Assembly (NCBI RefSeq): GCF_963921235.1
Contig: NC_086097.1
Coordinates: 168,146,001-168,210,000 of the forward strand
Origin: Mobula hypostoma
Lineage: Eukaryota
Direction of reading: 5' to 3'
Length of the DNA: 64,000 nt
Part shown: piece after piece, positions 1 to 64,000 of the stretch
Position numbering within the stretch: the first letter of the stretch is position 1
Layout: the number at the start of each line of letters is the position of its first letter
Notes under the pieces: generated by a model
Databases searched by the model: none
The model's input: only the letters and a program-made list of their open reading frames with translations
What the model was told of the DNA's origin: nothing
Position numbers and translations under genes: made by a program

Positions 1-39
1 TCAGATCCCTTTGGAGATGGATTCCTTTGGATTATGTTG

Positions 40-470
40 TCTGTTTAACTGAGATAGCACAAAGTGTTGACATAGTCAATGGAGGGGAGGCTGTTTTTTA
101 TGAGGTGCTGAGCTGTTTCCACAACTCTGCAGTTTATTGCAATCATGTGCAGAGAAGTTGCAATAGTAAGCTGTGATCCATTGAATTAGGATAACTTCCA
201 TCATGCATTTATAAAAATGTATGCCGAATTTCCTTAGCCTTCTGAGGAAGTAAAGGTGCTGGAGTGCTTTCTTGGCTCCATATAAGGACCATTATCACTG
301 ATGTTTACACCTAGGGTCTTGAAGCTTTCAACCATCTCCACCTCAGCAGCATGATGCTTACAGGGAAGTGTGCACTACTCCATTTTCTGAAAGCAACAAC
401 CAGCTTCTTTTGTTTTGCTGACCCTGAGGAAGAGGTTGTTGTCCTGACACAATGCCACCAGGCTCTCTAT
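40..470 (-). mobile_element. Rex1/Babar-type LINE fragment (RT C-terminal region), degenerate
   Basis: Minus strand reads DNNLFLRVSKTK, matching SNNLALNVSKTKEL in the better preserved copy at 43796..44470. Confidence 0.6.
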
Positions 471-1460
471 GAGCTTATTGTTGTGTATTTAATATATCAA
501 TAATATTTGAGTAAGATTGTAAATAAACTGTTTGATTAACAATTCTTTATTTGTTTAAATAATTCAGTACGGGTTATATTCTTTATTTAAATAATTCATT
601 ATGGGCTATATGTAAAAGTACATCAATGGTATATGTCATTATATCACCATGTCATAAGTGCGCATTTCACTAAAGTAACGAAGGAAGTAGACACAAGTCA
701 TCCTCAGCTCTCCTGTGTGTTTTTTTTCTTTCAGTTAACTTTTGGAATTACAAAACATAACGGTGATGATGAGTAAGTTTTAAAACAAACCTGAGAAAAC
801 TACCTACCTGTTGAAGCTCAGCGAGATGTGAAGGCGGAGCTTAGGAGAGTTAATGGTGCCTAACGGCGACTCCTTCACTTGCATCTTTGGAGACAGCTCT
901 ATTTCCATCTTTAATATCTCTATTTTTCCCTTTCAAGGTTCTTTTGAAGACCCCGACCTGGAATTACACGCTGACTACGGTTCTTTGCGGGAATGGGACC
1001 CGCTCTCGGGGTTTCACGACTGGCCGTTGTTCGGCATGACAAGGGCTCAGCCTAAGAGCTCTGCTCGCCTTTGGAGGACCAAGTTTTTGTGGTTCTGGAG
1101 AAGGGGGGGATTGGAGGTCGGTGCCTCTGCAGAAGATCGGTGTGTTGTGGGAGCTGGAAGATCTCTGGCTGAGATCTTTGGGCACAGGACTCGGAAAAAG
1201 TGAGGCAACAGACTTTTAACACCGTAAATCAGCAAGTTATTTGTTATGTCTCCCCTCTTGCTGTGAAACGGGGTGGCGGGTGCCAATGCTTTTTTGCTGG
1301 TGGGGGGAGAGGGAATTGTTGCTTGCTGCCGCTTACACTCAAGAGGGAGGGGAGTGGGGGGTACTTTGGAGTTCTAACATTTAACTGTCATCCATTCTTT
1401 GGGGGCACTCCTCTGTTTTCGTTGATGGTTGCGAAGAGAAAGCATTTCAGGATGTATATT

Positions 1461-1645
1461 AAAACAACAGGAATTCTGCAGATGCTGGAAATTCAAGCAA
1501 CACACATAAAAGTTGCTGGTGAACGCAGCAGGCCAGGCAGCATCTCTAGGAAGAGGTGCAGTCGATGTTTCAGGCCCAGACCCTTCATCAGGACCTCTTC
1601 CTAGAGATGCTGCCTGGCCTGCTGCGTTCACCAGCAACTTTTATG
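1461..1645. mobile_element. PLE-derived fold-back mini-element #1
   Basis: Perfect 53-bp inverted arms 1505..1557 / 1593..1645 with a 35-nt spacer; TSD caggatgtat(a/g)tt at 1448..1460 / 1646..1658; arms match the PLE 3' terminus at 39030..39125. Confidence 0.85.
1561..1594 (-). ncRNA. Minimal type I hammerhead ribozyme-like motif (also at 12711..12744)
   Basis: Minus strand GTC-CTGATGA-AGG gtctggg CCT-GAAA-CA-TC-GAC: core boxes, stem I GTC/GAC, stem II AGG/CCT. The stem III CG has decayed to CA. Confidence 0.6.
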
Positions 1646-1884
1646 CAGGATGTATGTTGTATACATTTCTCTGACATTAAATGTACCTTTGAAACCTCTG
1701 ACATGTTTGAGTTAATAAAAAGTGTGGCACATTTTTTTCCTTCAGAGCAGCACATGGTTTCTTTGTAAAAGGCAAGACAATTGAGTTTAAAAAAAGGCAG
1801 AAAAAAGATTAATTTCATAGGTTCATAAACAGAGAGTACTGAGTGATCATAATCATAAATAAATCATGCCATCCGAGTGCAATC

Positions 1885-2221
1885 CGGGTCATATTATGAT
1901 CGAGGAACATGTTTGTAGACTGGATATTGAACTTTTTACTGGTGGACTTCGGCCATATTCCGCCGAGGTACAACACAAGGCGGCACGGGAGGTCGTTCCT
2001 GCCTGTGGCCATCGAACTTGCAGCTGGAGGGTCAGACACCCTGAGCCAATAGACTGGTCCTGGACTTATTTTCCATCTGGCATAGTTTGCAGTTTGTTGT
2101 TTGATTGTTTGTGGCTTTTGTATTGCTATATTTATGCTCTATTTTTGGTTGGTGCAGCTGTAACGAAACCCAATTTCCCTCGGGATCAATAAAGTATATC
2201 TATCTATCTATCTATCTATCT
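1885..2221 (+). mobile_element. Short non-LTR/SINE-like repeat with Rex1/L2-type tail and (CTAT)n (copy at 13035..13371)
   Basis: Ends aatttccctcgggatcaataaagta(tcta)n. Confidence 0.55.
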
Positions 2222-2234
2222 AAAAAAAGCAGAA

Positions 2235-4370
2235 ATAGCTGGCTACATTGGAAAGATAGTTACATTTGATTGCTCAAGAGATAACTAGATATTGTATACT
2301 GAGTGAATTGAGCAGTATTTTGAAGCAAACTACCTAAGCGAGTGTCAATTTTACAGAGTGTAAAGGTGGAAGAGCATACAGTTTGCTTTGAAGTTTGAAT
2401 GCTTTAACCAAACTAGCCAAAACAAGCTTTACTGATATCATGAAAGTAATGCAGGAAGATATAGAACCAAAACCATTGTTGATTGCAGAATCCTTTAGGT
2501 TTCATAAGCAGAATCACAAGGAAGGGAAGACAATTTCACCTTACACGGCTAAATTGAAGGAAGTGTCTAAGCATTGCCAGTTCAGTAATGGACTTAATGA
2601 TACATTGACAGATTTTTCAGTTTGTGAAATCTTACAAGAAAGCATTCAAGAATGGTTCTCAACTGAAGCACAACTCATTTAAAAGAGCAGGTGAAATTGC
2701 AGTATCAATAGAAATAGTAGACAGAGACACAATTGAGTTGCAGTCAGAAGCGAAAGTGAGAGAGAACAAAATTGCAACAGCTAAATAGAAACTTACCTGG
2801 ACAAACAAATTTTGTTACCATTGTGGCATGGGCTCACATACACCAGACCAATGCAGGTTTAAAGGTGAAACTTACAGAAAATGCAACAAAGTAGAACATA
2901 TACGAGCATTGTGAGGTCATGATTGGGTGAGACAATTACAACTTGATTGGAGTTCTATTCACCACTTGTGTGCTACATCCCCTGCAATAGATTCTACTGA
3001 AAGCAAATTAAGAAATATATTGGATGATGTCACAGTAGTGTTCAAGGATGGTATTGGAAAACTTATACATATAAAGGGTAACATTGTGTTAAATGAAAAT
3101 GCCACTCCCAAGTATTACAAAGCCCATCTGGTTCCTTATACAATCCATGGTAAAGTAGCCAGTGAGCAAGATTGCATGGAGGCAGTAAGAATTCTTTCCA
3201 ACGTTGAGTGGAGCCAATGGGCAATGCCAGTGGTCCCAGTATCCAAGAAGAATGGTTCTGCCAGGCTCTGTGGTGATTTTAAGGTTACCATCAACCCAGT
3301 ACTGAATGTAGATCAATGCCCACTGCCCAGGATAGCGGATATCTTTGAAAACCTTTCTGGAGGAAAAGCAGAAAAGTTAAGTGGATTTATCTGAAGCCTA
3401 CCTACAGATGGAGATGGAAGAAGAATCCAAAGTGTTTCTCACCATAAACACTCACAACGGGCTTTATCACTATAATAGGCTTATATTTGGAGTGGCATCT
3501 GCATCTGCACTCTGGCAGAAAGCTGTGGACCAGGTGCTGCAAGGCTGCCCTGGCACTCAGTGTTACCTGGATGACATCATTGTCATCAATGAAGATGACA
3601 AGGAACATTTCCAAAATCTCAAGACAGTGTTAAAAATTAGAAGATTATGGGCTCAGAGCAGGATGCAACAAGTGTGACTTTTTAAAACCAAGCATCACTT
3701 ACTGTGGTCACATCATTGATGCACAAGGATTACACAAGTGTGCTGAGAAAATTCAAGCAGTGGTGGATGCCTGAATGCCAAAGACAAGTCACAGTTTCGA
3801 TCCATTTTAGGATTTGTTAGTTACTATATCAGATTCCTGCCAAACCTGACTATTTTGCTCCACGCCTTGAACTCATTACTACTGATTGGGTAGAAATGGC
3901 ATTCAAAAGGGTAAAGAAAATGATGACATCAGACACTGCATTCACATATTATGACCATATCATCCTGTGAAGCTTGCCTGTGATGCCTTGCCTTATGATA
4001 TAGGTGTAGTCATGTCACATGATATGAGTGACAGAAAAGTGAACACCCCATAATCTTTGCATCATATTCCTTTACAATCAACAACTAATTTCCATTTTCA
4101 ATCTACAGAAGAGCGTTCCATTAAATGTGCAGCAGAAACTCTAGTCCCCCCCAGTTTGACCAGTGCCAGGATGAACGTGCCCTTGATGGAGGTTGTCTTG
4201 TGTACGGATTGAGAGTTGTTGTGGAATTCAAGCTGAGAGCTAAAGTGTTGTACATGTTGGTCATCTGGGTATGGTCAAAGCTTGGTGTGGTTGCCTGGGA
4301 TAGATCAGCAGATCGTGCAGATTGCCCTGCACTGTTCGGGCTGCCAACAAGACCGGAAGATGCCAGGAGC
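2235..4370 (+). pseudogene. Gypsy gag-pol remnant (gag, zinc knuckle, RT, RNase H/integrase fragments)
   Basis: EPKPLLIAESFRFHK (gag); PVVPVSKKNGSARLCGDFKVTIN, DLSEAYLQ and YLDDIIV (RT); VWLPGIDQQI...C..CQ (integrase zinc-binding part). Confidence 0.88.
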
Positions 4371-4861
4371 ATCTAGGAGAAGCAAAAAGAAAGGAGAACA
4401 ATGGTGTCCTAAGCTGTCAGAACCAGCTTCTGCAGGCCCAGAGTCAACTGTAAATATATGGTTTTAATTCAGCATTCTCTGTTTAAATAATTCATTATGG
4501 GCTATACGTAAACGTACTTAAAAGGCATATGTAATTACATCACCATGTCATAAGTGTGCGTCTTGCTAAAGTAAAAATAAAACTAGGCACAAGTTATCCC
4601 CAGCTCTCCCGTGTTTTTTTTCTTGCAATTAATTTTTGGAGTTACCAAACATAACACTTCGTATACTCACCACCACTTCATCTCCTCCTTCTCCAGGGAA
4701 ATTAGAGTTGGTCAATAGATGCTGAGCTAACCAGTGAGGGCAACACCCTGAAAATGAACAATGAAAATCTGTCCAATATCCACAAGGAACTGTAGTGATA
4801 GATGTAAGAAAGCACAATGGTATGCCAGGTGGTGTGACTGTTTCCTCGATCCAATACATAC

Positions 4862-5190
4862 AACATTGAACATAGAAATCTACAGCACATTACAGGCCCT
4901 TCTGCCCACAATGTTATGATGACCATGTAACCTACTCTAAAAACTACTTTGAATTACCCTACTGTGTAGCCTCTATTTTTCTAAGTTCTCTTAAAAGACA
5001 ATATTGTATCCACCTCTACCACTGTTGCTGGCAGTGCATTGCACACACTCACCAGTCTGTATGTGAAAAACTTACCTCTGACATTCCCTCAGTACCTACT
5101 TTCAAGCACCTTAAAACTATACCCCCTTCTGTTAGCCATTTCAGCCCTGGGAAAAAGCCTCTGGCTATCCACACGACCAATGCCTCTCAT
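4862..5190 (-). mobile_element. CR1 LINE 3' fragment (copy at 16012..16340)
   Basis: Similar to the CR1 3' end at 6602..6930 (gcaccttaaaact...gccatttcagccctggga). Confidence 0.7.
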
Positions 5191-6126
5191 CAGCTTGCGA
5201 TTCATTCTAAAGTTGTCTATGTGTGCAGTTTGCACATTCTCCCAGTGCTTTTGCTTCCTCCGACATTCCAGAAAACATACCCATTATTCCGCTAATTGGT
5301 TATTGTAAATTACCCCCAATATATGCAGCAGTTGGAGGGAATGAGTGGGGTGGGTTGTTAACGGGGCATGTGTGAGAGAATAGGGTATCAGGAAAATAAA
5401 TAGGGGAATAGGGATGGGATTGGCCTGTGTACTAGAAATGTCCTGATGAACCAAATAGCTTCCTTGTGTATCATCAAGAAATATGAAAAGTACATGCCAT
5501 TACAGACGAGGAACCACAATCAGAAACTGAACAGATTTTTGTTCCCTCTTTTCCTCTCATCTGTTAGCAGCTCCCATGAAAAGGATTTTACAACAGGAGC
5601 AGTTTAACAGATCAATGACTAAATTGGCAAGTTTGATTTGTCCATTTATACTGTTTGCGTCGACATGTTTCCTTGTCATTCAAAGTGAATACATAATATG
5701 TGGGATCTGAATTTCGTCAGCCAGCCTGCCTTTCCTGCTGATTCTGCATTCAATGGATTTATTGTTTCAATGAGGCAACAGAGAAGCAGCTGCTTCTTTT
5801 GGTGGGTGCACAGCTATTTGAAAAACCGCATTAACAGCTTTACAAATAATCATTATTACCTCCATAGAAGTTTACACTCTGCTAATGCCGTTCATTAATA
5901 TGGATAGGAGTGGACAACTGATGTTGTCCAAGATGGACATAGAATATCCTTAGGAGCAGTTTGAAAGAAGAGGAGGGTTCTCAGCCAATATTTATCACTA
6001 TATTTTCAATCAATATCGCCAAATAGAGAGTATCACATCACATTGTGGGAGCTTTCTGCTCAAAATAATGAAATAAACCACATTGATTTGTTTTCCTTAA
6101 AAACTAAAGTATGTCATTAGCTGGAA

Positions 6127-6320
6127 CACACATCAAAGTTGCTGGTGAACACAGCAGGCCAGGCAGCATCTCTAGGAAGAGGTACAGTCGACGTTTCAGG
6201 CCGAGACCCTCTTGGCCTGAAACGTCGACTGTACCTCTTCCTAGAGATGCTGCCTGGCCTGCTGCGTTCACCAGCAACTTTGATGTGTGTTGCTTGAATT
6301 TCCAGCATCTGCAGAATTCC
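6127..6320. mobile_element. PLE-derived fold-back mini-element #2
   Basis: 78-bp arms 6125..6202 / 6214..6291 with one mismatch and an 11-nt loop; TSD tgtcattag(c/t)tggaa at 6112..6126 / 6321..6335. Confidence 0.88.
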
Positions 6321-6601
6321 TGTCATTAGTTGGAAAATGCTTTAGGACATCAAAGGTTAAAAAGAAGTGCAAGGAGAGGATCACTGTTTAAATATAGTGG
6401 ATCAATCACTGAAAACAGAAATGAGGTGAAACTTTTGTCATTCACAGGGGCATAAGGCTTTGGAACTTCCTGAGATCCAGAGATAATATATGTTTATCAT
6501 ATTGTGTTACATTGCTGGCACCAGCTAGAATAATATTTAGCCAGTAAAATTTAGGCAAGAGAGATGGAAATGCTCCTGGATTCAGCTGTTTCGAGCGGTT
6601 G

Positions 6602-7325
6602 TTAGAAACATAGAAAACCCACAGCACAATACAGGCCTATGCTGGACATGTACTTACTTTAGAAATTACCTAGGGTTACCCATAGCCCTCTGTTTTACTG
6701 AGCTCCATATACCTGTCCAGGAGTCTCTTAAAAGACCCTATTGTATCCACCTCCACCACCGTCGATGGCAGCCCATTCCATGCACTCACCACTCTCTGCG
6801 TAAAAACTTACCCCTGACATCTCCTCTGTACCTATTTCCAAGCACCTTAAAACTGTGCCCTCTCATGTTAGCCATTTCAGCCCTGGGAGAAAGCCTCTGA
6901 CTACCCACACGATCAATGCCTCTCATCATCTTATACAGGTCAACTCTCATCCTCCGCCACTCCAAGGAGAAAAGGCTGAGTTCACTCAACCTGTTATCGT
7001 AAGGCATGCTCCCCAATCCAGGCAACGTCCTTGTAAATCTCCTTTGCACCCTTTCTATAGTTGCCACATCTTTCCTGTAGTGAGGTGACCAGAACTGAGC
7101 ACAGTACTCCAAGTGGGGTCTGACCAGGGTCCTATATAATTGTAACATTACCCTTTTGCTCCTAAACTCAATCCCACGGTTGATTAAGGCCAATGCATCG
7201 TATGCCTTCTTAACCACAGAGTCAACCTGTGCAGCAGCTTTGAGTGTCCTATGGACTTGGACCCTAAGATCCCTCTGATCCTCCACACTGCCAAGAGTCT
7301 TACCATTAATACTGTATTCTGTCAA
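6602..7325 (-). mobile_element. CR1 LINE 3' fragment (ORF2 C-terminus)
   Basis: LQLYRTLVRPHLEYCAQFWSPHYRKDVATIERVQRRFTR motif; (ttctatg)-type tail. Confidence 0.9.
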
Positions 7326-7529
7326 TGAAGCACTTAATCTTGTTCTGGATTATTATTTTGAGGCCTAGACTAAAACATGAGTTCAAATTGAACACTGGCA
7401 GCTGGGAAATTAAAATTCAATGAACTAAATCTGTAATTAAAGCAAGAAAGCCGGCTTCAGTAATGATGACTACAAGACTGACAGTAAAACCCCATACTGA
7501 ATGAAAGTGACTCCAGATTCACAGCAGTT

Positions 7530-8040
7530 AGGTTGTGAGTCAAGGAGGAGGTACTGGACTTGAGGATACACACTCAACATTTTAGGAACAGCTTTTATTT
7601 ATTTATTTGTTGATATGCTGCACGAAATAGGCCCTTTGAGCCACACTGCCCAGCAACCCCTCCCCCGGACGTCATCCGAGCCTAATCATGCGACAATTTA
7701 CAATGGCCAATTAACCTACTAATTGGTATGCCTTTGAACTGTGGGAGGAAACCCATGCAGTCATGTGGAGAATATACAGGCAATGGCAGAAATTGATCCC
7801 GGGTCATTGGTACTGTAAAACATTGTACTAATGCCTATGCTACCATGCCACCCCATTTTCCTTCAGATTTCTAAACAGTTCATGAACACTACCCCACTAT
7901 TTTCCTCTCTTTTTGCACTATTTATTTATTATACTGTAGTTTCTTATCGCTTTTATTTGTTTTACATTGTACTGCTGCCACAAAACAACAAATTTCATGG
8001 TTTGTGTCAGTGATAATAAACCTGATTCTGATTCTGAATC
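7530..8040 (+). mobile_element. Rex1/Babar 3' tail interrupted by a minus-strand V-SINE-like insert (~7615..7855); copy at +11150
   Basis: ttttaggaacagcttt...tcagatttctaaac...gataataaacctgattctgattctga tail; insert has gtgggaggaaacc and caatttacaatggccaattaacc. Confidence 0.55.
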
Positions 8041-8060
8041 ACTGGCCCCCATCACCCTGT

Positions 8061-8360
8061 CTCAATAGACAATAGACAATAAGTGCAGGAGTAGGCCATT
8101 CGGCCCTTTGAGCCAGCGCCGCCATTCACTGTGATCATGGCTGATCATCCACAATCAGTATCCAGTTCCTGCCTTATCCCCATAACCTTTGATTCCACTA
8201 TCTTTAAGAGCTCTATCCATCTCTTTCTTGAAAGCATCCAGAGACTTGGCCTCCACAGCCTTCTGGGGCAGAGCATTCCATATATCCACCACTCTCTGGG
8301 TGAAAAAGTTTTTCCTCAACTCCATTCTAAATGGCCTACCCCTTATTCTTAAACTGTGGC
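8061..8360 (-). mobile_element. CR1 LINE 3' end (copy at 19211..19510)
   Basis: GHSLRIRGRPFRMELRKNFFTQRVVDIWNALP; (ctattgt)n tail. Confidence 0.88.
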
Positions 8361-8745
8361 CTCCTCCCCCTCTCCAGCTGCTCATCAGCCACACACCCTC
8401 CCTTTGGTTCCCTTCCTCACCTTCTTTCCTTAATTCAGCTGTCCACCGTCTTCTCCTAAAGAGATTTCATTTTCTTCAGTCCTTTGTCACTTCCACCCCT
8501 CAGCTCCAAGCTTCTTACCACATTCCCATTGTCCCCTCTCCTTCACCTGCCTATCATCCTCCCCTCACCTGGATCCACCTATCACCTGCTTCACTCTGCC
8601 CTCCCACCAATGTATAGAGGCTATCTCTCTTCTTCCTCTCCAGTCTGAATGAAAGACCTCGACTCAAAATGTTGCCTGTACTTTTCCCACCACAAATACT
8701 GCCAGAACTTCCTGAGCTCCTCCAGCTCCTTTGAATGTTGCTCAG
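8361..8745 (+). mobile_element. Old PLE 3'-UTR fragment (copy at +11150)
   Basis: Pyrimidine-rich tract followed by a degenerate hammerhead/tail, similar to 38745..39125. Confidence 0.55.
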
Positions 8746-10239
8746 AAGAAGGTACATCAGGTCTGAGCAGAATGAGTCACAGAGTCAGAGAACACTACAA
8801 CACAGAAACTGGCATTTTGTCCAAGTCAGACTATTACTCTGTCTAGTTTCATTGATTGTATCCAGACCCCTTCATACCCCTCAATGCCCCTCAGAGGGTT
8901 TTGGGAAGATCTGAGCGGAGGTCAAACTGGTCGGAGTGGACCTTTAGAATTCTGGCCTCTGAACGAGATCACCTTGGACTTTGGCCCCTGTGATCTAATT
9001 CACACCCATCACCTCTTTAAATGCTAATTGATTTAGATATGCAACAACTTAATTGCCCGAGATTTCAAAGGCCTCCATGATTTCAGTGCTTCTTTATCCA
9101 CCTACTCCCACCCAGCTTAAAAACTCCTTAGGATGTCTGTGCTTCTTCAAGCCAGGCCTCCCGTCTATTCCTGAATTGACCTGATCTACGTGTGGGAACT
9201 GTTGTGTTGTTGGAGGCTGTAATTCACTCCCTAAACTTCTCAGCTTCTCTAGTTTACTTTACAAAAATAGCTGCCACTTTCTAGAAAGGACTGAAGAAGG
9301 GTCTTAGCCTGAAATGGCAACTGTTCACTTCCCTCCATAGATGCTGTCTGACACTTAGGTTCCTCCACCTTTTTGAGTGTTGTTCTTTTGAAGAAATCTT
9401 TGGATTATTTTAAAGACCAAAACTGCTGCTGAGACTGGACATCTGAAATAAAAATTTAAAAATGTTGAAAACACCCAAAGTTCAAAATTCAAAGTAAATA
9501 TATTGTTTAAGTACGTAAATGACACCACGTACAACCTTGAGATTCTTCTTTTTTTGCAGGCATACTCGATAAATCCAATAACCATAATAGAACCAATGAA
9601 AGACCACACCAACTGGGCACTCAACCAGTGTGCAAAAGACTACAAGCTGTGCAAATACAAAAATAATGGAGAAATAATAACAATAATTATTATAAATAAG
9701 CAATAAATATCAAGAACATGAGATGAAGAGTCCTTGAAAATGAGCTTAACAGGTTTGTTACCCAGACATGGAAAGAGAAACAGAGTTAGTGTTTCAGGCT
9801 GGAGCCATTTTGTCAGAACTGGTACAGAGACGAAATTAGTTCATTTTAATTTGATGCGGTGCGGCGATAGTTGAGGGATGAAGGAAATATCACAGAAAGG
9901 GCAAAGCCAAGCCTGTACTGGGGATAAGCTACTGATGAAGTCATCTGATTGATATACCGACATTTCTGTTCATAAAAAGAACCATAGATGCTGGAAATTT
10001 GAAATAAAAACAGGAAATGCTGGCATCCGTGCAGAGAGAAACAGTTAATGCCTCAGCTCAGATTACTGTTTCTCCAGGTGCTGCCTGGCCCACTGACCAT
10101 TATGAGCATTTAGTATTTTTACTTCAGCTCTCTATTTGCATATGGGCTTGGGGTCAGGTCAACACTGGATGATACTTGGCCCTTATTTCCTTTAATGGCT
10201 ACAATTTTCTATATTTCCCAAATCCTGATGGGACATTTA

Positions 10240-11010
10240 GTGGAAATAGCACATTAGGAGCACTGATGCACAGGGAAACATTGGAGTGTGTCCATAGCTC
10301 CCTGAATGCGTCAGCAAAGGTGGATAAGGTGATGTGGAAGGCATTTCGTATGACCGCCTTCATAGGCCGAGGCACTAATTCTAAGAGTTAGGATATCATG
10401 TTGCAGTTGTATAAAACATTGCTCAGATTGCATTTGGAGTATTGTGTATAATTTTGACAACCACACCATAGACAGCAATAAAGAAAATGTGGAAGATTTA
10501 GGAACACTTTCTTTCCCTTTGCCATCAGATTTCTGAATGGTCTATGAGCCAATGAAAACTCCCCTATTACTCCTGCGTTTACCTCTATTTATTTATCCTT
10601 CAAATGTACAGATTTTATGTATTGCTGCCACAAAATAACAAATTACATGTCATATATCAGTGATAATGAACTTGATTCTGATTTCGAGAAGATTTGCCAG
10701 AATGTTGCCTGGTTGTAATAACAAGGAGAGATCAGATAGTCTGTTTATTCTCACTGGAGCATAGGGGACCAAGGAGTAATCTTATAGAGATTTATAAAAT
10801 CATGAAGGGCAAATATAGGATAGGCAGTCAGAATATTGTATTTCACAGAGCAGGGAAATGTAGAGGTTGCAGGCACAGGTTTGAGATAAGATGGGAGAAA
10901 GGGTAATTTTTTTCACACAGAAGTGCTGGTTATATGGAATGATCGACTAAAGGAGGTTGTGGAGTCAGATACTATTACAACAGTTAGCAGGCATTTGGCT
11001 GGCAGATGGC
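10240..11010 (+). mobile_element. Degenerate CR1 3' fragment with an inserted Rex1/Babar tail (copy at +11150)
   Basis: KVDKVM.KAF.M.AFIGRG and LFSLEHRG.RSNLIEIYKIMKG remnants. Confidence 0.65.
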
Positions 11011-11199
11011 ATTAGTAGATTTGAATTAGTAGATAATGTGTTTGGTTTATCATTGCTAAATGTACCAAGATACAGTGAAAAGCTTGTCTTGCTTGCTGTT
11101 TATATAAATCGTTACACAGTGCATTGAGGTAGAACAAGGTAAATCAATAACAATGCAGAATAATGTCTTCAGAGAAAGTGCAGAGCAGTAAACAATAAA

Positions 11200-11760
11200 A
11201 TGAAGGTCAGATCATAACGCGGTAGATCGTGGGTTCAAAGTCCGTCTTATCGTTGGCCAATGTGCTATATCCGGATAATTTGCTTTGCTGTGGGGATACT
11301 GTACCTGTCGAGAAGGCGCTGCATAAGCGGCGGTTGTTGTTGTTAAGCATCGACGCACGCTAGAGTGCAGCAGAGAGAGAGGAAGAGTGTTGGTGTGTGT
11401 GCTGATAGACTCGGGCCACCCATCCGCAGTCCAGCGCAGCAGAGGAGCGGATCGGTCAGCGTGCAGGGGGATGGCGGGGTTGGAAGAGAAGGACAGCGAG
11501 CAGCTGCTGAAGCAGTGTCTCCACGCGGCGGTAGAGGTGGCGTTGGAGGCCGGTCAGGTGAGCGTTCAGGTGTCCCGGGTTTCCGGTGGGCGGATAGACG
11601 GGCCACTTCACGCAGTGGCAGCCCAGGCGCCTTTAATCCAACTATGTACTTCAGGAGATTAATCTTATATTCAACGGCACATACACATTCTTGTTAGTTT
11701 GCAGCGGGGGGGGGGGCTGGTGTGGCGGATGGCTTTATTTTTCTTCTACATCGGGAGCTG
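11200..11760 (+). promoter_or_regulatory. Duplicated CpG-rich promoter/5'UTR of IMPA2 (copy a)
   Basis: Copy of the promoter above at offset 11150, with an extra 9 bp at 11589..11597. Confidence 0.65.
11471..11557 (+). CDS. IMPA2: Identical duplicate of IMPA2 coding exon 1 (upstream copy, 1a)
   Basis: Same sequence as 22621..22707 at offset 11150, with ATG and CAG|GTGAGC donor intact. Confidence 0.8.
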
Positions 11761-12565
11761 TTTTGTAATCCGAAATTATAAAAAAAATTAAGCTAGCTTC
11801 TGTTCCGTTTTCTAGACGGACGGTTGGTTAATAATAACGAAAAAGTTTGATTATATTGCTGAAAACCAGCCTTGTATTAACCATCTACTAGGCCGGAAGG
11901 GGGGATGGGGAGTTTGTAAAAGGAACCGCTCGTACGTTATACTGTGTGTCTTTGACATTTCGAAGAATCTTGTGGGGTTGAACTATTTTTGGTGAGGTTG
12001 CTTTCAGATGTTTAGCACCCTTCAATCCACGTTTCTGTAACATATTTGTTGAAAATACAAACAGGAAGTACGCTAAAGTACCTGTTTTAACAAGAATGCC
12101 GTGTACTGCTGTTACCTCGATTGGCTAAGGCGAGCCTTAGACTGATGAATGTCATCAGGACCTTGAGATCATACTGCACCATGTTCGTAGTGTGCTGGTT
12201 TCTACGCCTGTTCTGAACTACAATCACATTGGCGGTGCTGTAATCTGTTGCATAATTATTCTTCTTTGAAACCCTAATGACTATAAGGCAATAAACTGAA
12301 GTCTTATGGCAGAATTCTGATCAGCAAGTATAAATTGGTAGCGGTGAGAAAACTTTATGATTCCGGAACAGGCGCGATGGCTACAGAAATGTGGGTGTGA
12401 GTGGAAGAGAAAGGGCAGAGGTTTTAAGATGTTACGGAGTAAATGCACAGAAAAATGCTTCCACTTAGAGGGCGTCAGAAGAGCAAGAGTCATCATGGGG
12501 GAAAAACGTCTTCAGTCTGAGAGTGGTTTCAGTTAAGACTGCCTGCCCCATGGACGAGTTTGGAA

Positions 12566-12661
12566 ATAAAACATTTAATGTCAGAGAAATGTATACAACA
12601 TACATCCTGCATAAAACATTTAATGTCAGAGAAATGTATACAACATACATCCTGCATAAAA
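12566..12661 (-). repeat. Duplication junction: two tandem 45-bp units, inverted copies of 1639..1684 / 12789..12834
   Basis: ataaaacatttaatgtcagagaaatgtatacaacatacatcctgc twice (12566..12610, 12611..12655); reverse complement of ttttatgcaggatgtatgttgtatacatttctctgacattaaatgt. Confidence 0.95.
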
Positions 12662-13384
12662 GTTGCTGGTGAACGCAGCAGGCCAGGCAGCATCTCTAGG
12701 AAGAGGTGCAGTCGATGTTTCAGGCCCAGACCCTTCATCAGGACCTCTTCCTAGAGATGCTGCCTGGCCTGCTGCGTTCACCAGCAACTTTTATGCAGGA
12801 TGTATGTTGTATACATTTCTCTGACATTAAATGTACCTTTGAAACCTCTGACATGTTTGAGTTAATAAAAAGTGTGGCACATTTTTTTCCTTCAGAGCAG
12901 CACATGGTTTCTTTGTAAAAGGCAAGACAATTGAGTTTAAAAAAAGGCAGAAAAAAGATTAATTTCATAGGTTCATAAACAGAGAGTACTGAGTGATCAT
13001 AATCATAAATAAATCATGCCATCCGAGTGCAATCCGGGTCATATTATGATCGAGGAACATGTTTGTAGACTGGATATTGAACTTTTTACTGGTGGACTTC
13101 GGCCATATTCCGCCGAGGTACAACACAAGGCGGCACGGGAGGTCGTTCCTGCCTGTGGCCATCGAACTTGCAGCTGGAGGGTCAGACACCCTGAGCCAAT
13201 AGACTGGTCCTGGACTTATTTTCCATCTGGCATAGTTTGCAGTTTGTTGTTTGATTGTTTGTGGCTTTTGTATTGCTATATTTATGCTCTATTTTTGGTT
13301 GGTGCAGCTGTAACGAAACCCAATTTCCCTCGGGATCAATAAAGTATATCTATCTATCTATCTATCTATCTAAAAAAAGCAGAA

Positions 13385-15806
13385 ATAGCTGGCTACATTG
13401 GAAAGATAGTTACATTTGATTGCTCAAGAGATAACTAGATATTGTATACTGAGTGAATTGAGCAGTATTTTGAAGCAAACTACCTAAGCGAGTGTCAATT
13501 TTACAGAGTGTAAAGGTGGAAGAGCATACAGTTTGCTTTGAAGTTTGAATGCTTTAACCAAACTAGCCAAAACAAGCTTTACTGATATCATGAAAGTAAT
13601 GCAGGAAGATATAGAACCAAAACCATTGTTGATTGCAGAATCCTTTAGGTTTCATAAGCAGAATCACAAGGAAGGGAAGACAATTTCACCTTACACGGCT
13701 AAATTGAAGGAAGTGTCTAAGCATTGCCAGTTCAGTAATGGACTTAATGATACATTGACAGATTTTTCAGTTTGTGAAATCTTACAAGAAAGCATTCAAG
13801 AATGGTTCTCAACTGAAGCACAACTCATTTAAAAGAGCAGGTGAAATTGCAGTATCAATAGAAATAGTAGACAGAGACACAATTGAGTTGCAGTCAGAAG
13901 CGAAAGTGAGAGAGAACAAAATTGCAACAGCTAAATAGAAACTTACCTGGACAAACAAATTTTGTTACCATTGTGGCATGGGCTCACATACACCAGACCA
14001 ATGCAGGTTTAAAGGTGAAACTTACAGAAAATGCAACAAAGTAGAACATATACGAGCATTGTGAGGTCATGATTGGGTGAGACAATTACAACTTGATTGG
14101 AGTTCTATTCACCACTTGTGTGCTACATCCCCTGCAATAGATTCTACTGAAAGCAAATTAAGAAATATATTGGATGATGTCACAGTAGTGTTCAAGGATG
14201 GTATTGGAAAACTTATACATATAAAGGGTAACATTGTGTTAAATGAAAATGCCACTCCCAAGTATTACAAAGCCCATCTGGTTCCTTATACAATCCATGG
14301 TAAAGTAGCCAGTGAGCAAGATTGCATGGAGGCAGTAAGAATTCTTTCCAACGTTGAGTGGAGCCAATGGGCAATGCCAGTGGTCCCAGTATCCAAGAAG
14401 AATGGTTCTGCCAGGCTCTGTGGTGATTTTAAGGTTACCATCAACCCAGTACTGAATGTAGATCAATGCCCACTGCCCAGGATAGCGGATATCTTTGAAA
14501 ACCTTTCTGGAGGAAAAGCAGAAAAGTTAAGTGGATTTATCTGAAGCCTACCTACAGATGGAGATGGAAGAAGAATCCAAAGTGTTTCTCACCATAAACA
14601 CTCACAACGGGCTTTATCACTATAATAGGCTTATATTTGGAGTGGCATCTGCATCTGCACTCTGGCAGAAAGCTGTGGACCAGGTGCTGCAAGGCTGCCC
14701 TGGCACTCAGTGTTACCTGGATGACATCATTGTCATCAATGAAGATGACAAGGAACATTTCCAAAATCTCAAGACAGTGTTAAAAATTAGAAGATTATGG
14801 GCTCAGAGCAGGATGCAACAAGTGTGACTTTTTAAAACCAAGCATCACTTACTGTGGTCACATCATTGATGCACAAGGATTACACAAGTGTGCTGAGAAA
14901 ATTCAAGCAGTGGTGGATGCCTGAATGCCAAAGACAAGTCACAGTTTCGATCCATTTTAGGATTTGTTAGTTACTATATCAGATTCCTGCCAAACCTGAC
15001 TATTTTGCTCCACGCCTTGAACTCATTACTACTGATTGGGTAGAAATGGCATTCAAAAGGGTAAAGAAAATGATGACATCAGACACTGCATTCACATATT
15101 ATGACCATATCATCCTGTGAAGCTTGCCTGTGATGCCTTGCCTTATGATATAGGTGTAGTCATGTCACATGATATGAGTGACAGAAAAGTGAACACCCCA
15201 TAATCTTTGCATCATATTCCTTTACAATCAACAACTAATTTCCATTTTCAATCTACAGAAGAGCGTTCCATTAAATGTGCAGCAGAAACTCTAGTCCCCC
15301 CCAGTTTGACCAGTGCCAGGATGAACGTGCCCTTGATGGAGGTTGTCTTGTGTACGGATTGAGAGTTGTTGTGGAATTCAAGCTGAGAGCTAAAGTGTTG
15401 TACATGTTGGTCATCTGGGTATGGTCAAAGCTTGGTGTGGTTGCCTGGGATAGATCAGCAGATCGTGCAGATTGCCCTGCACTGTTCGGGCTGCCAACAA
15501 GACCGGAAGATGCCAGGAGCATCTAGGAGAAGCAAAAAGAAAGGAGAACAATGGTGTCCTAAGCTGTCAGAACCAGCTTCTGCAGGCCCAGAGTCAACTG
15601 TAAATATATGGTTTTAATTCAGCATTCTCTGTTTAAATAATTCATTATGGGCTATACGTAAACGTACTTAAAAGGCATATGTAATTACATCACCATGTCA
15701 TAAGTGTGCGTCTTGCTAAAGTAAAAATAAAACTAGGCACAAGTTATCCCCAGCTCTCCCGTGTTTTTTTTCTTGCAATTAATTTTTGGAGTTACCAAAC
15801 ATAACA
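13385..15806 (+). mobile_element. Duplicated part of the old Gypsy element (gag-pol remnant + 3' LTR, no 5' LTR)
   Basis: Copy of 2235..4656 at +11150. Confidence 0.85.
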
Positions 15807-17276
15807 CTTCGTATACTCACCACCACTTCATCTCCTCCTTCTCCAGGGAAATTAGAGTTGGTCAATAGATGCTGAGCTAACCAGTGAGGGCAACACCCTG
15901 AAAATGAACAATGAAAATCTGTCCAATATCCACAAGGAACTGTAGTGATAGATGTAAGAAAGCACAATGGTATGCCAGGTGGTGTGACTGTTTCCTCGAT
16001 CCAATACATACAACATTGAACATAGAAATCTACAGCACATTACAGGCCCTTCTGCCCACAATGTTATGATGACCATGTAACCTACTCTAAAAACTACTTT
16101 GAATTACCCTACTGTGTAGCCTCTATTTTTCTAAGTTCTCTTAAAAGACAATATTGTATCCACCTCTACCACTGTTGCTGGCAGTGCATTGCACACACTC
16201 ACCAGTCTGTATGTGAAAAACTTACCTCTGACATTCCCTCAGTACCTACTTTCAAGCACCTTAAAACTATACCCCCTTCTGTTAGCCATTTCAGCCCTGG
16301 GAAAAAGCCTCTGGCTATCCACACGACCAATGCCTCTCATCAGCTTGCGATTCATTCTAAAGTTGTCTATGTGTGCAGTTTGCACATTCTCCCAGTGCTT
16401 TTGCTTCCTCCGACATTCCAGAAAACATACCCATTATTCCGCTAATTGGTTATTGTAAATTACCCCCAATATATGCAGCAGTTGGAGGGAATGAGTGGGG
16501 TGGGTTGTTAACGGGGCATGTGTGAGAGAATAGGGTATCAGGAAAATAAATAGGGGAATAGGGATGGGATTGGCCTGTGTACTAGAAATGTCCTGATGAA
16601 CCAAATAGCTTCCTTGTGTATCATCAAGAAATATGAAAAGTACATGCCATTACAGACGAGGAACCACAATCAGAAACTGAACAGATTTTTGTTCCCTCTT
16701 TTCCTCTCATCTGTTAGCAGCTCCCATGAAAAGGATTTTACAACAGGAGCAGTTTAACAGATCAATGACTAAATTGGCAAGTTTGATTTGTCCATTTATA
16801 CTGTTTGCGTCGACATGTTTCCTTGTCATTCAAAGTGAATACATAATATGTGGGATCTGAATTTCGTCAGCCAGCCTGCCTTTCCTGCTGATTCTGCATT
16901 CAATGGATTTATTGTTTCAATGAGGCAACAGAGAAGCAGCTGCTTCTTTTGGTGGGTGCACAGCTATTTGAAAAACCGCATTAACAGCTTTACAAATAAT
17001 CATTATTACCTCCATAGAAGTTTACACTCTGCTAATGCCGTTCATTAATATGGATAGGAGTGGACAACTGATGTTGTCCAAGATGGACATAGAATATCCT
17101 TAGGAGCAGTTTGAAAGAAGAGGAGGGTTCTCAGCCAATATTTATCACTATATTTTCAATCAATATCGCCAAATAGAGAGTATCACATCACATTGTGGGA
17201 GCTTTCTGCTCAAAATAATGAAATAAACCACATTGATTTGTTTTCCTTAAAAACTAAAGTATGTCATTAGCTGGAA

Positions 17277-17470
17277 CACACATCAAAGTTGCTGGTGAAC
17301 ACAGCAGGCCAGGCAGCATCTCTAGGAAGAGGTACAGTCGACGTTTCAGGCCGAGACCCTCTTGGCCTGAAACGTCGACTGTACCTCTTCCTAGAGATGC
17401 TGCCTGGCCTGCTGCGTTCACCAGCAACTTTGATGTGTGTTGCTTGAATTTCCAGCATCTGCAGAATTCC
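17277..17470. mobile_element. Duplicated copy of fold-back mini-element #2
   Basis: Copy of 6127..6320 at +11150. Confidence 0.88.
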
Positions 17471-17751
17471 TGTCATTAGTTGGAAAATGCTTTAGGACAT
17501 CAAAGGTTAAAAAGAAGTGCAAGGAGAGGATCACTGTTTAAATATAGTGGATCAATCACTGAAAACAGAAATGAGGTGAAACTTTTGTCATTCACAGGGG
17601 CATAAGGCTTTGGAACTTCCTGAGATCCAGAGATAATATATGTTTATCATATTGTGTTACATTGCTGGCACCAGCTAGAATAATATTTAGCCAGTAAAAT
17701 TTAGGCAAGAGAGATGGAAATGCTCCTGGATTCAGCTGTTTCGAGCGGTTG

Positions 17752-18475
17752 TTAGAAACATAGAAAACCCACAGCACAATACAGGCCTATGCTGGACATG
17801 TACTTACTTTAGAAATTACCTAGGGTTACCCATAGCCCTCTGTTTTACTGAGCTCCATATACCTGTCCAGGAGTCTCTTAAAAGACCCTATTGTATCCAC
17901 CTCCACCACCGTCGATGGCAGCCCATTCCATGCACTCACCACTCTCTGCGTAAAAACTTACCCCTGACATCTCCTCTGTACCTATTTCCAAGCACCTTAA
18001 AACTGTGCCCTCTCATGTTAGCCATTTCAGCCCTGGGAGAAAGCCTCTGACTACCCACACGATCAATGCCTCTCATCATCTTATACAGGTCAACTCTCAT
18101 CCTCCGCCACTCCAAGGAGAAAAGGCTGAGTTCACTCAACCTGTTATCGTAAGGCATGCTCCCCAATCCAGGCAACGTCCTTGTAAATCTCCTTTGCACC
18201 CTTTCTATAGTTGCCACATCTTTCCTGTAGTGAGGTGACCAGAACTGAGCACAGTACTCCAAGTGGGGTCTGACCAGGGTCCTATATAATTGTAACATTA
18301 CCCTTTTGCTCCTAAACTCAATCCCACGGTTGATTAAGGCCAATGCATCGTATGCCTTCTTAACCACAGAGTCAACCTGTGCAGCAGCTTTGAGTGTCCT
18401 ATGGACTTGGACCCTAAGATCCCTCTGATCCTCCACACTGCCAAGAGTCTTACCATTAATACTGTATTCTGTCAA
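17752..18475 (-). mobile_element. Duplicated CR1 3' fragment
   Basis: Copy of 6602..7325 at +11150. Confidence 0.9.
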
Positions 18476-21400
18476 TGAAGCACTTAATCTTGTTCTGGAT
18501 TATTATTTTGAGGCCTAGACTAAAACATGAGTTCAAATTGAACACTGGCAGCTGGGAAATTAAAATTCAATGAACTAAATCTGTAATTAAAGCAAGAAAG
18601 CCGGCTTCAGTAATGATGACTACAAGACTGACAGTAAAACCCCATACTGAATGAAAGTGACTCCAGATTCACAGCAGTTAGGTTGTGAGTCAAGGAGGAG
18701 GTACTGGACTTGAGGATACACACTCAACATTTTAGGAACAGCTTTTATTTATTTATTTGTTGATATGCTGCACGAAATAGGCCCTTTGAGCCACACTGCC
18801 CAGCAACCCCTCCCCCGGACGTCATCCGAGCCTAATCATGCGACAATTTACAATGGCCAATTAACCTACTAATTGGTATGCCTTTGAACTGTGGGAGGAA
18901 ACCCATGCAGTCATGTGGAGAATATACAGGCAATGGCAGAAATTGATCCCGGGTCATTGGTACTGTAAAACATTGTACTAATGCCTATGCTACCATGCCA
19001 CCCCATTTTCCTTCAGATTTCTAAACAGTTCATGAACACTACCCCACTATTTTCCTCTCTTTTTGCACTATTTATTTATTATACTGTAGTTTCTTATCGC
19101 TTTTATTTGTTTTACATTGTACTGCTGCCACAAAACAACAAATTTCATGGTTTGTGTCAGTGATAATAAACCTGATTCTGATTCTGAATCACTGGCCCCC
19201 ATCACCCTGTCTCAATAGACAATAGACAATAAGTGCAGGAGTAGGCCATTCGGCCCTTTGAGCCAGCGCCGCCATTCACTGTGATCATGGCTGATCATCC
19301 ACAATCAGTATCCAGTTCCTGCCTTATCCCCATAACCTTTGATTCCACTATCTTTAAGAGCTCTATCCATCTCTTTCTTGAAAGCATCCAGAGACTTGGC
19401 CTCCACAGCCTTCTGGGGCAGAGCATTCCATATATCCACCACTCTCTGGGTGAAAAAGTTTTTCCTCAACTCCATTCTAAATGGCCTACCCCTTATTCTT
19501 AAACTGTGGCCTCCTCCCCCTCTCCAGCTGCTCATCAGCCACACACCCTCCCTTTGGTTCCCTTCCTCACCTTCTTTCCTTAATTCAGCTGTCCACCGTC
19601 TTCTCCTAAAGAGATTTCATTTTCTTCAGTCCTTTGTCACTTCCACCCCTCAGCTCCAAGCTTCTTACCACATTCCCATTGTCCCCTCTCCTTCACCTGC
19701 CTATCATCCTCCCCTCACCTGGATCCACCTATCACCTGCTTCACTCTGCCCTCCCACCAATGTATAGAGGCTATCTCTCTTCTTCCTCTCCAGTCTGAAT
19801 GAAAGACCTCGACTCAAAATGTTGCCTGTACTTTTCCCACCACAAATACTGCCAGAACTTCCTGAGCTCCTCCAGCTCCTTTGAATGTTGCTCAGAAGAA
19901 GGTACATCAGGTCTGAGCAGAATGAGTCACAGAGTCAGAGAACACTACAACACAGAAACTGGCATTTTGTCCAAGTCAGACTATTACTCTGTCTAGTTTC
20001 ATTGATTGTATCCAGACCCCTTCATACCCCTCAATGCCCCTCAGAGGGTTTTGGGAAGATCTGAGCGGAGGTCAAACTGGTCGGAGTGGACCTTTAGAAT
20101 TCTGGCCTCTGAACGAGATCACCTTGGACTTTGGCCCCTGTGATCTAATTCACACCCATCACCTCTTTAAATGCTAATTGATTTAGATATGCAACAACTT
20201 AATTGCCCGAGATTTCAAAGGCCTCCATGATTTCAGTGCTTCTTTATCCACCTACTCCCACCCAGCTTAAAAACTCCTTAGGATGTCTGTGCTTCTTCAA
20301 GCCAGGCCTCCCGTCTATTCCTGAATTGACCTGATCTACGTGTGGGAACTGTTGTGTTGTTGGAGGCTGTAATTCACTCCCTAAACTTCTCAGCTTCTCT
20401 AGTTTACTTTACAAAAATAGCTGCCACTTTCTAGAAAGGACTGAAGAAGGGTCTTAGCCTGAAATGGCAACTGTTCACTTCCCTCCATAGATGCTGTCTG
20501 ACACTTAGGTTCCTCCACCTTTTTGAGTGTTGTTCTTTTGAAGAAATCTTTGGATTATTTTAAAGACCAAAACTGCTGCTGAGACTGGACATCTGAAATA
20601 AAAATTTAAAAATGTTGAAAACACCCAAAGTTCAAAATTCAAAGTAAATATATTGTTTAAGTACGTAAATGACACCACGTACAACCTTGAGATTCTTCTT
20701 TTTTTGCAGGCATACTCGATAAATCCAATAACCATAATAGAACCAATGAAAGACCACACCAACTGGGCACTCAACCAGTGTGCAAAAGACTACAAGCTGT
20801 GCAAATACAAAAATAATGGAGAAATAATAACAATAATTATTATAAATAAGCAATAAATATCAAGAACATGAGATGAAGAGTCCTTGAAAATGAGCTTAAC
20901 AGGTTTGTTACCCAGACATGGAAAGAGAAACAGAGTTAGTGTTTCAGGCTGGAGCCATTTTGTCAGAACTGGTACAGAGACGAAATTAGTTCATTTTAAT
21001 TTGATGCGGTGCGGCGATAGTTGAGGGATGAAGGAAATATCACAGAAAGGGCAAAGCCAAGCCTGTACTGGGGATAAGCTACTGATGAAGTCATCTGATT
21101 GATATACCGACATTTCTGTTCATAAAAAGAACCATAGATGCTGGAAATTTGAAATAAAAACAGGAAATGCTGGCATCCGTGCAGAGAGAAACAGTTAATG
21201 CCTCAGCTCAGATTACTGTTTCTCCAGGTGCTGCCTGGCCCACTGACCATTATGAGCATTTAGTATTTTTACTTCAGCTCTCTATTTGCATATGGGCTTG
21301 GGGTCAGGTCAACACTGGATGATACTTGGCCCTTATTTCCTTTAATGGCTACAATTTTCTATATTTCCCAAATCCTGATGGGACATTTAGTGGAAATAGC

Positions 21401-22349
21401 ACATTAGGAGCACTGATGCACAGGGAAACATTGGAGTGTGTCCATAGCTCCCTGAATGCGTCAGCAAAGGTGGATAAGGTGATGTGGAAGGCATTTCGTA
21501 TGACCGCCTTCATAGGCCGAGGCACTAATTCTAAGAGTTAGGATATCATGTTGCAGTTGTATAAAACATTGCTCAGATTGCATTTGGAGTATTGTGTATA
21601 ATTTTGACAACCACACCATAGACAGCAATAAAGAAAATGTGGAAGATTTAGGAACACTTTCTTTCCCTTTGCCATCAGATTTCTGAATGGTCTATGAGCC
21701 AATGAAAACTCCCCTATTACTCCTGCGTTTACCTCTATTTATTTATCCTTCAAATGTACAGATTTTATGTATTGCTGCCACAAAATAACAAATTACATGT
21801 CATATATCAGTGATAATGAACTTGATTCTGATTTCGAGAAGATTTGCCAGAATGTTGCCTGGTTGTAATAACAAGGAGAGATCAGATAGTCTGTTTATTC
21901 TCACTGGAGCATAGGGGACCAAGGAGTAATCTTATAGAGATTTATAAAATCATGAAGGGCAAATATAGGATAGGCAGTCAGAATATTGTATTTCACAGAG
22001 CAGGGAAATGTAGAGGTTGCAGGCACAGGTTTGAGATAAGATGGGAGAAAGGGTAATTTTTTTCACACAGAAGTGCTGGTTATATGGAATGATCGACTAA
22101 AGGAGGTTGTGGAGTCAGATACTATTACAACAGTTAGCAGGCATTTGGCTGGCAGATGGCATTAGTAGATTTGAATTAGTAGATAATGTGTTTGGTTTAT
22201 CATTGCTAAATGTACCAAGATACAGTGAAAAGCTTGTCTTGCTTGCTGTTTATATAAATCGTTACACAGTGCATTGAGGTAGAACAAGGTAAATCAATAA
22301 CAATGCAGAATAATGTCTTCAGAGAAAGTGCAGAGCAGTAAACAATAAA

Positions 22350-22900
22350 ATGAAGGTCAGATCATAACGCGGTAGATCGTGGGTTCAAAGTCCGTCTTAT
22401 CGTTGGCCAATGTGCTATATCCGGATAATTTGCTTTGCTGTGGGGATACTGTACCTGTCGAGAAGGCGCTGCATAAGCGGCGGTTGTTGTTGTTAAGCAT
22501 CGACGCACGCTAGAGTGCAGCAGAGAGAGAGGAAGAGTGTTGGTGTGTGTGCTGATAGACTCGGGCCACCCATCCGCAGTCCAGCGCAGCAGAGGAGCGG
22601 ATCGGTCAGCGTGCAGGGGGATGGCGGGGTTGGAAGAGAAGGACAGCGAGCAGCTGCTGAAGCAGTGTCTCCACGCGGCGGTAGAGGTGGCGTTGGAGGC
22701 CGGTCAGGTGAGCGTTCAGGTGTCCCGGGTTTCCGGTGACGGGCCACTTCACGCAGTGGCAGCCCAGGCGCCTTTAATCCAACTATGTACTTCAGGAGAT
22801 TAATCTTATATTCAACGGCACATACACATTCTTGTTAGTTTGCAGCGGGGGGGGGGGCTGGTGTGGCGGATGGCTTTATTTTTCTTCTACATCGGGAGCT
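22350..22900 (+). promoter_or_regulatory. CpG-rich promoter/5'UTR of IMPA2 (copy b)
   Basis: Local high density of CpG against a CpG-depleted background around exon 1; GGCCAAT box near 22405; edges approximate. Confidence 0.7.
22621..22707 (+). CDS. IMPA2: Inositol monophosphatase 2, coding exon 1 (downstream copy, 1b)
   Basis: ATG in a CpG-rich context; encodes MAGLEEKDSEQLLKQCLHAAVEVALEAGQ, resembling the IMPA2 N-terminus (..ECFQAAVQLALRAGQ); strong donor CAG|GTGAGC, phase 0. Confidence 0.9.
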
Positions 22901-23717
22901 GTTTTGTAATCCGAAATTATAAAAAAAATTAAGCTAGCTTCTGTTCCGTTTTCTAGACGGACGGTTGGTTAATAATAACGAAAAAGTTTGATTATATTGC
23001 TGAAAACCAGCCTTGTATTAACCATCTACTAGGCCGGAAGGGGGGATGGGGAGTTTGTAAAAGGAACCGCTCGTACGTTATACTGTGTGTCTTTGACATT
23101 TCGAAGAATCTTGTGGGGTTGAACTATTTTTGGTGAGGTTGCTTTCAGATGTTTAGCACCCTTCAATCCACGTTTCTGTAACATATTTGTTGAAAATACA
23201 AACAGGAAGTACGCTAAAGTACCTGTTTTAACAAGAATGCCGTGTACTGCTGTTACCTCGATTGGCTAAGGCGAGCCTTAGACTGATGAATGTCATCAGG
23301 ACCTTGAGATCATACTGCACCATGTTCGTAGTGTGCTGGTTTCTACGCCTGTTCTGAACTACAATCACATTGGCGGTGCTGTAATCTGTTGCATAATTAT
23401 TCTTCTTTGAAACCCTAATGACTATAAGGCAATAAACTGAAGTCTTATGGCAGAATTCTGATCAGCAAGTATAAATTGGTAGCGGTGAGAAAACTTTATG
23501 ATTCCGGAACAGGCGCGATGGCTACAGAAATGTGGGTGTGAGTGGAAGAGAAAGGGCAGAGGTTTTAAGATGTTACGGAGTAAATGCACAGAAAAATGCT
23601 TCCACTTAGAGGGCGTCAGAAGAGCAAGAGTCATCATGGGGGAAAAACGTCTTCAGTCTGAGAGTGGTTTCAGTTAAGACTGCCTGCCCCATGGACGAGT
23701 TTGGAAATAAAACGTTC

Positions 23718-23868
23718 AAAAACAAGAGAAAATCTGCAGGTGTTGGAAATCCAAGCAACACGCACAAAATGCTGGAGGAATTCAGCAGGCTGAACGGTCT
23801 CTGCTCGGCTCTTTTCCATGGATGCTGCCCGGCCTGTGGAGTTCCTCCGGCATTTTGTGTGTGTCGCC
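23718..23868. mobile_element. Older PLE-derived fold-back mini-element at the right duplication breakpoint
   Basis: Imperfect arms ~23755..23792 / ~23830..23867; degenerate TSD ggaaataaaac / ggaaacaatac (23703..23713 / 23870..23880). Confidence 0.7.
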
Positions 23869-24509
23869 AGGAAACAATACATGCCCATTTAAGGAGAGCC
23901 TCGATACCTTATTCCTTATAAGGAAGAAATAGTAAGGTGTACTTGCAAGATTTGGATACAGTGAGGTAAGGAGAAGGCTATCAATTGAAGTTCTTAAGGG
24001 GTGTGACCAGTAGAGTGGATTAATTGATTAATTTGGATTTCCTTCATGGTGTTTTCCCTCTGTTTTTAATTTGTGACTTTGAATTACCACCACATGATCA
24101 ATGCGGGAACACTTGAAAATAGGGAGAATATTGTGAGAGTAGGCAAGTTTAGAATATATGTAAGAAATCAGTTGGGGAAGGGCTAGTTTCAATAGGATGA
24201 GAAACCGATCTCAGGGGTAGTACATGGTGACATATAATAAATTTACTTTGAACTTTGAGAATAGGTTTGGCCCTCTGCGTGTTGGAATCAATGTTTGGCA
24301 GGCAAAATGGGAAGCCTTTAAAATAAGAGTTACTTCTGTTACACTCTTAAGTTATGGTGATTACTTGAGTCTATTAAGATGTTCTCCTAGAGGGTTGTCT
24401 ATTGGTGGGTTCTCAGGTGCTGTAGTAGCTGATCCAGGAGCCACATATTCTGGAGCAATATGGGCAGGAGTAGGTGGTAGCCGTGGTTAGTGGTTGGATC
24501 TTGAGGTTG

Positions 24510-25030
24510 TTCGTTCTCTCCTTTCGCAGCTACCGCTTGTTCTCTGTAGCAGAGCGGAGGCTGTTCACATGTAGCACAGCTCCCTCTTGAACAGATTTCC
24601 TCCAGATGATTCTATTCAGTGCAATGTCTTCCCAGATTTTAGATATCATGTTGAACTTCAGGCTGATTTTGATCTTATCTTTGAAGCTTTTCCTTTGCCC
24701 ACCAAGGGTTCGCTGACCTTCCTTCGATTAAGAGTGAAGGATCTGTTTGGGGAGACGTGAGTTGAACACTTGGATGGCATGATTTTTCCATCAGAGTTGG
24801 TGTTGCTTTGTCATGGTGGAGATGCTGTTCATGTTGGCATCTTCTGTGTCTATCCTTCCATCTGATCCTCGAAGTGTTCATAAGGATCTTTGGTGATATT
24901 GTTCTGGGGCTTTAAGGTGCCTACTGTAGGTGGTCTATAATTTGGCTCCATGCAACAATGAAGGAAGGATGACTGCTCTATAAACCAAAGGTTTTATTTC
25001 GACTTGTAAGTTGTGGTCTGAGTACATTCT
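24510..25030 (-). mobile_element. RTE-clade LINE fragment, degenerate
   Basis: VYRAVILPSLLHGA and RIRWKDR remnants typical of the RTE C-terminus. Confidence 0.6.
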
Positions 25031-25507
25031 CATGACAGGGAAGGGTAAGGTATTTAAAGCCAAGGTTCCATGGATGTGCAGACAGTAGCGGAGGAGAAAG
25101 GAACTGGAGCATGTAACAGGTGCCAGCATGTTAACACGATTGAGAACCAGGCTGGTCAAAGTAAGTTCAGGGAAGATGTAGAAAAGACAGTAAGAGGGTC
25201 TGAGGAAAGCTTGGCAGCAAAAAACAGGAATTCAGGAATGTTCTACTTCATGTAAACATGAGGAACATTGTGAGAGAGAATGTGGGGCCAGTCAGTGAAT
25301 GAAAAGGAATTGTATTCATGGAGGGAGCAGGGTTGGTTGAGATACAAGGAGTGTGTCAGGGAAGAAGATGCTGTCACGGTCTCAACAAAAGAAATATAGC
25401 TGAGGATCTTCATAAGCTAAAGCTGTTAAACAGAGGGGACTGAAAACACTAGCTAAACTTAAGGGATAAATAACCTGGTTGAGACTGCTGAGGGGAGTCA
25501 GGGAGGA

Positions 25508-26090
25508 ATTAGAATCGGAATCAGATTTATTATCACCGGCATGTGTCGTGAAATTTATTAACTTAGCAGCAGCAGTTAAATGGCAATACATAATATAGAA
25601 GAAAAAAAATCAATTACATTATACATATATTGAATAGATTAAAAATTGTGCAAGAAAACAGAAATAATATATATTTAAAAAATGAGGTAGTGTTCACAGG
25701 TTCAATGTCTGTTTAGGAATCAGATGGCAGAGGGGAAGAAGCTGTTCCTGAATCACTGAGTGTGTGCCTTCAGGCTTCTGTACCTCCTGCCTGATGGTAA
25801 CAGTGAGAAAAGGGCATGCCCTGGGTGCTGGAGGTTCTTAGTAATGGATACTGACTTTCTGAGACGCCAGTCCTTGAAGATGTCCTGGGTACTTTGTAGG
25901 CTAGTACCCAAGATGGAGCTGACTAAATTTACAACCCTCTGCAGCTTCTTTCAGTCCTGTGCAGTAGCCCCCCCCCTCCCCCAATACCAGACAGTGATGC
26001 AGCCTGTCAGAATGCTCTCCACGGTACATCTATAGAAGTTTTTGAGTGTATTTGTTGACATACCAAATCTCCTCAAACTCCTAATTAGCA
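25508..26090 (-). mobile_element. Rex1/Babar LINE 3' fragment
   Basis: RSLRRFGMSTNTLKNFYRCTVESILTGCITVWY; tail gataataaatctgattccgattc. Confidence 0.85.
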
Positions 26091-27069
26091 ACATGTTGGA
26101 TGGACTGATGTAGGGGTTCTCAAACTGGGGTCCACGGACCCCTTGCTTAATGATAGGGTCCATGGCATAAAAAGGTTGGGAACCCCTAGGTTTATTGCTT
26201 GTCAGGTGAAATTTAATGGCAAGAAGGGTATCATGTTTCATTTTGGTAAGAAAAAGAAGACGCACGATATACTAAAGAATGCGATTCAAAAAGGGTATGA
26301 GAATTGAGAGAGACTTTAGAGTTTTTGTGTGTAGCTTCTTCAAAGTGAAAGGAATAGTTTTAAAAAAAGTGATTTTAAGAAGGCACAAGTTTGTTGTATG
26401 ACACCACTCACTCTGTTGACCTTTCTCACTCCTGTACACCATCTGTGATTTTGCAAATAAAGGTGTTGTTATGGGGGAATTCGTAAATGGTGTTGGAGTT
26501 GTGCTTAGCCACACATTCGTAGGTACAGAAAAAATAGAGCAGGGGGCTGTTTTCATTGCAAATATTAAAATAGTCTTTTTCCTAGTTGGTTCCTTAATAA
26601 ACTGATCAGAAAACAATTCCAATACTTTCTATGAATTCTTGTTCCTTTATTTCCCCAGTTTATGCCATGCTCAAAATGGCCTGCACACAACACCTGTCCA
26701 TTTTTTACTTTTAACTATTTCTTAACTTGACCGTAATTCTACATGGTGATTTGTTGCCCTGCCATGTAGAATGAAGATGATTTGCAAAAGAACCGAAAGT
26801 GAGATGAATATTATTGCACAGTAAGTGGTTAAGGTCCAGAACACTCTGGGGGTGGGGTGGGGAAAATGACAAGTTTTTTCCACACAGAAAGCAGTGGGTG
26901 CCTGGAATAGGCTGTCAGGGTGTAGGTGGAAGCAGAGAATTTAAGAGGCTGTGAGTCAGGCACAGGAAAAGTCAGGGGATGGAGGGTTATGGATTATGAG
27001 TGGGAAGAAGAGAGTTCAGTCTGACCTTGTGATTGGCATGGGCATGGTGGGCCATCGGGCTTGTCCTGT

Positions 27070-29330
27070 CACAAACAGGAGAAAATCTGTAGATGCTGGA
27101 AATCCAAGCAACACACAAAATGCTGGAGAAACTCAGCAGGCCAGGCAGCCTCTGTGGAAAAGAGTACTGATGAAGGGTCACGGCCTGAAACATCAGCTGT
27201 TTACTGTTTTCCATAGATAACACAAAATACTCTGCAGATGCTGGGGTTAAAGCAACACTCACAACACACTGGAGGAACTCAGCAGGTCGGGCAGCATCCG
27301 TGGAAAAGATCGGTCGACATTTCGGGCCGGAACGCTTTGTCAGGACTGTAGAGGGAAGGGGCAGAGGCCCTATAAAGAAGGTGGGGGTGGTGGGAAGGAG
27401 AAGGCTGGTAGGTTCCAGGTGAAAAACCAGTAAGGGGAAAGATAAAGGGGTGGGGGAAGGGTGGCAGGGAGGTGATAGGCAGGAAAGGTGAAGAAGGAAT
27501 AGGGAAAACACAGTGGGTAGTAGAAGGAGGCGGAACCATGAAGGAGGTGACAGGCAGCTGGGGGAGGGGGCAGAGTGACATAGAGATAGGGTAAGGAAGG
27601 GGGAGAGAATTACCAGAAGTTGGAGAAGTCCAAGGGACTGGAGACTACCTAGACGATATATGAGGTGTTGCTCCTCCAACCTGAGTTTGGCCTCATCCTG
27701 GCAGTAGAGGAGGCCAAGTATGGACATATCCGAATGGGAATGGGAAGCAGAGTTGAAGTGGGTGGCAACCGGGAGATCCTGTCTGTTTTGGCAGATGGAG
27801 TGGAGGTGCTCAACGAAGCGGTCCCCCTATCTGCGTCGGGTTTCACTGATGTAGAGGAGGCCACACCGGGAGCACCGGGGTGCAATAGATGACCCCAACA
27901 GACTCAAAAGTGAAGTGTTACCTCACCTGGAAGGACTGTTTGGGGCCCTGAATGGTGGTAAGAGAGGAGGTGTAGGGACAGGTGTAGCACTTGTGCTTAC
28001 AGGGATAAGTGCCAGGTGGGAGATCCGTGGGGATAGACGTGCGGATAAGTGAGTCACAGAGGGACTGATCCCTGCGGAGGGTGGAGAGGGAAAGATGTGC
28101 TTAGTGGTGGGGTCCTGTTGAAGGTAGCAGAAGTTGTGGAGGATAATGTGCCGGATCCGGAGGCTGGTGGGGTGGTATGTGAGGACAAGGGGAACTCTGT
28201 CTCTATTGTGGTGACGGGAAGATGGGGTGAGGGCCGAAGTGCAGGAAATGGAGGAGAAACGGGTGAGGGCATCATTGATGATGGCAGAAGGGAAACCACG
28301 ATCCTTAAAGAAAGAGGACATTTGAGATGTCCTGGAACAGAAAGCCTCATCCTTGGAGCAGATGCAGCAGAGACGGAGGAGCTGGGAATAGGGAATGGTA
28401 TTTTTGCATGCAGCAGGTTGGGAAGAGGTATAGTTGAGGTAGTTATGAGAGTCAGTGGGCTTGTAGAAGATGTCAGTGGACAGTCTGTCTCCAGAGATGG
28501 AGACCGAGAGATCGAGAAAGGGGAGAGAAGTGTCCGAGATAGACCAAGTGAATTTGAGGGCTGGGTGGAAGATTGAAGTAAAGTCGATGAAATTGACGAG
28601 CTCAGCATGGGTGCAGGAAGCAGCACCAATGTAGTCGTCAATGTAGTGAAGGAAAAGTTGGGGAGCAGTACCAGAATAGGTTTGGAGCACAGACTGTTCC
28701 ACATAACCAACAAAGAGGCAGGCATTTCTGGGGCCCATGCGAGTGCCCATAGTTACACCCTTGGTCTGAAGAAAGTGGGAAGAGCCAAAAAAGAAATTAT
28801 TAAGTGTGAGTACCAGTTCTGCCAACCGGAGGAGGGTAGTTGTGGTGGGGAACTGGTGAGATCTATTGTCCAGAAAGTAGCGGAGGGCTTTGAGGCCTTC
28901 TTGATGGGGAATGGAGGTGTATAGGGATTGGACATCCATAGTGAAAATGAAGCGGTCGGGACCGGGCAACTGGAAGTTATTGAAGAGGTGGAGGGCATGA
29001 GATGTATCCCGGATGTAGGTGGGAAGGGACTGAATTATGGGTGACAAAAATGGAGTCCAGGTGGGCAGATACAAGTTCGGTGGGACAGGAGCAGGCAGAA
29101 ACTATGGGTCTACCGGGACAGTCAGGCTTGTGGATCTTGGGGAGGAGGTAAAACCGAGCAGTACGGGGTGTGGGAATTATGAGTTTAGCGGCTGAGGATG
29201 GAAGGTCTCCGGAGTTGATACGGGCGGTGATGGTACAGGTTTCCATAGATGCTGCCTGGCCTGCTGAGTTTCTCTAGCATTTTGTGTGTGTTGCTTTGGA
29301 TTTCCAGCATCTGCAGACTTTCTCATGTTT
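27070..29330. mobile_element. PLE-derived fold-back mini-element #3, split by a nested PLE (own sequence 27070..27218 + 29251..29330)
   Basis: Inverted arms on either side of the nested PLE; hammerhead core CTGATGA-AGG..CCT-GAAA at 27167..27190; perfect TSD gggcttgtcctgt at 27057..27069 / 29331..29343. Confidence 0.8.
27219..29239 (-). mobile_element. Penelope-like element, 5'-truncated (RT + GIY-YIG endonuclease, frameshifted)
   Basis: FYLLPKIHK..PGRPIVS, FTMDVQSLYTSIP, KGVTMGT, HYIDD, FLDL, YKPTDSH motifs; TSD tttccatagat at 27208..27218 / 29240..29250. Confidence 0.93.
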
Positions 29331-29971
29331 GGGCTTGTCCTGTGCTGTACTGTTCTATTAATGGGTTCCTCTTGTGCAGTTGCCATTCTGTGAGCTCATG
29401 TGCTTCAAAATTCTTGCATGTTTTACTTCTCAATCCTTGAAAAGCAGCTATAGGGATATTAGCTGTGTTTCTCACTTTGTGGCATTATCAGCTTCCTGTG
29501 TCAGCAGCTTGTCAGGCAAAAATTATTGAAAGGGTAAACATGCAAGATCAACCAATAGCAGACACCATCGGGTTCACACTTGCAGCACCGTGCGAAAGAT
29601 AAACAAGCAAATACAAAGATCGAGATTTGTCTGGTATTAACAGCATCTGTTTTGAGGTAAATGTATCCTTGAGAGATTTTGATATTTATAATTCTTTTGC
29701 CTGGCAAAATGTTATGAATTGAAACTAGCAAAATTGCAATGAGGCTTGTGAAATTAACACTTCAGTTTCTGAAGGTAGATCTATTAAGGCATAATTAAAT
29801 ATCAAACATTGAAGGAAATGGAGAGGTAAAGAAAGAGGAGGGACATATGGAGGGATCACAGCAGAGGCACCTTATAGTTATTAAACAAATTAAAGGTGTG
29901 CATGACTTTTTATGCATTTGAGAGATGTGGGCTTCACAGGCTAATCCATCAATAATTTGCTCATTCCTAAT

Positions 29972-30310
29972 TAGGTATACAAAATTCTGAAGGGTTTAGA
30001 TAGGATAAATGCAAGCAAGCTTTTTCCACTGAGGTTGGGTGAGACTACAACCAGAGGCCATTGGCTTAAAGGTGAAAGGTAAGAAGTTTAAGGGGAACAT
30101 GAGGGGAAACTTCTTCACTCAGAGGACCATGAGAGTGTGGAATGAGCTGCCAGTGCAAGTGATGCATGTGAGCTCGATTTCAACATTTAAGAGAAATTTG
30201 TATGGGTACATGGATAGTAGAGATATGGAGGGCTATGGTCATTGGGCATAGGCAGTTTAAATGATTTTGACATGGGCCAAAAGGCCCCTTTCTGTGCTGT
30301 ACGTCTGTAT
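29972..30310 (+). mobile_element. CR1 3' fragment
   Basis: LKVKGKKFKGNMRGNFFTQRTMRVWNELP. Confidence 0.75.
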
Positions 30311-31277
30311 GACTCTTGAGAAGGTGTTGGTGAGCTACCTTCTTGAACTGCTGCAGTCCTTGGTGTGTGAGTACATCCACAATCCTGTAATAGAGAGAGT
30401 TCCAAGATTTTGATAGTGTAGGACAGAGATGTATTATCAGGTTGGGATGGTATGAAGGCGAATTCCAAGTGGTGGTAGTTCCATGCTTTTACTGACCTTG
30501 TCCTTTAGCTGGTGGAGGTCGTGGGCTTGGAAGAAGTTGCTGCAGTACATGCTGTAGATAGTAGAAACTGCTGCATCAGTGGTGGGGAGAGTGAATGTTT
30601 ATTGTTGGAATGTCTCTGAAGCAGGCTGCTCTGTCCAGTATGGTGTCAAATTTCTCATGTCCAAACATGTACATTTTTAATGCACTGCTGCAAAAATAAA
30701 TCCCCTCACACATCTCTGAAAGAGAAAAGAGTCACTAGGGAAGAAAAAAACATTTCTGCATTTAAGATCCCTGACAGTTATTAAGTTCTAGAAGGAGAGA
30801 GAGTCTCTAACATGTATAAAAAGTTACGTTTGAGTGTTATGGAAGGATGTTGCTTGGCAGCCCTTAATAGCTATCATGTTTTAAAAAAGATTCTTAGATT
30901 AAAATGGGTTGGATTTATCTTGAAATGCATTTAGCAGCCCCCTCAAGCATTTTTAACATGATACACAGAAGGACAAGATATTTTCATGGAGTTATGCATG
31001 GAGGGGCAGGGTTGAAATTTTTACTCAAACCATTTTGTTGTGTTTAAGTAATGAGTAACGTAAGAATTACTGTTATTTTGATAATTGATTGTGCCCTGTT
31101 GTCTTTGACAACCATTTCTGACAGTCTGTCGATTCACATCTGTTTCCTTCTTTGGAACTTTGGCTTGAAATAATTGGCATGTTTCCAATTGGAATCAGCT
31201 GTTTTCAAATATCAAGCTTGGGAGCCAATCAAACATTGTTTTCCTCTTGGAAAAACTCTGTGATTGGTCTATGGAAC

Positions 31278-31289
31278 TCCCCCCCCCCC

Positions 31290-31320
<31 letters not shown>
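31278..31320 (+). repeat. poly(C) + (CA)n microsatellite
   Basis: Directly visible. Confidence 0.95.
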
Positions 31321-31322
<2 letters not shown>

Positions 31323-31569
31323 CTGGTAATCTGGAACTACTGAAAGTTAATTAGGATAAATATTTGAAGATGTATTGGTAGAGCAATAAGTGGGATTAAC
31401 TGGATTGCTGTACAAACCTGGGGCATGGTCTCTTTTCTGAACAGTAGGTTGCCTTTTGTGTGTAGATGTGTGATGGAATGAGTGAGAACATAACTGTAAA
31501 GTGGGAAGAATAAAATGGGATTATTGTAAAATGCATGTTTCATGGTCAGTGCAGACCCAGTGGGTCAAA

Positions 31570-32650
31570 GTTCAAGTTTAATGTTGTGGACATACATACT
31601 CATGGTATAAATGCCATGAAAATGACGTTTTTGCAGCAGAAACACAGTCCATGAAAAACATGACAAACATAAATTACATTAACATGAGTTATACATAATT
31701 TACATGACAAAATAGGATCAGGTTTACGATCATCGTTTTGTATGATCTGAAGTTTATTGTTTTGCAGCAGCAGCAGTACAGAGCAAGTGGATTTAAATTA
31801 CTATCAATTACAAAATATGTAAATAGTTCAAAAAAAAGGGAAGAATGATGTAGTGTTCATGGGTACATGGACTGTTCAGAAATCTGATGACGGGGAGAAA
31901 AGTGGTTTCTGAATTGTTGAATGTGGGTATTCAGGCTCCTGTATCTCTTCCCTAAATGTGGTAACAAGAAGAGGGCATGTCTTGGATGGTGAGGTCTTTA
32001 ATGATAAACCCTGCCTTCTTGAGGCATCGCCTCTTGAAAGTGTCCTTGATGGAAGGGCTGGTTGTACCTGTGATGGAGCTGGTTGAGTCTACAACCGTCT
32101 GCAGCCTTTGTGACCCAGTGGATTGAAACCTTCACACCAGGCTGTGATGCAACTAGTCAGAGCGTATATCTATAGAAATTTAGAAAAGTCTATGGTGTCA
32201 TATCAATTCTCCTCAAACTACTAATAAAGTAGAGCCTTCTTCATGATTGCATGTTGTTGGGCTCATGATTGATCCTCTTTGAGCTGTGGATGTTCAAGAA
32301 CTTGAAGCTGCTCATCCTTTCCACCGCTGGCCCGTCGATGGGGATTAGTGCTTGTTCTTGTGACTTCCCTTTCCTGAAGTCCACAATCAATTCCGTGGTC
32401 TTGGAAGTGTTGAATGTGAGGGTGTTGTTGCAACTCCACTCAACCAGCCGATCTCTCTCCCCCTCCCCCTCCCCCCCCACACACCCTTGATGCCATTTTA
32501 GATATTACCAACAAGAATAGTGTCATCTGTGAATCTATGGATGATGTTTGAGCTGTGCTGAGCCCGTAGTCATGAGTGTAGAGGGAGTACAGCGGTAGGC
32601 TAAGCATGCATCCTTGAGGTGTGCCTGTGTTATTACCAATCTGCACTGAA
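31570..32650 (-). mobile_element. Rex1/Babar LINE 3' fragment(s)
   Basis: TGTPQGCMLSLPLYSLYTHD and LVEWSCNNTLTFNTSKTTELIVDFRK. Confidence 0.8.
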
Positions 32651-33945
32651 TTGGTGTGACAAATGGCATTACGGTATTTGGGCAAGTTAAGGGGAATGTA
32701 GTTTGAGGTAGAATTAGGGATTTTCAAGTTACTTCATGTACCTAATGGCGGTGGGGAAGAAGCTGTTGTTGACCCTTGATCTGTTCTTCTACGTTCCAAA
32801 CCTATTCTGGTATCTGTCCCCCACTTTTCCTTCGCTACATTGACGACTGCATTCGCGCTACTTCCTGCACACATGCTGAGCTCGTTGACTTCATTAACTT
32901 TGCCTCCAACTTTCACCGTGCCCTCAAGTTTACCTGGTCCATTTCCGACACCTCCCTCCCCTTTCTAGATCTTTCTGTCTCTATCTCTGGAGACAGCTTA
33001 TCTACTGATGTCTACTATAAGCCTACTGACTCTCACAGCTATCTGGACTATTCCTCTTCTCACCCTGTCTCTTGCAAAAATGCCATCCTCTTCTCGCAAT
33101 TCCTCTGTCTCCGCTGCATCTGCTTTCAGGATGAGGCTTTTCATTCCAGGACGAGGGAGGTGCCTTCCTTTTTTAAAGAAAGGGGCTTCCCTTCCTCCAC
33201 CATCAACTCTGCTCTCAAACGCATCTTCCCCCATTTCACGTACATCTGCTCTCACTCCATCCTCCTGCCACCCCACTAGGAATAGGGTTCCCCTTGTCCT
33301 CACCTACCACCCCACCAGCCTCCGGGTCCAACATATTATTCTCCGTAACTTCCGCCACCTCTAACGGGATCCCACCACTAAGCACATCTTTCCCTCCCCC
33401 CCCCCCGCTTTCCACAGGGGTCGCTCCCTTCGCGACTGCCTTATGCATTCATTCCCCCCCATCCCTCCCCACCAATCTCCCTTCTGGCACTTATCCTTGT
33501 AAGCAAAGCAAGTGCTACACATGCCCTTACACTTCCTCCCTTACCACCATTCAGGGCCCCAGACAGTCCTTCCAGGTGAGGCGACACTTCACCTGTGAGT
33601 TGGCTGGGGTGAAATACTGCGTCCGGTGCTCCCGATGTGGCCTTCTATATATTGGCGAGACCCGACGCAGACTGGGAGACCGCTTTGCTGAACACCTACG
33701 CTCTGTCCGCCAGAGAAAGAAGGATCTCCCAGTGGCCACACATTTTAATTCCACGTCCCATTCCCATTCTGATATGTCTATCCATGGCCTCCTCTACTGT
33801 AAAGATGAAGCCACACTCAGGTTGGAGAAACAACACCTTATATTCCGTCTGGGTAGCCTCCAACCTGATGGCATGAACATTGACTTCTCAAACTCCTGCT
33901 AATGCCCCACCTCCCCCTCGTACCCAATCTGTTATTTATTTATAT

Positions 33946-34804
33946 TGTTACGTACCCCGTAACTGGGTTGCCAAACCAGCAGAAATGGATCACTCAGTTG
34001 GAGTCTGGAGTACTAGAACTAAGAAAGTTTTATTAAAGAAACAAGCAACACAGTAATCGAAAGGATAATAAATGCAACAATTCAACAATGATAACCACAC
34101 ATGTGCACAGAATTAAGATAACAGCATCAATCAAGCTCTATCGTTGTCTAGGGGTAAATGACCAATTTCAAAATGACTCAAAGTTCAGTCCAGTTAGTAG
34201 TCCAGTTCGCAGTAATCGTTGCCATGGCGATGGACAAGGTGGGGGAAGAGAGACATAGAATAGGAACAACTGATCATTCAGAACGGCTTCACTCGCAGAC
34301 CAGCGAGATGGCTCACAAACAGCATTTGGGCGGGTCCTTGGTGATGTCACCTGAGGTCACCGACTGTGACCCCTCCTCCAGATGCGGTCGATCCTCTGCA
34401 GTGAACCCGGCACCCAGGCAAGGGCGGACACACACCGGGTTCCCGCTGATCGTACCTTTCCACCCTTGTCGTTGTCTGGCACTTCTCACCCACTCGTGAG
34501 AGGCGCACCGCTTCCAGGGTCTCGTTACCTCGGGTGGCGTGTGTGTCTGTCTTAGCGAACCTGTCCCTTTTTATCCCCCTGCTGGGGTATCGCCTGTCCA
34601 TCACTTCAAACAGTTCAGGGTTCAAAGGGGGGAGCCGCTCCAGACAGCTCTTCCTCCCACATCCCTTCATTACACATCTCCAGACGCTGCTCCATTGTTC
34701 CTTATCTCTCCTTCCCCTGAGGGCAGGTGGCAGACCAACTGCTGATGCCACTGATGCTAGCCCAGGCCAGCAAACATCTTAATTTTATGTGTATTCTCGT
34801 AACA
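33946..34804 (-). repeat. 3' LTR (859 bp)
   Basis: Preceded on the minus strand by the PPT; minus-strand AATAAA near 34029..34034. Confidence 0.95.
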
Positions 34805-34816
34805 CTTCCCCCCTTT
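34805..34816 (-). promoter_or_regulatory. Polypurine tract
   Basis: Minus strand AAAGGGGGGAAG immediately before the 3' LTR. Confidence 0.9.
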
Positions 34817-34976
34817 AAGGATTTTTACCGGGAGGTAAAAATTACAAACATGACTACATTATCTGATACATACACAATATACATCTTTAACAGTTATTTA
34901 GCTAATACAGAGAATTTGAAGCTGTCAACACCTTGACAGACAGTCATCACATTTTCTGTTCCTTTTACACGTGTTA

Positions 34977-37781
34977 TTAATAATCCCTTAGACCAGGCTC
35001 CAACTCAGCAAACTTCATAGTGGCCAAAAACACTGATGAATTGCGACCAATGTAACCTCTCATTTGGTTTTGTCCCGGACCACAATAACAAGGGTCGTCC
35101 CATTCCGACTCAATTTTCTCTCGCAAGGGCTTAGTAGGAGGGGGACGGGTATTGACCGCAGAGTTATTGCAAAACTTCCTGCAGTACCCCACCATCTCCA
35201 AGAGCCTTCTGAGGGCCCTCTTGTCTGTCGGGGTTGGGAGGTCAGCGATAGCCTGCACTGTAGCTTGCATCACTGCCAGCTGCCCCTGTGTCACCACAAT
35301 TCCCAGGTAAGTGACCCTCGTGTGGCCGAATTCATTTTTTTCAAGGTTCACTATCAAACTGGCTTCAGACAGCCGTATTAAATTGCTAATACACACCTCT
35401 GTGTTCATCAGCCCTTTAGTCACTGAATTACTCAAAAAATATGGGTGTTGTTTACTTGGCTGCCCTATTGTAACCACAATCACCCAACGTCCCAGTTCTT
35501 TGCATTTCCTCGGGACAATCAAACACATAGGTGCGAGTCGTTTAATTACTCCTTCTAAAGATTCGCTTTGTTCGGGGATTAAGGGAGAGACCTTATCAGT
35601 AGACCTGGCCAAAACAATAGCCTTCTCCCATCTGACCGATCCCATCCTAATCTTTTCAAAATGGTTCTTTTCTCTTATCAGGGGGCCCCTAGCTTCATTG
35701 ATTTCCACGCTAACACCGACTAGGTTTGTTAGCATATTAAAAGCCGGTGACCGTCTCAGTTCACGTCGGTCATGATCAATAACATTTTTCCCCCTGGGCA
35801 GCCGGTAAATCTCTTTCATGATTCCACCAACTGTTTCCTCCAGCACCGCAAGATGTCCACCGGGGGGTACCTCGTGGGCCATGTTAAAAACCTCATCCCC
35901 ATAACTCTTTTGCACCACCCCCCACTCCTCATCTGCGGATACTGTCCTTGATTTCCCTTTCTTCCTTAGCACTTCCTCATCCGCACAATAGCCTACTAGT
36001 TCCCTTGTCAAGGCTGTGTCAGAGAGAGCTGTCTCTGCAAAACCCATCAGCCCCTCGCCTCGCTCCTGCGTCTGCACAAATTCTTTCCTGGCTACTGCTA
36101 CGTCCGTCCCAGCTCCCTCACTACCTCTTATCTCACTACACCCTGTCTCATACAAGGTTGGCAGAAATGTTTCAGCCAAATTCACCATCGCGGGCGGGGC
36201 CTCCATGCTGGCAGGCTGACCCGTCAATCTCACGACTGGGAACACGATTCCTCCGGCGATGTCATTACCGAGCAAGACTTCCACGTCTTTCATCGGTAAT
36301 TCGGACCTCACCCCGATCGTGACTAGTCCAGAGACCAGGTTGCTCTGTAAATGTATCTGGTGCAAAAGGACTGACTCTGTCCCTTCCCCAACACCTTTGA
36401 CCTCTACCTCCCCAGTCTGGGTCTCTGAGCTAAACTCTAATACACTCTTCAGTATTAGTGACTGACACGCTCCCGTGTCTCTCCAGATCCGCACTGGAAC
36501 TGGTTTTAACCTCTCCTTCACTGACACCAGTCCGGCCGAGATAAACCTCTCGCGCCCTTCCTGGACTTTTTCAGACCTGTCCTTCCCTAGCGGTTCGCTT
36601 AACAGCTCAATACAGCCATTCAAAATTTCCGCTTTTCCTTTCCCCGTCTCCTTCCTTGGGGCAAAGCACCTGGACGCAAAGTGTCCGACTTTCCCACAAT
36701 TATAACAGACGACCCCAGGAGACTTCCTACCAGACTGCTCCCGGTCTACCTTATCCTTTTCACTAGTCCCCGGCTTACTTTCTGACTTTTCCGGCGGACT
36801 CTCCCCGCCGTCCTGACTACCCTTCTGGTAGCCTTTACTCGGGGCAACCTTCATTTTATGCGTCAATGCATACTCATCCGCTAACTTAGCAGTTGCGGCT
36901 AACGTGGCTGCCTCTTTCTCATCGAGGTAGGGTCTCATACCCTCAGGGACACAACCTTTAAACTGCTCAATCAGAATCAGCTGCAGCAGTCTGTCATAAT
37001 CCCCCTCTACCCCCTTCGAGGCGCACCAACGCTCACAATATGTTTGCATCTCGCGAGCAAACTCCAAATACGTGCGGTCCCACCGCTTCCTCGCATTCCG
37101 GAACCTCTGCCGGTATGCCTCCGGGACCAACTCATAAATCCTGAGGATGGCCTCTTTCACCACCTCATACCTCTGGGCATCTTCTGCGGATAAAGCGGAG
37201 TAAGCTTGTTGGGCTTTCCCTTTCAGTACACTCTGAAGTAAAACAACCCACTTATCCCTTGGCCAGTCCTGACTTATGGCCACTTTTTCGAAATGGAGAA
37301 AGTACCGATCCACATCGGTATCGTCAAATGGGGGAACCAGCCTAACCTCCTGGGTCGCCCGGAACCCTCCACCTTGGTTCGGCACGAGCCCCTGCTCGGC
37401 CCTTATCTTTAACTTCTCCAGCTCAAATTCCCTTTCCCTCTGTTTCTCCTGCCTTTCTAACTCTCTCTCCTGCCTTTCTAACTGCTTCTCTTCGTGTTCT
37501 AACTGCCGTACCCGGAACTCGTGCTCGAGTCTCAGTTTTTCAAGCTGTACCTGTACCGCGTCTCCAGCAGATTTTTCAATAGACACCTCCCCCAGCTCAC
37601 CTTGGGGAAACACACCTTTAGATACATAGTGCTCTACAATAGCTCTGTGTATCTCCTCTCTCCTCATTGTCGACTTCACCTTAGCAAGATTCACCCGTTT
37701 GGCCACAGCTATCAATTCCGATTTCCTGGCATCCTCTAATGCCTCCAAGGTCGGCGCCTTTATAAGTTCCTCAACCTCCAT
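34977..37781 (-). CDS. Retrotransposon Gag-protease polyprotein (934 aa) with decayed integrase/RT tail
   Basis: Coiled coil; SCAN-like capsid domain (YELVPEAYRQRFR...LILIEQF); CYNCGKVGHFASRC knuckle; protease RDTGA...LLGND; integrase HH remnant AHEVPPGGHL; RT thumb VTYLG...AIADLPTPTDKRALRRLLEMVGYCRKF. Confidence 0.9.
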   Translation of the reverse strand: MEVEELIKAPTLEALEDARKSELIAVAKRVNLAKVKSTMRREEIHRAIVEHYVSKGVFPQGELGEVSIEKSAGDAVQVQLEKLRLEHEFRVRQLEHEEKQLERQERELERQEKQREREFELEKLKIRAEQGLVPNQGGGFRATQEVRLVPPFDDTDVDRYFLHFEKVAISQDWPRDKWVVLLQSVLKGKAQQAYSALSAEDAQRYEVVKEAILRIYELVPEAYRQRFRNARKRWDRTYLEFAREMQTYCERWCASKGVEGDYDRLLQLILIEQFKGCVPEGMRPYLDEKEAATLAATAKLADEYALTHKMKVAPSKGYQKGSQDGGESPPEKSESKPGTSEKDKVDREQSGRKSPGVVCYNCGKVGHFASRCFAPRKETGKGKAEILNGCIELLSEPLGKDRSEKVQEGRERFISAGLVSVKERLKPVPVRIWRDTGACQSLILKSVLEFSSETQTGEVEVKGVGEGTESVLLHQIHLQSNLVSGLVTIGVRSELPMKDVEVLLGNDIAGGIVFPVVRLTGQPASMEAPPAMVNLAETFLPTLYETGCSEIRGSEGAGTDVAVARKEFVQTQERGEGLMGFAETALSDTALTRELVGYCADEEVLRKKGKSRTVSADEEWGVVQKSYGDEVFNMAHEVPPGGHLAVLEETVGGIMKEIYRLPRGKNVIDHDRRELRRSPAFNMLTNLVGVSVEINEARGPLIREKNHFEKIRMGSVRWEKAIVLARSTDKVSPLIPEQSESLEGVIKRLAPMCLIVPRKCKELGRWVIVVTIGQPSKQHPYFLSNSVTKGLMNTEVCISNLIRLSEASLIVNLEKNEFGHTRVTYLGIVVTQGQLAVMQATVQAIADLPTPTDKRALRRLLEMVGYCRKFCNNSAVNTRPPPTKPLREKIESEWDDPCYCGPGQNQMRGYIGRNSSVFLATMKFAELEPGLRDY

Positions 37782-37857
37782 TTCTGCTGTTTGTCTTTTC
37801 TTTCTTTCGGGAATTTTAACCCAATCAATTTACTCCGTCCCAAATTTAGCGTTCAAA

Positions 37858-37875
37858 ATCCCGGACGAGCCCCCA
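37858..37875 (-). promoter_or_regulatory. Primer-binding site for tRNA-Pro
   Basis: Minus strand TGGGGGCTCGTCCGGGAT, 4 nt after the 5' LTR; complementary to the tRNA-Pro 3' end ATCCCGGACGAGCCCCCA. Confidence 0.93.
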
Positions 37876-37879
37876 CTTA

Positions 37880-38738
37880 TGTTACGTACCCCGTAACTGG
37901 GTTGCCAAACCAGCAGAAATGGATCACTCAGTTGGAGTCTGGAGTACTAGAACTAAGAAAGTTTTATTAAAGAAACAAGCAACACAGTAATCGAAAGGAT
38001 AATAAATGCAATAATTCAACAATGATAACCACACATGTGCACAGAATTAAGATAACAGCATCAATCAAGCTCTATCGTTGTCTAGGGGTAAATGACCAAT
38101 TTCAAAATGACTCAAAGTTCAGTCCAGTTAGTAGTCCAGTTCGCAGTAATCGTTGCCATGGCGATGGACAAGGTGGGGGAAGAGAGACATAGAATAGGAA
38201 CAACTGATCATTCAGAACGGCTTCACTCACAGACCAGCGAGATGGCTCACAAACAGCATTTGGGCGGGTCCTTGGTGATGTCACCTGAGGTCACCGACTG
38301 TGACCCCTCCTCCAGATGCGGTCGATCCTCTGCAGTGAACCCGGCACCCAGGCAAGGGCGGACACACACCGGGTTCCCGCTGATCGTACCTTTCCACCCT
38401 TGTCGTTGTCTGGCACTTCTCACCCACTCGTGAGAGGCGCACCGCTTCCAGGGTCTCGTTACCTCGGGTGGCGTGTGTGTCTGTCTTAGCGAACCTGTCC
38501 CTTTTTATCCCCCTGCTGGGGTATCGCCTGTCCATCACTTCAAACAGTTCAGGGTTCAAAGGGGGGAGCCGCTCCAGACAGCTCTCTCTCCCACATCCCT
38601 TCATTACACATCTCCAGACGCTGCTCCATTGTTCCTTATCTCTCCTTCCCCTGAGGGCAGGTGGCAGACCAACTGCTGATGCCACTGATGCTAGCCCAGG
38701 CCAGCAAACATCTTAATTTTATGTGTATTCTCGTAACA
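37880..38738 (-). repeat. 5' LTR (859 bp)
   Basis: TG...CA ends, adjacent to the PBS; about four substitutions versus the other LTR, counted by eye. Confidence 0.95.
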
Positions 38739-38995
38739 ATATACACACACTCTTTTTCTCTCTCTCCTTTTTCTCCCTCTTTCCCTCTCACTATACCCCT
38801 TGCCCATCCTCTGGGCTTTTTCCCCCCCTCCCCCTTTTCTTTCTCCCTGGACCTCCTGTCCCATGATCCTCTCATATCCCCTTTGCCAATCACCTGTCCA
38901 CCTCTCCATCCCTCCCCCTCCTGTCTTCTGCTATCATTTTGGATCTCCCCCTCCCTCTCCCACTTTCAAATCTCTTACTAACTCTACCTTCAGTT

Positions 38996-39031
38996 AGTCC
39001 TGACAAAGGGTCTCAGCCCGAAACGTTGACT
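38996..39031 (+). ncRNA. Degenerate minimal hammerhead motif in the PLE 3' terminus
   Basis: AGTC-CTGACAA-A-GGG tctcag CCC-GAAA-CG-TT-GACT; stem I AGTC/GACT; core G8 mutated at a CpG. Confidence 0.55.
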
Positions 39032-39398
39032 GTACCTCTTCCTAGAGATGCTGCCTGGCCTGCTGCGTTCACCAGCAGCTTTGATGTGTGTTGCTTGAAA
39101 TTCCAGCATCTGCAGATTTCTTCGTGTTTGCGTTGACCCTTGATGTGTGTTTTCAGGCACCAGTACCTCTTGCCTCATGGCAGCAATGATAAAAGAGTGG
39201 GGATCTTTAATAATGGATGTCATCTTCGTGAGAGCCTATTTACATGCTGTCTGACTCTATGATAAGTGATTCTATAATTCTGGGTAGATTTCAAGGGAGG
39301 GTAAATGAAAGTAGGTGGGAGGAAAGTAAATGCGACAGTGTTGCAGCAAAGAAGAGTGCCTGTGTGACGTTCTTGTGTCCTCTTATCTTTGTTCTAAG

Positions 39399-39532
39399 AT
39401 AATCAGGGAAGCATTAAGGATTGAAAAGCGAGTGCAAACAAAATCCTCAGCAGCAGACCTTGTTACAGAAACAGATCAGCTTGTTGAAAACCTTATCATC
39501 TCTACTTTAAGCAAAAAGTTTCCTTCACACAG
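39399..39532 (+). CDS. IMPA2: IMPA2 exon 2 (134 nt)
   Basis: Pyrimidine tract + ttctaAG acceptor; [44 protein letters not shown](R); donor AG|GTAAGG; contains the [10 protein letters not shown] IMPase motif. Confidence 0.96.
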
Positions 39533-40489
39533 GTAAGGTAATTTTGAATTACATTGGTAGGCTAATCATACCTTTTGATTTAGCATCTTTTCCACTATTC
39601 CCCACGACCTGAAGGTTACATTGAACAGAAAGGAATATGTGGTTAATTTATGGCTGTGCAAAACCCTGATTAGTCCTGTCTGAGTTCAGAGCTGTGAGTG
39701 TAATAGGCCTTTATTCAGTACAAGTAAGTGTACTGGGATTATAGGGGGAAGAATCTCCCCAAAACTCAAATGTATTGTTTTTATCCTTTTTATTAAAAAA
39801 GGCAGGTGATCAAATGCGAGTTCACAATGACTTGCTTTCCTTTAAAGCTTTGGGCATGGACAAGTACATTTACAATGGGAACACATCTTCAGTAGCTAGA
39901 TCATCTTTAACTATTGAAGCATCCATGTTGAGACATGGCAGTTTGCAGCAATAGTCTAAACTAAAGCTTCTGAGGATGAAACACAGACACCCAAAGCATC
40001 AGTCTTTTAGTACAGCTTTGTGAAGGTTAGCTCTTTGAATACACAGATACCCAGGTATTGATTGAAAGGACAAATTGGATTACAACTATTCTTGGGTTTC
40101 CATGTGGGAAAATAGCCAACCTATAGCCTGCAGTGCCTTTAATCCTGGAATTAAACCACAAGACTTCTTTATATCTATTGAGTCCCCCAACAATGAATGT
40201 CATACTTGGTGTAGTAGTAACTGGGGTTTTGATGTGATCCAATTAACCTGTGGTCCTAAGATAGTACTTGTACATTTGGCCTATGCATATAAGGATGTCT
40301 CATGGTCATATCACATTTGTTCTAATTTTCAATATATCTCTCTCTGTGAGATGGTCATCTGCTGCCTTCACAGACAATGGTATTTGCTTAAGCAGCAGTC
40401 CTTGTAATTTCAAAACTGATTACTGGTTACTTGTAGAAATAGCCTAGTGGCTGGTTCTTGCTTGTATGAATAGATATCTTGCTCCTACA

Positions 40490-40803
40490 GGTGGCATGAT
40501 AGCATAGTGGTTAGCACCATCCTTTATGGCGCTAGCCTTAAGATTGGGGTTCGATTCCCACTGCTGTCTGTGGGGATATTGTACCTGCTCCCTGTGACAC
40601 TATGGGTTTCTCCACATGCTCCAGTTTCCTCCTACATTCCAAAAATGTACATCAGTGAGTTGTGGGCATGCTGTGTTAATGTCAGAAGCATGGTGACACT
40701 TGTGGGCTATCCAGCATAATCTTCACTGATTTGATGCAGATGAAGCCTTCCACCATATGTTTCGTTGTACCTGTGACAAATAAAGCTAATCTAATCCAAT
40801 CTA
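40490..40803 (+). mobile_element. tRNA-headed SINE (V-SINE/HE1-like)
   Basis: Box A tagcatagtgg (40500..40510), box B ggttcgattcc (40548..40558), gtttcctcctacattccaaa core, aataaagc(taatc)n tail. Confidence 0.7.
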
Positions 40804-42639
40804 GTTTAACTCTTCAACCTTGACTCTGAAGCATGGAGTAAGGCCTCAGCTCCAAATGAAAAATTTGATGAATCTCCAAAAGTGAAAGCCTATATTTGGA
40901 GGATCTCACAAAGTGCTGGAGGATCTCAGCGGGCCAGGCAGCATCTGTGGAGGTCAATGAGCAATCAACATTCTAGACCCTTCATATGGACTCATATTTG
41001 GATGGTGGATTGACTATCAGCCTTGGGAACGACCAGGACATTTTCACGTGCAATTTTATAAATACAGTTTAACAAGCGATGTTAAAGAGTGTATAGTCAT
41101 CTGCCTTCAAAAATAGTTTTAAAATTCACATGAGAATGACTCTGCAAAGCTTACTGAACCATTTGATAATTTTATTCCTCTAGATTCACCAATTTCTTAC
41201 TACAAAATTCTTTTACATATGAATACAAAAGAAAATGAATGCTCCTTAAATAGCCTTTTCATACATGCACAGTTGGTGGGATTTCTTGATTTTTGACTCC
41301 TGATGATGGGACTAAGTACACAAGGCTACCTCCAGTAGACAGAATTATAAGCCAACAGGAAGCACAAATACAGGGGAGTTAATGGTCCAGGTGCAGGGCC
41401 TCAACGTGAAACATCAGCAGTCCATATCCTCCATTGGATGCTGCCTACCCACAGGGTTCCTCGAGCCAATTGTTTTTTTGCTCCATATTCCACCACCTGT
41501 AGTGTCTTGTGTCTTCACCAATAAAAAGTATTTTGGTAGTGAATCATTAGTGTTTAAAAACTTGCCTGGATTGCACCAACGTTGGAAATTCATCGCTGTG
41601 TTGTAAACCACTAAAGGGAAATTGGCTACAGTGGAAGTGAATTACTGCTTGCCAAAGGTAGAGTATAGTGCATGACCACAATGGTATTATGTGTTTACTG
41701 CCACTAACAGCCTGTAGATTTCTATTGCACTGCACTGCACTTTCAAAGTTCAAAGTAAAATTTATTATCAGATCAAAAAATGTCACAAGTTACAACACTG
41801 AGATACATTTTCCTGGTTGTATATGATGACAAATACTGTATGTACTTTGATAATAAGTTTACTTAGAACTTTTGAACTTTGTACCCTGGCCACCACCTTA
41901 AAGATTTATTTGCTCTGCAACTGGATTTGATGTGTATTGTGTATGAAATGCACTGCAGTTACTTGCCCAGTTTACTACAGCAGGAGCTGTGAGCCAAGCC
42001 CTTGACTTCTACCACCAGTAGAAAGGACAAAGGATAAAGGTCACCACTACCTACAGGTCCCATCACAGTCACACACTATCCCAATCTGGAAATGTTTTCA
42101 GTCTTTCAGTACTAGGTTTAAATGATGGAACACACTTTGTGATTGTTTGTATTTTCTCTTGGTACTTGGTTTTCCTACTAAATCTTAAAAGATGTGCCAT
42201 TTGGTAGGTTAATCGGTTACTATAAATTATTCATAGTATAGTTGAATGGTAGAAGAATTTGTTAGTGGAGAGGGTGTTGATAGAAATGTGAGAAAGTACA
42301 GGTTACAGCAAACAGGTGGGGAATTAGCCTGTCGGAAGAGCCATCGTAAACTTGATGGGCTGAATAGCTGCCTCCAAATGTGTGAGCTGAATGAGAAATA
42401 TATGACTGCAGCTGCTTTAGAAAGTGGCTCACCAACACCACCTCAACAGCAATAATGGGGGTTCAATAAATGCTAGTCTTGCCAAGAACACACAGATCCT
42501 GAAAAGTGAGCATATAAAAAAGCACTTGAAAAGGGAAAGAAGTAGAGATTCCTGCGTCTCTGTATAAGAATCCCTTCATGATCAGCCTGATGATTAGCAT
42601 GTTTTTAATTAATATTTTAGAACTCTAGCTTGACTTGGG

Positions 42640-43030
42640 AATTAGAATCAGGTTTATTATCACTGATGCAAAATTTTTATTTTTGCAGCACCAGTATAGA
42701 GCAAAGACATAAAATTGCTATAAATTCCAAAATAAATAAACGTACAAAAAAGGAATAATTGGTTTGTGTTCAAGGTCTGTTCAGAAATCAGAGGGGAAGA
42801 TGCTGTTTCGGAAATGTTGAATGAAGCTCTTCAGGCTCCTGGTGGTAGTAATGAGAAGAGGGCACGTCCCAGATGGTGAGGGTCATTGATGATGGATGGG
42901 CCTTCTTAAGGCACTGCCTTTTGAAGATGTCCTCAATGGTGGGGAGGGGTTGTGCCTGTAATTATGCTGGTTGAATCTACAACCCTACAACCCTCTGCAG
43001 CCTCTTGCTATCCTGCATACTGGAGCATTC
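42640..43030 (-). mobile_element. Rex1/Babar 3' fragment
   Basis: Similar to 25508..25970, including the gaatcaggtttattatcac tail. Confidence 0.65.
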
Positions 43031-45104
43031 AGAGAGTAGTCTCAATTCAGCAAGAAGAAAAGTCTAAAGAGGAGTAATTTTCATCTGAGATGCTGTCCCA
43101 TTGACCCATTCAGTCTTAACAAGTTGAGCTATGCAATCAGAATCAGAATAAGTTTTAATAACACTGGCGTATGTAGTGAAATTTGTTTGTTTTTTGCGGC
43201 AGCAGTACATTATAATACATAATAAAAAAAACTGTGAACTACAATAATAAGTATACATTAAAAACAAATTAAGTAAGACTATAAAAAGAGGAAAAAATTG
43301 TTAGGTAGTTTTCAAGGACTCATTGTCCATTCATAAATCTGATGGCGGAGGGGAAGAAGCTGTTCCTGAAACATTGAGTGTGAGTCTTGGGGCACTGTAC
43401 CACCATCTCGATGGTGGCAATGAGAAGAGGGCATGTCCTGGCTGATGAAGATCCTTAATGATGGATACCACCTTATTAGGACATGTCTTTTTGAAGGTGT
43501 CTTCGTTGCCGGGGAGGCTAGTGTCCATGATGGAGCTGGCTGAGTTTACAACTAACTTGAGCTTCTTCCAATCCCATGCAAGGGTCCCTCTATACCAAAC
43601 AGTGAGGCAACCAGTTAGTGCGCTCCACGGTACATTTGTAAAATTTGAGTGCCTTTGGTGATGTAGTAAGTCTTCTCAAACTCCTAATGAAATATGGCAG
43701 CTGTCGTGCCTTCTTTGTAATTGCATCAATATGATGGACCCAGGATAGATCTTCAGAGATGTTGGCACCTAGGAACTTGAAACTGCTCACCCTTTTCACT
43801 GCTGATCCCTTGATGAAAATTGGTGTGTGTTCCTCGATTTCTCCGTTCTGAATTCCGCAATCAATTCCTTGGTCTTACTGACATTGAGTGCAAGGTTGTT
43901 GCTGTGACACCACTCAACCAGCTGATCAATCTCACACCTGTACGCCGCCTCATCACCATCTGAAATTCTGCCAACAACAGTTGTGTCATTGGCAAATTTA
44001 TAGCTGTCATTTAAGCTGAGTCTGTCCACACACTCATGGGCGTAGAGCGAGTAGAGCAGTGGGCTAAGCACACAACCTTGAGGTGTGGTAGTGTTGATTG
44101 TTGGTGAGGAAGAGATGCTGTCTTTGATCCACATTGAGTGTGGTCTTCCAGTGAGGAAGTCAATAATTGAGTTACAGAGGGATGTACAGAGGCCCAGGTT
44201 TTGGAGCTTGTTGTTTAGAAGTGAGGGAATGATTGTGTTAAATGCTGAGCTGTAATCAATAAACAGCAGCCTAACATAGTTATTAATTTTGCCCAGGTGA
44301 TTAAAGGCCGAGTGGAGAGCCAGTGAGAATGCATCCACTGTAGACCTATTGTGGCAATAGGCAAACTGCAGCGGGTCCAGGTCCTTGCTTAGGCAGGAGT
44401 TGATTCTAGCCATGACCGATATCTCAAAAACTTCATCATCGTACATGTGAGTCAACTGGGCAATAGTCATTGAGGCAGCTCACCCTGCTCTTTTTGGGCA
44501 ATGGTATCATTGTCACCCTTTTGAAGCAAGTAGGAACCTCCGAGTGAAGCAATGAGAGATTGAAGATGTCCTTGAACACTTCCCCAGTTGGTAGACACAG
44601 GTTTTCAGAGCCTTACCTGGTACACCATCAGGACCTCGCGCCTTGTGAGGGTTTACCCTCTTGAAAGATGTTCTTTTATCTATCTACGAGGCAGAGATCA
44701 CAATGTCACCCGACGCTACAGGGCTTTGCACAAGTGCAGTTTGTTCTTCCTTTCATAATGTACATAAAATATGTTGAGCTCATCTGGGAGTGAACCATCA
44801 CAGCCATTCGTGATGTTAGATTTTGATTTTTAGTAAGTAATGGGCTGCAACCTCTACCAGAGTTGACATGCCTCTGAGGCCATCTCTAACCTCAATCAGA
44901 ATTGGGTTTTTTTGCTCTTAAAATAGCCTTTCAAAGGTTGTACCTGGACTACTTTTATAGTATTGGATCACCAGTCTTGAATGCCACAGATTTATCCCTC
45001 AGCAGACTATGAATCTCCTGTTTCATCCACGGATTTGGTTTGGCTATGTCTGGTACATTCTCAAAAGCACTCACTCATCCAAACAAGTCTGGATAAAGCC
45101 TGAG

Positions 45105-46437
45105 CTCAGTGGTGGGGAAGATGTTGGAGTCAATTGTTAAGGATGAGTTTATGGAGTACTTGGTGACACAGGATAATATAGGACAAAGTCCTATAGGGAA
45201 AATGGTTTTCTTAAGGGAAAATCTTGCCTGACGAACCTGTTGGAATTCGTTGAGAAGATTACACATAGGATAGATAAAGGGAATGCAGTGGATGTTGTAT
45301 ATTTGGACTTTCAGAAGGCCCTTGACAAGGTGCCACACATGAGGCTACTTACCAAGTTAGGAGCCCAAGGTATTTCAGGGAAGTTACTGGCATGTTTAGA
45401 GCATTAGCTGGTTGGTAGGAGGCAGCGAGTGGAAATAAAAGGATCTGGTTGGCTGCCAGTGACTAGTGGTGTTCCGCAGGGGTTGGTGTTGGGACTGCTT
45501 TATATGATGTATATCAATGATTTAGATAATGGAATGGATGGCTTTGTTGCCATGTTTGCAGATGATGCAAAGATTGGTGGAGAGGCAGGTAGGGTTTAAG
45601 AAACAGGTAGGATGCAGAAAGACTTAGTCAGATTAGGAGAATGGGCAAGAAAGTGGCAAATGAAATATAATGTTGGAAAATGCATAGTCATGCATGGAAA
45701 TAAATGTGCAGACTATTTTCTAAACGGGGAGAAAATACAAGAATCTGAGTTGCAGAGGGACTTGTGAGTCCTTGAGCAGAACACCCTGAAGGTTAACTTG
45801 CAGGTTGAGTCGGTGGTGAGGGAGGCAAATGCCATGTTAGCATTCATATCAAGAGGTCTAGAATACAAGAGCAAGGATGATGTGATGCTGAGGCCTCACC
45901 TTGAATATTGTGAACAGTTTTGGGCCTCTCATCTCAGAAAAGATGTGCTGGCATTGGAGAGGGTCCAGAGGAGGTTCAGAAGGATGATTCTAGGAATAAA
46001 AGGGTTACCATACGAAGAACGTTGATGGCTCTGGGCCTGTACTCACTGGAATTCAGAAGAATGAGGGAAGATCTCATTGAAACCTTTCGAATGTTGAAAG
46101 GCCTAAATAGAGTAGATGTGGAAAGGATGTTTCCCGTGGTGGGGGAGTCTAGGACAAGAGGGTACAGCCTCAGGATAGCGGGGCATCCATTTTAAAACAA
46201 AGGTGCGAAGAAATTTCTTTAGACAGAGTGTGGTGAATTTGTGGAATTTGTTACCACAGGCAGTTGTGAAGGACAGGTCATTGGGTGTATTTAAGGCAGA
46301 GCCTTAAAGGTTATGGGAAGAAGGCTGGGGTGTAGGGCTGAGGAGGGAAAGAAAGGATCAGCCATGATTGAAGGGTGGAGCAGACTTGAGCAGGAGCAGA
46401 CCTAATGGCTAATTCTGCTCTTATGTCTTATGGTCTT
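45105..46437 (+). mobile_element. CR1 3' fragment (RT + C-terminus), nested
   Basis: YLDFQKA.DKVPH, SGVPQG, FADD (tttgcagatgat), RPHLEYCEQFWA; (tcttatg)n tail. Confidence 0.9.
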
Positions 46438-46444
46438 GAGGTCT

Positions 46445-46960
46445 AAGTCGGTGACTATACACACCGGCTGTGTGGCAAAAAAAAGCACAACAGCGTCTCT
46501 TCCACCTCAGGTGACTGAAGAAGTTCGGCATGAGCCCCCAAATCCTCAAGACCTTCTGCAGGACACCATCCTGACTGGCTGTATCACCACCTGGTATGGG
46601 AACTACACCAACTTTGATTGCTGGGCACTACAAAGAGTGGTACGGGGACAGCCCAGTGCATCTGTGGATGTGAACGTCCCTCTATTGAGGACATTTACAG
46701 TGGTAGGTACATAAAGAAGGCCTGGAAGATCAGGTACACCAGTCACCCCAACCATAAACTGTTCCAGCTGCTTCCATCTGGCAAACGGTACCACAGTATG
46801 AAAGCCAGGACCAACAGGCTACGGGACAGCTTCTTTCTGCAAGCCATTAGACTTATAAATTCACATGTCTGTACATCGATACAAAGTCATAACAGAAAGA
46901 TTTTTACTCCCTCACGTTGTGGGACAGATGTAAGATTTAAATAAATTCAAATTAATTCAA
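46445..46960 (+). mobile_element. Rex1/Babar 3' fragment, nested
   Basis: ILTGCITTWYGN and HPNHKLFQLLPSGKRY...RTNRLRDSFF. Confidence 0.82.
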
Positions 46961-48053
46961 AATTGTGGTCTATTCATTCACATTTGAAGATGAATTCCTG
47001 AATATTGTCCAGCCCACCAACTTAGAGCAGTCATACATGCACTCCTGTGCCCCGTTTGACTATACCTCTTGGTCCTCACCACTCGTGTTTTAGTCTTTAG
47101 CCTCCGCCTATATGCTGGGAGAAGTACAGCTGAGCGATCAGACTTTCTAAAGTGCGGGCGTGGGATGACACAGTAAGCATTCTTCATGGTGGTGAAACAG
47201 TGGTCAGGTGTGCTGGCTTCTCTGGTTCCTCATGTGATATGTTGGTGGTAGTTGTTCAGAGACTTCTCCAAGCTGGCCTGGTTGAAATCCCCCAGTTAAT
47301 GAGGTAGAATGTACATCCCTACCAGGATGATGATGGAAGACTCCCTCAGCAGATAAGAAGGATGATATTTCACTGCTAAATTTTCCAGATCAGGTAAACA
47401 GGACTGAGACTGAACAGCCACATCGGTGCACCATGATGAGTTAATCAGAAAGCATACTTCACCACCTCTGTTTTTAAAAGACTGAGCTGCTATGCCTTTG
47501 TGGGGAATGGTGAAGCATGTGCTGGAAATGTCGAGGGACAGCCATGTTTCCATCAAGCAAAGAACACAAAGTCCCTTATGTCCCTCTGGAACAGCAATCT
47601 TGCTCAGAGGTCTTCAATTTTATTTTCCAGAGACTGTACATTCACCAACAGGATAGCTGGGAGTGGTATACCTAAGGCCACAGCATTACAATCGTACCTG
47701 TAAACCGCCACACCATCCCCGCTTCCATTTTCTAAAAGGGGATCTGCATTCACAACCATCTGCATCCGGGGTCCTTCGATTTTTGAGTATCGATAGATTT
47801 TTTTTTTAAACATCTTAAAATGGTGTTGCTTACTGAAGTACCCACGGATGTGACTGGATTTCAGCTGTAGTTGTCCTAAATGGGAATATTTGATTATCCC
47901 TATCGGAGCTGCAAGTAAATAGTCGCCACTTAATCAGCGACATCTTTTAGAATTGTAATAGTTACTAGTTGATGCAAGTCAGTTTGTAGAACTGGATGAA
48001 TATACATAACACGTGATGGACTTTCTTTCATTGAATCTGCTTTCTTGTTGCAG

Positions 48054-48158
48054 GTTCATTGCAGAAGAATCGGTTGCAGCAGGTGAGAAGTGCATTCTGA
48101 CTGATGATCCCACCTGGATAATAGACCCCATCGATGGAACATGCAACTTTGTGCATGG
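48054..48158 (+). CDS. IMPA2: IMPA2 exon 3 (105 nt)
   Basis: ttgttgcAG acceptor; [34 protein letters not shown](G) with the metal-binding EE and WIIDPIDGT signature; donor GG|GTATAA. Confidence 0.97.
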
Positions 48159-49329
48159 GTATAAACGATATCTACAACAGTTTACATTTCACTTCTTTTT
48201 CGTAGGAAACTGGATGATGCAATGGTACTAAAACCTAATGCAACAAGAGGAATCACCCCTTGGGGTGAAAAATGTGGTTCCATGAGCATGCTCATTAAGT
48301 CCTACTTCAGTTCAGTTGAAGTTCTAGTGGAACCGACTTCAAAAACACGTTTGTGGTTTTATTTTGTCTTGCTGCAACGAGCTTGATTCTATTGAAAAAC
48401 TTAAGTTCCACTGCGCAAGGCAGTAGTAAAACAACTAACATCCGTGCATTTTTTTTTACACCTAAGGATTAAGGATTTCACTTTGAAAGCAAATTCCCTT
48501 GAAGTTGACTATATCCCCAAATGGAACTTTGGAAATGGGTTTTGAAACTGTATATATTTCCCTCGGTATGGGAAACACCCATGGGGTTTCTGCAGTGGGG
48601 CTGTCCAGCATTGCTGCAGTTACAGAGAGAGCCAGATCTCAGTGTTTCTTCCAAAGTACTGTTGATGCTAATTTTGGATTTGATAAAACCAAATAAGGTC
48701 ATTATTGCATATTCAAAAAGGAAAGTTGTTTCATGGAGTTTATTATAAGATTTTTGCTTAGAGAAATGTTTTGTGAGGCAGCATATGACAGATAATAACT
48801 CCACACCAGCTCATTGATTTAAGGCAAGGTCATAGCTAACCAGCTTGTTATGAAATATTGAAGAGGTAACAAGGAGGATTGATGAGAGAAGCACATTTCA
48901 CACAGTTAAGATGGATTTTTAGCAGACTAATTTGGGGAATAAAATCTCTATGGGGTACATGGGGGTCACAAACTCACAACTGTAACACCGCAGAAGGTCC
49001 GTTGGCTCAGTGGATTCACACAGCTCAATATAGAACCAATGTGGTCAGTCCCATTTTCCCATTCTTTACCTTGGCCTTGCAAATTATTTCCCTTCAAATG
49101 CCTATGCAATTCCCTTTTGAAAGATTTGGAAGATCCGCTTGTTTGATGCTGTTTCCACCATCTCTCGGAGGCAGACAATTCCAGATCGGTTACCTTTTGG
49201 GTAAAAGACATTATCCAACACCTCTGCCAACTTCACAACCCTCCCCCCGCTCTATAATTTATGTATTGTTTGATCAGGGATTTAAGTCTGGGAAAAGTCT
49301 GATCCAGATCGGCTTAGGGACAGAAGCAA

Positions 49330-50000
49330 AGAAGTTCTGGTGACTGGTGGGCTGTTTGCGGTGAGGTTCCGCTGGGCAGGTACTTCGCTGTTCATGGTAT
49401 ATGCCAATGATTCAGGGTCCACAATCTAGAAGTTTGCTGAATAGAAAAAAAAAAGATCAAGTGGTGATTGTGAGGCTGAAGGAAATATTCAGTGGGATGG
49501 ATCATTTGAGTGGGCAAGTGGCGTGTGGAATTCATGTTGGAGAAGATTCAAGTAATGCATTTGAAACGGGCAAAAGAGGAGAGGGAAAGGCAATAAATGG
49601 TAGGGAATTGAAAAGGATGGAAGAGCAGGAGTTCTTGGTATGCATGGCCAATAGGTGGGCAAGACAGCAAGTCAAAGTAGTCAAGAATGACCATGGAATT
49701 GCTGCTTTTATAGACCCAGCCAGAAAATATTTTAAGATCAGGAAGATCATGGTCAAACTGTTTTATTCAAGAGTTAGGCTAGAGCCGGAGTTGTGTTGAA
49801 GTTTTGGTCACCATGTTACAGGAAGGCTGTGTTGGAGCCGGATGAGAGGCTGATAATACTTAGTGACATTATCAGAGATTGAGAAGAGTGATTACAGGAA
49901 GGGAGAGGCTAGGTTAGGTTATATTCAATGGAGTAGAGGGCTGGGTAAATTGAACAGGAAGCAACTGTTTCCCTAATCAGGGAAGCTGATAACTGGGCAT
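49330..50000 (+). mobile_element. Highly degenerate CR1 fragment
   Basis: Traces such as INGREL..EEQ and YSRVRLEPELC..FWSP. Confidence 0.5.
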
Positions 50001-51530
50001 AAGCTGGGCTTGAACCACCTTTTGGTTCCGTTTGGGAATTCCGATTTTGTTTTTTTATATATATGGGTGTTTGGTAAAATTAATTTGGTTATTAAAACCA
50101 CAATGAGAAATATTCATTCCTAAAAATGCAATTATATTTGAAATAACTAAGTCATAGACTAGTGTGATCTTTCTGACACTGAGATGGAGTCTCATGGCAG
50201 TGTTGCTCTGTGCTGTGGAGTACGTAAAGAAAACCCCTGTCACATTTTAGTTTTGCTGGAGAAGGCTGGCCTGAGCTCTGTTTCTCTTAAGAAAGTGTAG
50301 ATTTTGTCATTTATGCTGATGCTTTACGTGTAGGCTTATGACAAGCTGACTTGCAGTCTGCCAGGAAACAGGTTTGACATCCATCAGTCGCAATGCCTCA
50401 TTGATTTTCTTTTACCGTGGCCAATAACTTCTCAGCAAATCTTTGTTTTCTTTTCTTGTAACTATACATTCCTTTCATTTTTCCACTATTTCCACCCACA
50501 CCTTTACTCTTATTATCCTTCCTAGCTCCATGTTGCTGACCAGCCATTCTCTAATCAAATAGTATTTGGTGAGTGGTCTGTGTATGGGGTTAACATTCTT
50601 AAAGCACTGAGGATGGAGAGGAATTTTTTGAAGAAGTCACAGGATATGAGGAAAAAGGTCAGCCATGATCAGGCTCAATGGGACAAAAGACCTTCTCCTG
50701 CTTCAGTTTCTTATCTCCAAGGTAGAAATTAAAATGATTATCATTTACTGCCAATGTGAAATTTTATAGATGGGGAAAAATGAACCCATTTCCATCCAGC
50801 CATTAATTTTTCTTTTGGGGGAGGTTAAAAGTGAAACATTCAGAACGTTTGTTTAAGATATGGGAGGAGAATTTTGTTATCAGCACATCAAGACTGCTGC
50901 AGCATTCAATCATTGCTGATTCTTTTAAAGCCTTCTGCCTTTTCCCCATAATCCTTCATCCCTTTACCTATCAACCCCAACCTCAAATACACCCAATGAC
51001 TTGGCCACCAATGCCCTCTGTGACTGAAGTAATTCCTCTTCATTTCAGTTTTAAAGGGATGTCCCTTTATCCTGAGGCTGTGCCTTTAGACCCTAGACCC
51101 TCCTACTAATGAGAATGTCCTCTCCATGACTGCTCTATCCAGGCCTTTCAGTATTTGGTAGGTTCCAGTGAGGTCCCCCTCATTCTTCTGAACTCCATTC
51201 ATGGGTTAAGCATATTGGAAGGACTTTTGGAGGAGAGATGAAGAAAATGACAGAGAGTAGAGGGAGTCTGGAAGTTTGTGCCTGGAAGTGTTGACAAGGC
51301 AGAAACTATCAGACCTTTTGATAGACACGGATGAGTATTTAAAGTAGAAGAGACTTTGAAGAAGGCTTCAATCATAGGCAGGACTGGAGGAGAGCTGGGA
51401 AAAGGACTAGGTTAAATAGGATCTTCTATTAATGACTAGCATGGACTTAAGGACCAAAAGACTTTCTAATTGCATTGTAAGCTGCTGTAATTCTCTAAGA
51501 ATAGAATTATAACACTTGACTCTTTTTCAG

Positions 51531-51576
51531 AGCTCCAGTGGTAGCCGTTTCTATTGGATTATCTATCAACAAAGAG
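51531..51576 (+). CDS. IMPA2: IMPA2 exon 4 (46 nt)
   Basis: tctttttcAG acceptor; (G)APVVAVSIGLSINKE; donor GAG|GTAACG; phases match exons 3 and 5. Confidence 0.92.
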
Positions 51577-54395
51577 GTAACGAATTCCATGTTCAAACGA
51601 ACTTCAGCACTTGTTGCAGGTTGATTTACTAATCCTTCCCCAAATTCCTGTCCTCAAATATTAACCCTTTCCTGGGTTCTAATAGTCATGTTCCATTCCC
51701 CTAAATTAACCAAGGCTGTTCTGTCTGGGTATGGGGAGGGGTGGAACCATTGCATGGCCACGAAGGGTGGCCATTTTATTCCTCGGTATTGAGCTTATAA
51801 CTGCCACTTTCCACCTTACCCAAGGTCAGTTAATAAACATGCTGAATCATCAAGGATTGGTGGTAGTGTGAGCTGTTTCTTCAAGGTGCTGCAGAGTTAG
51901 TGATTCAGAGTTGAAAAACTGGCCCACAAAAAGTCCCAGTCATAATAATGAAAACCCAAAATTCTATGCCATACATATCCATTATAAATTTAAGCTTATC
52001 ATGTCTACTACGTGGTGAATATAGGCCTCCTTGGCGTATTAATGTGTTGAGATCGAATCTGTTTGCTTAAAGTGATGACCAGTTGAGTCCCTTGAATTGC
52101 CAGGCCCAAGGAACTTCTAACTACACAGTGTCCCACAGGAAGGAGGAAAGGCCTCTCGTGAATTTGTGACCATCGGGATCGAGGGCAGCAGTGCAGCAAG
52201 GAATAAGACCCTGGGTGGCAGCTTCTAGAGCAATTAAGAAGAGTAGACAAGGATGGACCTGCAGGAGATGGTATCCACGAGCAGGCCACCGGCACTAGAC
52301 AGCAAGTGTTTACTCAAGGAAGACAGGGGATAGCTCAGATGAAAGGTAAGACTGTAGTTGCACAGGACTACATAGTTAAAAGGGTTGTTAGAAGTTTTGG
52401 AGGGCACAAATTGGGAGCTTGACAGCATGTTATATCCAGTGATAGGGTATGGGGCATGTCCACATTTTTTAAAATTATTCTTCTTGAGATGTAGAACAGC
52501 TACCAAATGTCCCTGAGGGCTGGCAGTGAGCTACCATCATGCATCACTGCACTCAAGTTGGCCAAGAGTTCAGAGCCTTTTAAACATTAGTGATTGGCTT
52601 GTTAGGTCATTGAGAGGGTCTTTAGTTGTGGGCCTGTAATCACTGATGGACCAGACCAATTAGGCATGGCAAGTTTCCTTCCCCAGAGGGTACAGAATTT
52701 GCGGAGTTTTTATTGAAATTATTGGTTTCATTTTGACTTGTTATGGCTGCGTGCTTACAATCAGATTTTTAAAATTAACTAAATTAGCAGTTGCTATGTA
52801 ATTGAACAGATAGTTTAGTGAACAAATTCACCTTGCTAATCTCCAAATCTCATTGGAATGGTGGTCAAATCTTTGTCGCACTGGGGAAAGCAGACTTAAA
52901 GTGAGGAGGTGCATTTGGAAGCAACAAAATTGGCCAAGTTTTATATTAAGGAGTACAGCAAGGAATAATTTGACAAAGGTAATGATGCATAGAGAACATA
53001 AAAGAATCTTGGATGTATGTCTGTGAATATCGAGAAAATGTTAGATTAAAAGTGATTGATGTAAAAGTATTATTAGTAACAGGAGCTCCTGAGACCTGAT
53101 GTGGGGAGAGGTATGAAAACTCTGCCGGGTATCAGGGAGAAGAGAAGGGGAAGGAAAGTTGGGGTGAGATGGTATTATTTAATCACTGCTCAGAGTAGGA
53201 AATGGCACGGTGGGAACTCAGCAGTAAATGGCTGACTCTTACCCATCTGCTACAATTTACAAGTTACCAGAGAGAGCTAGAGATGGTGAGAACAGTAAAA
53301 ATCTGCACATATTTTATTCTGTGTGATATATTTCTTGTCTCATGTGCAACAGATTTCCAGGGTGTAAGCTACTTTACATTGCCTTGCAGGGCTGAAGGGG
53401 GTACATTGACTTCTGTGTCATGACTACATCCTGACCTTGCCTTAGCTTCTCTACTGCTGAAAACCCCATGTATATCTTCAGCCTTAACTTGTCCCACCCT
53501 TTGCTAGGTGCCTAATTATTCTAAACTAAAATGAGCATGAGTTCATTCAAAATGCTGCTGCCCATGTCCTGACCAGCATTTCCCCATTCACCTATTAGTC
53601 TTGAGGATGTATATACAGACTGCAAAACTTCAATAATAAATTCTCTAAGAAATCAAATCCCATGATGACCCTTCTCCTTCCCATCTCCATAATCTTCTCT
53701 AGCCCTCATTTCTCTAACGTACTTCTACTCTCCCATTTCTGGTCTCTATACTCAGCCTGTCTGCCTCCATTTCTTCTCTCTACCTCCATCTATCATCCAC
53801 CTGCTTCTGTCTCCCAACTCGTCCCTTCCTGGCTCAACCTGCCAGTCATCCTTCAATTATTACGTCAGTAATTCCTTCACTCTCACAAACGCTGTTTGAC
53901 CCATTCTCAGCAGATTGTTCATTGCTTCAAGCTCCAGTATCTGCAGTCTTCACATTAACACAAATCTTATGTTTCAATTAACTCTTCAACTGTAAACTCT
54001 AATTGACACAAAACTAATGTATTCAATCTTTCTTCATCATGTTTCTGCCCATTGTATGTTGTCTAATAAAATTGCTCCGAATCTGATCACCACTGACACA
54101 TTCCGTAAGCTTCCTAGTTTGCAGTTCTTTTAGGATGCAACCTAAAATTTACTGTGTTTGTCCAGAATTTTGTTGCCCCCATAAGGGTTCTTAGGAGTCA
54201 GTTTTTGCTTGATAAACTCCAATGAAATATCTTGGGTCATTTTGCAACATAAGGGTGCTGTATAAATGAAAGTTGTAATTGTTGTCTTTGAGAATAGTTC
54301 CTATATCTCTTGTTTCTTTGCTGATTTGTGATCTATTTGTATTGCTGAATTGACCAGAGTGATGAAGACATTTCTCCTCCACTGTTCTTCTTTAG

Positions 54396-54504
54396 CTTGA
54401 GCTGGGTGTAATCTATAACTGTGTCGAAGAGAAGTTATACACGGGCAGAAAAGGTCACGGAGCCTTCTGTAATGGACAGACACTGCAAGCATCAAAGCAG
54501 ACAG
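54396..54504 (+). CDS. IMPA2: IMPA2 exon 5 (109 nt)
   Basis: ttcttctttAG acceptor; LELGVIYNCVEEKLYTGRKGHGAFCNGQTLQASKQT(D); donor CAG|GTCTGT. Confidence 0.95.
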
Positions 54505-54544
54505 GTCTGTGAACTTTCTCTGACTTCTTAAATTCATTGTCGTT

Positions 54545-55000
54545 GGCACAGAATATACAGTAAATGCCATGAAAATTAGCTTTTTACAGCAGCAGCACAG
54601 TACATTAGAAATTTGTCAAGCATAAGCTAACATACATTTAAATTAACATAAATTATGCATAACTTGCCAAAAAAATAAACATAATGACATTAGTACATGT
54701 TGAAAGAGAGAAAACAGAAATATAGTCTGAGGTAGCGTGTTGGAGTTTGTTCAAGAACCTGATGGCAGTGGAGCAGAAGCTGTTGTTGAACTTGACGTGT
54801 GGTTCTTCACGTTTCTGTACCTCATGCCTGATGGTAGCATCAAGCAGAGGGCATGGCCTGGTTGTTGAGGGTCTTAATAATGGACGTCGATTTCCTGAGA
54901 CATCACCTCTTGTAGATGTCCTCAGTGGTAGGGATAACTGTACCCATGACGGATTGGGCCGAGTCCACCGTTCTGTAGTCTCTTGTGTTCCTATACCTTA
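54545..55000 (-). mobile_element. Rex1/Babar 3' fragment
   Basis: ctgatggcagtggagcagaagctgttgttgaac block shared with the other copies. Confidence 0.6.
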
Positions 55001-57089
55001 GTGACTCCTGCCTTTACAGTTGTTAAGTATGAAATTAATGTTTAAAGGAAGTCAGAGTTTGTAACCCAACAGTTAAGTTGTTTTTGACAGTGAGCAATTA
55101 TTTAGGAACCCTTTATTTGCCTGCTTTGAATGCACTATTTTGATTATAAGATTGACGAATGGCTATAAATGCAGACCTCAGCCCCAACTGCCCTCTCCCA
55201 CCACTTGTCCCAAATAGCCAAATTCACAATGCCATGTGGACGGAAAAAGATCAGGTCATCTTCATACAATCTCTCAAAGTTGGAATGAACAGAACTCATT
55301 CCTTTCCATGGATCCTGTGATTCTTTTCTCCTGCATTGCTCTGTGAAACCATTAGATCTGGGAGATTGCAGCAGTCCCAGCTACATTCACACTCTTTGTG
55401 GAAATTAATATCATAGCAAATTTAAATAAAGTAGCGTCTCCTTAATTTCATATTGGATTTCATACATGCAGTAATAGCCATTTAGTTTTGCATTCTCCAA
55501 AATACAGAACTCTCCCTGGTGAACACCATTCTAGCCATTGTTAGCTGTGCAACAAGATCAATTCCAGATCTGCAAACAGTCTTAAAAGGGAGAGAAATTC
55601 GTCAGTGGTCGCTGTTGATAATTGGGTCTGAGATTACTGGCTGCCACTACACTTGTCTCCTCGCATGTAATTCTAGTAAAGATATGTAGAGTTGAGTAAA
55701 ACTGGCAGCTGGCGCTCTTTCATATGTCTAACACCAGCAGCTAATCCTGCGGTGTATCTGGACTTTCAGAATGCCTTTGAAGTGCCATTTAAGATTACTA
55801 AATTACAATGTGGTACCAAGGCTAGTCTGCTAAGTGACTATGATTAATGGCAAGCCAATGTGATCAGATTATCAACACCATCTATCCATAGTCCACAGCA
55901 ACAATTTAGATGTTGGATCAAGTGTACTACATCCAAATTTATAGTACAAAGCTGAGTGGTTATGTGGATCGTGAGGAGGATGCAGGGAGGTTTCCTGGGG
56001 ACACAGATGAGGTAAATTATCTGCACATGTCTTCTTCTGTTGTTAATTCAATTCACGGATTTAGCCAGTACAGGAAACTTGTATTGAGGTATGAGATTGG
56101 CCATAATGTTAATAATAATTAATATAAATTTTCATATTGAATGGTGAAACAGGCAAAAGCAGTCAAACGACCAGCCTCACTTCCATTTATGTTTCTTGCA
56201 ATCTTTTTCTCTCTGTTTAATGTGATCTTTGCTCTGTTACAACCAATCACAACTCAGGTTCTCGGGACTTCATTCCTTAGCCTTCTTCTCTAACATAAGG
56301 TAAGGAACAGGCTCCTGATGCATACAGTGATGACAATTTTAACTCTCACTGTACTGCTGACATGTGCAGATTGCAGAATCTCCTGAGATGCATCCAGCTT
56401 GTATTTGTGAATAATTATTGACCAATATTTAATCTGTCATATTTTTAAGGGTAAGTCTGCCTTGACGTTGAGTATTATGGTAGGATTCATCGGAATGAAC
56501 ATGAAGTATATTCAGAATCAGAATCAAGTTTATTATCACCGGCATATGCTGTGAAATTTATTAACTTAGCAGCAGCAGTACAATTCACGTGATATGAGTG
56601 TGACTAGAAAGGCCATGATGGCAGATTGGAGGATTGACTTCTGGTTCGAACCGTGTCAGATCCAAGCTGTACAGCACCCCTGTAGATAGAGCAGTGTAGC
56701 AATAAAACTGGCCAAGACCAACCACCACCCACCTTTCCTGGGTCCTGGGTGGATCTTAAGCATTCATGGTCAGATGCACCAAAGACATACTGGCATTTTT
56801 CTCTGAACATTGGCTGACTGTCACCACAGAGAACCTAAAAGACTGGCAGAGGGATAACGAAGCTGATAGTGAAGTTGGTGGCTTCAGAAAGCAAGGAGCA
56901 TAGACTTAATTATTCAGACTGGAAAACCATGATTTGTGACTGAATTAAGCAGAGCATAGTGTCTAGTTTGCAAAGACCAAGTGTCACTCAATATGTGCTG
57001 ACATTCCACCAGTCCCCAACGTTGGAAAAGATGAGCCTGGTTATGTTATCCCGGAACATTATACTCGATTCAGATTCAGGTTAATTTTT

Positions 57090-57530
57090 GGTGCAGTACT
57101 CTTACAAATTTCTACTGATGTACGGTGGAGAGAATTCTGACTGGTTGCATCATTGCCTGGTATGGAGTCTCTGGTACACAGGATATCAAGAGGCTGCATC
57201 ATGGACACATCTTTCCATACCACTGAGGGCATCTTCAAAGGGTGATGCGTGAAGACTGCAGCATTCGTCAGTAAAGACGCTCACCATCCAGGACATGGTT
57301 GCTTTGAATTACTTTCATTGGGGAAGAGGCACAGGAACCTCAAGACACACACTCAATGATTTAGGAACACCACCTTCCCCTCCAGCATCAGATTTCTGAA
57401 TGGTCCATGAACACTACCTCATTATTTATTTTTTTAATGTTTGCTTATTTTTTCAACTTGTAATTTTTATTTCTTGCAAAACAACACATTTTGCAACATG
57501 TTTCAGTGCTAATCAATCTGATGCTGAGAT
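57090..57530 (+). mobile_element. Rex1/Babar 3' fragment
   Basis: ttctgactggttgcatcattgcctggtatgg (ILTGCI.AWYG) and a matching 3' UTR. Confidence 0.65.
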
Positions 57531-58074
57531 TGGATGAGAAAAAGCATGCTGTAGGTCTTAAGGATGTGGTGAATCAGACTGGGCGGGATGGCAATCGAGT
57601 CTTTTCATGTTCACCATTGCTGAGACTACCTGTTTATTCCAGGTTTATTTAATTACTCAGATACCTCATCTTGCATGGTGAGAATTGAACTCCCACATGA
57701 GGTCAACAATACAGGTCTCTGGTTATATCTCCAGCATTATGCTCAGAGTGGTTAGCTTGCAGTCCTCTGGGCAAGTTGAAATGAGAGGGAGGAGTGGAAG
57801 ACCCATCACTCTTGGGTTCTTACTGAGGTGCAGAAAGATAGAAAAATTGTTTTAAAATCTTGAAAAAAGGTGAAACAGGTGACATGAGAGAAATAATGAC
57901 TTTTCTCAGAGATCTGGGTTTAACTGGCCCCTAAGGCTGGGGAAGCAATCAATCTGTCTTCCAGCGGGAGCTCCCCCAGCATTAGAGAGGAATTTATCTG
58001 CAGGGTTATGGGAAATAGTGCTGATCAAACTGCAGTACTAGGAGAACGTGAATCCGATCAGGTCTTTTGGAGGC

Positions 58075-58570
58075 AGCTCTGGTCACCTACCTATAGGAAA
58101 GATATTAATAAAATTGAAAGAGTGCAGAGAAAATTTACAAGGATGTTGCTGTTGTCAGGACTTGAGGACCTGAGTTATAAGGGAAAGGTTGAATACTTTG
58201 GGACTTTACTTCCCGAAGCACAGGAGAATGAGGGGAGATCTTATAAAGTCATGCAAAATTAAGAGTAGTACAGATAGGGTGAATGCAAGCAGGGTTTTTC
58301 CCCTCATTGTATGTGACTAGAACTAGAGATTTGAAGCTTAAGGTGAAGGGTGAAATATTTAAGGGGAATGTGAGGGAGAAATTTTTCACTCAAAGGGAGG
58401 TGCTAATATGGAACAAGCTGCCAGCAGAAGTACTAGATATGGGTTCAATCGTAACATTTAAGAGAGTTTAGATAGGCAGATAGGTGGGAGGGATGTGGAG
58501 GGCAGTGGTTCTGGTGCAGGTAGATGGAACTATGAGATGTGCGAAAGGGCCTTTTTATGTGCTGACTCTT
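58075..58570 (+). mobile_element. CR1 3' fragment
   Basis: LWSPTYRKDINKIERVQRKFTRML and FFTQREVLIWNKLP. Confidence 0.8.
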
Positions 58571-58736
58571 TGACCATAGGAGCTGGAGAGGACCGGATGG
58601 GCTGAATAACCTCCTGATGGGGCTTAATAGTTGTTCAATTCCATGAGTGTAATGTGAGACCTGGGAGGTCATTGCAAGCAATTTTGCTGTTAATGGGGAC
58701 TAGACTTGATGTGCTGAATGATGTTTTCTTTTCCAG

Positions 58737-58845
58737 ATATATCAAAAGCCCTGATTTTAACTGAGCTTGGCTCGATCCGGGAACCAAGGGCACTGAGGAT
58801 GTTATTTAATAACATGGAGAGGCTACTTTCAGTGCAGGCACATGG
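58737..58845 (+). CDS. IMPA2: IMPA2 exon 6 (109 nt)
   Basis: ttttcttttccAG acceptor; ISKALILTELGSIREPRALRMLFNNMERLLSVQAH(G); donor GG|GTAAGG. Confidence 0.95.
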
Positions 58846-60005
58846 GTAAGGAGGACTAAACTCTGCTAGGTAATGCCAAATGAACTCCAAGCTGCTCTTC
58901 AAGATGTGTTACTTGTCGCTGATGTGGACGATCATAGAATGGATTGGTACATTAAATGGCCGTTGTAAATAACCCCCCCATTGTGTAGAATCTGGGGGAT
59001 ATGGGAATATATGGGGAGTATTAAATGGGTTAGTGTAAAATAGGTGCTTAATATTCCACATAGACTGATAAGCTGAAAGGCCTGTTAGCATGCTGTATGT
59101 CACGTAGAGTGGTGGCATCTGTGACACCTTAACTTAGAAACCTATTTCGTTCTTTAAGAGAAATGTACAAAGGAGCTGGGGAAACTAAGTGGGTCAGGCA
59201 GCATTTATGGAGGGATCCGGCACTCAATGTTTTGGGTCAAGACCTTTCATCAGTACCAGAAAGAAAGAAAGGGGTGATGTTGGGGGGGGGGGGTGGGGAA
59301 GGAAGGGGAACACTTTCCAGTCCATACAAAGGGTCCCTGACCAATGAAACCAAGCATGCTGTGAGCTTTCTTTACCAGCCTATCCACTTCTCAGGACACT
59401 TACAGGGAGCTATGGCATTTTACCCAAGTTCCCTTGGTACATCAATGCTGTAAGTGGTCCTCCTTATATTTGACCTGTCAAAGTACAACATCTCATACTT
59501 GTCTGCATTGAACTTCATCTGCCACTTCTCTGTTCATATCAGTAACTGAGCTATTGCTGCTGTATCTTTTGACAACCTTTCTCAGTGTCCATTTAAGAGA
59601 CTCTTGGACAGGTATATGGAGCTCAGAAAAATTGAGTGCTATGGGTAACCCGAGGTAATCTCTAAGGTAAGAGCATGTTCGGCACAGCTTTGTGGGCCGA
59701 AGGGCCTGTATTGTGCTGTAGGTTTTCTATGTTTCGCCTGTCTTTGTGCCATCAACACAAACTAATCAGCCCACCTATATTTGCATTCAAGTCATTCACA
59801 GATATATGTATCAGTTACAAACAACACTGATTCTTGTGGTACACCACTGGTCACGGACTACCAGCCTTCCTACCCTTTATACCAACCAGTGGAGGGAATG
59901 ACTGATTGGGATGGTAGGTGGGATACTGGGGAAGTAGTCTGCTTTGTACTGGCTGGTGTCAAGCTCCTCGAGTGTTGAGTGATTTTGCTTTGTTGATTCC
60001 CATAG

Positions 60006-60157
60006 GATCAGAATCATAGGAAGTGCTGCTCTCGATCTGTGCCACGTGGCATCGGGAGACGTGGAAGCGTTCTACCAGTTTGGGCTCCACTGCTGGGACA
60101 TGGCGGCTGCAGCTGTCATTGTCCGGGAGGCCGGTGGCATCCTGATCGACACAACAG
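60006..60157 (+). CDS. IMPA2: IMPA2 exon 7 (152 nt); gene continues beyond the window
   Basis: ttcccatAG acceptor; IRIIGSAALDLCHVASGDVEAFYQFGLHCWDMAAAAVIVREAGGILIDTT(G) with the WD.AA...EAGG signature; donor CAG|GTAGGA. YQFGLHCWD, DGTCNF and HRFIAEE favour IMPA2 over IMPA1. Confidence 0.95.
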
Positions 60158-60294
60158 GTAGGAATTGTTGACAGCTAAACTGCTGTGTTAATTTTAACCT
60201 GCTTATCAGACTATGTCCTTCTGAGGCTACAGCAGCCTAATAGAGGACATGCATCATGTACTCAATTATAAAGCTTATATAGTTCTGAAAAACA

Positions 60295-60808
60295 TTATGC
60301 ACACAAAATGCTAGAGGGACTCAGCAATTCAGTCAGCGCCTATGGAGGGGAAGTAAGTAGTCACTGTTTCAGGCCGAGACCCTTCATCAGGACTGGAAAG
60401 GAAGGGGGCAGAAGCCAGAATAAGAAGGTGGGGGAGGGGAAGGAGTATCGCTGGCAGGTGATAGGTGAGACCAGGTGAGGGGAAAGGTGGGTGGGCAGGG
60501 ATGAACTAAGAATCTGGGGAGGGATAAGTGGAAGAAGCAAAGGACTGAAGGAGGAATCTAATAAGAGAGGTCAGTGGACCAAGGGAGAAAGTGAAGGAGA
60601 AACCAGAGGGACTACTACTAGTAGGTGTTGGGCAAGTGAGGAGAAGAGAATGGGTGAGAGAGTAACCAGACTGAGGAATGAAGAAAGGGGCAGAAGGGGG
60701 GTAACTTCTAGGTTAGAGAAGTACTGTAGATGTTCATGCTCTCACCTTGGAGGCTACCCAGACAATGTGAGGTGTTGTTCCTTCAGCTTGAATTTGGCCT
60801 CATCATGC
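60295..60808 (-). mobile_element. PLE 3' fragment with hammerhead-like motif at 60359..60394
   Basis: Minus strand AGTC-CTGATGA-AGG gtctcgg CCT-GAAA-CA-GT-GACT; purine-rich plus-strand tract and endonuclease C-terminal remnant like 27350..27715. Confidence 0.75.
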
Positions 60809-60809
60809 A

Positions 60810-63800
60810 GTTGGCAGTGTAACTTAAAGGTGCATTACCACCACCAGCTGGTCTGGGGTTATGTTGTAGAGAAATGAAAGTTAAATTACCCCCAAAAGCC
60901 CTGTAGATAGTAAGTAACGAAAGATGATACTGTGAATTACATTAATCCCATAACTTAATGAAAACTATCAACCCCCAAAGATTGTAATGAAGCCTGATTT
61001 GATTTCTTTCAACCTTTTATGCTTCACACTGTAATAGTGTATGTTCAACTGTTTCATAATGATGACAAAACCTACACAAATCAGAGTGATGTTTTCCAAC
61101 AGGATACAAGAAATAGTTAAGCAGAGGATGCCCAATTCTAAGTCGTGTCAAAATGATTCTTTCCCTTCTTGTTTTACTCCCTTCTCCCGTAAACCCAACA
61201 GTTTTATGTATCCTATGAAGGTCTGTCCCTTGTGCTCATTATTCCACAAGCCTTGCCATAACCCCCTAATTCTTAACCCTACCAACCCCTTAGCTTCTAA
61301 CTTGCTTAGTGGAAAGTCTATATCCACTGTTGAAATTTTAACAGCTTTCTTAGCTAAACAGTCAACCCACTCATTCCCCTCAACACCTCTATGTGCAGTG
61401 ATCTATAAGAAATGATCTATTATATCTATATAAACCAGTACTTTGTATATGAGATAATGTTTGATGAGCTTCCAGCAGTAAATCTGGCCTACTGTGTAAC
61501 CTGTTTTAAGACTTATCAAAACTGAAAAGGAATCTGAACAAATTACCACTTTGCATGGATAAATATCCTTCACCCACCGTAAACCTGAAATGATGGCAGC
61601 CAATTCTGCTGTGTGTACTGTTAAATGGTTAGAAAGCTGTTTCGTTGTCGTTAGCCATAATTCAGGCACAAAAACAGCCACACCAACATTCCTAGTTAAA
61701 CTATCTTTTGATCCATCTGTAAAAATAGCTAAGGTACCATAATTTTCCTTAATATATTGGTGAACCAGCAGACTCTCAGGGATAACAGAATCCTTGGACT
61801 TTATTAAATCGTGTAACCTAAAATCAACTAAAGACATTGGGGTGGGGGGGGAAGAGAGGAAAAAGCAAGGTAAGTTTATCAAGAAAGCTACAGTAGGCTA
61901 TATTACATCATCCAACAAACCCATATTCTCAGTATGGAAAGAACCCAGCCACCAAAAGCTATAAAACAGTCTTCCAACACGCCTTTAACAGAATGATCAC
62001 TTCTTTGCCCCCTCAAATTAATCCAGTATATTAACATCAATTTTAACTTGCGCAATCGTAAGAGTAATTGTCCCATTTCAACCAGTGAAGCCAAAACAGG
62101 GTACAACCTTATTGCACCACAACACAATCTTAAAGCCTGAGCTTGTATCACATCCAAACATTGTAAAGTTGAAGATGAAGCTGACCCATAAGCCACACGG
62201 TCATAATCAAGAACAGATCTAATCAAACTGATATAAATGGTCAACAAAGATTTTTGTGTAGCACCCCAAGAATACCCACATAGACACCTGAGAATATCTA
62301 ATGTTCCCTTAAATTTATCAATTATTTTACTCATACAGTGCTTCCATGTCAGCTTATTATCCATCCATATTCCTGGAAATCTTACCACTAACACTTCTTC
62401 AAGAGCTTGACCATATAATTTCAAATCAATTGCAGATCCATTAATCCTCTTTGTAAAACACATAACTTGAGTTTTAGCTACTGAAAGCTTAAATCCCCAA
62501 CTGCTTGCTCACTGGTCAACCTTATTAATCACTAATTGTATTCCTACATACAGTAAAATTAAAATTCTGCCTCTTCGTCATCCGCATATTGTGATGTACT
62601 CACTCCAGAACCAATCTCAGAGAAAATATCATTAATCATAATATTAAGTATTAAAGGACTATATTGACTGCCTTGTAGAGTCCCATTTTCTATCTCATAG
62701 AAACCTGAATATACTTTGCCCAACCTTAGCTGCACAGACTGTCCAAATAACAAACTCAGGAAAAAAGTATACAATCTCCCTCTTACTCCTAATTTCCATA
62801 GTTTAATCACAAGTCAAGTCAAGTCAAGTTTATTGTCATTTAACTACATACATGTATATAACATTTTATATAGAAATGAGACAATGTTCCTTTAAACTAG
62901 GTGTAAAGCACGGTAGTACACATAACACATCACACACAATAACTTATAAAGGTAAGGGTAAAATCTACAGAATAACAAACTAAAGTGCATACATGTTAAA
63001 TATTGTATTGGAACAGATTAACCAGTGACACTTTGAATGTGATGCCGCAGGGAGTTCAGAAGCCTAATAGTCTGGAGGAAGAAACTGTTTCTCATCCTGA
63101 CCGTTCTTGTTCTTACGCATCGGAGTCTCCTGCCTGATGGTAGAATGTCAACGGGGATTCTAGATGGATGGGTGGAATCCTTATACTATGGGCCCTGCAT
63201 ACACAGCACTCCTGAGAAAAGAGCTTCCTTCCGTATCTTATACCTTTTCAATATCAAAAAATATTGCTGTTACAACTTCTTTATTTACCTGTACTTTCCT
63301 AAAATCATCTTCCAAACATAAAAATTAATCCAATGGCATTCTATCCTTCCAAAATCCACTCTGATAAAACATTATATCACACCTCTTTTCTGAAATATAA
63401 TTGAAACACTCTATTGCCATACACTCCATAAGTTTATACAAAATGACATGTTAACAATATAGCCCTATAAGTAGAAGGACCCGTCAAGGTTTTAGACAGC
63501 CACTTTCCTTGAAAAATGAAGATGTGTTAACCTCCAAATATGATTTTAAAATGTTAATATTATCTCAACAGAGTTGTCAGTCATATATCCAACCATACAA
63601 TAACATACTGTATATCATCCATTCCCAGAGGCGTCTGGCCTGCATTAATAATAGCCGCCTTAAATTCATACAAAGAAAACCCTACATCAGTAATCCTATC
63701 ATTGCTGCAGCTGGCTTCCAACACATCAGTGTATTCACTTGGAACCTTGTCCCTACATTGTTTAACCTCTTCAGTTAAATTATCTTTATTATGAATCGCA

Positions 63801-64000
63801 GCAAATGACCTAGCCAGTAACTCACCCTTCCCTATTTTGGTAACAGTCATTTTACCCTGATCAATCAATACTGGAATATTTTTATCCCTATAAAGCCCAC
63901 CCTTTCCCCCCATTTTCTTTTTCATTCCCCAAATATCTCAAAGTTTTAATATCTTTTCAAAGTATCACAATATGATTTCCAGGAAACTTTTTCCCACTTT
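60810..64000 (-). mobile_element. I/Nimb-clade LINE (RT + RNase H), decayed, running off the window; Rex1/Babar tail inserted at ~62808..63215
   Basis: ENGTLQGS..SPLILNIMINDI and QYADD (RT); IFTDGSK, VHTAELAAI and VVICSDSFS (RNase H); YISLIRSVLDY. Confidence 0.82.

Follow-up and report, generated by a model that had tools for sequence, protein, structure and literature searches.

How did a ray gene resembling IMPA2 come to have two identical first exons, is this arrangement carried in the germline, and would it change expression of the gene? Self-BLAST of the window (the whole 64,000-nucleotide stretch of DNA analyzed, which is without any N) returned a single long direct repeat of 11,074 columns at 99.9% identity, 1505 to 12578 against 12655 to 23719. 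By exact comparison, 1505 to 11588 equals 12655 to 22738 and 11598 to 12572 equals 22739 to 23713; the sole difference between the copies of this unit is 9 bp (11589 to 11597) missing from copy 2, with 0 substitutions in 11,059 bp. The period of the duplication is 11,150, and the copies have no gap between them but are not flush, being separated by an 82-bp insert (12573 to 12654). Both contain the CpG island and coding exon 1 of a gene whose exons 2 to 7 are single, which bears out a preliminary description of two near-identical units, each with a CpG-rich promoter, an ATG exon 1, and a splice donor; the 82-bp insert was absent from that account. The unit and its surroundings comprise the following features.

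578 to 761, + strand: 5' LTR of an old Gypsy-like element, outside the unit
1505 to 12572, + strand: copy 1 of the unit, 11,068 bp, with the ancestral long allele (exact comparison; long allele in a congener contig)
11589 to 11597, + strand: the 9 bp missing from copy 2, in intron 1 at +32 to +40, overlapping a GC box
12655 to 23713, + strand: copy 2 of the unit, 11,059 bp, with the derived 9-bp deletion (exact comparison)
15624 to 15805, + strand: duplicate of the 3' LTR of the old element, lying within the long intron that copy-1 transcripts now have, with AATAAA at 15726

The two first exons belong to an open frame that continues into the single-copy exons. Either exon 1 spliced to exons 2 to 7 gives 247 codons with no stop, as the preliminary description had proposed in stating that either could join exon 2 and yield the same protein. 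DPIDGT is found at codon 98 and WD at codon 227; we take these to be the metal-binding motifs of IMPases. The CpG island of each copy reaches 66% GC, with a CpG observed/expected ratio of 0.8 to 1.2 and one CCAAT.

About 11200 to 11750, + strand: CpG island and promoter of copy 1, with CCAAT at 11257 and the sole GGGCGG at 11588
11280 to 11557, + strand: exon 1a, with ATG at 11471, 29 codons, and a phase-0 GT donor after 11557
22430 to 22707, + strand: exon 1b, identical to exon 1a, with ATG at 22621, a GT donor after 22707, and no strong acceptor upstream
39399 to 39532, + strand: exon 2 (motif search, splice sites, PDB match)
48054 to 48158, + strand: exon 3, with the DPIDGT motif (motif search, splice sites)
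51531 to 51576, + strand: exon 4 (motif search, splice sites)
54396 to 54504, + strand: exon 5 (motif search, splice sites)
58737 to 58845, + strand: exon 6 (splice sites, PDB match)
60006 to 60157, + strand: exon 7 (splice sites, PDB match)

Searches of the PDB indicate that the gene is probably IMPA2-like, nearer to IMPA2 than to IMPA1. Human IMPA2 scored above IMPA1 for exon 2 (51 versus 39 bits), exon 6 (30 versus 29), and exon 7 (76 versus 60), and thus ranks first for three of the four exons searched, with a margin of <2 bits for exon 6; the naming of the gene as IMPA2 in the preliminary description agrees with these best matches, narrowly so for exon 6. Exon 1 alone (29 aa), which is too short to match, returned designed helices only and no IMPase. 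The ray gene thus resembles vertebrate IMPA2 (PDB 2CZH and 2FVZ) in these three exons and in the presence of DPIDGT and WD, and differs from it in having a duplicated 5' end; its last exon was not found within the 64,000-nt window and lies outside it. One contig from a run that is RNA by guess (X5) matches 11280 to 11557 and departs exactly at the donor into 28 other letters, as expected of a spliced exon. The ATG frame is also open for 48 codons upstream across the 5' untranslated region (11327 to 11470), so that any in-frame acceptor there would extend the protein N-terminally.

Whether the duplication exists in animals was approached through contigs, not raw reads, of 4 of 24 runs (X2, X4, X5, and X6), compared over 10340 to 12740. 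X1 to X4 are same-species DNA runs of one sample (S1), which is perhaps not from the assembled animal, and X6 is a congener. One contig each from X2 and X4 matches 11137 and 11134, respectively, to 12572 without difference, has the long allele, and then continues for 34 letters off the junction; the X5 and X6 contigs also leave the junction path at 12572, with 36 and 34 other letters. The long allele was present in all three DNA runs compared (X2, X4, and X6). A contig path with the long allele and without the junction therefore exists, which is the presence of another path and not the absence of the junction. The 34-letter continuation fits the unique stretch that precedes a hairpin element (element B, below) in length only. 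Because both of the same-species DNA runs compared give the long allele and then a non-junction path, these contigs suggest that the duplication is not fixed. We consider a germline variant, mostly heterozygous or segregating, to be likely; the preliminary description had raised a segregating structural variant as a possibility, and we judge this to be the likeliest state.

The main competing explanation is that the duplication is not germline and reflects a clonal somatic event, or a small number of aberrant molecules retained by the assembler, possibly with the alleles of both haplotypes set in tandem. We regard this as unlikely. It would account for the zero substitutions between copies and for what was seen among the longest contig pieces listed, namely, the 9-bp deletion in none of the three DNA runs and a junction-spanning piece in none of the four runs; however, a junction piece is expected to be only ~58 letters long, and S1 may be another animal. 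Similarly, X1 to X4 lack about 5% of words, holding 0.95 of 140 sampled words of 11300 to 12720, where 0.959 is expected if only the 57 junction-only words are missing. Words of very high copy number stand at the end of the junction, and contig cleaning may remove them; contigs also tend to lose variants. Three normalizers of unit depth disagree (1.07x, 1.52x, and 1.86x), and contig depth is not a measure of copy number. The lowest value, which favors an artifact or a somatic origin, used all nonzero joint rows (14 for X2 and 12 for X4), which are rows selected for support. The two higher values, which speak against it, came from 7 and 5 hand-picked single other-locus contigs, with multicontig rows and short repeat pieces left out (1.52x), and from a Poisson fit to contig letters, or k-mers (1.86x).

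The structure of the junction also argues against an artifact, since it holds an insert copied repeatedly from a local template, as is typical of cellular repair. To our knowledge, assemblers do not write a locally templated junction of this kind. False duplications of assemblies are similar in that near-identical copies are adjacent, but the available text of one survey describes most of them as showing a gap between differing haplotypes (PMC9516828). The ray copies have no haplotype-like substitutions, and in place of the gap expected of a false (heterotype) duplication, the window has 0 N and the 82-bp templated insert. A haplotype misjoin is thus disfavored by the lack of a gap and by a templated junction with hairpin elements at both breakpoints.

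1458 to 1645, + strand: hairpin element A, with perfect 53-bp arms (1505 to 1557 and 1593 to 1645) and a 35-bp loop (folding z of -14)
1646 to 1684, - strand: sequence from which the junction insert was templated, within a high-copy LINE-like tail (many other-locus contigs match)
12573 to 12654, + strand: junction insert, 82 bp, consisting of 37 bp that are the reverse complement of 1646 to 1682, 8 bp, and then those 37 bp again
12616 to 12834, no strand: perfect 92-bp inverted repeat (12616 to 12707 and 12743 to 12834) at the start of copy 2, created by the insert
23717 to 23867, + strand: hairpin element B, of the family and orientation of A (81% over 74 bp)

Every part of the insert can be traced to the left end of the unit. 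The segments 12573 to 12609 and 12618 to 12654 are each the reverse complement of 1646 to 1682, and 12571 to 12616 is, letter for letter, the reverse complement of 1639 to 1684. The junction also contains a 45-bp tandem (12566 to 12610 and 12611 to 12655), and its microhomologies are a 2-bp AC at 12571 to 12572 and a 6-bp ATAAAA for the repeat pass. Overall, the locus has the features of a duplication of the TMEJ or snap-back type: a head-to-tail copy, a short microhomology at the join, and a flank-templated inverted insert adjoining a 53-bp arm of an inverted repeat.

The left breakpoint of the unit is inside the left arm of element A, which has a 10-bp target duplication (1448 to 1457 and 1646 to 1655). 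The right breakpoint falls 3 to 4 bp before element B, where what may be a decayed target duplication of that element (9 of 11 positions) ends. Seven hairpin-family loci make up 2.1% of the de-duplicated window, and the chance of both unit ends touching such loci is ~4e-4, as reckoned after the fact for one window. Summed contig depth at 12608 to 12740, within a hairpin element, is in the millions, compared with <10 on unique DNA, and the family is therefore extremely abundant in both species. We name it Penelope-end-like, a putative assignment made because its sequence forms the inverted ends (82 to 88% matches at both) of a reverse transcriptase (RT)-bearing element at 27070 to 29330; the Pfam matches to RVT_1 and GIY-YIG near this element and near 32795 to 33902 are below cutoffs. 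Rfam returned 0 matches for the family, and a literature search found no description of it.

Other elements were also observed in the window. The element at 27070 to 29330, whose inverted ends belong to the hairpin family, has an RT frame and a target duplication of 13 bp; a copy related to it, which matches GIY-YIG weakly, is found at 32795 to 33902. The unit itself contains another hairpin element (6125 to 6323 and 17275 to 17473), with a near-perfect stem of ~80 bp and a 3-base loop; its arms match locally within each copy, as if the fold-back had been made at insertion.

Our preferred explanation, held with moderate confidence, is a real, young tandem duplication on the assembled haplotype, probably not fixed, that arose via snap-back-type repair between hairpin elements. 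The anatomy, the frames, the junction templating, and the ancestral allele are read directly; from these we infer the order of events, the enzyme, the zygosity, and the use of both promoters. A break at the edge of element B would have left a right-hand end that was extended leftwards by ~11 kb with the sister or homologue as template; copy 2 would then be the new strand and would have picked up the 9-bp slip. On reaching element A, the new strand would have folded back on itself, with a switch point anywhere in the arm, and copied 37 to 39 nt outwards. A 2-bp match may then have paired it with the left-hand end, and a single backward slip by the 6-bp match, giving the 45-bp repeat, may have preceded joining as in snap-back polymerase theta-type end joining. 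Such a route would explain every junction base, as well as the derived deletion lying in copy 2.

Parallels to this route have been reported. In worms, duplications of 10 to 20 kb with microhomology and templated inserts need polymerase theta (PMC7368036, PMC13031629), and snap-back synthesis at inverted repeats has been described (SD-MMEJ; PMC5728401, PMC11292364). As far as the available text of these reports goes, the ray junction is similar in size range, microhomology, flank-templated insert, and priming by an inverted repeat. However, the inserts in the worm study are 1 to 20 bp, whereas that of the ray is 82 bp and was made in two passes. Furthermore, the polymerase theta systems are repair mutants, whereas the ray junction, primed by a 53-bp transposon hairpin, comes from a wild vertebrate assembly.

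A different order of events, in which unequal recombination between A and B as direct repeats came first and the hybrid element was later remodeled by fold-back repair, is quite improbable. Elements A and B share orientation and 81% identity over 74 bp, and their positions on either side of the unit are exactly those that a crossover needs, but a match of this length and identity is a poor substrate for recombination. A crossover in register would moreover leave the 49-bp 5' part of B at the junction, where none is found, and the route needs two events. No hybrid repeat of the kind expected of unequal crossover, whether between LTRs or between A and B, is present at the junction.

Recombination between LTRs is ruled out as the origin, because the unit includes the 3' LTR of the old element but not the 5' LTR, in agreement with the preliminary description, which had placed the start of the unit inside an old Gypsy element and excluded this cause. 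The two LTRs (578 to 761 and 4474 to 4655) are 82.6% alike, and only the 3' one is inside the unit. More precisely, the unit starts within a hairpin element nested in the LINE-like tail, which is itself inside the old element. We take this element to be Gypsy-like on the strength of its LTR pair and the likeness of its broken gag-pol; its frame at 2915 to 3391 had no match in Pfam (6 of the 13 frames searched matched). A 32-bp tandem repeat at 550 to 611, at the outer edge of the old 5' LTR, is possibly another small repair scar.

The age of the snap-back duplication that we favor can be bounded with the congener. The X6 contig has the long allele, indicating that the 9-bp deletion in copy 2 is derived, and has 32 other letters in 2,180 (1.47% divergence); it also has 22 gap letters, which depth bins place away from the 9-bp site. 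This comparison indicates that the duplication postdates the species split. Zero substitutions bound the divergence between copies at 0.027%, which amounts to <2% of the congener divergence of 1.47%. At the mutation rate of the epaulette shark, given as 7e-10 per generation in the available text of PMC10587355, the bound corresponds to up to ~190,000 generations. The duplication had been called very recent, which is apt relative to the congener but less so in generations.

With regard to expression, transcripts from either promoter would splice to exon 2 and give the same protein. The first exons are 11 kb apart, and the first introns to exon 2 are 27.8 kb from exon 1a and 16.7 kb from exon 1b. 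The best in-frame acceptor before exon 1b (22585) has a pyrimidine share of 0.65, versus 0.71 to 0.88 for the six real ones, by a crude score. A product joining exon 1a, exon 1b, and exon 2 is unlikely given this weak acceptor, and an unchanged protein is expected, since exon 1b has no good one. The two promoters are not quite equal, because the 9-bp deletion removes the sole GGGCGG hexamer in 10900 to 12000 from copy 2. Thus, of the two intact promoters and first exons described previously, the first exons are intact and in frame, but the copy 2 promoter is without its only GGGCGG. Any effect of the duplication would be on dose only, up or down, and is probably small. The greater initiation or promoter interference proposed in the preliminary description is hypothetical at this locus. 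X5 contigs are without cover at 10826 to 10987 (upstream of the promoter) and 11636 to 11716 (intron), and uncovered contig parts prove nothing. A cryptic acceptor and donor pair lies just after the 3' LTR, at 4697 to 4804 in copy 1 and at 15847 to 15954 in copy 2, inside the new long intron.

Of the readings weighed here, the least probable is that the duplication is regulatory, has been fixed or selected, and increases IMPA2 expression or changes its pattern. The intact first exons are consistent with it, and the k-mer normalizer (1.86x) is compatible with two copies on both homologues, but the two same-species DNA runs compared have the long allele only, and the other two have a word share of 0.95. 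There is also no divergence between copies from which to read selection. Within the new 9.9 kb, transcripts from copy 1 have 12 AATAAA to pass, including one in the copied LTR, compared with 10 in the old 16.7-kb intron.

The closest known case is the 79,156-bp tandem duplication of CYP19A1 promoters and noncoding first exons in aromatase excess syndrome (PMC3272822), and the increase in expression that this 79-kb duplication causes in people counts in favor of a regulatory role. According to the available part of that report, the cases are alike in that one or more promoters and first exons are tandemly copied upstream of common exons; the CYP19A1 duplication is heterozygous and of replication-type origin (FoSTeS). 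The ray duplication differs in involving one promoter and a coding first exon over 11 kb. Rare splicing of exon 1 to exon 1 was seen in the CYP19A1 case, whereas exon 1b of the ray is without a good acceptor.

The preliminary description had also mentioned, as speculation, a link to myo-inositol as an osmolyte. This link is weak. In the available text of PMC4010420, IMPA1 induction greatly exceeded that of IMPA2 in two of three tilapia cell lines and was similar to it in the third; the main salt-induced isoform in two of the three lines is therefore IMPA1, which also counts against a regulatory duplication of IMPA2. Furthermore, rays retain NaCl and urea, as stated in the accessible part of PMC9396271.

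Overall, the locus contains a young partial-gene tandem duplication, probably real, with a clear repair signature; it is an ordinary structural variant with no sign yet of function. None of the publications listed in a literature search concerned an IMPA2 duplication at this locus, and the available text of a mobulid genome preprint has 0 occurrences of IMPA2. Taken alone, the locus is a single young structural variant whose repair scar is unusually easy to read, and it matters little. The reference 5' end of the IMPA2-like gene may not be representative of the species. Provided that the variant is real and segregates, the effect of a second identical promoter (more output, interference, or nothing) could be tested simply. 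Recurrence of such junctions at hairpin elements across the genome would identify a mechanism by which mutation produces structural change in a vertebrate lineage whose mutation rate is low. More speculatively, and with some doubt on our part, the abundant hairpin elements of the ray lineage may be recurrent seeds of 10-kb-scale tandem duplications, with one element fixing the site of the break and a second one turning the new strand back on itself, where copying stops. Duplicated promoters would on this view arise from them throughout the lineage, and the allele described here, which would have lost one GC box during the duplication itself, would amount to a newborn natural experiment with two promoters.

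A separate, young LTR retroelement lies in intron 1 of IMPA2 (33946 to 38738, - strand). It has 859-bp LTRs that are 99.5% alike, TG...CA ends, and a 4-bp target duplication, and its 950-codon frame encodes SCAN and zinc-knuckle domains. The RT-like end of this frame is only partial, and the element is therefore probably nonautonomous.

Follow-up and report, generated by a model that had tools for sequence, protein, structure and literature searches.

Hairpin insertions in Mobula hypostoma composed of the 3' ends of Neptune-type Penelope-like elements in inverted pairs

Introduction

Penelope-like elements (PLEs) are known to insert as complex units, and in the available text of four sources (PMC8557442, PMC3846280, PMC2377424, PMC8969392) an inverted truncated copy plus a tail within one target-site duplication (TSD) is a standard arrangement. 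An optional tail of 30-40 bp on one side of the insertion is described in the accessible part of PMC8557442, which also calls the origin of tandem and inverted PLE structures unresolved, and complex PLE insertions in the rotifer carry a TSD of 8-10 bp round the whole unit. For the anole Poseidon element PAc, in vitro work (PMC11167929, available sections) reports that both target strands are nicked and extended, with two internal RT start sites that bound the tail, that ribozyme mutants insert normally and that no RNA reads end at the cut. Minimal hammerhead ribozymes are described in the available parts of PMC4209133 as requiring dimers and cleaving weakly, and the same parts place the end of an intron of Drosophila Penelope at the 5' edge of helix I and report dual hammerheads ~100-700 bp apart on opposite strands in Schistosoma. 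Inverted repeats of Drosophila Penelope give rise to siRNAs (PMC3681739, as excerpted).

The insertions described here lie in a window of 64,000 nt (the whole stretch of DNA analysed: Mobula hypostoma, RefSeq assembly GCF_963921235.1, contig NC_086097.1, positions 168,146,001 to 168,210,000 of the forward strand). A reading made from the letters alone (the sequence-only reading) had proposed that it holds short fold-back insertions made of PLE 3' ends, and their arms, RNA fold and TSDs confirm that these are real. They resemble the complex insertions of EN+ PLEs in their outward-facing 3' termini, one-sided tail, single TSD and copy-variable inverted repeats, all 4 copies having the inversion and the TSD and 3 of them the tail asymmetry; they differ from the published insertions, as far as the excerpted sources go, in that both copies are 50-135 nt long and ORF-less and meet through a short loop in a tight hairpin, and in the TSDs of 13-15 bp given for the fold-backs here. 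Judged by sequence, the fold-backs represent the known "inverted copy plus tail" insertion of PLEs at its smallest, and the structure as such is not new.

Other systems offer partial likenesses. The two groups of outer ends seen here recall the two RT start sites of PAc, in which cleavage is likewise not needed, whereas PAc belongs to the Poseidon clade, its ORF starts inside the hammerhead, and the work on it does not extend to cDNA joining or a 5' stop site (PMC11167929, available sections). The motif itself is the same minimal type I hammerhead as in PMC4209133, the accessible parts of which, unlike the present work, contain neither TSD-bounded hairpin insertions nor junction mapping. In L1 twin or dual priming (PMC2837659, in part), both nicks similarly prime and two cDNAs are joined internally between TSDs, but priming in L1 takes place at poly(A) or wherever an internal site happens to serve, and the dual form is a postulate there, while here the two fold-back arms repeat one terminal sequence. 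Non-LTR retrozymes (bioRxiv 10.64898/2026.07.22.740005, PMC7229834; available text) are also non-coding, hammerhead-bearing and PLE-derived, but they are head-to-tail tandem units with complete ribozymes, whereas the fold-backs are inverted and show the core pattern in 2 of 4 copies, both with a decayed triplet, and no core in the other 2. Palindromic PLE scraps were not found in the available part of PMC5753468, nor did we find a paper specifically on PLE hairpins of cartilaginous fish that lack an ORF, although an earlier description may exist; pattern scans of metagenome, viral and prokaryote genome collections returned 0 loci. In copies this small, ~200 bp holds the two termini, the junction and the TSD, and PLE ends are dense, so that a census could directly test models of dual priming, of snap-back synthesis and of ribozyme action.

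Results

The parent element and its truncated copies

Two 5'-truncated coding PLEs lie in the window. One is an RT fragment on the minus strand (27219..29239; RVT_1, E 8e-6), nested in one of the fold-backs, with an 11/11 TSD and no inverted partner; the other, on the plus strand (32781..39134), holds RT, a Cys-rich linker and GIY-YIG (E 5e-4) within a 13-bp TSD, and its 3' end is the coordinate reference for all arms. Both Pfam matches fall just below the curated cut-offs; relatives of the coding copies are 687-1358 aa long, with identity up to 56%, and many carry RT plus GIY-YIG. Within the ORF at 33177-33902 we read by eye a Cys-x4-Cys-x2-Cys pattern upstream of GIY-YIG, and a Cys-rich linker between RT and endonuclease is a Neptune-type feature (PMC8557442, accessible part). 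With RT, GIY-YIG, Cys-rich linker and minimal hammerhead all present, the parent classes by these sequence features as an EN+ PLE of the Neptune type. An LTR retrotransposon (33946-38738) splits the second coding copy in its 3' UTR; it has 859-bp LTRs that are 99.5% identical and a 950-aa ORF with SCAN and zinc-knuckle domains.

A profile search for PLE ends in the window gave 32 matches, which reduce to 15 independent insertions after removal of 9 second copies within a tandem duplication and 2 matches with E above 4, a density of ~1 per 3.5 kb (15 in ~53 kb of non-duplicated window). These comprise 4 clear fold-backs, 1 old one, 1 possible decayed one, 3 short non-inverted scraps and 6 others that extend into the 3' UTR or ORF. 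Because the 15 run from fold-backs to copies reaching UTR or ORF, the fold-backs are one extreme of a range of truncated copies, and these belong to at least 3 subfamilies. A pair of dispersed inverted repeats (46047-46228 and 51016-51197, ~72% alike) has no match to the PLE-end profiles.

Four young hairpins and their older relatives

Positions are counted from +1, the first base after the predicted GUC cut of the hammerhead, and junctions were read by eye. The arms of the fold-backs are 74-96% identical to the coding-copy 3' end. The clearest case (locus 2, 6127-6320) is an 82-bp near-perfect hairpin formed by two outward-facing 3' ends of the Neptune-type PLE: an inverted arm (6127..6209, minus strand, about -21 to +63) ending in the short, tail-less terminus adjoins a forward arm (6209..6323, plus strand, -17 to about +97) ending in the long terminus with tail, between TSD copies of 15 bp at 6112..6126 and 6321..6335 (plus strand) that agree at 14/15. 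The segments 6125-6206 and 6210-6291 are complementary at 98% over 82 nt, the predicted RNA fold has -170.7 kcal/mol (z = -25; 0 of 200 shuffles equally stable), and the CUGANGA core is missing from the forward arm. An Rfam match to mir-5681 at 6176-6240 reached 55 bits against a gathering score of 88, over letters common with the hairpin terminus; we dropped this identity as a below-threshold, generic match to a perfect hairpin and treat it as chance.

Locus 1 (1461-1645; 1448..1658 with its 13-bp TSD, 12/13) joins an inverted arm from -31 to +102, which holds a decayed hammerhead core, to a forward arm from +7 to +59, with a stem matching at 53/53. On its minus strand (1505-1645) the whole hammerhead core lies in the loop of the 53-bp stem, with the cleavage triplet decayed. 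Locus 4 (27070-29330; 27057..29343 with a perfect 13-bp TSD, 13/13) has arms from about +5/+8 to +103 and from -32/-28 to +103 with the nested PLE inside. Locus 3 (about 23716-23869; 23703..23882 with a degenerate TSD, 9/11), in the putative first intron of an IMPA-like gene, is older and of a second subfamily, with arms from +31 to about +105 and from -14 to +67 that are alike at 33/41 only, one of them being closer to locus 4 (66/73). An older decayed fold-back of a third subfamily (9978..10128) was absent from the sequence-only reading. The structure has arisen in at least 3 subfamilies and ages. At 59170-59340 an old PLE end with ~45 nt of 3' UTR lies next to 23 nt of inverted hammerhead edge; the pair may be a decayed fold-back, one arm of which would extend to -75. 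Among the non-inverted scraps, an 89-bp copy (40905..40993, minus strand) runs from -32 to the short terminus with a TSD of 11/13 and one extra 5' G.

A single TSD encloses both arms at 4 loci. The TSD lengths first given (13, 15 and 13 bp and one degenerate) hold, except that the degenerate one sits at locus 3 and not at locus 4; comparison at each locus also upheld their likeness in length to the TSDs of the coding PLEs (11 and 13 bp). Among random boundary pairs (n = 3000 trials), 13 bp with at most 1 mismatch arose in 0/3000 and 11 bp with at most 2 mismatches in 1.5%. That two independent insertions hit one site, or that the hairpins are assembly artefacts, would agree with the divergence of the locus 3 arms from each other, but this has a near-negligible probability given the one TSD round both arms at four loci, the post-insertion differences between arms (CpG-type in locus 2) and the occurrence of strand-change joints, described below, in separate runs of organisms A and B.

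Outer ends and a probable route of integration

The outer ends fall into two groups, at +59 to +67 and at about +97 to +107, with one arm per group in 3 of 4 copies and the long end twice in locus 4. Where they differ (3 of 4 copies), one arm stops 30-43 nt short of the other at its outer end, the left arm in locus 2 and the right arm in both locus 1 and locus 3, and the +59 to +67 position also closes the non-inverted scrap at 40905. By analogy, the two groups would be the optional PLE tail, matching in their position pattern the two internal RT start sites.

We consider it probable, with some reserve, that the hairpins are dead-on-arrival insertions of the Neptune-type PLE in which both nicks primed on uncleaved RNA and the two cDNAs were joined, a reading whose in vitro support comes from a Poseidon-clade element while the element here is of Neptune type. 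On this account, the GIY-YIG endonuclease would nick both target strands 11-15 bp apart, as the TSDs suggest, and each 3'-OH would prime RT on uncleaved PLE RNA. Priming would occur at either of two internal start sites that lie ~35-40 nt from each other, which would set the outer end near +60/+65 or +100/+105. Both cDNAs would end after 50-135 nt, often at the hammerhead 5' edge, which might be the RNA 5' end or a structural RT stop, and their ends would then join through 0-3 nt of microhomology, with fill-in synthesis to complete the unit, as in L1 dual or twin priming. The product would be two outward-facing 3' ends inside one TSD, because priming is from both nicks; the earlier proposal of priming on both target strands draws support from these outward 3' ends and from TSDs equal to those of the coding PLEs. 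The account also gains from the offset of the outer ends in 3 of 4 copies, from arms that pass the predicted cut in all 4, from the spread of subfamilies and ages, and from the letters that the two arms have in common within locus 1 and within locus 2; the low likeness of the locus 3 arms to each other counts against it. The junctions of loci 1-4 carry 2, 1, 3 and 0 or 3 nt of microhomology; the sum of 6 nt has p = 0.08 and the 9 nt of the other locus 4 reading p = 0.008, a weak signal.

A different course, in which one primed and truncated cDNA folds back at a microhomology, copies itself toward the terminus and joins the other target end, would account for variant letters common to the arms within loci 1 and 4 (in locus 1 a variant that makes up 27% of contig depth in X2, locus 2 having the other letter in both arms; in locus 4 a common change from the loose-end consensus). 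The junctions also lie within self-complementary hammerhead stems, which could help folding, and at loci 1 and 4 they connect the two strands found together at the open end of stem I. We nevertheless hold such snap-back synthesis to be unlikely: the recurring +59 to +67 outer end, on either side, fits a second priming site better than a random stop, and both strands are extended in vitro (PMC11167929, available sections). Switching guided exactly by stem I was dropped as a candidate, since it predicts junctions that exceed the observed ones at loci 1 and 4 by 5-7 nt. Differences between the locus 2 arms are post-insertion and CpG-type. The arms are compatible with one template or with two.

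Junctions lie at the hammerhead, with arms that cross its predicted cut

The reference copy of the minimal type I hammerhead motif (38995..39033, plus strand) is mutated, and majority letters in the contigs restore an intact core and GUC triplet (39005 A>G 69%, 39027 T>C 77%, X2 depth), so that the cut is predicted at 39027/39028. Core, stem II, GAAA and a palindromic triplet region are readable in the sequence and majority letters; Rfam gave 7 matches in the window, none of them a hammerhead. The inner ends lie at -31/+7 (locus 1), -21/-17 (locus 2), +31/-14 (locus 3) and +5..+8/-32..-28 (locus 4), which agrees with the earlier statement that the fold-back points lie in or beside the hammerhead motif, all being near the predicted cut.

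The sequence-only reading further held that the arms were copied from short RNAs whose 5' ends came from hammerhead cleavage, and this part fails: each of the 4 young copies has an arm that begins 14-32 nt before the cut (both arms in locus 2), none of their 8 arms starts at +1, and bases upstream of +1 are absent from a 3' cleavage product and so could not be copied from it. Among the joints and loose ends listed for the contigs of four runs, none begins at 39028. Every junction being close to the motif speaks for cleavage, and the short arms of loci 1 and 4, which start at about +5 to +8, could come from cleaved RNA trimmed at joining. Set against the longer arm beyond the cut in every copy, the missing starts at +1, the dispensability of cleavage for the anole PLE in vitro (PMC11167929, available sections) and the description of minimal hammerheads as dimer-dependent, poor cleavers (PMC4209133, accessible parts), we regard the cleavage model as improbable; a mixed origin could apply, with cleaved RNA as the source of the short arms at loci 1 and 4 alone. 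We infer that the ribozyme marks the boundary and that the template was not made by its cleavage. The idea of a separate ribozyme-defined non-autonomous system is likewise not borne out, since the structure is the short end of the published PLE insertion pattern and none of the 8 arms has its 5' end at the cut.

Hairpins probably made anew rather than a fixed family

MITEs have fixed termini and a short TSD of fixed length set by the transposase. The fold-backs have varying termini (+59 to +105) and TSDs of 11-15 bp with unrelated sequences, and the earlier view that they are not a fixed MITE stands on differing outer ends, subfamilies and TSD sequences together with TSD lengths as in the coding PLEs. 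The accompanying claim that the fold-back point differs in each copy does not hold: when locus 1 is read on its minus strand, its junction is equivalent to that of locus 4 and uses the same dinucleotide, so that 2 of the four fold-backs have a common internal junction across subfamilies, in a sample of four copies only. Because these two loci differ in subfamily (~80% alike) and in outer ends, a hotspot is the more likely source of the equivalent junction than a common master copy.

We compared the linear end at 38870-39500 with the contigs of four runs (78,500, 67,279, 6,917 and 15,775 contigs), a comparison in which summed depth is no copy number, X2 counts are incomplete and perfect palindromes may break contigs. 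At least 3 of 33 joints (among the 15 listed) change strand: 38999/39099, 39002/39047 and 39065/39108. Each of the three occurs in one contig, at depth 44-63, where unique flank has 41.9 in X6 and 12.1 in X1, and each of the 15 of 33 joints listed for the four runs is likewise confined to a single contig, which speaks weakly against a fixed junction at high copy number. Some fold-backs might still amplify as units, with a transcribed master hairpin giving rise to SINE- or MITE-like daughters that keep its junction. The equivalent junction of loci 1 and 4 would suit this, and the X1 strand-change joint 39002/39047 could be of the same type seen through a diverged reference; yet we find it very improbable with those loci in subfamilies only ~80% alike and with unlike outer ends, with TSDs that are long and variable in length and sequence, and with the best-supported X6 joints at depth 30-78 against 41.9 for unique flank.

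A preferred 5' edge near -32

Two fold-backs (loci 1 and 4) and two scraps (40905-40993 and a degenerate one at 41383), together four of nine short copies, begin at -31 to -33 (profile positions 411-413), within stem I of the hammerhead, on its 5' strand. Four of nine short ends within 5 nt give p = 0.006 under a uniform null in a post hoc test, and p = 0.11 (3 of 9) when the degenerate copy is dropped; the nine ends leave out the 6 insertions reaching the 3' UTR or ORF, one of which (9769-9823) was judged by eye and is placed by the profile to start at about -35. Two of the three strand-change joints have one end at -29 or -26, and -32 (38996) is among the top loose-end places in 3 of 4 runs (X2, X6 and X10, with 293, 246 and 188 contigs), where agreement is 0.40-0.41, as at true 3' ends. 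The loose-end consensus there resembles the pyrimidine tract of other subfamilies, and part or all of this peak may be the limit of subfamily homology; the possible arm to -75 at 59170-59340 may be a counter-example to a strict limit at -32.

Just before stem I, at 38970-38999, lies a branch-point-like sequence with a pyrimidine-rich tract ending in AG, the tract being retained in other subfamilies. It overlaps what we take to be an initiator-like motif at about -32, the hammerhead 5' edge, and is itself presumably splice-acceptor-like. Going by position and sequence, the 5' edge is most likely a transcript start or an RT stop. That the edge near -30 is instead a splice acceptor, made by the pyrimidine tract and AG, has a precedent at the same edge in Drosophila Penelope (PMC4209133, accessible parts) but ranks below a transcript start or RT stop, the scrap at 40905-40993 having its TSD directly at the edge and no upstream exon.

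We put forward tentatively, as a reading with the odds against it, that the scraps are "strong-stop" products, the transcript starting at the hammerhead 5' edge and yielding 90-135-nt cDNAs bounded by the cap. If this were true, the transcript leader would carry both internal RT start sites, with priming from one or both nicks, and cap-bounded cDNAs would insert alone (as at 40905-40993) or as fold-backs. In full-length PLEs, such a product fused to a long cDNA would account for the inverted pLTR, and a single mechanism for the tandem and inverted architecture of PLEs would be readable from tens of thousands of copies, with leftover hairpins seeding host rearrangements like the 11-kb duplication described next.

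Hairpins at an 11-kb duplication with a putative host first exon

The second unit of the tandem duplication occupies 12655..23713 (plus strand) and the first 1505-12573; they differ by 0 substitutions and a single internal 9-bp indel. The duplication runs from inside the locus 1 hairpin to the left TSD of locus 3, and the second copies of loci 1 and 2, at 12655 and 17277, are not independent because of this duplication. At the junction (12566..12661), the right flank of locus 1 appears inverted in two 45-bp copies, head to tail, which lead into the locus 1 hairpin, where the forward strand is regained, with short microhomologies, an arrangement that serial template switching at hairpins would leave. 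The duplication may be a very recent real event or an artefact of chimeric reads or haplotypes in the assembly.

An inositol monophosphatase exon (39399-39532, plus strand; Pfam Inositol_P) is covered by a deep contig in run X1, and we take the gene to be IMPA2. Intronic hairpins, loci 3 and 4 being the putative cases here, are potential double-stranded RNA. The hairpins also appear to anchor the recent duplication of the host gene's first exon: a putative first exon, proposed on its start codon, donor and phase, is present in both duplicate copies (11471-11557 and 22621-22707, plus strand). The sequence upstream of it is duplicated too, and its donor site is followed closely by the 9-bp indel.

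Follow-up and report, generated by a model that had tools for sequence, protein, structure and literature searches.

Introduction

The described rearrangements closest to the locus reported here are those of the DUP-TRP/INV-DUP class, in which an inverted triplication lies within a duplication. Excerpts of the published work place them at the MECP2 and PLP1 loci (PMC11293582, PMC4352052) and count 349 instances in cancer genomes (PMC7025897). The order proposed in excerpts of the locus studies has two steps, with a first junction (Jct1) in a repeat and a second (Jct2) formed by microhomology, often accompanied by templated insertions (PMC4352052, PMC11293582). Template switches of the four-point type 1-4-3-2 and quasi-palindrome correction (PMC5453318) operate at shorter range. 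A further relevant system is the complex insertion left by EN+ Penelope-like elements, for which parts of two reports describe an inverted truncated copy, a 30-40-bp tail, and a hammerhead in the pLTR (PMC8557442, PMC11167929).

Here we analyze the seam of an 11-kb tandem duplication in a 64,000-nt window (the whole stretch of DNA that was analyzed). Judged by its sequence, this seam has the DUP-TRP/INV-DUP architecture in miniature. A search of the open literature by title, supplements excluded, returned no paper in which Penelope hairpins give rise to rearrangements of this type.

An 11-kb tandem duplication joined by an inverted, doubled insert

The duplication is head-to-tail: 1505-12572 recurs at 12655-23713, with 11,059 identical bases and a single 9-nt indel. 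Identity is exact between 12655-22738 and 1505-11588 (10,084 nt), and past the indel the match resumes to 12572 and 23713, respectively. The parts of the duplication and of its seam are as follows.

1505..12572, plus strand: copy 1, with the ancestral 9-nt allele at 11589-11597
12566..12661, plus strand: 45-nt tandem doubling, bordered by three ATAAAA motifs at 12566, 12611, and 12656
12571..12616, minus strand: first templated piece in inverted orientation (46 nt), equal to the reverse complement of 1684..1639
12616..12707, minus strand: left arm of the 92-bp inverted repeat, reverse complement of 1684..1593
12708..12742, plus strand: loop, 35 nt, in the same orientation as in the original
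12743..12834, plus strand: right arm of the 92-bp inverted repeat, equal to 1593-1684
12655..23713, plus strand: copy 2, matching copy 1 apart from a derived deletion of 9 nt after about 22737

Exact-match mapping resolved the 82 nt between the copies into the reverse complement of 1639-1684, present twice, and reproduced every seam coordinate of an initial annotation made from the letters alone. The first join carries a 2-nt microhomology, AC (12571-12572), common to the end of copy 1 and the inverted piece. The insert then repeats with a 45-nt period, 12566-12616 being identical to 12611-12661 (TRF, 2.1 copies, 100% matches). Since these matches are exact over 46, 51, and 92 nt, they are not due to chance.

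The two 92-bp arms are perfect, with no further pairing outward or inward. The initial annotation had this inverted repeat created by the insertion, a view to be qualified: 53 of the 92 bp pre-existed as the hairpin 1505-1557/1593-1645, and thus only 39 bp of arm are new. The stem energy of the hairpin changed from -71 to -119 kcal/mol. In the stem as it would have stood before the doubling, the first base coincides with the last base of the first ATAAAA. The left arm is the inverted triplicated segment, consisting of 39 nt of flank and 53 nt that are indistinguishable from the left arm of the original element, and the inverted-repeat junction, seen in the assembly, is placed somewhere within 12655-12707. 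On the assembled chromosome, 1505-1592 occurs twice, 1593-1638 three times, 1639-1684 four times, and 1685-12572 twice, with all extra copies inverted. The sequence immediately left of the first join and that around the 9-nt indel occur in copy 1 and copy 2 only.

Comparison with known rearrangements

The locus combines an inverted triplication inside a duplication, one junction in an inverted repeat, a second at 2-nt microhomology with a 45-nt doubling, and a gain in copy number. Read on the minus strand, it runs from a normal copy through an inverted-repeat switch, a short inverted segment, and a microhomology switch into the second copy. Like the DUP-TRP/INV-DUP cases in the excerpts cited above, it has an inverted extra copy inside a duplication, added templated complexity, and a small deletion elsewhere in the gain. 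It differs in its repeat pair, which is 53 bp around a 35-nt loop, whereas the cases described in these excerpts involve either low-copy repeats (LCRs) many kb long or pairs of Alu elements; in its inverted piece, which measures 39-92 nt, the smallest case compared having ~254 bp; and in its flanks, since one of the two duplicated flanks is reduced to the loop (35-88 nt). The repeat pair also comes from a single Penelope insertion, the genome is non-human, and no gene was found in the gain.

The seam likewise resembles the four-point type 1-4-3-2 and quasi-palindrome correction, as portrayed in part of PMC5453318, in that an inverted repeat is lengthened from the opposite flank while the loop keeps its orientation. 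Unlike in that model, the return point lies 11 kb away when measured against a single-copy ancestor, and copy number was gained. The switch points span 10.9 kb against such an ancestor, as opposed to ~230 nt against a hypothetical simple duplication, and the short-range model fits the seam only if a simple duplication came first.

Templated insertions made by polymerase theta usually have their template no more than tens of bases from the break and are accompanied by deletions. The seam shares with these insertions short inverted iterated copies joined via 1-6-nt homologies, but 10.9 kb separate its ancestral template from the break, and copy number went up. EN+ Penelope-like insertions, as characterized in portions of PMC8557442 and PMC11167929, match the hairpins at 1461-1645 and 23719-23867 and 110 sister copies elsewhere in the genome, but not the seam.

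Penelope-like elements at both ends of the duplication

The initial annotation had overlooked both the Penelope-like nature of the starting hairpin and the presence of a second such element at the far breakpoint. The relevant elements are as follows.

830..1701, plus strand: abundant host repeat, the target of hairpin insertion 1, whose last 56 nt (1646-1701) supply the inverted flank
1461..1645, plus strand: Penelope-like hairpin insertion 1, with a 44-nt tail (1461-1504) and perfect 53-bp arms (1505-1557/1593-1645)
23719..23867, plus strand: older Penelope-like hairpin insertion 2, in the same orientation as insertion 1 and 81% alike over 74 nt
26987-29331, minus strand: decayed Penelope-like element with related ends and a reverse-transcriptase (RT) frame at 27926-29101
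32795-33862, plus strand: inverted partial copy of the decayed element, 78% alike, with a weak GIY-YIG match

Insertion 1 has the predicted make-up of an EN+ Penelope-like insertion, namely an inverted truncated copy, a one-sided tail, and a target-site duplication of 13 bp (1448-1460/1646-1658, 12/13 alike). It resembles (81-85%) the segments 27073-27162 and 29247-29330, the ends that flank the RT frame in the window, and the inverted homologue of this RT element matches GIY-YIG weakly at 33177-33899 (E 5e-4, short of the Pfam cut-off). On its minus strand, the 35-nt loop looks like a decayed hammerhead core with some bases changed; Rfam gave no hammerhead match for the hairpin loop at E up to 1, and its structured-RNA search returned only sub-threshold matches, of which the best, at another element, was to a generic microRNA hairpin. 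Members of the family are very numerous (136,459 first-look candidates), with open frames of up to 750 aa free of stops inside the match and some above 700 aa.

The host repeat is presumably a LINE-like 3' end. The copied flank 1646-1684 is the end of this abundant repeat and not unique (540 first-look candidates, 40 of them scored), and its local origin therefore rests on the join of 1639-1684 into the arm. In another copy of the host repeat, a separate hairpin insertion (L010, G000:C45:95464677) occupies almost the equivalent position; its loop is shorter and it has a target duplication of its own. A preferred target site is possible.

The right end of the duplication, 23713, lies 5 nt before insertion 2 and inside what may be its decayed target-site duplication (23703-23716/23870-23883, 10/14 alike by eye). 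Insertions 1 and 2 align in register, 1461 with 23719, and in a relative (organism B) the contig continues into insertion 2, to 23749. Related pieces number 13 in the 62,859 nt examined, including two other full tails in the same orientation. From this local density, and computed post hoc, such proximity of a breakpoint to an element would arise by chance in ~0.1-0.8% of cases.

A single template-switching event as the favored origin

We consider it probable (roughly 0.7) that the seam arose by replicative template switching in one repair event, with a turn at the Penelope-derived hairpin followed by re-priming 11 kb away on 2 nt. Synthesis running from right to left would have crossed the 53-bp/35-nt hairpin at 1505-1645, stalled, and switched arms, probably by folding back on itself, before extending forward to 1684. 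The end would then have paired with 12571-12572 and re-copied the 11 kb; the related element a little farther on perhaps served as a guide. Finally, during other-strand synthesis over the new 92-bp stem, the polymerase would have been pushed back 45 nt, from the ATAAAA in the stem to that at the stem foot, doubling the unit; re-zipping of the stem would push it back to exactly the ATAAAA at the foot of the stem before doubling. The homologies available to these joins are 53 identical bp at the inverted-repeat junction, 2 nt at the other junction, and 6 nt for the slip, although a 6-nt match between stem foot and arm is common by chance (26% of 2,000 shuffles).

The proposal of the initial annotation that the strand switched templates and returned through the inverted repeat of the element is supported. 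Its sequence of events (a jump 11 kb back, a slip, then the return) is one of two mirror readings, as the product reads equally well from both strands and direction cannot be read from the sequence; the other reading, which puts the hairpin switch before the microhomology jump, has the order published for DUP-TRP/INV-DUP (PMC4352052). Homology counts discriminate only at the dimer. In the direction first proposed, homology at the second landing amounts to 1 nt on the original template, 6 nt being present only on the finished junction, whereas in the opposite direction 6 nt are in common with the original template. Since the 6-nt homology is absent from the original template in the direction first proposed, a fold-back at the hairpin with a later slip fits better, and we give the hairpin-first order somewhat better than even odds within template switching. 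The doubling would be an iterated switch within an event running from right to left or, as the simpler option, a slip once the junction was complete. The direction first proposed is slightly favored by the derived 9-nt deletion in copy 2, which is the newly made copy in that direction and not in the hairpin-first order.

The position of the breakpoint 5 nt from a related element is not by itself explained by template switching. Homeology between the two elements could have guided the landing in a single event, or the duplication could have come first, by recombination between the same-orientation Penelope remnants in the manner of Alu-Alu events, followed by a local switch with the 45-nt slip. 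The local switch, of four-point type 1-4-3-2 and shorter than 250 nt, would have swapped the chimeric tail for the mirrored right flank. This two-step origin is unlikely, if the least so of the alternatives considered. It makes an 11-kb inter-strand jump unnecessary, and the elements are in register and 81% alike over 74 nt, with the ends of the duplication 5 nt outside that register and at least 44 nt inside it and with only two other same-orientation full tails in the 62,859 nt examined; type 1-4-3-2 switches make inverted repeats and, in the part of PMC5453318 that treats them, amount to 31% of human-chimp events. Yet the chimeric tail left no trace, and two rare events would have to hit a single site before even one substitution had accrued in 11 kb, when the second of them is seen in 0 of 110 older sister hairpins.

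Copy gain and age in sequencing runs

We next compared the seam with k-mer contigs from sequencing runs. Runs X1-X4 derive from one sample (organism A) that may be the assembly's own source, and contain 0.86-0.87 of the sampled words; in four runs of the relative, organism B, the share is 0.50. Runs X9-X23, with a share of 0.20 or less, were left out of the contig comparison. In X1 and X2, contigs continue through the first join as far as 12597 with 0 differences, covering the first 25 inserted bases; in X3 and X4, they depart at 12572 along the ordinary path, which they track to 23747. Both paths therefore exist in the sample. No run contig showed the dimer join or the arm-to-loop join, and long contig pieces were lacking at 12598-13170; from k-mer contigs, both observations are uninformative either way. 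A graph containing the dimer join should break at 12595, and the contigs of X1 and X2 stop two bases beyond this point. Cleaning of short low-depth paths from the graph could suffice to explain the loss of the dimer path, since at 12572, too, one of the two real paths is missing from every run. The 45-nt doubling and the arm-to-loop join are thus documented by the assembly alone, in which both junctions lie in cis, none of the k-mer contigs spanning the hairpin. For the 82-nt seam as a whole, which the initial annotation had wished to see in multiple independent reads, the run contigs confirm the first join up to 12597 and leave the dimer join unrecovered.

Depth was length-weighted over the eight contigs listed per run for X1, X3, and X4, bearing in mind that contig depth is not copy number. 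Inside and beyond the duplication, it was 5.86 and 4.79 in X1 (a ratio of 1.22, low when this run is taken alone), 16.06 and 9.41 in X3 (1.71), and 8.42 and 4.44 in X4 (1.90). The summed depths of 30.3 and 18.6 give a ratio of 1.63, against 1.09 in run X8 of the relative. Treated as read counts, these depths are best fitted by a 1.5-fold gain (p 0.70), with a 2-fold gain also compatible (p 0.20). The bin 12874-12940, inside the duplication, had a summed depth of 27.8 compared with 38.0 at the right end of copy 1. The 9 nt missing from copy 2 are present in the relative and in all organism-A contigs shown, from all four runs. Given that the relative has the 9-nt allele and that the runs pick it, as a 2:1 majority would, the deletion is derived, and this allele choice and the depth indicate that the duplication is probably heterozygous.

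The copy gain is real and very recent. Between the copies there are 0 substitutions in 11,059 nt, compared with 82 in 6,052 nt (1.35%) to organism B, and the event is therefore younger than ~2% of the split from this relative. The alternative of a partial assembly or library artefact, whether a false haplotype duplication, a chimera produced by fold-back, or a 45-mer doubled through consensus error, is distinctly unlikely and ranks behind the two-step origin. It draws on this absence of substitutions, on run contigs that show only the first 25 inserted bases, which come from the end of a common repeat, and no dimer join, and on runs that may be the assembly's own source. Against it, the first join occurs in contigs of two separate runs and depth falls ~1.6-fold beyond 23713 in 3/3 organism-A runs compared (1.22-1.90) but not in organism B, a step that a heterozygous insertion without duplication would not give. 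The crossing of the first join and the depth step at the right end bear out the initial view that the duplication is biological and not a mis-join.

The seam hairpin among its sister insertions

Across the 3.48-Gb assembly (200 contigs), the 23-nt dimer join has a single match, and a shorter 24-nt join pattern has three matches, two at the seam and one in a variant repeat end elsewhere. A 45-mer dimer belonging to a repeat consensus, which the initial annotation had named as one of the findings that would overturn its reading, is ruled out by this single match in the assembly and by the 110 sister hairpins surveyed, none of which is extended.

We surveyed all 61 hairpins with the same inner join, the seam copy included, together with the 50 listed of 307 hairpins with shorter loops, the other 257 being left out. 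The longest arm measured 65 bp in the other 60 of the 61 same-join hairpins and 66 bp in the 50 short-loop hairpins; an arm extension like that of the seam was seen in 0/60 and 0/50, respectively, which rules it out as a recurrent trait of these hairpins. Because the arm measure halts at indels, tails were checked as well. All 110 sisters (60 + 50) retain at least part of a tail, including four same-join copies and one short-loop copy whose tails were missed by motif but visible by eye, whereas the seam copy alone of the 61 has an arm above 65 bp and no tail. Two copies, L125 and L139, have tail motifs on both sides. Self-comparison within the 1.2-3-kb loci of the 61 hairpins, in which an 11-kb event would be invisible, gave one match, to a neighboring element piece (L044).

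The 61 same-join hairpins (L005, L006, and L029-L087) are independent insertions with one exact inner join in common, most of them with called target duplications of 12-18 bp. Relative to the tail, the loop points right in 46 and left in 10 by motif, and right in 4 more by eye. Across 50 copies with a target duplication of at least 10 nt, tails start 39-57 nt past the arm, mostly at 40-45 nt. The seam has neither a tail nor a short flanking target duplication and carries host flank instead; lacking an element-derived tail and a short target-site duplication, it does not qualify as an EN+ Penelope-like insertion.

These comparisons bear on whether the machinery of the element itself made the seam: an endonuclease cut at an A/T-rich site next to element 2, an RT that started ~40 nt beyond the arm, where the "tail" normally starts, and copied local read-through RNA, and a cDNA that invaded the arm of element 1 and primed the 11-kb re-copy. 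We regard this as improbable, more so than an artefact. The insert does start 37-39 nt beyond the arm end, near the family tail starts (39-57 nt), and begins with ACA, as do many family tails; the RT is described in part of PMC11167929 as starting internally at sites non-homologous to the cut DNA, with an endonuclease that prefers AT-rich sites; and the family is very abundant, with open frames of up to 750 aa. But the insert start falls just outside the observed tail-start range, no 12-16-bp target duplication or tail is present at the seam, the RNA would fold on itself, and the 6-nt repeat of the dimer would be a coincidence under re-initiation. A DNA-kind search returned no RNA run with the stretch, and present activity would have to be supposed. 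An endonuclease preference for old tails is unsupported as well: a further related piece lies within 25 nt of 2/60 sister insertions, where local density predicts roughly one.

Weakest, and very improbable, is an origin by ODIRA, in which a hairpin-capped intermediate would yield an inverted triplication with palindromic joins that was later trimmed: one junction does form a palindrome interrupted by a short loop, and in part of PMC10766186 the model derives DUP-TRP/INV-DUP via secondary loss of one palindrome, but closely spaced inverted repeats are needed at both junctions and the second has no inverted repeat and 2 nt only, nearly the whole 11-kb inverted copy would have to vanish to leave 39-92 nt, and no replication origin is known at the locus.

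Significance and other features of the window

Under the template-switching origin that we favor, the seam is a one-off scar of a known rearrangement class, a mutation scar with no function implied. Both ends of the duplication sit at Penelope-like elements, and one may ask whether such elements generate structural variants, either via their own RT and cDNA or through leftover hairpins that act as paired start and landing sites. We find this generalization doubtful. If its passive version were true, hundreds to thousands of 50-65-bp hairpins could serve miniature DUP-TRP/INV-DUP events, and the weight of the scar would rise if young duplications genome-wide proved enriched at Penelope hairpins. 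As one allele in one sample, it is well suited to teaching or testing models of fold-back and slippage.

A Pfam scan of 34 of the 46 open frames of at least 70 aa in the duplication (the other 12 frames and all shorter exons being left out) matched no host gene and a single reverse-transcriptase fragment; an intronic position is possible. Within the duplication, the single-locus segment 10001-12000 is rich in CpG (56 per 2 kb, compared with 11-34 in most bins) and is possibly a regulatory island, now doubled. Elsewhere in the window, a young LTR retroelement spans 33946-38738, with 859-bp direct repeats at 33946-34804 and 37880-38738 that are 99.5% alike. The repeats enclose a gag-like frame of 950 aa on the minus strand, in which SCAN and zinc-knuckle domains but no RT were matched. 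Minus-strand fragments of a reverse transcriptase and of an RNase H lie at 43799-44479 and 61406-61897, respectively, and a 32-nt unit is repeated 1.9 times at 550-611, with the copies 86% alike.
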